Below are positions 1-37,567 of a stretch of 37,567 bases of DNA, one piece after another. The stretch's first letter is position 1, and every line of letters begins with the position of its first letter. The position numbers and the translations under genes are program-made. The notes under the pieces are model-generated. The model was not told where the DNA came from, made no database searches, and worked only from the letters and a program-made list of their open reading frames with translations. The stretch is from the sequence record SRR20825006_561, one strand, 5' to 3'.

Positions 1-1
1 A

Positions 2-184
2 AACAACCTGCGCCGCGCGATCACCATCGACAATGGCAATTGGCTGACCTTGGTCGACAGCCCGTTGTCGATCACACTTTGGTTGATCGCTATCGTCGGC
101 TTCATTTTGCCGCTGATCATTGGCCGCAAAGTGAAATCGAAAATGCACGCCCGGCGTGACGAAGAAGGCTCTCTGGCCGACTGA
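2..184 (+). CDS. tctA: C-terminal fragment of tripartite tricarboxylate transporter large permease (TctA family), 5' end outside window
   Basis: Not in ORF track; frame 2 reads NNLRRAITIDNGNWLTLVDSPLSITLWLIAIVGFILPLIIGRKVKSKMHARRDEEGSLAD* (TGA 182-184). NLRRA...G...P plus a final TM helix and basic tail resembles TctA C-termini. Confidence 0.65.
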   Translation, partial: NNLRRAITIDNGNWLTLVDSPLSITLWLIAIVGFILPLIIGRKVKSKMHARRDEEGSLAD

Positions 185-196
185 AGCAAAAGACTG

Positions 197-229
197 GCGG
201 GCGTTTGTGCTCACGTCGCAAACGCCCGC
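197..229. terminator. GC-rich hairpin between convergent tctA and dapA
   Basis: GCGGGCGTTTG (197-207) pairs perfectly with CAAACGCCCGC (219-229); 12 nt after the tctA stop; U-tract is weak. Confidence 0.55.
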
Positions 230-366
230 TTCTCCCCACGGCTCTGTTTTGCGGCAAGGCTGAAGTCACGCCCCATGCACACGTCCGCGTCGGGGTCGGC
301 AACCCAAAGACACAGCCGGCGTGGCCAAGGCGGTTACGCCGCCAGGGTGGAGTCCTCCGGGCGAGA

Positions 367-1275
367 TTAAAGGGCGAGACCCTCCCGGCGGGTTTTGAAG
401 TCCACCACATGTTGATCCAACACGCTCCGTGATGGTGCCGACACTTCCGCCAGCGGCATCCGCACCGAAGCGGTATAGAGCCCGGCATTGGACAGAACGT
501 ATTTCACCGGGGCGGGGCTGTTTTCGATAAACATGGCATCGGCGATGTCGCGCAGGGCCTCGTGAATGTCCAAGGCGCGCAGGCGATCCCCTGCCTGCCA
601 GGCTTTGTACAGCTCAACACAGATTTCCGGGTCGTAGTTCGAAAACACCGAGGTCAGACCACAAGACCCAAGCGCGTAAAACGCCAGTGCCAGACCGTCA
701 TCGCCACAGTGAATAGCCAGGCCGGGCGCGGCCGTGCGCAGATCAGTCACGCGCGACGGCGCGCCACCGGCTTCTTTGATTGCAACGATGTTGAGATGAC
801 GCTGGGCCAAGGCACCAGCGGTGTCGGGGGCAATCTCAACGCCCGCCCGGCCGGGCACAGAATAGAGCACGACATCGGCTGTGGTTGCATCGGCCACCGC
901 AGAAAAATGGTTGAGCAGCCCCTGTTGTGAGGGCTTGTTGTAATAAGGTGTGACGACCAAAACCCCATCGACGCCAAGCTCGGTTGCACGCTGTGTCGCG
1001 GCTATCGTTTTGGCTGTGGAATTGGACCCGGTGCCGGCCAAAACATAGGCTTTGCCCTTGGCGTGTTTGACCGTATGCGCGATGAGCGCATCGGCTTCCT
1101 CGGAGGTAAGGGTTGCCGCCTCGCCTGTGGTGCCAACGGGCACAAGGCCGGTGATGCCAGCGGCGAGTTGGCGGTCAATCAACCTGTCAAAAGCGACCCA
1201 GTCGATATCGCCGGATTGGGTGAAAGGGGTGATGAGGGCGGTGAAAACACCGTCAAAGCGAGACAGATCGGACAT
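367..1275 (-). CDS. dapA: 4-hydroxy-tetrahydrodipicolinate synthase (DapA/DHDPS family), probably a paralogue
   Basis: TALITPF, GTTGE, TPYYNKPSQ, LYSVPGR, IKEA (Schiff-base Lys), GDD, PAPVK, VRMPL. Start moved to ATG 1275 (MSDLSRF), preceded by GGAGA. Confidence 0.85.
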   Translation of the reverse strand: MSDLSRFDGVFTALITPFTQSGDIDWVAFDRLIDRQLAAGITGLVPVGTTGEAATLTSEEADALIAHTVKHAKGKAYVLAGTGSNSTAKTIAATQRATELGVDGVLVVTPYYNKPSQQGLLNHFSAVADATTADVVLYSVPGRAGVEIAPDTAGALAQRHLNIVAIKEAGGAPSRVTDLRTAAPGLAIHCGDDGLALAFYALGSCGLTSVFSNYDPEICVELYKAWQAGDRLRALDIHEALRDIADAMFIENSPAPVKYVLSNAGLYTASVRMPLAEVSAPSRSVLDQHVVDFKTRREGLAL

Positions 1276-1286
1276 GGGATTCTCCA

Positions 1287-1973
1287 TTAGGATGCAAGCA
1301 AATCTTTGGGGGCGTAGAGGCCATTGGCGCGTCCAACGAGCCAAAGGGCGGCCTCAACCGCACCGGCGGCATAGGCGGCGCGGGTGCGCACATTCAGTTC
1401 AAGGCGCAGCGTGGCGATTTTGTAATCCAGAACAACGGTGGTGATACCAGCCGTATCCCCGATGCGCTGAATGTCGAGATCGATCTCTTTGCCGGTGATC
1501 TCAGAAAGCTCGGCACTCAGCCGTTTGGTGGTGCCGGAGGCGGCCATTTTCTTGCCGGCTTTATAGACCTCCCCCACCGTAATCGCGGCCTCTGGCAAGG
1601 CTTTGCTGAGGGCAAGGGCTGCGGCGGCGAAGGCTTCAAATCCTTTGGTGAAATTGGCACCGATCAAGAGGGCGCGGTGGTCCGCTTCGGCGTGAAGGCG
1701 CGCGGTTTGCGCAGCGGAAAACCCGGTGGTGCCAATGATCACTGGCAAAGAGGTGCCTTGCAGATGGTCCAAAAGTGTCATGACCGCATCCGGTGTGGAA
1801 AAATCAATCACAACATCCGTGCCTGTGAAATCGGCTTCGGCCAATGTCAAAGTGGTGTCTGTGCCAGAGGCCGATATCGCCTCTGCCAGGGTGGCCTGGT
1901 CTGTCTCCGTCAGCAGGGCGCAGACCTCGCGCCCTACTTTACCTGTCGCACCAAAAACCGAAATATGTGTCAT
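1287..1973 (-). CDS. dapB: DapB-like (dihydrodipicolinate reductase family) NAD(P)-dependent oxidoreductase with divergent active site
   Basis: GATGKVG Rossmann motif, DVVIDFS, IGTTGF, ANF, ASGT, R-AYAAGA, GLY. Catalytic HH pair replaced (EVYKAGK). Start ATG 1973. Confidence 0.75.
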   Translation of the reverse strand: MTHISVFGATGKVGREVCALLTETDQATLAEAISASGTDTTLTLAEADFTGTDVVIDFSTPDAVMTLLDHLQGTSLPVIIGTTGFSAAQTARLHAEADHRALLIGANFTKGFEAFAAAALALSKALPEAAITVGEVYKAGKKMAASGTTKRLSAELSEITGKEIDLDIQRIGDTAGITTVVLDYKIATLRLELNVRTRAAYAAGAVEAALWLVGRANGLYAPKDLLAS

Positions 1974-1981
1974 CTGCGGCC

Positions 1982-3379
1982 TCAATCTATCACAACCTTG
2001 GTTTCGCTCATTTCGCGCAGCGCGATGCGGACCCCTTCGCGGCCAAGGCCGGATTTACGCACCCCGCCGAACGGCACATGTTCGACCCGAAAATCGGGGC
2101 CCTCGTTGATCATGACGCCGCCGACTTTGAGCTGACGCGAGGCCAATTTGATTGCGGCGTGATCATTGGTGTAGACGCCAGCCTGAAGTCCAAATCCCGC
2201 CGCGTTCACTTCGCCGATCGCGCCGGAGAAATCGGTGAAGCTGCGGATGGAAATTACCGGACCAAAGGTCTCTTCGCGCATCAGTTTGGAGCGCGGGTCC
2301 ACACCGCTCATCACCACCGGATCGAAATGGGTGTGCTGACGCCGCCCACCGGTCAACACATGCGCGCCTCCGGCCACGGCCGCCTCAATCCGAGCTTCGA
2401 TTTCAATCGCAGAAGCGGCATCAATCACCGGCCCCATGATGGTGGCGGGATCAGAGGGGTCGCCCATGCCGACATTGGCCACCAGCGCCAAAAGGCGGTC
2501 GGTGAAGTCGGCTTCAATCGCCTCATGCACGTAGAGCTTTTTGACCGCGGCACAGCTTTGCCCGGCGATCTCATAGCGTTGCGCCACTGCAGTTTTCGCC
2601 GCCGCCTCAAGATCGCCATCAGGCAGGACAAACAGCGGATCGTTGCCGCCCAATTCCATCAAACACCGCACAAGGCCAGAGGCGTTTTTGAGCGCAAGGC
2701 CTGCGCCGGGGCCACCCGTGAAACTCAACAGGTCAATCGGGGCCTTTGCCAAGGCGGTCGCGGCCTCTGCGCCACCATGGACGATCTGAATCAGGTCTTT
2801 CGGCGCACCCGCCTCGTCGCAGAGATCCATCAACATCTGGGCGGCAAGCGGCGCTTTTGGCGAAGGTTTGGCGATCACCGCATTGCCCGCCGCGATCGCC
2901 GGGCCGAGCTTGTGGCACAACAGGTTCACCGGGTAATTGAACGGCGTGATCGCGGCAACGACGCCGACCGGCTCATAGGTGATCACGGCCTGACGATCAG
3001 GGCCGCCAGCAACGATCCCGGTGTGCAAGACGTCGCCATCCAGAAACGTCGCCGCATCGCCCGACAGGCGCAGAGTGTTTTGGGCGCGGCGGATTTCATT
3101 GCGCGCTTCGGTGATGGTTTTGCCCATTTCCTGCGACACGGTCTGCGCCAGGTTTTCCGCATCTTGTCCCATCAAATCGGCGATCCTGTTCAACAGGGCG
3201 CGGCGTTCATGCGGGGTGGAAAACCGAAAGGCGTCGGCGGCTTTCGTGGCGTTGGCGACGATTGTCCGGATCTCTTCGGTGCTGGTTTCATGAACCTTGC
3301 CGACGAGGCTGTTGTCATAGGGATTGCGCACTTCAAACTCTTGAAGGGTCGCGATGGAGGGAGATTGTACGTTCATCAT
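1982..3379 (-). CDS. Aldehyde dehydrogenase family protein
   Basis: ITPFNYP, AGN...KPS, FTGG, ELGGND, GQSC (catalytic Cys), EETFGP, PFGGVRKSGLGREG. Confidence 0.93.
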   Translation of the reverse strand: MMNVQSPSIATLQEFEVRNPYDNSLVGKVHETSTEEIRTIVANATKAADAFRFSTPHERRALLNRIADLMGQDAENLAQTVSQEMGKTITEARNEIRRAQNTLRLSGDAATFLDGDVLHTGIVAGGPDRQAVITYEPVGVVAAITPFNYPVNLLCHKLGPAIAAGNAVIAKPSPKAPLAAQMLMDLCDEAGAPKDLIQIVHGGAEAATALAKAPIDLLSFTGGPGAGLALKNASGLVRCLMELGGNDPLFVLPDGDLEAAAKTAVAQRYEIAGQSCAAVKKLYVHEAIEADFTDRLLALVANVGMGDPSDPATIMGPVIDAASAIEIEARIEAAVAGGAHVLTGGRRQHTHFDPVVMSGVDPRSKLMREETFGPVISIRSFTDFSGAIGEVNAAGFGLQAGVYTNDHAAIKLASRQLKVGGVMINEGPDFRVEHVPFGGVRKSGLGREGVRIALREMSETKVVID

Positions 3380-4683
3380 TTGAGGTCCTGGTGAGAGGGG
3401 TCCACGGTGAAATCGGGCGCATCAAGAATGTCGCGCACGCGGACGGGTTTGATGGGCCAGCGATTGCCGCGAAGATCGGCAAAGCTGGTGGTGTCGGCAG
3501 TGAGGGCGGCGACCCAGTCGAGACATTGACGGCCTTGACAGGGTCCCATGCCAAACCGTTCGGTGAGGCGCAGGGTGCGGGCCGTCGTTTGGGTTTGCTC
3601 TGAGGCCGCCTGAAGCGCCTGTTTCAGATCACCCAGACTGCGGTTTTCGCAGCGGCAGATGACGGTGTTGTCCGGGAGATCGGGTGCCGCAAGCGAGGGC
3701 GCGCGGGCAAAGAGTTTGGCGAGCAGGGTTTGCGTTTTGACAAATCTCTGGTCAGGCGCGATTGCCGCCCGACCTAGCGTCGCCTTCAAGGCGTGCAGGA
3801 CCTGTTCAGCGGCACGTTTGCCGTCGTCTTCGGCGGCCCAACGCCCCAGAACGGATCGGCAATCTCCGGCCTGAAACACGGGTGTTTGCCCCGTCATTTC
3901 GGCGCTGATGCCAAAGTCGTTGCGTGCCAGCCCGTCATGCAAACCAATGTGGTCCACGGCAATTTCGGCCCAGCGACCCTGACGGCTGGTGTGAGCGATC
4001 AATGCCCCGTTGCGCGTCTCAATCCGGGTCAAATCCGTCCTCGAAAGAATCGGAACGCCTGCAAGCAGAAGTCGCCCCATGTAACGGGCGGCTTCGGTCA
4101 AAACAGGGGCGGGCAAACGCAGAGCCATCAGAGGGTGGCGCAGCGGGTTCCCGGTCTCGATCACCGCGACAGGCGTACGGCCCGCCGCCACCATTTGAGC
4201 TGCGATAGCATAGAGGAGGGGGCCGGTGCCAGCCAACAGAAGACGCCCCAAAGGCAATGTCCCTGTGGTTTTAAGCGCGATTTGCAGCGCCCCGGCACTG
4301 CTCACCCCGGCCAGGGTCCAACCCGGACGGGGTTGAATGCGTTCGCGCGCGCCGGTGGCGAAAATGACCGCGCGGGGTTTGAACATCATGCCAGCCTGCC
4401 CCGTCAGTAGGGCTGTGCCCGTCTGATCAAAGGCGGCGAAGGCGGTCGACAGGCGTAGATCAACACGCGGACGAACGCGGTCGAAATCCTGACGCAGGAT
4501 GCGGGCTTCTCGGGTCAGTTTCGGCGTTAGATTTGGTTGGGCGCGCAAATTGGCATAAACGGCCCCGCCAATGCCCGGTGCATGGTCGACCAAAACAGGG
4601 TGAAGACCTGCGTCGGACAATGTGATGGCGGCACGCAACCCGGCGGGGCCTGCACCGACGATGAGGGGGCGAGTGTCAATCAT
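3376..4683 (-). CDS. FAD/NAD(P)-binding oxidoreductase with C-terminal BFD-like [2Fe-2S] domain (OoxA/HcnB-like subunit)
   Basis: VGAGPAG, ATGARER..P.PGWTL.GV, GTGPL, AGD, ICRCE, GMGPCQGRQC, R.PIKP; 4-bp overlap with the ALDH start. Confidence 0.85.
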   Translation of the reverse strand: MIDTRPLIVGAGPAGLRAAITLSDAGLHPVLVDHAPGIGGAVYANLRAQPNLTPKLTREARILRQDFDRVRPRVDLRLSTAFAAFDQTGTALLTGQAGMMFKPRAVIFATGARERIQPRPGWTLAGVSSAGALQIALKTTGTLPLGRLLLAGTGPLLYAIAAQMVAAGRTPVAVIETGNPLRHPLMALRLPAPVLTEAARYMGRLLLAGVPILSRTDLTRIETRNGALIAHTSRQGRWAEIAVDHIGLHDGLARNDFGISAEMTGQTPVFQAGDCRSVLGRWAAEDDGKRAAEQVLHALKATLGRAAIAPDQRFVKTQTLLAKLFARAPSLAAPDLPDNTVICRCENRSLGDLKQALQAASEQTQTTARTLRLTERFGMGPCQGRQCLDWVAALTADTTSFADLRGNRWPIKPVRVRDILDAPDFTVDPSHQDLK

Positions 4684-4951
4684 GGGCGCTCTCCGTCAGG
4701 CGGTGATCGGACAGGCTGCACACGGATTGCTCCGTATTACAGAGGGTCAGACAGGCCTCCGTCACACCGATGCCTTCGATCGACACCAGGCAGTTTTGGC
4801 ACTGGCCAATGCCGCAAAAAATCGCGGCGGGTAGCGCGGTTTGGCGCAGACCAAACTCCGTGATCCCGGCCCGCGACAGTGCCGAAGCGATTGTATCGCC
4901 GGGGAGAAAGGCAATCGGAGTGCCGTTCCAAAGGATGGTTTGGACGCTCAT
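4676..4951 (-). CDS. Small [2Fe-2S]-binding subunit (HcnA/OoxC-like, Fer2_4)
   Basis: GDTIASAL, FCGIGQCQNCLV...ACLT; start ATG 4951 (MSVQTIL) overlaps the upstream stop. Confidence 0.88.
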   Translation of the reverse strand: MSVQTILWNGTPIAFLPGDTIASALSRAGITEFGLRQTALPAAIFCGIGQCQNCLVSIEGIGVTEACLTLCNTEQSVCSLSDHRLTESAHD

Positions 4952-6111
4952 GCTGGGATCGCCTCTTGTGATGAAAAACGTCCGGGGGTGAGGGCGGCAA
5001 GATCGGGACTGGATTGCCCGGTTGCGAGGTGCGCGGCGATCTCGCGACCGATCAGGGCGGACAGGCAAATCCCATCGCCTTCAAATCCGGTGGCGCAGAT
5101 CACATTCGGCTCTTCCGGCAGGGCACCGACAATTGGCAAACCATCGAGAGACGCGCTGCGCACGCCCGCAAAGACCCGAATGATCCGGCGCTCAGCCAGA
5201 CGTGGCAGACAGCCGACGGCGCTGTGCAGCAGGCGGCGCACGGTGGCGATGTCTGTTTGGCGCTCCGTCCCATGATCTTCGCGGGTTGAGCCGATCAACA
5301 CCTGCCCTGTGCGCAGGGGGTCGATGACGACGGGGAGACCAGCGTCACCGCGCCCGTTTGCCGTTTTATCAAGGAGATACGCGGCAGAGGTCAGCGGGCC
5401 GGGCAGGTTGGGTTCAGATACGGGGCCCCTGTCAGAGACAATCAACTGACCGGAGCGCGCGATCATCGGCACGTTTGGGAGGAGTCCCATGGTGCCGATG
5501 CCGGAGGCGATCACGAGCTGTGCGCAATTCATCTCACCCGCCGAGGTGAAAACCCGCACACCCTCGGGACCCGGCTCATAGGCTTCCAGGCTGCGCGGCC
5601 AAAAGAGATCGCATTTCGCAGCGCGAAGGTAGGCATGGGTGGCTTGGTAGCCGAGCATATGCGCCTCACCTTGCAGTTCGATCACCCGCGTGATGTCTTT
5701 GCCAAGGCCAGAAATGGCCGAGGTTTGCGCGGCCCCATCCTGGTGGATGGTGACGGAAAGGGACTGGTCGTGCAGCATGCGGGTCAGCCGATCAAGTGCT
5801 GCGCTTTCGGGGGCGGAACGGGCAAAGATAAACGTTGGCCGAGGGTGAAAAATGCCTTTTAAAATGCCGTTGTGTTGTGCCATCTCTCGCGCATAGCAAA
5901 GCGAGGCATCGGCAAGGTTGGCCATGAGGCCCGGGCGTTTGGAGGCGACCGAGACGGCCCCATCCGACGCGCCTGAGGCTGCGGCCGCCGGGCCTTTTGC
6001 GTCGATGACGGCGACGCGGAGACCCCGTTGGGTCGCGTGCCATGCCACGGAGGCGCCGATAATGCCGGCTCCGGCAATCACGAGGTCATATGAGTCTGTC
6101 GGCTGCACCAA
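4948..6111 (-). CDS. FAD-dependent oxidoreductase, D-amino-acid oxidase/DadA family (OoxB/HcnC-like subunit)
   Basis: IAGAGIIG, ASGASDG, SGQL, LIGST, FAGVR..S.DGLPIVG, ATGFEGDGI, P.RF. Start uncertain: TTG 6111 or GTG 6108 follow GGAG; ORF track begins at 6147. Confidence 0.88.
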   Translation of the reverse strand: MVQPTDSYDLVIAGAGIIGASVAWHATQRGLRVAVIDAKGPAAAASGASDGAVSVASKRPGLMANLADASLCYAREMAQHNGILKGIFHPRPTFIFARSAPESAALDRLTRMLHDQSLSVTIHQDGAAQTSAISGLGKDITRVIELQGEAHMLGYQATHAYLRAAKCDLFWPRSLEAYEPGPEGVRVFTSAGEMNCAQLVIASGIGTMGLLPNVPMIARSGQLIVSDRGPVSEPNLPGPLTSAAYLLDKTANGRGDAGLPVVIDPLRTGQVLIGSTREDHGTERQTDIATVRRLLHSAVGCLPRLAERRIIRVFAGVRSASLDGLPIVGALPEEPNVICATGFEGDGICLSALIGREIAAHLATGQSSPDLAALTPGRFSSQEAIPA

Positions 6112-6147
6112 GGTTGCTCCAATTTGGTTTGATCCAAGGTTGGGCAA

Positions 6148-6384
6148 TTACGGGCCTGATTTCGATGCAAATATATGCGGTTAAGATACAAAAAAAGTTG
6201 GAACAATTCTGTGTGTGCGCGATAATGATCTGTGACATGTAAATTATTTTGTATATTTGCAGGATGATCTTGTATTGCCTGACGCCCCGATAACGGGTGC
6301 TTTGTAGCAAGGAAGCACGGGAACGCCGTTTTCTCAAAACGAAGTGGCAGCGCAAAAGCTGCCTTGTCCAACAAGGAGATCAGA
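6148..6384. promoter_or_regulatory. AT-rich divergent promoter region between the oxidase operon and ABC operon
   Basis: Visibly AT-rich; TGCAAATATA (6166-6175) and its exact reverse complement TATATTTGCA (6252-6261); recurring ATACAA/TTGTAT hexamers. Confidence 0.6.
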
Positions 6385-7218
6385 ATGAAGCTCAAGGCTT
6401 TTATTGGTGGCACGCTTGCAGCACTTGCCACGGCTGTGTCGATTGGCTCGGCGCAGGCACAAGACAGTAAGATTGATGAAATCCGCGAGCGAGGTACGTT
6501 ACGCATGGCGGGGATTCTCAGCGAAGACCCGTATTTTGCGAAAGATCCGCGCACCGGCGAATGGCGCGGCTTTGCCGTGTCTATGGCGCGTGATATTGCC
6601 GAAACGCTTGGTGTGGAGCTGGAAGTTGTTGAAAGCAGCTGGAGCAACTCGATCCTTGATGTGCAATCGGGCAAAGTGGACCTCGCCTTGGCGCTCACCG
6701 CTTTGCCGAAACGCGCGATGGCGATTTCATTCTCTGACCCGACCTATTACAACAGCTTCGTGATCATCTCCCCGAATGCGGCGCTTGCCGACAAGGGGTG
6801 GGCGGAGTTGAACGATCCGGCCTATACGATCGCGGTTGATCTTGGCTCTGCGCAGGACAATATCGCGCGTCAGTATCTTCCGAACGCAAATGTTCTTCGG
6901 TTCAAATCTCGTGATGAGGCGGTGATTGCGGTCACCACGGGCAAAGCGGACGCGATGATCAACACCGTGTTGAACTCTGTTGTCATGTCCAAAAAGAACC
7001 CGGCGCTTGGCACCGTTTATGTCCCCGAACCCACCCTGTCGTCGCCCTCTGTGATCGGTTTGAATTACGACACAGATGAAACGTGGAAAGCCTTTATTTC
7101 CGCCTGGGCCGATTACAATCGCCGTGTTGGCAACAACCAAACATGGATCGTCGAAAGCCTTGCCCCTTTTGATGTGACCCTGGACGATTTGCCCGAAGGG
7201 TTCGACATCGGCGGATAA
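6385..7218 (+). CDS. Polar amino-acid ABC transporter substrate-binding protein (SBP family 3)
   Basis: AAGGAG RBS before ATG 6385; signal peptide ending AQA; I.ERGTLR, GKVD, R...ISFSDP, GKADA. Confidence 0.92.
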   Translation: MKLKAFIGGTLAALATAVSIGSAQAQDSKIDEIRERGTLRMAGILSEDPYFAKDPRTGEWRGFAVSMARDIAETLGVELEVVESSWSNSILDVQSGKVDLALALTALPKRAMAISFSDPTYYNSFVIISPNAALADKGWAELNDPAYTIAVDLGSAQDNIARQYLPNANVLRFKSRDEAVIAVTTGKADAMINTVLNSVVMSKKNPALGTVYVPEPTLSSPSVIGLNYDTDETWKAFISAWADYNRRVGNNQTWIVESLAPFDVTLDDLPEGFDIGG

Positions 7219-7286
7219 GCCTGTCTTCACCACTCACTCTCGGCGCGCTTTTGGCGCGTCGACCTTACCTATATTCGAGGACCTCC

Positions 7287-7949
7287 ATGTATAACTGGGA
7301 CTTCTACACGGTCTTTCAGTCCTTTGATCTCTTCTGGCACGGGCTGCTCACCACTTTCCTTTACACCATCGGCTCGATTGGCTTTGGCATCGTCATCGGA
7401 CTTGTGACCGCCTTTGCCCGACTGTCTAAATGGCGGCTGTTGCGCGGGGCGGCACGCACCTATCAAGAGGTGTTTCGCTGCACGCCTTTGCTCGTACAAA
7501 TCATGTGGGCCTACTATGCTTTGCCGATGTTGCTGGGGATCAGCATACCGAACTGGATCGCAGGGCTGGCGACGCTCTCGCTTTATGTCGGGTCGTTTTA
7601 CGGTGAAATCTTTCGGGGCGGCATCAATGCAATCGACAAAGGTCAGCGTGAAGCGGCGATGGCGGTTGGCATGTCTGGCGGCCAGGCGATGCGCCATATC
7701 ATCATGCCGCAAGCGGTCAAAAAGATGCTGCCTGCGTTCATCAATCAGTCGGTTATTCAGGTCAAAAATACATCGCTCCTATACGCCATTTCCATCGCGG
7801 AACTGACCTATATGACTTACATCGTGAATAGCGAAACCTACCGCCCGCTCGAAAGCTATTCGATCGCCGCGATCATGTATTTCGCCATGCTTTTCCCGCT
7901 CACCCAATTCGCCGATTACTTCGAACGCCGTATGCGGCGCAGCGACTGA
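7287..7949 (+). CDS. Polar amino-acid ABC transporter permease
   Basis: [26 protein letters not shown] (EAA loop), VKNTSL; start ATG 7287 after GAGG. Confidence 0.93.
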
Positions 7950-7969
7950 ACCGCAAAAAGGACCCTGTT

Positions 7970-8728
7970 ATGACCACGCCTTCTATTCTTTCTGTGCGCG
8001 CGTTGACAAAGAGCTATGGCGAACTTGAGGTGCTCAAAGGTATTGATCTGGACATCACGCCGGGTGAGGTGATTGCCATCATCGGCCCGTCGGGATCAGG
8101 CAAATCCACCTTCATCCGCTGTCTCAACATGATGGAAGTGCCCACGTCGGGATCGTTTCAATTTCGCGGCAGCCATGTGTTGCCGGAGTTTAAGGACAAG
8201 GCGGGAGCGCTTGGAGCGGGCACATTGCGGCGCAAGGTTGGGATGTGTTTTCAACACTTTAACCTGTTTCCCCATTTGACCGTTTTGGACAATGTCACCA
8301 AGGGTCCAATGGTTGTTTTAAAAGAGAGCCAAGTTGAGGCCGAGGCTCATGCGCGTGCGCTTTTGGCCAAGGTCGGTCTTGCCGATAAGGAAAACTATTA
8401 TCCCAGCAAACTCTCCGGTGGGCAAAAACAGCGGGTGGCGATTGCGCGTTCTCTGGCAATGCGCCCGGATGTGATGTTGTTTGACGAGGTGACCAGCGCG
8501 CTTGATCCCGAGCTGGTGTCTGAGGTGTTGCAGGTGGTGCGGGATTTGGCCGAAGGAGGGATGACCATGGTGTTGGTCACGCATGAAATGGCCTTTGCCG
8601 CGGATGTCGCGGACCGGGTGATTTTTATCGACAATGGTGTGATTGCCGAACAAGGCCCGCCGCAGGAGGTGATGCACAGCCCCCAATCCGAACGGCTTCA
8701 ACAGTTTCTTCAGCGATTTCACGCATGA
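7970..8728 (+). CDS. Polar amino-acid ABC transporter ATP-binding protein (GlnQ-like)
   Basis: [43 protein letters not shown]. Confidence 0.95.
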
Positions 8729-9822
8729 CCCGTTCTATGCCGCCCGCTGAAACCTGCAAAATCGTCATTGTCGGCGGCGGGCGCTCCGGCACCGCCATCG
8801 CGCGGGTGTTTGGTGCGGATCGGGCCTTTTCGCCTCTTGTGCTGGACATCGACTATGACCGTGTGCGTCTTTTGCAAGCGGAGGGCCTCAATGCCGCACA
8901 GGTCAGTGGCACGGATTTAGACGGGATGGGGCAGGCTCTAAAGGGGGCGGCGGCAGTCATATGCGCTGCGCCGCCCTCCGTTGTGCCCAGTACCGCAAAA
9001 GCCGCGCGCGCGGCGGGTTGCGTGTATTTGGACCTGTGCGAAGACCCAAAAGCATTGCGCGCGGTGTTTGAGATCGCCGCAGGGGCGGAAACGCCCTTCG
9101 CGCCGGGCTGCGGTCTTGCGCCGGGGCTGATTTCACTCATGGTGGACGATCTTGTGACTCGCAGTGGTCCAGAGGCAGAGATCACCGCCTATGTCGGTGT
9201 TTTGCCGGCCAAAAAAACCAATCGTCTCGGCTATGGCAATATGTGGGACATTGAGGCGTTGATCGCGGAATATACCCAGCCCTGTGCTGCGCTGGCGGAC
9301 GGTAAGGTGGTCGGCTTGGCGCCGCTCGACAACCTCGAAACCGTAACCATTTCCGGCGAGACCTTTGAAGCCTTTACCACTTCGGGCACATTGGATGCTT
9401 TGGTCTCGCACTATGAGGGCCGCTTGAAGGGGTTGACGTTTAAGACGCTGCGCTATCATGGGCACCTCGATTACATCTCCTTTCTGCTCGATGATCTGGG
9501 CCTGTCAAAGCGGCTTTATCTTATGCGCAACCTGCTTTTGACCGGGCTTGAACGGATCGAGGACGATCGGGTGATTGTGCATCTGACCTGCTGCGTTGGT
9601 GCGCAGGAACGGACACAGACGCGGCTGTTCTCACCGTCATCACTGTCGCGGCAGACTCCGACGTCCGCCCTTGCGCATATTTCAGCGTATCATGTCTGTT
9701 CGGTGGCGGACATACTCGTGCGTGGTCTTGCGCCGCGCAAGGGTCTGTTGCACCATGGCGATCTTTCACTTGAGATCCTTTCGAACTCTGCCTTTTCAAA
9801 GGCCCTCTTCACCAACGCCTAG
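8725..9822 (+). CDS. Saccharopine dehydrogenase / L-lysine 6-dehydrogenase family protein
   Basis: N-terminal GGGRSG, YLDL.ED, GCGLAPG, VG.LP, LGY...W....LI.EY, EAF.TSG, KTLRY.GH; ATGA overlap with the ATPase gene. Confidence 0.85.
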
Positions 9823-9852
9823 GGTCGCAAGGCTCTCACCGGGGAGCAAATC

Positions 9853-10770
9853 ATGTCCGAGAAGCCGCGTATCGCGCAGACTCAAAAAATCGACATTTCG
9901 CTTTTGCAGACCTTTCATTTGGTTGCAAAAATCGGGTCTTTTTCCGGTGCGGCGCGTGAACTCAATATTTCCTACCAATCCGCCGCCAATCATGTCCGAC
10001 GGCTTGAGCAGCTTTATGGCACGCAGTTGGTGAAGGCCGAAAAAGGCTCGCGCGAGATTGTTTTGACGGCTCCGGGGCGCGCGCTTCACGCTTCATTGGG
10101 GGCGGAACTTGACACGATTTTCGCGCGGCTGTCGCTTTTGCTGCGAAATGTCCATTCGGTGATGCGGTTTGGTGTCCCGCAGGCGCTGTTTCATGCGTTC
10201 TTTCCCGAAATTGTCAGGCAGGTGAAAGAAACCCATCCCGATATGGAGCTGAATTTTTTTGAGCGCGACACGGTTCTGTCGTCGATGATGGTCAACGGCG
10301 AATTGGACGCCTGCGTTTGTGAACGTTTCTTTGGCGATGCCAGCATTTCGCAGGTTCTTTTGGGGCAATACCGTCTCGCCTTGGTCTATCCGCAACATTG
10401 GGCGCGCGACTACGCCTCAAGCAATGACCTCGCCTCTTTGCAACAGGAGAATTTTATCACCTACGAGCCGGGTCAAACCCTGCGCTCGCGGGGGATTGAT
10501 TTCCTCACCAAGAAACTGGGCAAAGCACCGCAAAACATGACCACCGTCTCGGGCTCGACCTCCGTCATGGAGCTTGTCAGGGCCGGGATCGGGTATGCCA
10601 TCGTGCCCGAATGGGTTGCCGAAGCGGCGGGAGAGAAGGTCAAATGGATCATTCTCGACGAGATGCAGACCGTAAAGGTCTATTTTGCCACGCCGGTTTT
10701 CTTGTCTGAGGACCCGGTGCTTGTTTTTACACGAGAAATTTGTCGCAATGTGATGGGGTTTCGGGTCTGA
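9853..10770 (+). CDS. LysR family transcriptional regulator
   Basis: F..VA..GSFS.AARELNISYQS....VRRLE HTH, LT.PG, GELD, LV.AG.G.AIVP. Confidence 0.92.
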   Translation: MSEKPRIAQTQKIDISLLQTFHLVAKIGSFSGAARELNISYQSAANHVRRLEQLYGTQLVKAEKGSREIVLTAPGRALHASLGAELDTIFARLSLLLRNVHSVMRFGVPQALFHAFFPEIVRQVKETHPDMELNFFERDTVLSSMMVNGELDACVCERFFGDASISQVLLGQYRLALVYPQHWARDYASSNDLASLQQENFITYEPGQTLRSRGIDFLTKKLGKAPQNMTTVSGSTSVMELVRAGIGYAIVPEWVAEAAGEKVKWIILDEMQTVKVYFATPVFLSEDPVLVFTREICRNVMGFRV

Positions 10771-10842
10771 CACAGCAAAAGGCCTGCCGCTTTAACCCAA
10801 CGCGCAGCCGCCCAGGACATGCCTTATCCCCCCCATTGGGCG

Positions 10843-11301
10843 TTATTTGTTCCTATTTTGCTGTGCGAGATACGCCTCAAACGCCGCCAAAGTGCCCTCG
10901 GAGACGTGGTGTTCGATCCCTTCGGCGTCAAGTTCGGCGGTGGTTTCAGGCACGCCCACGGCGATGAGCAAGGCCACAACGCTGCGATGTCGCGCCCGCA
11001 CCCGATCCGCCAGGGCCGCGCCGTCGTCGGTTAAGAAGACGCCGCGATAGGGGCGAGACGTCGCCAAGCCTTCGCGTTTCAGCCGGGCGATGGCTTTGGT
11101 GGCCGTGGGTTGCGCCACGCCCATGCGCTCGGCAATATCGGCCACGCGGGCTTCGCCATGCTCAGCGATCAAATCGCCGATCATTTCGACATAGTCCTCC
11201 AACAGGGCCACCGCCTGAACTTCGCGGGCACGGGTGAAGCGATCCGCTTGCGAGGCACTCTGTTGTTCTGGCGGAAGATTGGTCGAAAGCGATGGGGCCA
11301 T
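10843..11301 (-). CDS. mntR: Manganese-responsive DtxR-family regulator MntR
   Basis: EDYVEMI.DL....GEAR..DIA.RMGV.QPT, PYRGVFLT, R.RH, DAEGIEHHVS; divergent from mntH; GGAG RBS. Confidence 0.93.
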   Translation of the reverse strand: MAPSLSTNLPPEQQSASQADRFTRAREVQAVALLEDYVEMIGDLIAEHGEARVADIAERMGVAQPTATKAIARLKREGLATSRPYRGVFLTDDGAALADRVRARHRSVVALLIAVGVPETTAELDAEGIEHHVSEGTLAAFEAYLAQQNRNK

Positions 11302-11429
11302 AACGGCGCTCCTGTTCTGTTGGGAATTCTGTATAGCCTAGGGATGACTTTTTCACCAGCATTTAGATTGTGTGGCAAAGGTACGCGGGCTTATATCAGA
11401 GGGTGTCGCTATTCAGGTCAGATTTACTG

Positions 11430-11457
11430 TTGCAATAAGTATAGCGATGGCTATAAA
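11430..11457 (+). promoter_or_regulatory. mntH promoter overlapped by an MntR-type operator
   Basis: Perfect palindrome TATAGC-gatg-GCTATA (11440-11455) matches the ATAGC-N4-GCTAT core of the E. coli MntR box; candidate -35 TTGCAA (11430-11435) and -10 TATAAA (11452-11457), 16-nt spacer. Confidence 0.8.
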
Positions 11458-11488
11458 TCGGCGTAACATTTATTTGTAAGGCGCGTTC

Positions 11489-12778
11489 ATGCCCTCCCTC
11501 ACAGATCGCACAAAACAAGGCATTGCCTCTGTTCTCTCCGGGGACCGTGGCGGCTGGCGTGCGCGCCTGCTGTTTGCCGGGCCTGCCATTATCGCCTCGG
11601 TGGCCTATATGGACCCCGGCAATTACGCCACGAACATCCAGGCGGGCGCGGGCTATGGCTATACGCTGTTATGGGTTGTGCTTTTGGCCAATCTGATCGC
11701 GATGCTGTTTCAGGCGCTCTCAGCGCGGCTGGGCATCGTGACCGGAAAAAACCTGGCCGAACTGTCGCGGGACAATTTCCCTCGCCCGGTGGTCTGGATC
11801 ATGTGGGCGATCAGCGAAGTCGCCGCCATGGCGACGGATTTGGCCGAGTTTTTGGGCGGTGCCATCGGGCTGGCGCTCCTGTTTGACCTGCCGTTGATGG
11901 TCGGAATGATCATCACTGCCATCGTCACCTATGCGATCCTGATCTTTGAGGGCAGAGGCTTTCGCCCAATGGAATTGATCATTGGCGCGCTCGTGGGTGT
12001 CATTGGCCTGTGTTACCTGGCCGAAATCATCATCGCGCCAATTGATTGGGGCGGGGCGGCCATGGGGATGATCACGCCGGAATTGCCCGATGCGGCGGCG
12101 CTGACCATTGCGGTCGGCATCATCGGGGCCACTGTGATGCCCCACGCGATCTACCTGCATTCGGGCCTGACGCAATCGCGTGCCAATGTGCGCAATGCCG
12201 CCGAGCGGCGCAGGGTTTTGAAATTCTCCAACACCGAAGTCGTGGTCGCGCTTGCGGTGGCGGGCATGGTCAATATGGCGATGGTGATGATGGCGGCCTC
12301 TGCCTTTCACTTGGGTCATTCGGATGTGGCCGAAATCGAAACCGCCTACCATACGCTCACACCGCTCTTGGGTGCGGCTGCGGCGGGCATGTTCTTGGCC
12401 TCTTTGATTGCCTCGGGCATTTCAAGCTCGGTCGTCGGCACCATGGCGGGTCAGATGATCATGCAGGGGTTCTTGCATTTTCATGTGCCGATTTGGATTC
12501 GCCGTTTGGTGACCATGGTTCCGGCCTTTGCCGTTGTTGCCGCAGGCGTGAATGCCACTGATGCTTTGGTGATGTCGCAAGTCGTGCTCTCCATCGCTCT
12601 GCCCGTGCCGATGATCGCGCTGATCATTTTCGTGTCGCGCCGTGAAATTATGGGCGAGTTTGTGATCCATCCGGGGCTGCGTCTCTTGGCCGGGGTTGGG
12701 GCCGTTGCGGTGCTGGGGTTGAACTTCGTGCTTTTGGCGGAGTTCTTTGGCCTCAGCATGCCGTTTCTTGCAGGATAG
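11489..12778 (+). CDS. mntH: Nramp-family divalent metal (Mn2+) transporter MntH
   Basis: YMDPGN, GATVMPH, GTMAGQ.IMQGF, SQV.LS; multiple TM helices. Confidence 0.95.
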   Translation: MPSLTDRTKQGIASVLSGDRGGWRARLLFAGPAIIASVAYMDPGNYATNIQAGAGYGYTLLWVVLLANLIAMLFQALSARLGIVTGKNLAELSRDNFPRPVVWIMWAISEVAAMATDLAEFLGGAIGLALLFDLPLMVGMIITAIVTYAILIFEGRGFRPMELIIGALVGVIGLCYLAEIIIAPIDWGGAAMGMITPELPDAAALTIAVGIIGATVMPHAIYLHSGLTQSRANVRNAAERRRVLKFSNTEVVVALAVAGMVNMAMVMMAASAFHLGHSDVAEIETAYHTLTPLLGAAAAGMFLASLIASGISSSVVGTMAGQMIMQGFLHFHVPIWIRRLVTMVPAFAVVAAGVNATDALVMSQVVLSIALPVPMIALIIFVSRREIMGEFVIHPGLRLLAGVGAVAVLGLNFVLLAEFFGLSMPFLAG

Positions 12779-12925
12779 CGTTGTGGGCAGTGTTTGCTGA
12801 AAAATTGATCGTTTGCCCTATTTTTCCCCGCCAAACCCCGACCCAAGGCGTTTTGCCCGTGAAGCCGGGATGAAGCACTTATAGTCTGATAGGGATCGGG
12901 CATTCGGGCAAAGGGCGAACAGACC

Positions 12926-15900
12926 ATGGCGATTTACGCATCCATCCATCACGTCACCCATTATAAATATGATCGCAATGTTGACCTTGGCCCGCAAATC
13001 ATCCGTCTGCGTCCCGCGCCACATTCGCGCACGCGGGTGATTTCGCATTCGCTCAAGGTTTCTCCTGCCAATCATTTTGTCAATCGCCAACAAGATCCCT
13101 ATGGCAACTGGCAGACCCGGTTTGTGTTCCCCGAACCCGTGCGGGAATTCAAAATCGAGGTCGATCTTGTCGCCGATATGACCGTCTATAACCCGTTCGA
13201 TTTCTTTATCGAAGAAGAGGCCGAAGAGTGGCCGTTTGAGTATCCGGCGGACCTCAGGGACGATCTTGTGATCTACCGCACCCCCGAACCCGAAGGCCCG
13301 CTTTTGGCGCAATTCATCGGCACTCTCGATCTCAAAAAGATGCGGACGGTGGATTTTCTGGTCGGGCTGAACGCCCAGATCGCCAATTTCGTGAATTACA
13401 CCATTCGGATGGAAGCGGGGGTGCAGACGCCCGAAGAGACGCTTGAAAAACGCTCCGGCTCGTGTCGCGATTCCAGTTGGTTGTTGGTGCAGGTGCTGCG
13501 CCATCTGGGCCTGGCCGCGCGCTTTGTGTCAGGCTATCTCATTCAACTCAAACCCGATGTCGAGGCGCTCGATGGCCCCTCTGGCACGGATCATGATTTC
13601 ACCGATCTTCATGCCTGGTGCGAAGTGTTTATCCCCGGCGCGGGCTGGATCGGGCTCGATCCGACCTCCGGGCTTTTGACCGGCGAAAGCCATATCCCGC
13701 TGGCCGCCACCCCGCATTACCGCAACGCCGCGCCGATTTCGGGTGGCTACACCTCGGTCGGCGCACCTGAGGTCAGCTTTGATTTCCAAATGGAGGTCAA
13801 ACGTGTCTCTGAACATCCGCGCATCACCAAACCTTTCTCGGATGAGGCATGGGATCGGCTCAACGCGCTGGGTCATAAGGTCGATAAAGCGCTGAAAGAG
13901 GGAGACGTGCGCCTGACCATGGGCGGTGAGCCGACCTTTGTGTCGATTGATGATTTTGAAAGCGCGGAATGGAACACCGAAGCCGTGGGGCCGCAAAAGC
14001 GCGCCTTGGCCGATGAGCTGATCCGGCGGCTGCAAACCCGGTTCGCGCCGGGGGGCTTTCTGCATTATGGCCAAGGCAAATGGTATCCGGGTGAAAGCCT
14101 GCCGCGTTGGACCTTTTCGCTCTATTGGCGGCGCGATGGTAAACCGGTTTGGAAAAACCCGGACCTGATCGCGAAGGAGGATGTGCCTGTGCCCGCTGGC
14201 GCGACAGAGGCCGGGGCGTTTATGAAGAAGTTCGCCGAAAACCTCGGCGTCGACCCGGTCAACGCCCAACCTGCCTATGAGGACCCGGCGGAATGGATTT
14301 TGAAAGAATCCCTGCTGCCGCCCAATGTGAACCCGGAAAACAGCAAGCTGAAGAACCCCGAAGACCGCGCTCGCTATGCGCGGGTGTTTGAGCGCGGGTT
14401 GACCGAACCCTCGGGCTATGTCCTGCCGATCCAGCGCTGGCAATCAAAAGCCGGGTCAAATTGGATTTCGGAGCTGTGGCAAACCCGGCGCGGGCGTTTG
14501 TTTTTGGTGCCCGGTGATAGCCCGGTGGGCTTCCGCCTGCCTTTGGGCGCTTTGCCGCATATTCCTCCGGCGAGTTTCCCCTATTCCTATCCGTCTGACC
14601 CGATGATGGATCACGGGCCTTTACCGGATTTCCACAAAAAGCTGTCTGAACGGCGCAAGCGGGTGGAGGACGAAATCGCCCGATTGGCCGCCGAAGAAGA
14701 GGCGCGTGCGGCACAGGAAGCCAAGGAAAAATCCGATCTTTTGCCTGAGGCATCCGAGGGCCACAGCCAACCCGTGAGCCAAGCCAAAGTGTCTGAGGCC
14801 GAACGTCAGGCGCTTATCGCGCAGGGCATTGATCCGTCCACCAGCGAAGTGCGCACCGCGATTGCGATTGAGCCGCGCGACGGGCGGTTGTGTCTGTTCA
14901 TGCCGCCCTGTGAGGCGCTTGAGGATTACCTTGAACTGTTGGCCGCAGCCGAAGACACCGCCGAAGAGCTTGGCCTGCCGATCCATGTCGAAGGCTATTC
15001 CCCGCCCGAAGATCCGCGTCTCAATGTGATCCGTGTCGCCCCCGATCCCGGCGTGATCGAGGTGAATATTCACCCGGCGCATAGCTGGGACGATTGTGTT
15101 GCCACCACGGAGGCGATCTATGCAGAGGCGCGTTTGTCGCGTCTGGGCGCGGATAAATTCATGATCGACGGGCGCCATACCGGAACCGGCGGCGGCAACC
15201 ACGTTGTTGTCGGCGGGGCGACACCTGCGGATTCGCCCTTCCTGCGTCGTCCGGATTTGCTCAAATCTCTGATCCTGATCTGGCAACGTCATCCGGCGCT
15301 GTCTTATCTGTTCTCTGGGTTGTTCATCGGCCCAACGTCCCAAGCTCCGCGTATTGATGAGGCGCGGCACGACACGCTTTATGAGCTCGAAATCGCCCTG
15401 TCGCAGATCACGCCTCCGACCGAGGGCGCGGTGCCGCCCGCATGGTTGGTGGATCGTTTGCTGCGCAATATGTTGACCGACGTGACAGGCAACACCCACC
15501 GCGCCGAGATTTGTATCGACAAATTGTTCTCCCCAGATGGGCCGACCGGGCGGCTTGGCTTGGTCGAATTCCGGGGCTTCGAGATGCCACCGCATCCGCG
15601 CATGAGCCTTGCGCAACAGGTGTTGTTACGCGCCATCATCGCGCGCTGTTGGAACGCGCCTGTCGAGGGCAAGCCGGTGCGTTGGGGCACGGTGTTGCAT
15701 GATCGGTTCATGTTGCCGCATTTCCTGTGGGAAGATCTTTTGTCGCTTCTGAATGATCTCAAATTGCACGGATTCGAGTTGGACCCGGAATGGTATGTCG
15801 CGCAGGCCGAGTTCCGCTTTCCGTTTTGTGGTCAGATTGAGGCCGAGGGCGTTCATCTTGAAATCCGTCAGGCGCTTGAGCCGTGGCATGTGTTGGGCGA

Positions 15901-16369
15901 AACGGGGGCGATCGGGGGCACCGTGCGCTACACCGACAGTTCGGTCGAACGGCTTCAGGTCAAAATGACCACGTTGCACCAGGATCGCTACCGCATCATG
16001 TGCAACCAGCGCCCCGTGCCGATGGCGCGCACCGCGACCTCCGGCACCTCTGTCGGTGGCGTTCGCTTCAAGGCCTGGCAGCCGCCAGAGGCCCTGCATC
16101 CGGTCTTGCCGGTCAACGTGCCGCTGACCTTTGACATCTATGATGATTGGACGGGGCGGGCGCTTTCGGGCTGTACCTATCACGTCGCGCATCCGGGCGG
16201 GCGTAGCTACGACACCTTCCCGGTCAATGGCAACGAGGCCGAAGCGCGGCGTTTGGCGCGGTTTGAACCCTATGGTCATGCGCCGGGCACATACACCCCC
16301 GTCACGGAGGTCCCGCATCCCGAATTTCCCTTGACCCTTGACCTCAGGAGGCCCATCGGTCTGCTTTAA
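12926..16369 (+). CDS. Transglutaminase-like domain fused to DUF2126 (putative COOH-NH2 amidoligase)
   Basis: N-terminal H.T.Y.YDR...[12 protein letters not shown]; triad GSCRD / LHAW / GLDPT; then [48 protein letters not shown]. Confidence 0.9.
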
Positions 16370-16453
16370 GCCTTGTTCAGGGCGTTTTGCGGTAGTCTAA
16401 TCTCGCGAAACGCCCCAGAGGCAAAGGCAAGGTTAGGATACCCAAGGGACATC

Positions 16454-18877
16454 ATGCCCAATTCAGCGCGGCCCACTGACGTGACGTCGGATTTCTTTTC
16501 CGCCTATCTGCAACGCCCGGGCGTGGCCGATGAGTTGTTTGATGCCAAAGGCCAGATGCGCCCGGTGTGGCGGCGGTTTGTCGATCGCTTTGCTCGCCTG
16601 ACCCCCGCCGAGATTGAAGCACGCTTTGAGCGCGGCGATCAATATCTGCGCGATGCGGGCGTGTTTTACCGCCAATACTCCAACGACCCTCTGGCGGAAC
16701 GGGATTGGCCCCTGAGCCACATCCCGGTGATCCTGCACGAAGACGAATGGGCCACGATCTGTGCCGGGTTGACGCAGCGCGCCGATCTTTTGGAACGGGT
16801 CATGACCGATCTCTATGGTCCGGGCCGTTTGGTGGCGGACGATCACTTGCCAGCGGCCTTGATTGCGCGCTCGCCGCACTGGCTGCGCCCGATGGTGGGG
16901 GTGGAACCGCGCGGCGGGCATTACCTGCATTTCATCGCCTTCGAGATCGGGCGTTCGCCGGACGGCACATGGTTTGTTCTGGGCGACCGGACACAGGCGC
17001 CCTCGGGGGCGGGATTTGCGCTTGAAAACCGGATGGCGACGGGGCGGATTTTCCCCGAACGCTTTCCGCGGGCGCATATCCACAAACTGTCGGGCTTTTT
17101 CGGTACTTTCCGCAATGCGATGGAACGTCTGGCCTCGCCACAATGGGAACCGCACCGGGTCAGTGGCATTCTGACACCCGGCCCCTCCAACGACACCTAT
17201 TACGAACATACCTATATCGCGCGCTACCTTGGGATGATGTTGCTTGAGGGCGAAGACATCGTGGTCGAAAATGCCCAAGCCATGGTGCGCACGATCGAGG
17301 GGTTGCAACCGCTTGGCATGTTGTGGCGCCGGATTGATGCGGCCTTTGCCGACCCGATTGAGTTCAATCCAACCTCGCATATCGGCACGCCGGGTCTTAT
17401 GGAAGCGGTTCGGGCCGGGCACCTTGGCATGGCCAACGCGCTTGGCTCGGGTGTGCTTGAGATGCGGGCGATGATGGCGTTTTTGCCGCGCATGTCAAAG
17501 GTGCTCACCGGACAGCCTTTGGCCCTGCCCAACATTGCAACATGGTGGTGTGGCGGGACGCGGGAGCGGGCCTATGTCCAAAAGAACGCACAAAACATGC
17601 TGATCAGCCCGGCGGATGCGGTGGATCTACCGTTTGATCTTGGGGCGACAACGGCGCTGGGCGGGGAATTCCGCGGCACAGCGATGGGGTCGATCTCCGA
17701 TTGGCTTGAGCGCGAAGGCGACCGGCTTGTGGGTCAAGAGGCGGTGACGCTTTCGACCACGCCCGCATGGCAGGCGGATGGCGAAGGCAGTGGCCGGGTT
17801 GTGCCGCGTCCGATGACCGTGCGGATCTTTGCCGCACGGACTTCTGAGGGCTGGCAGTTCATGAAGGGCGGTTATGCTCGTATTGGCCGCAGTGAAGATG
17901 TCACCGCCCTCGCGATGCAGCGCGGCGGATCGGTGGCGGACGTTTGGGTGGTCTCGGATCGGCCTCTGCCGCACACAAAATCCGCCGTCCCGTCCGATGG
18001 TAATTTCCGTCGCGCCGCCCCCGGTATTCTCCCGGCGCGCGCCGCTGACAACCTGTTTTGGCTGGGGCGCTATGTGGAGCGCACCGAAGATGCGGCGCGT
18101 TTGATCCGGGCCTATCATTTGCGCTTGGCCGCCACCGACAATCGCAATGACCCGCGTTTGAAAGCCCTGCGCAGCTATATGGCAGGATACGGGTTTGATC
18201 TGTCCCAAACCGTGCCCGAGGCGTTGATTTCGCGCATCAACACGGCGCGCAATTGCGCGTTCAACGTGCGCGATCGGTTTTCGACCGATGGCATTTCGGC
18301 GCTGAGCGATTTGTTGAAAACCGCCACGCGGATGACCAAAACGGTCCAGCCCGGCGACGATTGCGCGCGGGCGATGTCGGTTTTGGTCCGCAAAATCGCC
18401 GGGATCACCGGACTCGTGCACGAAAACATGTACCGATTTGCCGGGTGGCGGTTTTTGAGCATTGGCCGGGCTTTGGAACGCTCGGATGCGATGGCCTCGC
18501 TTTTGGCGCGGTTCACCGGCGAGGATGCGCCGGAGGGCGCGCTCGATTTGGCAGTTGAAGTGGGGGATTCGATCATCACCCATCAGCGCCGCTATCGGGT
18601 CGAAACCAGCCGCGACACCGTGGTGGATCTCTTGGCTTTGGACGCTGACAACCCGCGTGCGCTGCTGTTCTTGATCCGCGCCCTGCGCCAGCATGCCGAG
18701 GCTTTGCCCAACGCCCATTTGCATGGTCGTCCGTCCGACTTGTTGCGTACAATCTTGCCGCTTGAGACCGGGATTGCTTGTGCCATGCCGGTCGAGATGA
18801 CGCCGGAGCGGCTGATGTCCATCAGGGCGGATTTGGCGCGGATTTCCGATCTGATTTCCGCGGCGTATTTGAGGTAA
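16454..18877 (+). CDS. Circularly permuted type 2 ATP-grasp protein fused to alpha-E domain
   Basis: GL.QRA.LL, DRTQAPSGAGFALENR, LTPGP.N.TY.EH, NALGSG, LPNIATWWCG, GGYAR; alpha-E motifs LFWLGRYVER and IGRALER. Start ATG 16454. Confidence 0.9.
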   Translation: MPNSARPTDVTSDFFSAYLQRPGVADELFDAKGQMRPVWRRFVDRFARLTPAEIEARFERGDQYLRDAGVFYRQYSNDPLAERDWPLSHIPVILHEDEWATICAGLTQRADLLERVMTDLYGPGRLVADDHLPAALIARSPHWLRPMVGVEPRGGHYLHFIAFEIGRSPDGTWFVLGDRTQAPSGAGFALENRMATGRIFPERFPRAHIHKLSGFFGTFRNAMERLASPQWEPHRVSGILTPGPSNDTYYEHTYIARYLGMMLLEGEDIVVENAQAMVRTIEGLQPLGMLWRRIDAAFADPIEFNPTSHIGTPGLMEAVRAGHLGMANALGSGVLEMRAMMAFLPRMSKVLTGQPLALPNIATWWCGGTRERAYVQKNAQNMLISPADAVDLPFDLGATTALGGEFRGTAMGSISDWLEREGDRLVGQEAVTLSTTPAWQADGEGSGRVVPRPMTVRIFAARTSEGWQFMKGGYARIGRSEDVTALAMQRGGSVADVWVVSDRPLPHTKSAVPSDGNFRRAAPGILPARAADNLFWLGRYVERTEDAARLIRAYHLRLAATDNRNDPRLKALRSYMAGYGFDLSQTVPEALISRINTARNCAFNVRDRFSTDGISALSDLLKTATRMTKTVQPGDDCARAMSVLVRKIAGITGLVHENMYRFAGWRFLSIGRALERSDAMASLLARFTGEDAPEGALDLAVEVGDSIITHQRRYRVETSRDTVVDLLALDADNPRALLFLIRALRQHAEALPNAHLHGRPSDLLRTILPLETGIACAMPVEMTPERLMSIRADLARISDLISAAYLR

Positions 18878-18880
18878 GCG

Positions 18881-19768
18881 ATGTTGTATGACGTGAGCCT
18901 GACGATCGAATATAATTATGCGGCCACCTCGGATCGGGCGCGCAATTTGGTGCGGCTGTTGCCCTCCAATATTGTGGGCGTGCAACAGGTCCGGCAACGC
19001 CTGCTTCAGGTCACGCCCCGGCCCGATGAACGCCGCGATGGCGTTGATTTTTTTGGCAACGCAATGAGCATGGTGGCGTGGCACCATCCGATTGACGCCA
19101 TGTCTCTCAATCTCACCGCCAAAGTGGAGCGGTTTGACACCATCGTGCCACTTGATTTTTCGCCGCGTCTGGCGGAGTTCGCACGGGATCTGAGTGCGGT
19201 GCATGGGCTTGGCCCGGATGCGCCGCATCACTTTGCCTCCGCCTCGCCGCTGGTGTCGCCGTCGCCCGCGATGACGGCCTATGCCCGCGATCTTGTCGAC
19301 CCGGACATGACTGCGATGCAGGTTGTCGAGGTGCTGGGCCGGGCGCTGCACCGCGATATGACGTTTGATCCCGAAGCGACCGACGTGAACACGCCGCCCG
19401 AAGAGGCCTTTGAAAACCGTCATGGCGTCTGTCAGGATTTCGCCCATGTGATGATCGCCGCCCTGCGCGGGATCGGCATTCCGGCGGGCTATGTCTCGGG
19501 GTTTTTGCGTACCTTCGCGCCCCCCGGACAACCGCGCCTTGAGGGGGCGGATGCGATGCATGCGTGGGTGCGCGCTTGGGTCGGTCAGGAGACTGGTTGG
19601 ATCGAATTCGACCCGACCAATGACCAGTTTGCCGGTACGGATTACATCACCGTGGGCTACGGGCGCGATTATGGTGATGTCGCGCCTGTGCGTGGCGTGA
19701 TGCGGACCTCAGGCGGGCAGGAAAGCCGTCAGGCGGTAGATGTGATCCCGCTTGAGGACGTCACCTAA
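18881..19768 (+). CDS. Transglutaminase family protein
   Basis: DFFGN, GVCQDFAH, YVSG, MHAW, EFDPTN, GRDYGDV.P; 3 bp after the upstream stop. Confidence 0.92.
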   Translation: MLYDVSLTIEYNYAATSDRARNLVRLLPSNIVGVQQVRQRLLQVTPRPDERRDGVDFFGNAMSMVAWHHPIDAMSLNLTAKVERFDTIVPLDFSPRLAEFARDLSAVHGLGPDAPHHFASASPLVSPSPAMTAYARDLVDPDMTAMQVVEVLGRALHRDMTFDPEATDVNTPPEEAFENRHGVCQDFAHVMIAALRGIGIPAGYVSGFLRTFAPPGQPRLEGADAMHAWVRAWVGQETGWIEFDPTNDQFAGTDYITVGYGRDYGDVAPVRGVMRTSGGQESRQAVDVIPLEDVT

Positions 19769-19774
19769 GCGCCG

Positions 19775-20593
19775 TCAATAATAGACGAAGCTGCGCATCG
19801 ACACCGAGGCGATGTCGATGGAGGAGTTCATGAACATCACCTCATCTTTGGCGTCTGAAGCCCCCGCAATGGTCAGCGCCGGAAGGTAGTGATCCAGCGA
19901 CGGATGCGCCAGTGTCAACAGGCTGCCAAGCCCTTCACGGTCTGAGAGTGCGGCATGGTCGCGGGCCATAAGGCGTTCGGCAAACATCCCGTCAAACTCC
20001 AGCGCCCAGTCATAGGGTTTCGCGCCATATTTCATCCTGCGCAGGTTGTGAACGATATTGCCGGAGCCGAGGATCAACACCCCGCGATGGCGCAGATCGG
20101 CAAGCGCCTGACCAATCTCAAGATGATGCGGCAAGTCCTTGGTCATATCAATCGACAGCTGAAACACCGGGACATCGGCCTCAGGGTAGAGCCATGTCAA
20201 AACCGACCACGCGCCGTGATCCAGGCCCCATGTGTCATCGCCCTCGGCGTGGTGGCTGGCGAGAAGAGAGACGACCTCATTGGCCACATCGGGTGCGCCT
20301 TGGGCGGGGTAGTGTTGGGCAAACAGCTCCTGTGGGAAGCCATAAAAATCATGGATGGTCTTCGGCATGCGCGACACATCCACCAGCGTTGACCCCCGTG
20401 TCATCCAATGCGCCGACACCACCAAAATTGCCTGTGGTCGCGGCAAAGAAGACCCTAACTCGGCCCAACTACGCGAATAGGCATTGTCTTCGATGGCGTT
20501 CATCGGGCTACCATGGCCCAAAAACACAACCGGCATCCGATCCGAGGATGTGAGACGGTCTTTCAGGTTTTGCAGGTCTTGTGCGAGGCTCAT
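19775..20593 (-). CDS. ygiD: 4,5-DOPA extradiol dioxygenase (LigB/YgiD family)
   Basis: FLGHGSPMN, SAHW, TIHDFYGFP, WGLDHGAW, GSGNIVHNL, AHPS.DHYLP. Confidence 0.92.
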   Translation of the reverse strand: MSLAQDLQNLKDRLTSSDRMPVVFLGHGSPMNAIEDNAYSRSWAELGSSLPRPQAILVVSAHWMTRGSTLVDVSRMPKTIHDFYGFPQELFAQHYPAQGAPDVANEVVSLLASHHAEGDDTWGLDHGAWSVLTWLYPEADVPVFQLSIDMTKDLPHHLEIGQALADLRHRGVLILGSGNIVHNLRRMKYGAKPYDWALEFDGMFAERLMARDHAALSDREGLGSLLTLAHPSLDHYLPALTIAGASDAKDEVMFMNSSIDIASVSMRSFVYY

Positions 20594-20705
20594 AGTGATG
20601 TCCTTTGCGGGGCTGGTGCTGTGCTGGGGGCTCTTTGTCCCAATGCTTGAGCCAAAGATGGTACTTGATGTGAGGGAATGAAATAGCGAATATATGGAAT
20701 GACTA

Positions 20706-20720
20706 GGAACAAAACATTCC
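20706..20720. promoter_or_regulatory. Candidate operator in the ygiD/LysR divergent region
   Basis: GGAA-N7-TTCC dyad immediately upstream of the LysR start, inside an AT-rich stretch with a further GGAA 5' of it. Confidence 0.35.
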
Positions 20721-20733
20721 CAATGGTTGCGTG

Positions 20734-21630
20734 ATGGACCTGATTGACGGGCTCAAAGCCTTTGTGGCCACGGCGCAAACCGGGTCGTTTACTGCGGCGG
20801 CGGACCGGCTTGGCATGTCCAATCGGTTGACGTCAAAATATGTCGCCGAGCTCGAACAGCGCCTTGGCGTGCGGGTGTTGCAACGCACCACGCGCAAGGT
20901 TGGGGTCACCTCGGCGGGCGAAGAGCTTTTGGCCCGTGCGCCCGCGCTTTTGGACGAACTCGATGCGATGCTCTCGGCGGTGACCGAGGACAGTCGTGGG
21001 TTTTCCGGTACGCTGCGGGTATCCGCCCCTGTGACCTTTGGTGAAACCTATGTGCAGGGCCTGATGCAACGCTTCGCCGCCCCGCATCCTGACCTGACCA
21101 TCGACTTGCGGCTCAACGACAGCTATGTCGATCTGGCCGCCGAAGGGGTCGATCTGGCGTTTCGGATCGGCACCCTGGATCAGCCGACGTTAAAGATGCG
21201 CAAACTGGGCGAAATCCAAAGCGTCGTTGTTGCCGCCCCGGCCTATCTCGCGGATCACCCTGCACCAAAGCGGCCCAAAGATCTGGCACATCACGGTTGT
21301 ATCATCGACACCAACCGCCGCCGCCCGGCGCACTGGGTGTTTGTGGATGGTGCACAAGAGATTGCCGTCACCGTGCGCAGCCGGTTCATGGTCAACAGCG
21401 CGCGCGCGGCGCGGGATTTGGCCGTCGCCGGGCAAGGGATCGCCTTTTGCCCGCGCTTTGTCTTGGGGGATGATCTTGAGACCGGGCGTTTGGTGTCGCT
21501 TTTGGACGGGTTTGATCCTCCCGGCCACCCGATCAGCGCGATCTATCTTGAAGGGCGCACCTTGCCTCTTAAAGTGCGTGCTTTGATCGACTTCGCCCGT
21601 ACGGACATTCGCCAAGCGGGCATCGTCTGA
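20734..21630 (+). CDS. LysR family transcriptional regulator (CrgA-like), divergent from ygiD
   Basis: GSFTAAADRLG, LE.RLGVR.LQRTTR, G.LRVSAP, EG.DLA.RIG, KVRALIDF; ATG 20734 or GTG 20731. Confidence 0.93.
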   Translation: MDLIDGLKAFVATAQTGSFTAAADRLGMSNRLTSKYVAELEQRLGVRVLQRTTRKVGVTSAGEELLARAPALLDELDAMLSAVTEDSRGFSGTLRVSAPVTFGETYVQGLMQRFAAPHPDLTIDLRLNDSYVDLAAEGVDLAFRIGTLDQPTLKMRKLGEIQSVVVAAPAYLADHPAPKRPKDLAHHGCIIDTNRRRPAHWVFVDGAQEIAVTVRSRFMVNSARAARDLAVAGQGIAFCPRFVLGDDLETGRLVSLLDGFDPPGHPISAIYLEGRTLPLKVRALIDFARTDIRQAGIV

Positions 21631-21660
21631 CACTGGACCGTTCAACAATTCTGTCTCAGT

Positions 21661-21674
21661 TTGACCTGAACCAA
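21661..21674 (+). promoter_or_regulatory. Candidate FNR/FnrL-type box upstream of the EF-G paralogue
   Basis: TTGAC-ctga-ACCAA versus consensus TTGAY-N4-RTCAA (one mismatch), about 90 nt upstream of ATG 21763. Confidence 0.45.
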
Positions 21675-21762
21675 GGCCGAGCGCTACGCTGGGGCGTAGT
21701 CTTATCCCCAATCACGCTTTTTGACGTGTAGCGTAAAGCACGATGACCCGGAGGATTCCCGC

Positions 21763-23679
21763 ATGAAAACCGTCACCATTTTAGGCCCATCTCAATCAGG
21801 CAAATCAACATTGGCCAAAGCGCTCGCCGGGCTTGAGACGGGAACATTCCGCTCTTTGAGCCTGTTTGGCGAGGCTGCGGTCACGATGTTTCGCTATCTG
21901 GATGAAGATTGGGCCGTGCTGGAGTGTCCGGGCGGGGCGGAGGGCCTGTCACTGGCCGGATCGGCCTTGGCGGGCAGTGACGCGGCAGTGCTGTGCGTGT
22001 CGGCGGATGTGGATGCGGCGGTTTTGGCCGCGCCTTATTTGCGCCTGCTTGAGGCGGCCAATCTACCGACGCTGATTTTCGTCAACAAACTTGATGTCGC
22101 AACCGACCGCATCAGCGATGTGGTCGCCGCACTGCAAGCCTATTCGGCCCATGGCATCGTGCTGCGCGAAGTGCCGATCCGCGAGAATGGTGAAATCACC
22201 GGCGTGGTGGATCTGATCTCTGAGCGCGCTTGGGCGTTCCATGACGGCGCGCGCTCGTCCTTGATGGAACTGCCGAAAGATATGCGGGCGCGCGAACAAG
22301 AGGCCCGCGCCGATTTGCTCGAACATCTTGCCGATTTTGACGATGCGCTGTTGGAAGAATTGATCGAGGACCAACAGGTGATGAGTGCCGAGATCTATGA
22401 GGTCTCGACCAAAGTGCTTCAGCATCACGACCTGATCCCGACCTTTTTGGGGGCGGCTGCAAAGGGCAATGGTCTGACCCGGTTGATGAAAAGCCTGCGC
22501 CATGAAGTGCCGGGGATTGAAGTGCTGTCAGAACGGTTGGGCACGTCTCCTGTGGCGGTCGGGATTTTTGCCGATCAGGTCAAACATCTTGGCAAAACCG
22601 TGCTGATCCGCCCTGTGGGGGCCAAGATTTCGGCGGGCGCGCAAGTGGCGGGCGGCAGTATCGGCAGCCTCGTTGACATTGATGCCAAAACCCCGGTGAG
22701 CCAACTTGCCCCCGGTGCCCTCGCATTGACGGTGAAAACCGATCACCTGTCCCTGCGCGCGCCGGTCTATGGCGCGAGCCAGCCGATGGAGACGCCGGCC
22801 TGGGCCGCGGCACATGCGCCAAAACACAGATGCTTGATCTCGCCTGTCAATGACCGTGATGACGCGCGCTTGTCCCTGGCTTTGACGAAACTGGCCGAGA
22901 TTGATCCGGGGCTGAGCGTGGAGCAGGACAGCCAAAGCGGCAAGGCGATTTTGGCGACCCAAGACCAGCTTCATCAACGCCGCGTTATGAGCAAACTCGA
23001 CGAGGTCTTCGGCGTGTCGGTCACCCTTGAGGCGATCCCTCCGGCGCTGTTTGAAACCATCACGCGGCGGGTCGAGACCCAGCACCGCCACCGCAAACAA
23101 TCCGGCGGGGCCGGGCAATTTGCCGATGTGGTGATCGAGATCGAACCCTTGCCGCGTGGCGATGGTTTTGTCTTTGCCGAAACGGTCAAAGGCGGCGCGG
23201 TGCCGCGCAATTACATGTCGGCGGTGGAGGCGGGGGTGTGCGACGCACTGGCCGAGGGGCCAAACGGATGGCCCGTGGTGGACATCAAAGTCACGCTCAA
23301 AGATGGCAAACACCATGCGGTGGACAGCTCTGATCATGCCTTCCGCACCGCCGCCAAAGGCGCTATGCGTGAGGCGATGGCCGAGGCGAAACCCATTGTC
23401 TTGCAGCCGATCCACCGGATCAGCATTCATGTCCCAAGCCCGTTTTCCGGTGGATTGGTGCCTTTGGTGACGGGTCTCAAGGGACAGGTTTTGGGCTTTG
23501 AGGCCGAAGGCGATGTGGCCGGTTGGGACGTGTTTTCCGCCCTGCTGCCTGCGGCATCCGAAGCGGAGTTGTTTCAGGCCTTGGGCAGCGCGTCGCGCGG
23601 CACCGCGTGGTATGAGACGGAGCTGGATCATTATGAAGAGGCTCATGGCGCGGTCGCGACGATGGTCCCAACGTCCTGA
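21763..23679 (+). CDS. Elongation factor G-like protein (divergent EF-G paralogue)
   Basis: GPSQSGKST, FVNKLD, E.DP.L, HRKQSGGAGQFADV, GGAVP.NY..AVE.G, DG..H.VDSS..AF, L.PI, G.VLG; GGAGG RBS before ATG 21763. Confidence 0.9.
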   Translation: MKTVTILGPSQSGKSTLAKALAGLETGTFRSLSLFGEAAVTMFRYLDEDWAVLECPGGAEGLSLAGSALAGSDAAVLCVSADVDAAVLAAPYLRLLEAANLPTLIFVNKLDVATDRISDVVAALQAYSAHGIVLREVPIRENGEITGVVDLISERAWAFHDGARSSLMELPKDMRAREQEARADLLEHLADFDDALLEELIEDQQVMSAEIYEVSTKVLQHHDLIPTFLGAAAKGNGLTRLMKSLRHEVPGIEVLSERLGTSPVAVGIFADQVKHLGKTVLIRPVGAKISAGAQVAGGSIGSLVDIDAKTPVSQLAPGALALTVKTDHLSLRAPVYGASQPMETPAWAAAHAPKHRCLISPVNDRDDARLSLALTKLAEIDPGLSVEQDSQSGKAILATQDQLHQRRVMSKLDEVFGVSVTLEAIPPALFETITRRVETQHRHRKQSGGAGQFADVVIEIEPLPRGDGFVFAETVKGGAVPRNYMSAVEAGVCDALAEGPNGWPVVDIKVTLKDGKHHAVDSSDHAFRTAAKGAMREAMAEAKPIVLQPIHRISIHVPSPFSGGLVPLVTGLKGQVLGFEAEGDVAGWDVFSALLPAASEAELFQALGSASRGTAWYETELDHYEEAHGAVATMVPTS

Positions 23680-23711
23680 TTGAGCTAACCCTCACAACAA
23701 AATCAAAATTT

Positions 23712-23742
23712 GAGCCGCCGAGACCCCTTTGGCGGCTCTTTT
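23712..23742 (+). terminator. Rho-independent terminator after the EF-G-like gene
   Basis: GAGCCGCC (23712-23719) / GGCGGCTC (23731-23738) followed by TTTT. Confidence 0.75.
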
Positions 23743-23840
23743 GAATTTGGCCCCTCAGCGAGATATGTGCGACGGAAATCCGACGCTCCTGCGTATTACA
23801 GGTTCAAGCTCTCTGCGCTGCGGCATTTGAAAGGTTCGAT

Positions 23841-25007
23841 ATGAAACCCTCCCTTCGTTTTTTGATTGTCATTCTGCTCTGTGGAGCGGGCTATTGGGGC
23901 TGGACCCAGTATGCGAGCAAGGACGACCAAGCCCCGCCGCAAACGGCGCGTGTCATGCGGGGATCGGTGTCCGAGACTGTGCTGGCCTCAGGCACGATCG
24001 AAGCCAAGCAATTGATCAGCGTCGGTGCGCGCACCTCGGGTCAGATCGAAACGATGGCCGTCGCTTTGGGCCAAACCGTGGCGGCGGGTGATTTGATCGC
24101 GCAGATCGACAGTCAGGACCAACACAACGACGTGCTTCAGGCCGAAGCGGAATTGGCCAATATCAACGCGCAGATTGCGGCGAAACATGCGAGTTTGAAA
24201 AAGGCGCAACTGTCCTTGAATCGGTTGAATGAGCTGAACAAACAAAACTACGCCTCGCAAGAAGATGTCGAAAGCGCGATTGCCGATCTGGCGGTTTATG
24301 AGGCCGAGCTTGAGGCGTTGGACGCACAAAAATCAAGCGCAGAGGTCAATGTGTCGACCGCGAAAATCGCGCTGGACCGCACCACGGTGACGGCGCCGAT
24401 CAGCGGCACGGTTGTGGCCGTGGTCGTGGATGAAGGTCAAACGGTGAATGCCAACACGACCTCTCCGACCTTGGTGAAATTGGCCAACCTCGACAAGATG
24501 CTCGTCAAAGCCGAAATTTCAGAGGCCGATGTGGTGCATGTCGCGGCGGGGCAAAAGGTCAGCTTTACCATTCTTGGAGAACCCGACAACGCCTTTGCCG
24601 CCACCGTGCGCGACATCGAACCCGCCCCCTCGGAGATCGAGGACAGCGATACGATTTCGACCGATGAGGCGATTTATTACAATGGCATTCTTGAGGTGGA
24701 TAACCCGGATCATGTGTTGCGGATCGGGATGACGACACAGGTGTCCGTGGTCTTGGATGAGGCGGTGAATGTGTTGACCGTGCCTGCCGCGGCTTTGAAC
24801 ACGGGTGCGGAGGGGCAGCCGTTTGTCATGGTGTATGACGCCACCAGCGGAGCAGAAAGAATGCAGCCGGTTGAGGTGGGGCTGAACAACAAAGTGACGG
24901 CGGAAATCATCTCTGGTGTGAGCGAGGGCGATTGGGTTGTGACCGGGGCAACCGTTGCGGCACCCACAGGCAGTTCTGGACGCATGGGTCCGGGAATGGG
25001 GTTCTGA
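23841..25007 (+). CDS. macA: MacA-type periplasmic adaptor (membrane fusion protein)
   Basis: N-terminal anchor, VGARTSGQI, coiled-coil hairpin, APISGTV..V.V.EGQTVNA, ISEADV, FTILG.P, AIYY, LRIGMT. Confidence 0.9.
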   Translation: MKPSLRFLIVILLCGAGYWGWTQYASKDDQAPPQTARVMRGSVSETVLASGTIEAKQLISVGARTSGQIETMAVALGQTVAAGDLIAQIDSQDQHNDVLQAEAELANINAQIAAKHASLKKAQLSLNRLNELNKQNYASQEDVESAIADLAVYEAELEALDAQKSSAEVNVSTAKIALDRTTVTAPISGTVVAVVVDEGQTVNANTTSPTLVKLANLDKMLVKAEISEADVVHVAAGQKVSFTILGEPDNAFAATVRDIEPAPSEIEDSDTISTDEAIYYNGILEVDNPDHVLRIGMTTQVSVVLDEAVNVLTVPAAALNTGAEGQPFVMVYDATSGAERMQPVEVGLNNKVTAEIISGVSEGDWVVTGATVAAPTGSSGRMGPGMGF

Positions 25008-25008
25008 C

Positions 25009-26976
25009 ATGACCGATGCCATAAGGCCCAACCCGCTTATTTCCGCGCGCGGTTTGACCCGCAGTTTTCCCGCAGGGGAGGAGGTCATCACCGTGTTGCG
25101 CGACGTGGATATCGACATTTATCCCGGCGAAATGGTGGCCATAATCGGCACCTCGGGCTCAGGCAAATCGACCCTGATGAACATCCTCGGCTGTCTCGAC
25201 CGCGCCAGTTCCGGGACCTATATGTTTGATGGCAAGGATGTGGAAGATCTTGATCCTGACGAATTGTCGCGGCTGCGGCGCGAACATTTTGGCTTTATTT
25301 TTCAACGCTATCAATTGCTGTCCGATCTGGATGCGGTCGGTAATGTCGAGGTGCCGGCGATTTATGCCGGGGTCGGGCGCACCGCGCGGCGAGAACACGC
25401 CAAAGAGCTGTTGACCCAATTGGGCTTGGAGACGCGTTTTGATCATCGCCCTACCGAACTGTCCGGCGGCCAGCAGCAACGCGTCTCTGTGGCGCGTGCC
25501 CTGATGAATGGGGGCGAGGTGATCCTGGCCGATGAGCCGACTGGCGCATTGGACACCAAAAGTGGTGATGATCTGATTGCGCTTTTGCTGGATCTCAACG
25601 CCAGGGGCCACACCATCGTCATGGTCACACACGACCCGAATGTGGCCAAACACGCCCATCGGATCATTGAAATCAGTGATGGTCGGATCATTTCGGATCA
25701 GCGGCAAGACGGCAAAGACCCCGAAAGTAAGACCGCCTATAAGGCGCAAATCCCGCCCGCCAGTGCCCATATTGGTGCGGCGCTGCAGCGGTTGGGGGAG
25801 GCGTTCAATATTTCGCTCAAGGCGATGTTGGCGCATCGCACCCGCTCTTTTTTGACCATGCTCGGCATCATCATCGGCATCGCCTCCGTGGTGCTGGTCG
25901 TGGCGCTTGGCAATGGCACGCAGGAGAAGGTGCTTGAAAGCATCAGCTCTCTGGGCACCAACACGATCTCCGTGCGCGCAGGCTCGGGTTTTGGCGCGCG
26001 CGATTCCGGGCGGATCGAAACGCTGATGCCCTCAGATGCCGATGCCCTGTCCTTGATGCCCTTCGCCGACAGCGTCTCTCCCGCCGTGTCCACGCAGGCC
26101 TCGGTGATCTATCGCAACACCGAAGCCTCCGCGACGATCAGCGGGGTGAGTGGCGATTACTTTCAGGTCCACGCCTATGAGACCGTCTCTGGCACCGTGT
26201 TCAGTGACAGCGATGTCACGAGTTACACGCAGGTCGCGGTGATTGATGAGGACACGCAAGGCACGTTTTTTGACACAGGGGTCGATCCTTTGGGGCAGGT
26301 ATTGATATTAGGCCATGTGCCGGTCCGGGTGATCGGCGTGGTGCGTTCGACAGGAGCCACGTTTGGTCCGTCTTCGCTCAATGTCTGGGTGCCCTACACC
26401 ACGGCGATGGCGCGGGTGTCGGGACAAAACAACCTCGACAGCATTGGCATTCGGGTGGTTGACGATTTCGATATGGCCGAGGCCGAAGCCCAGATTTCCG
26501 CACTTTTGACCGCGCGCCACGGTTCCAAGGATTTCTTTTTGACCAACACGGACACGATCCGTGAAACCATCACCTCAACGACCGAAACACTGACCTATCT
26601 TGTGGCGATGATTGCGGTGATTTCACTGATCGTCGGCGGGATTGGCGTGATGAACATCATGTTGGTCTCTGTGACTGAACGGACCAAAGAGATCGGCGTG
26701 CGCATCGCCATCGGGGCGCGGCGCTCCGATATTGTCAGCCAGTTTTTGCTGGAGGCAGTGATGGTCTGTCTCGTCGGTGGGGTGCTTGGGATTGCGGGGG
26801 CTTTGATGGGCGGGGTTCTGGTGGAACGCTTTGTGGACAGTGTGCGATTGAGTTTCTCGGTCGCGGCCGTTGTCGTCGCATTCCTGTCCTCGACCTTGAT
26901 CGGGATCACCTTTGGCTTTCTTCCGGCACGCAATGCGGCGCGCCTCGATCCTGTTGTCGCGCTGAGCCGGGAGTGA
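25009..26976 (+). CDS. macB: MacB-type ABC ATPase/permease fusion
   Basis: [68 protein letters not shown]; start ATG 25009. Confidence 0.94.
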
Positions 26977-27058
26977 AAGGGTGGTTTTCGGGACTGGCAC
27001 CTTGGCGCGCGGCTCGGTAGCATGGCGTTCAAAGATGTGAACAGGACACCACGCGAGC

Positions 27059-27955
27059 ATGTCAAACCACCGCGCCGCAGTCATCGGGGCCTCCGGGCGG
27101 ATCGGCGCGCTGTTGCGTGCGGCATCACTGGCGGAACCTGCGGAGCATATAAAGATCACATGGCAATTTCGCGCACCCCCGCCTGACCCGAAGACCGGTT
27201 TTCACTGGCCTGACCTCACGGACCCGCAGCCTCTGATCCATGAAGTCGCGCGCCGGGGCGGGCTGGATGCGCTTTTGGTCTTTGCCGGCGTGTCCCAAAC
27301 CGGGCGCAAAGACGATCCGGCTGAGATGAAAGCCAACGTCGGGATCGTGGATGCCGCGATCTCTGCGGCTCAGTCAGCGGGGATTTCAAAACTCATCGTG
27401 GCGTCTTCGTCTGCGGTCTATGGCGGGGGGATGGGGTGTCCTTTTGTCGAAACCGATACGCTCCACCCGCTCAACGCCTATGGCGCGGCGAAGATGGAGA
27501 TGGAGGCACTGTGCGCCCGGCGAGCGGATGCATTGGGGCTTGAGATCTGTTGCCTGCGCATTGGCAATGTCGCGGGGGCGGATATGCTTTTGGGCAATGC
27601 CATGGCGCGGGCACAAGGCGATGCGCCGTTGCGGCTGGATATGTTCCCCGATGGCGAAGGTCCGCGCCGGTCTTATATCGGACCTCTGAGCCTGTTTCGT
27701 CTGCTTTGTGCGCTGATCGTAACGGATCAACCCTTGCCGTCTGTACTCAACCTAGGGGCGCGTCACCCAGTGTCGATGAATGCGCTCTTGGAAGCGGCGG
27801 AAGAGCCATGGACGGCCGTACCCGTATCCGCCTCGGGACATCAAAACATCGCGTTGAACTGTACTGCTCTTTTTGACATCTGCCCGCAGGTCCCGGTGGG
27901 CGACACTGCGGCAGATATTGTTGCCGAATGGCAGCGGCTGCGAGGCGTATTATGA
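27059..27955 (+). CDS. NAD-dependent epimerase/dehydratase/reductase (extended SDR)
   Basis: GASGRIG, ASSSAVYG, YGAAK (YxxxK), LRIGNV, RSYI. Confidence 0.88.
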   Translation: MSNHRAAVIGASGRIGALLRAASLAEPAEHIKITWQFRAPPPDPKTGFHWPDLTDPQPLIHEVARRGGLDALLVFAGVSQTGRKDDPAEMKANVGIVDAAISAAQSAGISKLIVASSSAVYGGGMGCPFVETDTLHPLNAYGAAKMEMEALCARRADALGLEICCLRIGNVAGADMLLGNAMARAQGDAPLRLDMFPDGEGPRRSYIGPLSLFRLLCALIVTDQPLPSVLNLGARHPVSMNALLEAAEEPWTAVPVSASGHQNIALNCTALFDICPQVPVGDTAADIVAEWQRLRGVL

Positions 27956-28563
27956 CAGGTCGAAAACGACTCTTTGATATCGTCTTTGCGCTTGTTCTGG
28001 CGGCTCTGCTATGGCCGGTCTTTACCGTCGTGGCGCTGTTGATCCTGTTTCGGGACGGTGCGCCGATTTTCTACACCTCCGAGCGGATGAAAACCGCAGA
28101 CACCGGCTTTCAACTGATCAAATTCCGCACCATGACCGTGGCGCAAAATGACAGCGGCGTGTCCGGTGGCAATAAGGCCGCGCGGGTGACAAGGATTGGG
28201 CGTTTTCTGAGGAAAACCCGGTTGGATGAACTGCCGCAGCTTTGGAACATTCTGCGCGGCGATATGTCCTTTGTCGGTCCGCGCCCGCCGCTTAGAGCCT
28301 ATGTCGAGCGGTTTCCCGATCTCTATGCGGATGTCCTGAAAAACCGCCCCGGCGTGACGGGTTTGGCGAGTTTGTATTTCCACGCCCATGAAGAACGCCT
28401 TTTGTCCAAATGCGTCAGTTTTGAGCAAACGGATGATGTCTATGCCCGCCGGTGCGTGCCCCGAAAGGCGTGTTTGGATCTGATCTATCAAAGACATGCA
28501 ACTGTCTGTTTCGATGTCAAGATATTGGCCATGACCTGCGCTGCCGTTCTGCAGAGACGATGA
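27952..28563 (+). CDS. Small monotopic phosphoglycosyl transferase (bacterial sugar transferase family)
   Basis: KR.FD, KFRTM, RVT.IG.FLRK.RLDELPQL.N.L.GDMS.VGPRP, PG.TG; ATGA overlap at 27952. Confidence 0.92.
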   Translation: MTGRKRLFDIVFALVLAALLWPVFTVVALLILFRDGAPIFYTSERMKTADTGFQLIKFRTMTVAQNDSGVSGGNKAARVTRIGRFLRKTRLDELPQLWNILRGDMSFVGPRPPLRAYVERFPDLYADVLKNRPGVTGLASLYFHAHEERLLSKCVSFEQTDDVYARRCVPRKACLDLIYQRHATVCFDVKILAMTCAAVLQRR

Positions 28564-28708
28564 GGTCCGGCGGTCCCTCGGCGGTCCTTCGCTGATCAAT
28601 CTGGTACTTTTTTACACAGTTTCGGTTTTAATACACATACGCCCTTTCCCAAGCCCATGCTTTTTGCAAGGAAGAAAGGGAAAATACACTTTTTGAGCGA
28701 GTAACCGA

Positions 28709-30592
28709 GTGTACAGAAGAGTTTTAATCGTTGGTATGACCTCCCTGCCTGTGCATGTTGTGCGCGCTGTTTTGATGGCAAACGACGTCGGGGTCTTATT
28801 CGCGGCACTCACGATGACACATATCTTGCTCTTTGGCGCGGATTTTCCTGCGTCCTATCCGGGCATGTTTTGGCTTTACCTTGTGGTGGGTCTGTTTGGG
28901 CTGGCCATGATCACGGGGTTTCGTCTTCAACGGATTAAACTCGTGATGCTGAACTCTGGCGATGTGCTTAATATCGCCAAGGCCAACCTCGCGATCATGC
29001 TGAGCCTGATGATTGTCTCTCTTGGCCTCGGTGTGCCGCATATGTTGGCCAACACCCTGACTTTTGGCGTGTTTTCTTTTGCTGGCATGGTCGGAACCCG
29101 TGCCATTGCAGTGTCTGTGTTCGGCCACCTTCGGGAACATTTGCACAAACGCCAAACGGTCGCCGTGTTTGGCGCCGGACCCGCCGGGGTGCAATTGGCC
29201 TCGGCGTTGAGCCAATCGTCGGACATGCGCCCGGTTGCATTTTTTGACGACAATCCCACCATGCATGGGATGGAAATCGGCGGCATACCTGTGTGCTCGC
29301 CAAAAGATTTAATCGCCGATATGTTTCGCCAATCCATCTCAAAGCTGATCATCGCTTTGCCCGATAGCGCCAAGGCGCGGCAGAAGGCGATTGTCGATAT
29401 GTGTCTTCGCGCCGATATTGACGTGCAGATTTTGCCATCCTTCATTGATTTGCTGGCGGATCGCGGCAATGAAAAATTGCGCACGGTTGATCCGCATGAC
29501 ATCCTGGGGCGCGACAAAGTTGATCTTGAGACCCCTGAGGTGGCCAAGAGCTATGCCGGGCGTGTGGTGATGGTCACCGGGGCAGGCGGGTCTATTGGCT
29601 CTGAATTGTGCCGTCAGTTGATTGCCTGTCGCCCGGCCAAAATCGTGTTGTTTGAGCAAAGCGAATACAATCTCTATATGGCAGACCTCGATCTGGCCAA
29701 GCGTACCCAATCATGCGCGGTCGAGATTTGTTCCCGGCTTGGCTCGGTCACCGATCCCATGCGCTTGCGTCAGGTGATGGCCGAGGAGAAGGTGGAAATC
29801 ATCCTTCACGCTGCCGCCTACAAGCATGTGCCTTTGGTCGAGGGCAATGAGCTTGAGGGCGCGCGCAACAATATTCTGGGCACGAAAATTTTGGCCGATG
29901 CCGCCGTTTCTGCGGGCATTGAGCGTTTTATCCTTGTGTCAACCGATAAGGCAGTCCGCCCGACCAGCGTGATGGGGGCGACAAAGCGTTTGGCGGAATT
30001 GATCGTTCAGGATGTGCAAACCCGCGCACCGGACACCAAATTTGCCATGGTGCGCTTTGGCAATGTCTTGGGGTCGTCCGGCTCGGTGTTGCCGCTGTTT
30101 CAGGCGCAAATCGAAGCGGGCGGACCGGTGACCGTCACCCATCCAGAGATGAACCGGTATTTCATGACGGTCTCTGAGGCCGCGCGTCTTGTGCTTTTGG
30201 CCGGGGCCTATGCCGAAGGCGGCGATGTGTTCGTATTGGACATGGGGAAACCGCAAAAAATCATCAATATTGCCCGCAAACTGATCCGCCTGTCCGGGCG
30301 CCGGGTCAAGGATCCGGTGACGGGCGAGGGTGACATTGAGATCAAAATCACGGGCCTGCGCCCCGGTGAAAAGCTATTTGAAGAGCTGTTTGTCGATGAG
30401 GACAGCCTGTGTAAAACGCCGCATCCGAAAATCTTGCGCGCCGAGGAGGCGCGGCTGAGCGAGATTCAAATCGCGGGAATGTTGCGCGAAGTTCAGGTGG
30501 CCATCGACACGGCGAACCCGCAAAAATTGCGCAAGGTGGCGATGGAGCGGGTGGATGGCTACCAGTCCGAGCAAATCCCACTCAAGGCTTGA
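28709..30592 (+). CDS. Membrane-anchored UDP-GlcNAc 4,6-dehydratase (CapD/PglF/WbpM family)
   Basis: N-terminal TM helices, GAG.AG, VTGAGGSIGSEL, HAAAYKHVP, STDKAV.P..VMGATK, VRFGNVLGSSGSV, GLRPGEKL.EEL. Start GTG 28709 or ATG 28736. Confidence 0.92.
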   Translation: MYRRVLIVGMTSLPVHVVRAVLMANDVGVLFAALTMTHILLFGADFPASYPGMFWLYLVVGLFGLAMITGFRLQRIKLVMLNSGDVLNIAKANLAIMLSLMIVSLGLGVPHMLANTLTFGVFSFAGMVGTRAIAVSVFGHLREHLHKRQTVAVFGAGPAGVQLASALSQSSDMRPVAFFDDNPTMHGMEIGGIPVCSPKDLIADMFRQSISKLIIALPDSAKARQKAIVDMCLRADIDVQILPSFIDLLADRGNEKLRTVDPHDILGRDKVDLETPEVAKSYAGRVVMVTGAGGSIGSELCRQLIACRPAKIVLFEQSEYNLYMADLDLAKRTQSCAVEICSRLGSVTDPMRLRQVMAEEKVEIILHAAAYKHVPLVEGNELEGARNNILGTKILADAAVSAGIERFILVSTDKAVRPTSVMGATKRLAELIVQDVQTRAPDTKFAMVRFGNVLGSSGSVLPLFQAQIEAGGPVTVTHPEMNRYFMTVSEAARLVLLAGAYAEGGDVFVLDMGKPQKIINIARKLIRLSGRRVKDPVTGEGDIEIKITGLRPGEKLFEELFVDEDSLCKTPHPKILRAEEARLSEIQIAGMLREVQVAIDTANPQKLRKVAMERVDGYQSEQIPLKA

Positions 30593-30733
30593 AACACCGC
30601 AGAGATGGCTCAAAAAGGGGGGCAAAAGCCCCCCATATCATGGCGCAGCGCTCAGGCCGCATACGGGCTAGGCCACAGGTTAAATTCTGATATGGTACGT
30701 AAAATTTCGGGGAATAAAGTGGGTCACAGGACG

Positions 30734-32866
30734 ATGCAGGGACGACGGGCGAGAGCTGAACGTCAAGGCGGCAAAGCTTTGCTTTGGGCCGCGGTTGGGG
30801 GCGTGGCGCTGTCAAGCACACCGATGATGGCCGAGGACCTGCACACCTCTCGTTTCGGCCTTTATGGCTCCGCAGGTCTGTTGGATATGCCCACGGCAGA
30901 GACGGCCCCGGATGGGCAATTGAGCCTGTCGCACACGCGTTTTGGTCCCGTGCGCCGTACCACCTTGGCCTTTCAAATCCTGCCGCGCCTGTCTGGCAGC
31001 CTCAGCTACAGCGGCACGGACAATCTGACCGACGAATTCGACGTCTATTGGGACCGGACCTTTGATCTCAGCTATCAGCTTTTTGATGAGGGGACTTATC
31101 GCCCCGCCGTTTCCATCGGTCTGCGCGATCTGATGGGCACAAGCCTTTTGGGCAGCGAATATATTGTGGCCACCAAATCCGTCGGCGAGCGCCTGCGTGT
31201 GACCGGGGGGCTTGGTTGGGGCCGTTTGGCGACGCAAAACGATCTTGGCTTCTCCATCGGCAATCGGGATGGCGACCTTCGGGACACCGGTGGCACGCTC
31301 AATTTTGATCAATGGTTTCGCGGGCCTGTTGGGGCATTTGGCGGGGTCAGTTACGATCTCAATGACAGGCTGACCGTTTTGGCGGAATATTCTTCCGACG
31401 CCTATCTGGCCGAAACGGAGCGTGGCATCGTCACGCATAATTCGCCTTTCAACGTCGGTCTGAGCTATCACATCACCCCCCATATCACCGCCACCGCCTC
31501 TTATCTCTATGGCGACATGTTCGGGTTTGGGATCACCGGATTTCTCAACCCGAAAACCCCGGCGGTGAAAGGCGGGCTTGAAACCGCACCGACTCCGGTG
31601 ATGCAGCGTCCAAGCCGCTCGGCTGATGCGCTTGGTTGGTCCGGTGCATGGATCGAGGATGGCACAGACGCGCCCGCGATCCGCAAAGCCTTGGCGCGCG
31701 CGATGGCCAAAGAGGGGCTTGAACTCGAAGCCATGTCTTTGACCGCGACCCGCGCCGAAGTGCGGTTTAACAACACCCGCTTTGCCGCCCGCGCCGAGGC
31801 ACTGGGTCGCCTGTCGCGCCTGATGTCGCGGGCCTTCCCGCCGTCGGTCGAAACCTTTGTGATGACCGAGGTGGTTGAGGGCGTACCGACACAATCCACC
31901 ATCGTCCCGCGCACCGGTGTCGAGCGGCTTGAATTCGAGCCGGCTGGCCAGATGCTGGCCGTGACGCAATTTGCCGATCCCCGTGCTTTGCCCTCCGATC
32001 CTTTGGTGCGGCTCGACGATGTCTATCCGCGCCTGCACTGGTCTGTGTCTCCCTATCTGACAGCCTCCGTCTTTGACCCCGAAAGCCCATTGCGTGCTGA
32101 CATCGGATTGCGTGGCAAGGTCAATTACGAGTTGATGCCGGGCCTGTCTTTGCGGGCGTCAACCTCGGTCCGTCTCAGTGGCAATATTGCCGATGAGGAT
32201 GTCAGCGTCGATGACACCACCCTGCCGCCTGTGCGTTCTGAGGCACCCTATTATTCCAATCAGGTACAACTCGAAAACCTGACGGCCAACTGGTATGGTC
32301 ATCCGGCTGAAAACATCTTTACCCGCGCATCTGTCGGCTATCTTGAACGGATGTATGGCGGTGTGTCCGGTGAAGTGCTTTGGAAAAAATCCGCCAGCCG
32401 CCTGGCCCTTGGCGCCGAGGTCAACTATGCGCTCAAACGCGATTTTGATGATCTGTTTGGCTTCGGCGACTATGATATCGTGACGGGGCACGTCTCCGGC
32501 TACTACGACATGGGCAACGGTTTCCATGGTCAAGTGGATGTGGGTCGCTATCTTGCCGGCGACTGGGGCGCGACGTTCTCTGTGGATCGCGAATTCAACA
32601 ATGGTTGGCGGGTTGGCGCCTATGCGACCTTGACCGATGTGCCCTTTGATGAATTTGGCGAAGGCTCTTTTGACAAAGGCATTCGGATTTCCATGCCCTC
32701 TGATTGGTTCGCCGGAACGCCGACCACCGAACGTAATGATTTCCTGTTGCAATCGCTCACCCGTGATGGCGGCGCGCGCCTGAATGTGCAGGGACGGTTG
32801 TATGAGCGTATCCGCGGCACCCAACAACCAGAGATCGAAGACCGTTGGGGGCGGTATTGGAGATGA
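30734..32866 (+). CDS. yjbH: YjbH/GfcD-family outer-membrane beta-barrel protein
   Basis: GLLDMPTA, GLRD..GT....EY.V.TK, G.GWG, EYSSD.Y, GYLE.MYGGV.GE, GRYLAGD.G, GEGSFDKG, L.RDGG. Start uncertain (ATG 30734 preferred to 30605, giving a plausible signal peptide). Confidence 0.9.
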   Translation: MQGRRARAERQGGKALLWAAVGGVALSSTPMMAEDLHTSRFGLYGSAGLLDMPTAETAPDGQLSLSHTRFGPVRRTTLAFQILPRLSGSLSYSGTDNLTDEFDVYWDRTFDLSYQLFDEGTYRPAVSIGLRDLMGTSLLGSEYIVATKSVGERLRVTGGLGWGRLATQNDLGFSIGNRDGDLRDTGGTLNFDQWFRGPVGAFGGVSYDLNDRLTVLAEYSSDAYLAETERGIVTHNSPFNVGLSYHITPHITATASYLYGDMFGFGITGFLNPKTPAVKGGLETAPTPVMQRPSRSADALGWSGAWIEDGTDAPAIRKALARAMAKEGLELEAMSLTATRAEVRFNNTRFAARAEALGRLSRLMSRAFPPSVETFVMTEVVEGVPTQSTIVPRTGVERLEFEPAGQMLAVTQFADPRALPSDPLVRLDDVYPRLHWSVSPYLTASVFDPESPLRADIGLRGKVNYELMPGLSLRASTSVRLSGNIADEDVSVDDTTLPPVRSEAPYYSNQVQLENLTANWYGHPAENIFTRASVGYLERMYGGVSGEVLWKKSASRLALGAEVNYALKRDFDDLFGFGDYDIVTGHVSGYYDMGNGFHGQVDVGRYLAGDWGATFSVDREFNNGWRVGAYATLTDVPFDEFGEGSFDKGIRISMPSDWFAGTPTTERNDFLLQSLTRDGGARLNVQGRLYERIRGTQQPEIEDRWGRYWR

Positions 32867-33570
32867 AACAGCACAAGATGACGCGTCTTGCCGTGGCTTT
32901 GGCGGCGCTCGGTTTGTCGTTTGGCCTGATGGGCTGTGGCAATGATCAGTCTGCCAAGCGGGCCAGCGCAACGATCAAAGATCTCTCGTCTATGGCTGTG
33001 GGGAAGCTGGGCGGCAAGGGTAAAGCCGCGCCCCCGGTTGATCCGCGCGTGTCGATTGAGACCACCATGAGAGAAATCCCAGGGGTCCCGCTGCAATTTG
33101 TGATGCAAGAAAAAGCGAGCGCCTATGCGGTGACCTCGATCTATGGCCAAAACGGTTCGGTGATCACTTGGGTGGGGGCCGATCGAAAAACCACAAGCCT
33201 TGATCGGGGAATGCTGACGGCCACCCGTGGCTTTGGCAATGACTTGATGTCTGTGGAAGACGGCGGGGCTGTGCGGCTGATCACCACAAAACAGGCCGGG
33301 ACGGTGACGAAAACCTATCGGTTTCTGGATGGGTTGGAGCGCACGACGCGTTTGGCGCTAACCTGTGCAATCACGCCGGGTGAAACTCAATCGGTGACAT
33401 CTGGTGAGATTTCGACCTCTGCAAGGATCATGCGCGAGACCTGTCAGACCGCGACCGGGGAATTTTCTTTCACCAACACCTATTGGATTGATGCGGGAGG
33501 CCGGATGGTGCAATCGGTGCAATGGGCCAGTGCCGAGATTGGCCAATTGGTGTTTCGCCGTCTGAGGTGA
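32863..33570 (+). CDS. yjbF: YjbF/GfcB-family lipoprotein
   Basis: Lipobox LMGC; TW, G.L.ATRG.G.DLMS, E.C, F.N.YW, S.QW; ATGA overlap with yjbH stop. Confidence 0.85.
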   Translation: MKQHKMTRLAVALAALGLSFGLMGCGNDQSAKRASATIKDLSSMAVGKLGGKGKAAPPVDPRVSIETTMREIPGVPLQFVMQEKASAYAVTSIYGQNGSVITWVGADRKTTSLDRGMLTATRGFGNDLMSVEDGGAVRLITTKQAGTVTKTYRFLDGLERTTRLALTCAITPGETQSVTSGEISTSARIMRETCQTATGEFSFTNTYWIDAGGRMVQSVQWASAEIGQLVFRRLR

Positions 33571-33610
33571 GCGCGTCATTGGCGCTCAAGACATTTGAAT
33601 TTGAGAAAGA

Positions 33611-33638
33611 AAAACGGCGGCCAAATGACCGCCGTTTT
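33611..33638. terminator. Bidirectional Rho-independent terminator
   Basis: AAAACGGCGG (33611-33620) / CCGCCGTTTT (33629-33638), giving a U-tract on both strands, between convergent genes. Confidence 0.8.
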
Positions 33639-33659
33639 AAAATTCGAAAACAGGTCGAC

Positions 33660-33857
33660 TTAGGAGTCGAGAGCAACTGCGAGCGCAGCAGCGCCGAGCA
33701 GAAGCAAAAGAGCGTTACCACCCATGGAACCATTGGAAGAGCTGGAGCTTTCCTCAACAATCACGGTGGGGGCCATTTCGGGCTCAGAATAGCCACCGGC
33801 AAAGGAAGCGGATGCTGTTGCGACAACAAGCATAGAGGCGAGGGTAACTTTTTTCAT
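33660..33857 (-). CDS. 65-aa secreted small protein (signal peptide, acidic/Ser-rich linker, C-terminal hydrophobic segment)
   Basis: MKKVTLASMLVVATASASFA|GGYSEPEMAPTVIVEESSSSSNGSMGGNALLLLLGAAALAVALDS; GGAGA RBS before ATG 33857; terminator downstream. Confidence 0.85.
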   Translation of the reverse strand: MKKVTLASMLVVATASASFAGGYSEPEMAPTVIVEESSSSSNGSMGGNALLLLLGAAALAVALDS

Positions 33858-34214
33858 ATTGGTATCTCCGTTACAACAAATCACTCAGCATCCAAAGCCA
33901 AGTTCAAATCGAATTTTGCATACTCACCTTAAGCGGGAAACCACAAACTATGCGGCCAGTCTGTTTTCGGCGAAAAAAATCTACATCGTGTCGTATTCAA
34001 CTCACTTACTGATTTTAAGAGAAGAATTTAATAAAAACATACACTAAAGCCTTTTGCGTGTTTCTGGGGTCAGGAGGCTTGCAAAAGGACCGCGTAGCAT
34101 CAATGTTACGGGCGTTTTGCATGTGATCTGGTTCCGGTCAAATGCAACACGCTTAAATGGGAACGAATAGACCGAAACCTCTCGGTTTGGCGCGCCAATC
34201 TCTGGGAGGGGATC

Positions 34215-35405
34215 ATGGTCAAAGGCATTGTCTGGCTTGTGCTGGCCTATGGGCTGAGTCAATTTTATCGGGCTTGCCTTGCGGTGTTCGGGCCCATTCT
34301 CAAATCCGAAATCGGGTTGGGGCCTGAGGACACGTCCATGGCTTTGGGGCTGTGGTTTTTGACCTTTGCCGCTATGCAAATCCCCGTGGGCTGGTTGTTG
34401 GACCATCATTCCCCCAAAGCCACGGCGATGGTGCTTTTGTCGTTTGGCGGTGGCTTGGGGGCGATCGTGTTTGCGATGGCGCAGGGGCCTTTAGGAGTCA
34501 ACGTCGCAATGATGTTGATCGGCATCGGTTGCTCTCCGGTGTTGATGACTTCGCTTTACATCATCGCCCGTACCGCGCCGCCTGCACGTTTCGGCACGCT
34601 GACCGGGCTTGTGCTTGGCATTGGGTCGTTGGGCAATGTTGCTGCCGCCACCCCTTTGACATGGTCGATGGAGCTGTTGGGTTGGCGCGGGACATTGCTG
34701 GCTTTGGCCGCTCTGACGCTATTGATTGCCGGTGCGCTTTATCGTTTTGTCGAGGATCCGCCCCGGCTTGCTCACACTGCGGAAGGGCCGCGCAAAGGGA
34801 TGCGCGATTTGTTGAAACTGCGCGCACTCTACCCGATCTTGTTGATTGCTTTGGTCGCTTACGCGCCCGGGGGCGGGTTGCGCGGCAGTTGGATTGGCGG
34901 TTATTTGTCCGATGTGCATGGGTTGAGCTCAGCGCAGGTCGGAACGGGGACGCTGGTCATGGCGTTTGCGATGATCATTGGCAGCCTTGCCTTTGGTCCG
35001 GTTGATCGCCTGATCAAAAGCCACAAATGGATCGTCGGCGGCAGTGCCGCGCTGACGTTAGTGCCCTTGGCGATGTTATGGCGGGGCTTTGGCGATGCCA
35101 AGGTGACGGCGGCCATTGTCTTGTTTGCGCTGGTTGGATTTTTCTCGTCCAACTATCCGCAGATCATGAACCACGGTCGCACGCTTTTGCCGCCGGAACT
35201 GGTCGGGCGCGGGGTGACGTTGATCAACCTGTTCTCCATCGGTGGCGTGGGCCTGTCACAGATTGTCTCCGCGCGCTTGTTTGCCGCGCAGATGGGGGCC
35301 GAGAGCGCCATGGTGACGTCCTATAGTGTTGTCTTTGGCTTCTTCTCTATCACGCTGGTGCTTGGCCTTGTGGTCTATGCTTTTGGCGCGCGCGATCCCC
35401 GATAG
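34215..35405 (+). CDS. MFS transporter
   Basis: About 12 hydrophobic segments; LSQFYR, QIPVG.LLD, G.G.S, G.G...A..P, GR..T..N; GGAGG RBS. Confidence 0.9.
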   Translation: MVKGIVWLVLAYGLSQFYRACLAVFGPILKSEIGLGPEDTSMALGLWFLTFAAMQIPVGWLLDHHSPKATAMVLLSFGGGLGAIVFAMAQGPLGVNVAMMLIGIGCSPVLMTSLYIIARTAPPARFGTLTGLVLGIGSLGNVAAATPLTWSMELLGWRGTLLALAALTLLIAGALYRFVEDPPRLAHTAEGPRKGMRDLLKLRALYPILLIALVAYAPGGGLRGSWIGGYLSDVHGLSSAQVGTGTLVMAFAMIIGSLAFGPVDRLIKSHKWIVGGSAALTLVPLAMLWRGFGDAKVTAAIVLFALVGFFSSNYPQIMNHGRTLLPPELVGRGVTLINLFSIGGVGLSQIVSARLFAAQMGAESAMVTSYSVVFGFFSITLVLGLVVYAFGARDPR

Positions 35406-35491
35406 CTGGCTTGTGACAGGGCGGCGCCTGTCCTAAGACATTTGGGGTGAACACCTGTGGCACCGGGGCTTGATCAGGAGGCATCCGCGCG

Positions 35492-36628
35492 ATGATCGCA
35501 TATCTCAAAGGCTGGTCGACCAAAAAGGACAGCTTCTTTGCCTCGGTCGCCAAGGCGGCAGGGGGCGGCAAAGGCTTGCCGCTGATCCCGCTGTCGTTTC
35601 ACGGCTTTCCCGAAAGTGACGCGCGTGCCAAGGCGGCGATGGCCGTGGCCAAACGCCAGCCCAAAAGCGCGCTGGTGCGGATGTTGAAATTTCGCCTGAT
35701 CTGGGCGCAATACAACGGCGCGCGCCGCTATTTCACCCGCCACCCGGACAGGATCGCGATGTGTTGGAATGGCATCACCGGCTCTCGCCGTGTGTTCATG
35801 GAAGGGGCGCGCGATGCAGGGGTGCCGCGGCTTTATGGTGAACTCGCGCCCTTTCCCGGTCGGATGCAACTTGATCCCAAAGGCGTCAATGCGCTGAGTT
35901 CTGTGCCGCGCGATCCGGGGTTTTTCACCGCATGGGCGGCAGGACGCGCGGATCGTCAGGGCGACGCGTGGCGGGCGATGGGGGCAAACCTCACCGCGCG
36001 GCTGTCGCGGCGCGCCGATGTGAGGCAGGTGGAGGCCGATCTGTCCGATGAGCCGTTTCTTTTCGTGCCGTTGCAAGTGCCCAATGACAGCCAAATCACC
36101 ATGTTTGGCGGCTGGACCGGCTCCGTTGCAGGGATGATCGCAGCGCTGGCCGAGGCCTCCGAGGCCCTGCCAGAGGGTTGGCATATTCGGATCAAAGAAC
36201 ACCCCTCCGCCAAGACCTCTTTGGCGGAACCGCTGACCCGCGCCATGTCTATTGCTCAAGGACGTCTGCGCCTCGACAACCAAACCGATACCTTTGCCCA
36301 AGTCCGCGCCAGTCGCGGCGTGATCACCGTCAATTCCTCGGTCGGGTTGCAGTCGTTTTTCTATGACAAACCAGTGATCGTGTTGGGCGAGGCGTTTTTT
36401 GCGCTGCCCGGTTTGGTGCGCGTGGTCGGGGACCAAACCGCGCTCCATGCCGCGATGGCGGAGGCGGAATCGCTCGCCTTTGATCCGGCCTTGCGGGCCG
36501 CTTTCATGAATTATCTTGATCAGGTGCATTTCCCGCACGTATCGGAAAGCCCCGATGGCACCATCGAGATCGACCAAAACGCCGCAGTACAGCGGATAAA
36601 GGCGGCAAAGACTGCCGTAGGGCACTAA
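35492..36628 (+). CDS. Capsule polysaccharide biosynthesis protein (KpsS-like, Capsule_synth family)
   Basis: WNG, E.....R..LDP.GVN..S, FVPLQV..DSQI, IKEHP, VITVNSSVGL, KPV.VLG.AF; GGAGG RBS. Confidence 0.82.
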   Translation: MIAYLKGWSTKKDSFFASVAKAAGGGKGLPLIPLSFHGFPESDARAKAAMAVAKRQPKSALVRMLKFRLIWAQYNGARRYFTRHPDRIAMCWNGITGSRRVFMEGARDAGVPRLYGELAPFPGRMQLDPKGVNALSSVPRDPGFFTAWAAGRADRQGDAWRAMGANLTARLSRRADVRQVEADLSDEPFLFVPLQVPNDSQITMFGGWTGSVAGMIAALAEASEALPEGWHIRIKEHPSAKTSLAEPLTRAMSIAQGRLRLDNQTDTFAQVRASRGVITVNSSVGLQSFFYDKPVIVLGEAFFALPGLVRVVGDQTALHAAMAEAESLAFDPALRAAFMNYLDQVHFPHVSESPDGTIEIDQNAAVQRIKAAKTAVGH

Positions 36629-36700
36629 ACCCTCTTTCCTCCAAACGCCCTTTCGCGTAAGGCTCCGCGCCAGTCAACCTGGACTGATGAGGAGTGCCAA

Positions 36701-37567
36701 ATGGGCTATAAAGTCGTCGTCGCAGGCGCCACGGGCAACGTGGGCCGCGAAATGCTGAACATCCTCGCCGAGCGCGAGTTTCCTGTGGATGAGATTGCGG
36801 TTCTTGCATCGCGCAAATCTCTCGGCACCGAAGTGAGCTTTGGCGACAAGACCCTCAAGACCCAAGATCTTGACACCTTTGATTTCACCGGCTGGGACAT
36901 GGCGTTGTTTGCCGTTGGGTCTGACGCGACCAAAATCTACGCGCCGAAAGCCGCGAAAGCGGGCTGTGTCGTGATCGACAACTCGTCGCTCTATCGCTAC
37001 GACGCCGATGTGCCGCTGATCGTGCCGGAAGTGAACCCGGACGCCGTGATGGGGTATGCGAAGAAAAACATCATTGCCAACCCGAACTGTTCGACCGCGC
37101 AGATGGTTGTGGCTTTGAAGCCGCTGCATGACCGTGCCAAAATCAAACGCGTTGTTGTGTCGACCTATCAATCGGTATCTGGCGCGGGCAAAGCCGGGAT
37201 TGATGAGTTGTGGGATCAGACCAAGGGCATGTATGTCCCAGGTCAGGAACGCGCCGCGGCGAAATTCACCAAGCAGATCGCCTTTAACGTGATCCCGCAT
37301 ATTGATGTGTTCATGGATTCCGGCGACACCAAAGAAGAATGGAAAATGATCGCCGAGACCAAAAAGATTTTGGACACGTCGATCAAAGTCACCGCGACCT
37401 GTGTGCGTGTGCCGGTGTTTGTCGGCCATTCTGAATCGATCAACATCGAGACCGAAGAGTTTCTGGACGAAGATGAAGCCCGCGAAATCCTGCGCGTTGC
37501 GCCGGGGATCTTGGTGGTCGATAAGCGCGAAGATGGCGGCTATGTCACGCCGGTTGAATGCGTTGGC
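36701..37567 (+). CDS. asd: Aspartate-semialdehyde dehydrogenase, 3' end outside window
   Basis: Not in ORF track (no stop in window). MGYKVVVAGATGNVGREML, IDNSS, VPEVN, IANPNCST, STYQSVSGAG, FNVIPHID, ATCVRVPVFVGHSE; GAGGAG RBS. Confidence 0.97.
   Translation, partial: MGYKVVVAGATGNVGREMLNILAEREFPVDEIAVLASRKSLGTEVSFGDKTLKTQDLDTFDFTGWDMALFAVGSDATKIYAPKAAKAGCVVIDNSSLYRYDADVPLIVPEVNPDAVMGYAKKNIIANPNCSTAQMVVALKPLHDRAKIKRVVVSTYQSVSGAGKAGIDELWDQTKGMYVPGQERAAAKFTKQIAFNVIPHIDVFMDSGDTKEEWKMIAETKKILDTSIKVTATCVRVPVFVGHSESINIETEEFLDEDEAREILRVAPGILVVDKREDGGYVTPVECVG

Follow-up and report, generated by a model that had tools for sequence, protein, structure and literature searches.

Layout of the divergent cluster and its intergenic region

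The window (the whole stretch of DNA that was analysed, 37,567 nucleotides of sequence record SRR20825006_561) carries, between positions 367 and 10770, eleven open reading frames in two divergent arms, and an ORF check found them all where the initial annotation had placed them (Table 1). Families were assigned with Pfam and NCBIfam profiles, and the NCBIfam cut-offs were applied. The host is a marine Celeribacter, and the cluster is rare yet strongly conserved.

Table 1. Genes and features of the cluster, with strand and the basis of each call
Feature	Position	Strand	Basis
DapA paralog, DHDPS/DapA	367..1275	-	PF00701 266 bits; TIGR00674 291 bits vs cut-off 206
DapB-like NAD(P) oxidoreductase (E3)	1287..1973	-	DapB_N and DapB_C; TIGR00036 84 bits, below cut-off 122
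Aldedh, NAD(P)-dependent aldehyde dehydrogenase (ALDH)	1982..3379	-	PF00171 449 bits
E1 alpha, OoxA/HcnB-like flavoprotein dehydrogenase subunit	3376..4683	-	Pyr_redox_2; FAD motifs N-terminal
E1 gamma, small 2Fe-2S subunit	4676..4951	-	PF13510 Fer2_4, 56 bits
E1 beta, DAO-family FAD subunit, predicted catalytic	4948..6147	-	PF01266 148 bits
Divergent intergenic region, AT-rich	6148..6384		GC drop and sequence read
Periplasmic substrate-binding protein, polar amino-acid ABC importer	6385..7218	+	SBP_bac_3
ABC permease, alternative ATG at 7287	7251..7949	+	BPD_transp_1; TIGR01726 above cut-off
ABC ATPase	7970..8728	+	ABC_tran; nearest TcyN, GlnQ, EhuA, all below cut-offs
E2, lysine-6-dehydrogenase/saccharopine-dehydrogenase-family NAD(P) enzyme	8725..9822	+	Sacchrp_dh_NADP and Sacchrp_dh_C
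LysR-type transcriptional regulator	9853..10770	+	HTH_1 and LysR_substrate

Inspection of start codons reproduced the left-arm overlaps first reported (4948-4951, 4676-4683 and 3376-3379) and the gaps of 8 and 11 nt: the 2Fe-2S gene, with its ATG at 4951, and the DAO stop share an ATGA; an 8-nt overlap joins the E1 alpha ATG to the 2Fe-2S stop; and the DapB-like and DapA genes start with ATG at 1973 and 1275, with GAGG/GGAG ahead of both. An overlap additional to these joins the ATPase and Sacchrp_dh genes of the right arm (ATGA, 8725-8728). The ATG of the binding-protein gene at 6385 lies behind AAGGAG, and the N-terminus of its product resembles a signal peptide. The DAO-family gene probably starts at 6108-6111 instead of at the ORF end, 6147.

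GC content falls to 0.53 within 6001-7000, around the divergent intergenic region, which presumably holds promoters and LysR sites. A scan for consensus promoters and terminators against shuffles gave no excess (2 vs 3.8 expected; 16 vs 15 expected), and the single sigma-70-like match, at 6198-6226 on the plus strand, is at no more than chance level.

Conserved gene content and extra dapA/dapB paralogs

With the DapB-like protein as bait, 24 of 80 genome loci hold at least 10 of the 11 cluster genes; the others comprise one variant, four short fragments and 51 ordinary dapA/dapB loci. Among the best 14 metagenome loci, six hold at least 10 of the 11 genes, and one further, contig-limited locus holds nine. 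The unit is found in at least 24 species genomes, seven metagenome contigs and one Pannonibacter plasmid, on which the gene set stays together between unrelated flanks, and it occurs in three gene orders overall, the third of them in G344. The gene combination is thus conserved elsewhere, and the arrangement is far beyond chance; recurrence of at least 10 of the 11 genes together across genomes, metagenomes and a plasmid supports the view of the cluster as a functional unit that is conserved and probably under selection. Its distribution is sparse: it was counted in 2 of 301 genomes of the family and, in a second set, in 6 of 401 genomes.

The cluster's dapA and dapB are extra paralogs: the nearest genome compared (G001), which is not the window's own assembly, has separate housekeeping copies (dapA 329 bits, dapB 273 bits). 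No cluster gene closely matches a characterised pathway within the tests run; the DAO subunit is not close to annotated plasmid homologs, being 25-30% identical to Agrobacterium plasmid genes of the DAO plus 2Fe-2S kind.

Evidence from the individual enzymes

The score of the DapA paralog exceeds the dapA equivalog cut-off, and the 27 copies from clusters group in a single clade that excludes 31 other DapA proteins (support 100). The motifs GTTGE, PYYNK, Y..VPGR, IKEAGG and GDD are intact in all 27 orthologs; every catalytic motif is thus there, including those with the Schiff-base Lys and the two Tyr residues. The Arg in VPGR, also invariant, is taken to be the equivalent of E. coli R138, which binds the carboxylate of aspartate semialdehyde. 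We propose that the DapA paralog acts as a retro-aldolase that releases pyruvate and L-aspartate semialdehyde.

The ALDH (63-85% identical across clusters) is nearest to NCBIfam models of small acidic-aldehyde dehydrogenases (SafD, lactaldehyde, PhnY and SSADH, all below cut-offs), and its PDB neighbours are SSADH, ALDH21 and GAPN. The Astrobacterium cluster (L016) has no ALDH; it carries, right after E2, Asd (TIGR01296, 444 bits vs cut-off 324), aspartate kinase (TIGR00657, 301 vs 209) and the aspartase AspA (TIGR00839, 717 vs 681), and its genome holds another asd and another ask outside the cluster, so the cluster copies are extra. ALDH and Asd plus kinase share one possible job, the conversion of aspartate semialdehyde to aspartate; from this we strongly infer that the semialdehyde is L-aspartate semialdehyde and the product aspartate. 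A catabolic direction is as strongly indicated: non-phosphorylating ALDHs run only towards the acid, importers are present, and L016 has a catabolic aspartase. DoeC offers a genetic precedent for an aspartate-semialdehyde dehydrogenase of the ALDH family (PMC3187862). The initial suggestion that DapA cleaves to pyruvate and a semialdehyde, which the ALDH then oxidises, gains independent comparative support from the swap in L016.

A caveat to the catabolic reading is that the L016 set (aspartase, kinase, Asd, DapA, DapB-like) also corresponds exactly to the steps by which tetrahydrodipicolinate is made from fumarate. The cluster could accordingly be read as a feedback-independent anabolic branch, in which imported aspartate or fumarate would pass through tetrahydrodipicolinate to diaminopimelate or lysine, with E2 as a reductive aminase, or to another derived product, with E1. 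The DctP-family importer of L016 fits such a branch, as does the existence of dedicated aspartokinase paralogs in ectoine biosynthetic clusters. But all other complete clusters examined have ALDH in place of Asd and kinase, and aspartate cannot be reduced by an ALDH; catabolic operons typically have a flavoprotein dehydrogenase of the respiratory type and LysR plus importer in a divergent layout; and the very sparse distribution concerns organisms that already have the pathway. We regard the anabolic branch as the least probable of the readings weighed here.

Every complete cluster examined contains E2, which directly follows the ATPase gene in most, and DapA where the ATPase is missing or elsewhere. 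The initial annotation gave it no role despite this presence. Its only PDB sequence matches are 3abi (L-lysine dehydrogenase PH1688, E 7e-16) and 3ic5, and its AF2 model (pLDDT 88.7) has 3abi as best fold match (TM 0.79-0.83). E2 is 33-36% identical to paralogs that lie beside a different ALDH, and bears the signature R167/G169/Y250, which is A/K/I in those paralogs. Diaminopimelate is 6-carboxy-lysine; since E2 is a diverged lysine 6-dehydrogenase paralog, we propose that it is a diaminopimelate dehydrogenase forming tetrahydrodipicolinate. The same solved relative would also suit lysine or pipecolate degradation, with E2 as a true L-lysine 6-dehydrogenase, ALDH acting on 2-aminoadipate semialdehyde, E1 oxidising pipecolate or D-lysine, and the dap paralogs merely balancing lysine pools; an ALDH is adjacent to the E2 paralogs at 6 of 8 loci in related genomes. 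Those ALDHs, however, are only 28-30% identical to the cluster ALDH, E2 departs from the paralogs at the three conserved signature residues, and the DapA paralog and the replacement by Asd, kinase and aspartase would go unexplained, which makes lysine degradation very unlikely.

The DapB-like protein E3 has a confident AF2 model (pLDDT 94.9) that superimposes on solved DapB structures with TM 0.89-0.91 at 22-27% identity, and its clade is separate from ordinary DapB (support 100, stem 1.57). In all 27 copies Y[KNH]xxK stands in place of the housekeeping motif HHxxK, a Tyr replacing the first motif His. GxxGxxG and G[TA]TGF are retained, and with its nucleotide-binding motifs preserved E3 is unlikely to be just a hydratase. 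It is absent from 2 of the 10 clusters located without E3 as bait (L108 and L218) and therefore cannot be an obligatory dedicated step.

E1 alpha matches a stretch of GlpA and NirB with residues 318-396, presumably a BFD-like 2Fe-2S domain. The Pannonibacter ortholog of the small subunit, 90 aa long, is annotated as a 2Fe-2S protein; the DAO subunit is nearest to ThiO in NCBIfam (122 bits, below the cut-off of 251), and G001 has one DAO-type copy only at E<=1e-10.

The transporter varies between clusters: the ABC type of the window, another ABC in Chelativorans and a TRAP system in Astrobacterium. ABC and TRAP systems that depend on binding proteins work as importers, and all three types carry carboxylate-bearing solutes. 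The binding protein (60-83% identical across clusters) has a weak LAO-type match (TIGR01096, 72 bits); in the PDB it lies nearest to reconstructed ancestral solute-binding proteins from the line of cyclohexadienyl dehydratase, which bind cationic amino acids, and next to amino-acid-binding proteins. There is no known diaminopimelate binder among its nearest solved relatives, which counts against our main reading. The LysR regulator occurs in all complete clusters examined (43-80% identity).

A candidate catabolic route

We give about an even chance to a route that starts from a C7 dicarboxylate of the diamino or imino kind, diaminopimelate being the most likely one, passes through tetrahydrodipicolinate and then its 4-hydroxy form, and yields pyruvate and aspartate semialdehyde, the latter going on to aspartate. 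The likeliest substrate would be meso- or LL-2,6-diaminopimelate from peptidoglycan, which may fit at least as well as the alternative, piperidine-2,6-dicarboxylate; an opine, proposed initially, finds no specific support. The tasks given here to E1, E2 and E3, and the sequence in which they act, are predictions. The cluster would be induced by its substrate and would degrade a C7 alpha,alpha'-diamino or imino dicarboxylic acid taken up from outside: the ABC system would import the compound; E2 and/or the heterotrimeric E1 would oxidise a C-N bond to yield tetrahydrodipicolinate; the ring would be desaturated and hydrated to 4-hydroxy-tetrahydrodipicolinate, preferably through desaturation by E1 with electrons passing to the respiratory chain, E3 or housekeeping DapB assisting or substituting; the DapA paralog would perform the retro-aldol cleavage to pyruvate and L-aspartate 4-semialdehyde; and ALDH would oxidise the semialdehyde irreversibly to L-aspartate. 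As one C-N oxidation takes diaminopimelate or piperidine-dicarboxylate to tetrahydrodipicolinate, either E1 or E2, which are both strictly conserved, needs a second role; we know of no precedent for desaturation of tetrahydrodipicolinate by E1. NAD(P)-linked DapB reversal and DapA retro-aldol cleavage are thermodynamically uphill and, to our knowledge, have not been demonstrated; irreversible oxidation by ALDH would pull the whole sequence.

The substrate might instead release aspartate semialdehyde directly, as 2,4-diaminobutyrate, an N-(3-amino-3-carboxypropyl) compound or a diaminobutyrate-based opine could do. E1 would then cleave an opine-type C-N bond, E2 would be a reversed carboxyspermidine/lysine dehydrogenase yielding the semialdehyde, ALDH or Asd plus kinase would form aspartate, and DapA and the DapB-like protein would run forward, draining semialdehyde and pyruvate to tetrahydrodipicolinate. 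Consistent with direct release are the presence of 8deb among the E2 fold matches, the position of E2 immediately ahead of Asd and kinase in L016, and the scores of permease and ATPase near ectoine Ehu models, albeit below cut-offs; the E2 family includes carboxyspermidine dehydrogenase, a user of aspartate semialdehyde with a His-Glu-Glu triad (PMC10413350), and the E1 type includes opine dehydrogenases (PMC4575208). E2, however, is nearest to the lysine dehydrogenase 3abi, not to carboxyspermidine dehydrogenase; the hydrolase, deacetylase and transaminase of the ectoine route are all absent from the 11 proteins; and there is no catabolic reason for a strictly conserved DapA with intact catalytic motifs that rivals ALDH for the intermediate. 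We consider direct release unlikely.

The cluster shares its skeleton with a D-hydroxyproline route reportedly described in Watanabe's work, which combines an alpha-beta-gamma flavoprotein with an ALDH and a DHDPS-family enzyme, besides an importer and a regulator. E1-type enzymes are homologous to D-HypDH (PMC4575208). In a six-ring analogue, hydroxylated lysine or pipecolate would be converted by E2, E3 and E1 to a 4-hydroxy cyclic imine, which a DapA-like enzyme would cleave or deaminate to pyruvate and an amino-aldehyde or keto-semialdehyde for ALDH; the binding protein's weak score on the lysine/arginine/ornithine-type model suits such substrates. The chance of this is small: a Pfam search found no proline-racemase-type epimerase among the 11 cluster proteins; DapA scores as a true dapA equivalog with the VPGR Arg in every ortholog; and the Asd and kinase swap agrees with aspartate semialdehyde but not with 3-aminopropanal or 2-oxoglutarate semialdehyde.

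The sole published marine diaminopimelate route found relies on LysA (PMC9602339), which counts against the preferred diaminopimelate reading. If that reading is true, the first steps of lysine synthesis would here run backwards, as a catabolic route not yet described.

Gene layout and distribution of the cluster

The initial annotation had described an 11-gene cluster at 367-10770, and ORFs, family matches and start-codon inspection bear this out; the overlaps and gaps that it gave between the genes are exact on inspection of the sequence. A family search of the flanking ORFs found the flanks unrelated to the cluster: on the left lies a single 123-aa ORF with no family match, and the right-hand neighbours are included in the table. 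A scan for consensus promoters and terminators gave no excess over shuffled sequence. The cluster proteins are 96-100% identical to those of Celeribacter baekdonensis B30 contig 1 (L006), and the nearest genome to the window is G001 (67% of sampled words in common).

Genes of the cluster and of its right-hand flank
Feature	Coordinates	Strand	Place or content
DAO-family FAD subunit	4948-6147	-	left arm, 1st in transcription order
2Fe-2S subunit, 91 aa	4676-4951	-	left arm, 2nd
OoxA/HcnB-like subunit	3376-4683	-	left arm, 3rd
Aldehyde dehydrogenase (ALDH)	1982-3379	-	left arm, 4th
DapB-like protein (E3)	1287-1973	-	left arm, 5th
DapA paralog	367-1275	-	left arm, 6th
Periplasmic binding protein	6385-7218	+	right arm, 1st
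Permease	7251/7287-7949	+	right arm, 2nd
ATPase	7970-8728	+	right arm, 3rd
Saccharopine/lysine-dehydrogenase-family enzyme (E2)	8725-9822	+	right arm, 4th
LysR regulator	9853-10770	+	right arm, 5th
MntR-like regulator, Nramp transporter	10843-12778		iron-dependent-repressor-family regulator divergent from MntH-like transporter; adjoins cluster on right
Transglutaminase and ATP-grasp proteins	12926-19768		DUF2126 + transglutaminase domains (1147 aa); circularly permuted ATP-grasp + Alpha-E (834 aa); transglutaminase-like (295 aa)
Dioxygenase subunit and neighbours	19775-23679		LigB-family extradiol dioxygenase subunit; LysR regulator; 652-aa elongation-factor-G-like paralog
MacAB-like efflux pair	23841-26976
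Surface polysaccharide genes	27059-36628		epimerase; sugar transferase; Polysacc_synt_2; YjbH/YjbF (group 4 capsule type); Capsule_synth

We compared the window with four RNA-library runs, whose assembled contigs carry no level, strand or condition. Two seawater libraries from the same study yielded contigs from a strain about 96-97% alike that span nearly all of 1-12000; they take in the flanks and both strands, a pattern that could equally come from carried-over DNA or from general abundance. The contigs from a third metatranscriptome were all small and lay between 6159 and 10703 and over the adjacent mntH. The seawater contigs skip 68 bases at 267-336, a strain-level indel that lies in the DapA 3' flank just past the stop.

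Whether the gene combination is conserved elsewhere was a point raised by the initial annotation, and it recurs in genomes, in metagenomes and on a plasmid. We scanned genomes, one per species, with the DapB-like protein alignment as query and inspected the best 80 loci: 24 hold at least ten of the eleven genes, one is a variant, four are short cluster fragments, and the remaining 51 are ordinary dapA/dapB loci. The clusters fall into a first group with Paracoccaceae hosts and a layout identical to that of the window, and a second group from many Hyphomicrobiales (Ciceribacter, Neorhizobium, Rhizobium, Hoeflea, Devosia, Mesorhizobium, Stappia, Chelativorans, Pinisolibacter and Prosthecomicrobium among the genera) and an Arenimonas, which keeps the core order of DAO, 2Fe-2S, OoxA-like, ALDH, DapB-like and DapA genes, then permease, ATPase and E2; the cluster of genome G344 has a third gene order. 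Among the best 14 of 80 metagenome loci, six carry all eleven genes, one of them on an ocean scaffold, and one contig-limited locus carries nine of eleven. The cluster is rare, being present in 2 of 301 genomes of the family (a second Celeribacter is without it), in 2 of 401 genomes of the class (ALDH as query) and in 6 of 401 genomes of the order around Astrobacterium (DapA as query).

On Pannonibacter phragmitetus plasmid p.BB_1 (L087), the gene set is present between unrelated genes. Public labels at 13252-14934 of this locus read ‘dapA’ and ‘dihydrodipicolinate reductase C-terminal domain-containing protein’ and come with GO terms for lysine biosynthesis; they are likely to be systematic mis-annotations of catabolic paralogs. 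As such genes carry the ‘dapA’ label and these GO terms, pathway predictions would be inflated; if our reading is true, the annotation of ‘dapA’-labelled cluster genes would be corrected.

DapA, aspartate semialdehyde and the DapB-like protein

The DapA paralog scores 291.4 bits against TIGR00674, above the equivalog cut-off of 206.15, and its ortholog in L016, the variant cluster of Astrobacterium formosum, scores 312 bits. All 27 cluster DapA proteins have the motifs GTTGE, PYYNK, Y..VPGR, IKEAGG and GDD unchanged, as does the housekeeping DapA of G001; the Schiff-base Lys motif, both Tyr motifs and the VPGR Arg are thereby retained throughout, and the paralog was also aligned to solved DapA structures. 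In E. coli DapA, the Schiff-base residue is K161, the triad is Y133/T44/Y107 and the Arg of VPGR is R138, which holds the carboxylate of aspartate semialdehyde.

The paralog nevertheless fails as the cell's own biosynthetic enzyme of the lysine pathway, because G001 has a better-scoring dapA elsewhere (329 bits) and because a quick tree places the 27 cluster DapA proteins in one clade, apart from 31 other DapA proteins (SH-aLRT 100). A true dapB of 273 bits likewise lies elsewhere in G001, so that the separate housekeeping dapA and dapB for which the initial annotation had suggested looking exist in the nearest genome, and the cluster dap genes are extra, specialised copies.

The L016 locus bears on the downstream chemistry: its order is TRAP transporter, LysR, three flavoprotein genes, DapB-like, DapA and E2, followed by aspartate-semialdehyde dehydrogenase (Asd), which stands in for both ALDH and ABC system, and then by aspartate kinase, a sodium symporter and aspartate ammonia-lyase (aspartase). 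The extra Asd and kinase paralogs, the symporter and the aspartase occupy 12955-18831 within the variant cluster, and Asd, kinase and lyase each score above their curated cut-offs. Another asd and another kinase gene lie elsewhere in this genome, so the L016 copies are dedicated to the cluster. The one reaction shared by the ALDH and a reversed Asd plus kinase is L-aspartate semialdehyde to L-aspartate; Pfam assigns the cluster ALDH to the ALDH superfamily, and the Asd and kinase displacement points to aspartate semialdehyde as its putative substrate. Taken together with the intact DapA, this displacement makes 4-hydroxy-tetrahydrodipicolinate the likely C7 intermediate, which would be split to pyruvate and aspartate semialdehyde. 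The importers, the aspartase and the irreversible ALDH that every other cluster carries lead us to infer a catabolic direction. If Asd and kinase run in reverse in L016, ATP would be gained by substrate-level phosphorylation from aspartate semialdehyde, and aspartase would then free fumarate.

The DapB-like protein, E3, scores 84.3 bits against TIGR00036, below the cut-off of 122, and its L016 ortholog, at 113.7 bits, is likewise under the cut-off. In the substrate-site motif E-x-H-H-x-x-K...SGT, Tyr stands for the first His in 27 of 27 sequences, giving Y-x-x-x-K; the residue that follows is K/N among the group 1 proteins and H among those of group 2, and the Lys and SGT are retained. The first His and the Lys are catalytic in DapB, and the motif of the G001 housekeeping protein reads EAHHNKKVDAPSGTA. 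The AF2 model of E3 (pLDDT 94.9) has the fold of the family (TM 0.89-0.91 to 4ywj, 8d57, 1dru and 5us6), and the nucleotide-binding G-x-x-G-x-x-G and G[TA]TGF are kept. In a quick tree, the 27 E3 sequences form one clade against 51 other DapB proteins (SH-aLRT 100) on a stem of 1.57 changes per site.

A cluster can do without the DapB-like gene. We scored its presence in ten clusters found with queries other than E3: eight have it (G001, G032, G344, G302, G837, G732, G901 and G1086), and two that are otherwise complete, one per group, are without it (G012 and G1065). In the latter two, DapA directly follows ALDH (L108 of G012, 10428-12876; L218 of G1065, 9809-12074). The E3 step could instead be carried out by the housekeeping DapB or proceed by spontaneous hydration.

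Putative entry enzymes and a candidate route for diaminopimelate

For E2, the L-lysine dehydrogenase PH1688 (3abi) is the sole full-length PDB sequence match (E 7e-16; identity 23-24%), and it also ranks first by fold against the AF2 model (TM 0.79-0.83); an ESM Atlas query returned only generic ‘saccharopine dehydrogenase family’ clusters. In related genomes we examined eight loci of paralogs 33-36% identical to E2, and in six of them the paralog adjoins a different ALDH. At L110-L112 and L114-L116, all from Paracoccaceae, this ALDH is 28-30% identical to that of the cluster, and such pairs are probably true lysine 6-dehydrogenase and aminoadipate-semialdehyde dehydrogenase pairs. E2 has invariant R167, G169 and Y250, whereas the paired paralogs have A, K and I; the core residues are common to both. 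A structural reading of the R167/G169 swap was dropped, PH1688 having Pro and Tyr at those positions. The E2 gene always lies directly after the transporter ATPase gene, or after DapA where the ATPase is missing or elsewhere. Given that diaminopimelate is 6-carboxy-lysine and that E2 is kin to lysine dehydrogenase, we propose that E2 may act as a diaminopimelate dehydrogenase yielding tetrahydrodipicolinate.

E1, the three-subunit flavoprotein dehydrogenase, is encoded by adjacent, translationally coupled genes (PF01266, PF13510 and PF07992); at E<=1e-10, G001 has a single gene of this DAO type. Its type comprises D-hydroxyproline and opine dehydrogenases, which oxidise C(alpha)-N bonds according to the accessible text of PMC4575208. 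Identity of the DAO subunit to DAO/2Fe-2S genes of Agrobacterium plasmids is 25-30%, and the subunit's best plasmid matches, at 38-42% identity, are uncharacterised. The importer has all of its parts (SBP_bac_3, BPD_transp_1/TIGR01726 and ABC_tran), scores under every specific equivalog cut-off, and has a binding protein whose N-terminus looks signal-like by eye.

As diaminopimelate requires one C-N oxidation only, E1 and E2 would not both be limited to that job. They might work in parallel, each admitting a different isomer or piperidine-dicarboxylate. We prefer a sequential arrangement, in which E1 would oxidise the remaining C(alpha)-N bond of the enamine form of tetrahydrodipicolinate; this ring desaturation with a high-potential acceptor would take the place of the unfavourable NAD(P)+-linked reversal of DapB. 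A desaturase role for E1 fits the dispensability of the DapB-like gene.

We regard the cluster as an operon for amino-acid catabolism that includes a heterotrimeric flavoprotein and probably follows an undescribed route. The central idea of the initial annotation, Dap chemistry run in reverse for catabolism, is strengthened by the L016 comparison, while the substrate and the roles of E1, E2 and E3 stay hypothetical. A more specific and rather doubtful reading is that the cluster encodes a pathway dedicated to breaking down diaminopimelate from peptidoglycan, the first of its kind, with E2 as a new type of dehydrogenase, E1 as a desaturase, DapA as a retro-aldolase and the ALDH yielding aspartate.

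Our search of freely available papers found no catabolic route for diaminopimelate or piperidine-dicarboxylate. Searches for literature linking DHDPS and DHDPR with D-HypDH, for diaminopimelate as a carbon source and for homoserine catabolism found nothing relevant, and those on teneraic acid and piperidine-dicarboxylate gave unrelated papers only; in GapMind 2026, dapA, dapB and saccharopine are all absent. Decarboxylation to lysine is the only published catabolic entry for diaminopimelate that we found.

Diaminopimelate is a major bacteria-specific constituent of dead biomass in soil and sea. In Pacific seawater, free diaminopimelate is given as 0.6-1 µM in the accessible text of PMC9602339. 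If true, the proposed route would be a new branch of amino-acid catabolism; it would mean that DapA/DapB chemistry, in textbooks an ‘irreversible’ biosynthesis and a source of antibiotic and herbicide targets, can be recruited in reverse; and it would give functions to three unannotated subfamilies, namely the Tyr-type DapB-like proteins, the R167-type saccharopine-dehydrogenase-family enzymes and the E1 flavoprotein clade. As the host is a cultivable and harmless marine bacterium, the hypothesis is directly testable.

Comparison with known systems

D-hydroxyproline catabolism, as described by Watanabe et al., reportedly comprises a heterotrimeric D-hydroxyproline dehydrogenase, a DHDPS-family deaminase and a 2-oxoglutarate-semialdehyde dehydrogenase. 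The cluster shares with this route the tandem beta-gamma-alpha flavoprotein genes, a DHDPS-family enzyme, an ALDH, an amino-acid importer and a regulator. It differs in that its DHDPS-family member is a dapA equivalog bearing all synthase motifs, in that it adds conserved DapB-like and lysine-dehydrogenase-like enzymes, and in that its aldehyde, as judged from the Asd and kinase displacement, would be aspartate semialdehyde; a proline-racemase-type hydroxyproline 2-epimerase is absent from the 11 proteins and the flanking ORFs by Pfam. The accessible text of PMC4575208 mentions homology of D-HypDH to the opine dehydrogenase type. With the flavin-containing opine dehydrogenase OdhABC and with OoxAB/NoxAB of Ti plasmids, the cluster shares the three-subunit architecture, the order B-C-A as in Pseudomonas putida and a neighbouring ABC importer (PMC4575208, accessible text); however, its DAO shares only 25-30% identity with the corresponding type of gene on Agrobacterium plasmids, it is without arginine- or ornithine-handling genes, and its downstream enzymes suggest a C7 to C3 + C4 conversion. 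Dihydrodipicolinate, saccharopine and aldehyde dehydrogenase are not mentioned in that same part of PMC4575208.

Architecturally the cluster is close to the hydroxyproline and opine systems, but it lacks the epimerase, shows low identity and differs in its downstream chemistry, and so falls outside them; a high-identity match to a characterised pathway, which the initial annotation had named as evidence against novelty, was not found in our tests. A related DAO/2Fe-2S/FAD-oxidoreductase trio lies on Sinorhizobium meliloti plasmid pB (L086, 8827-17035) and on pSymA of strain 1021 (search match H43). With a DAO 38-39% identical, an oligopeptide-type (Opp-like) ABC importer and no dap genes, the L086 system is another uncharacterised cluster of the same enzyme type. 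Two other candidates were dropped: dipicolinate/chelidamate reduction as entry, for its poor thermodynamics and the lack of a role for E1 and E2, and ectoine degradation, whose hydrolase, deacetylase and transaminase are absent from the 11 proteins.

The cluster DapA and DapB-like proteins share families and folds with biosynthetic DapA and DapB, the pair that catalyses the two committed reactions at the start of the lysine/diaminopimelate pathway, and the DapA motifs are intact. Unlike that pair, they form their own clades, share a transcription unit with an ALDH and a respiratory-type dehydrogenase, and are proposed to run in reverse; unlike biosynthetic DapB, E3 combines a score under the family cut-off with Tyr for the first motif His. 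DoeC of Halomonas elongata ectoine degradation is an ALDH-family aspartate-semialdehyde dehydrogenase known genetically (PMC3187862, accessible text). By role rather than by sequence, the cluster ALDH is likened to DoeC, as each would close a catabolic route by converting aspartate semialdehyde to aspartate; the DoeC route proceeds by diaminobutyrate transamination, whereas the cluster semialdehyde would come from retro-aldol cleavage. L-lysine 6-dehydrogenase (PH1688) and the Paracoccaceae pairs are the best sequence and fold match for E2 and share its core residues, but the E2 gene is accompanied by a transporter and dap paralogs rather than by the ALDH of those pairs.

Finally, marine Pseudomonadota use diaminopimelate through LysA-dependent decarboxylation to lysine (PMC9602339, accessible text, in which dapA, dapB and tetrahydrodipicolinate are absent). 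The cluster would share with that route the ecological substrate and the kind of bacteria, whereas the route that we propose would bypass lysine.
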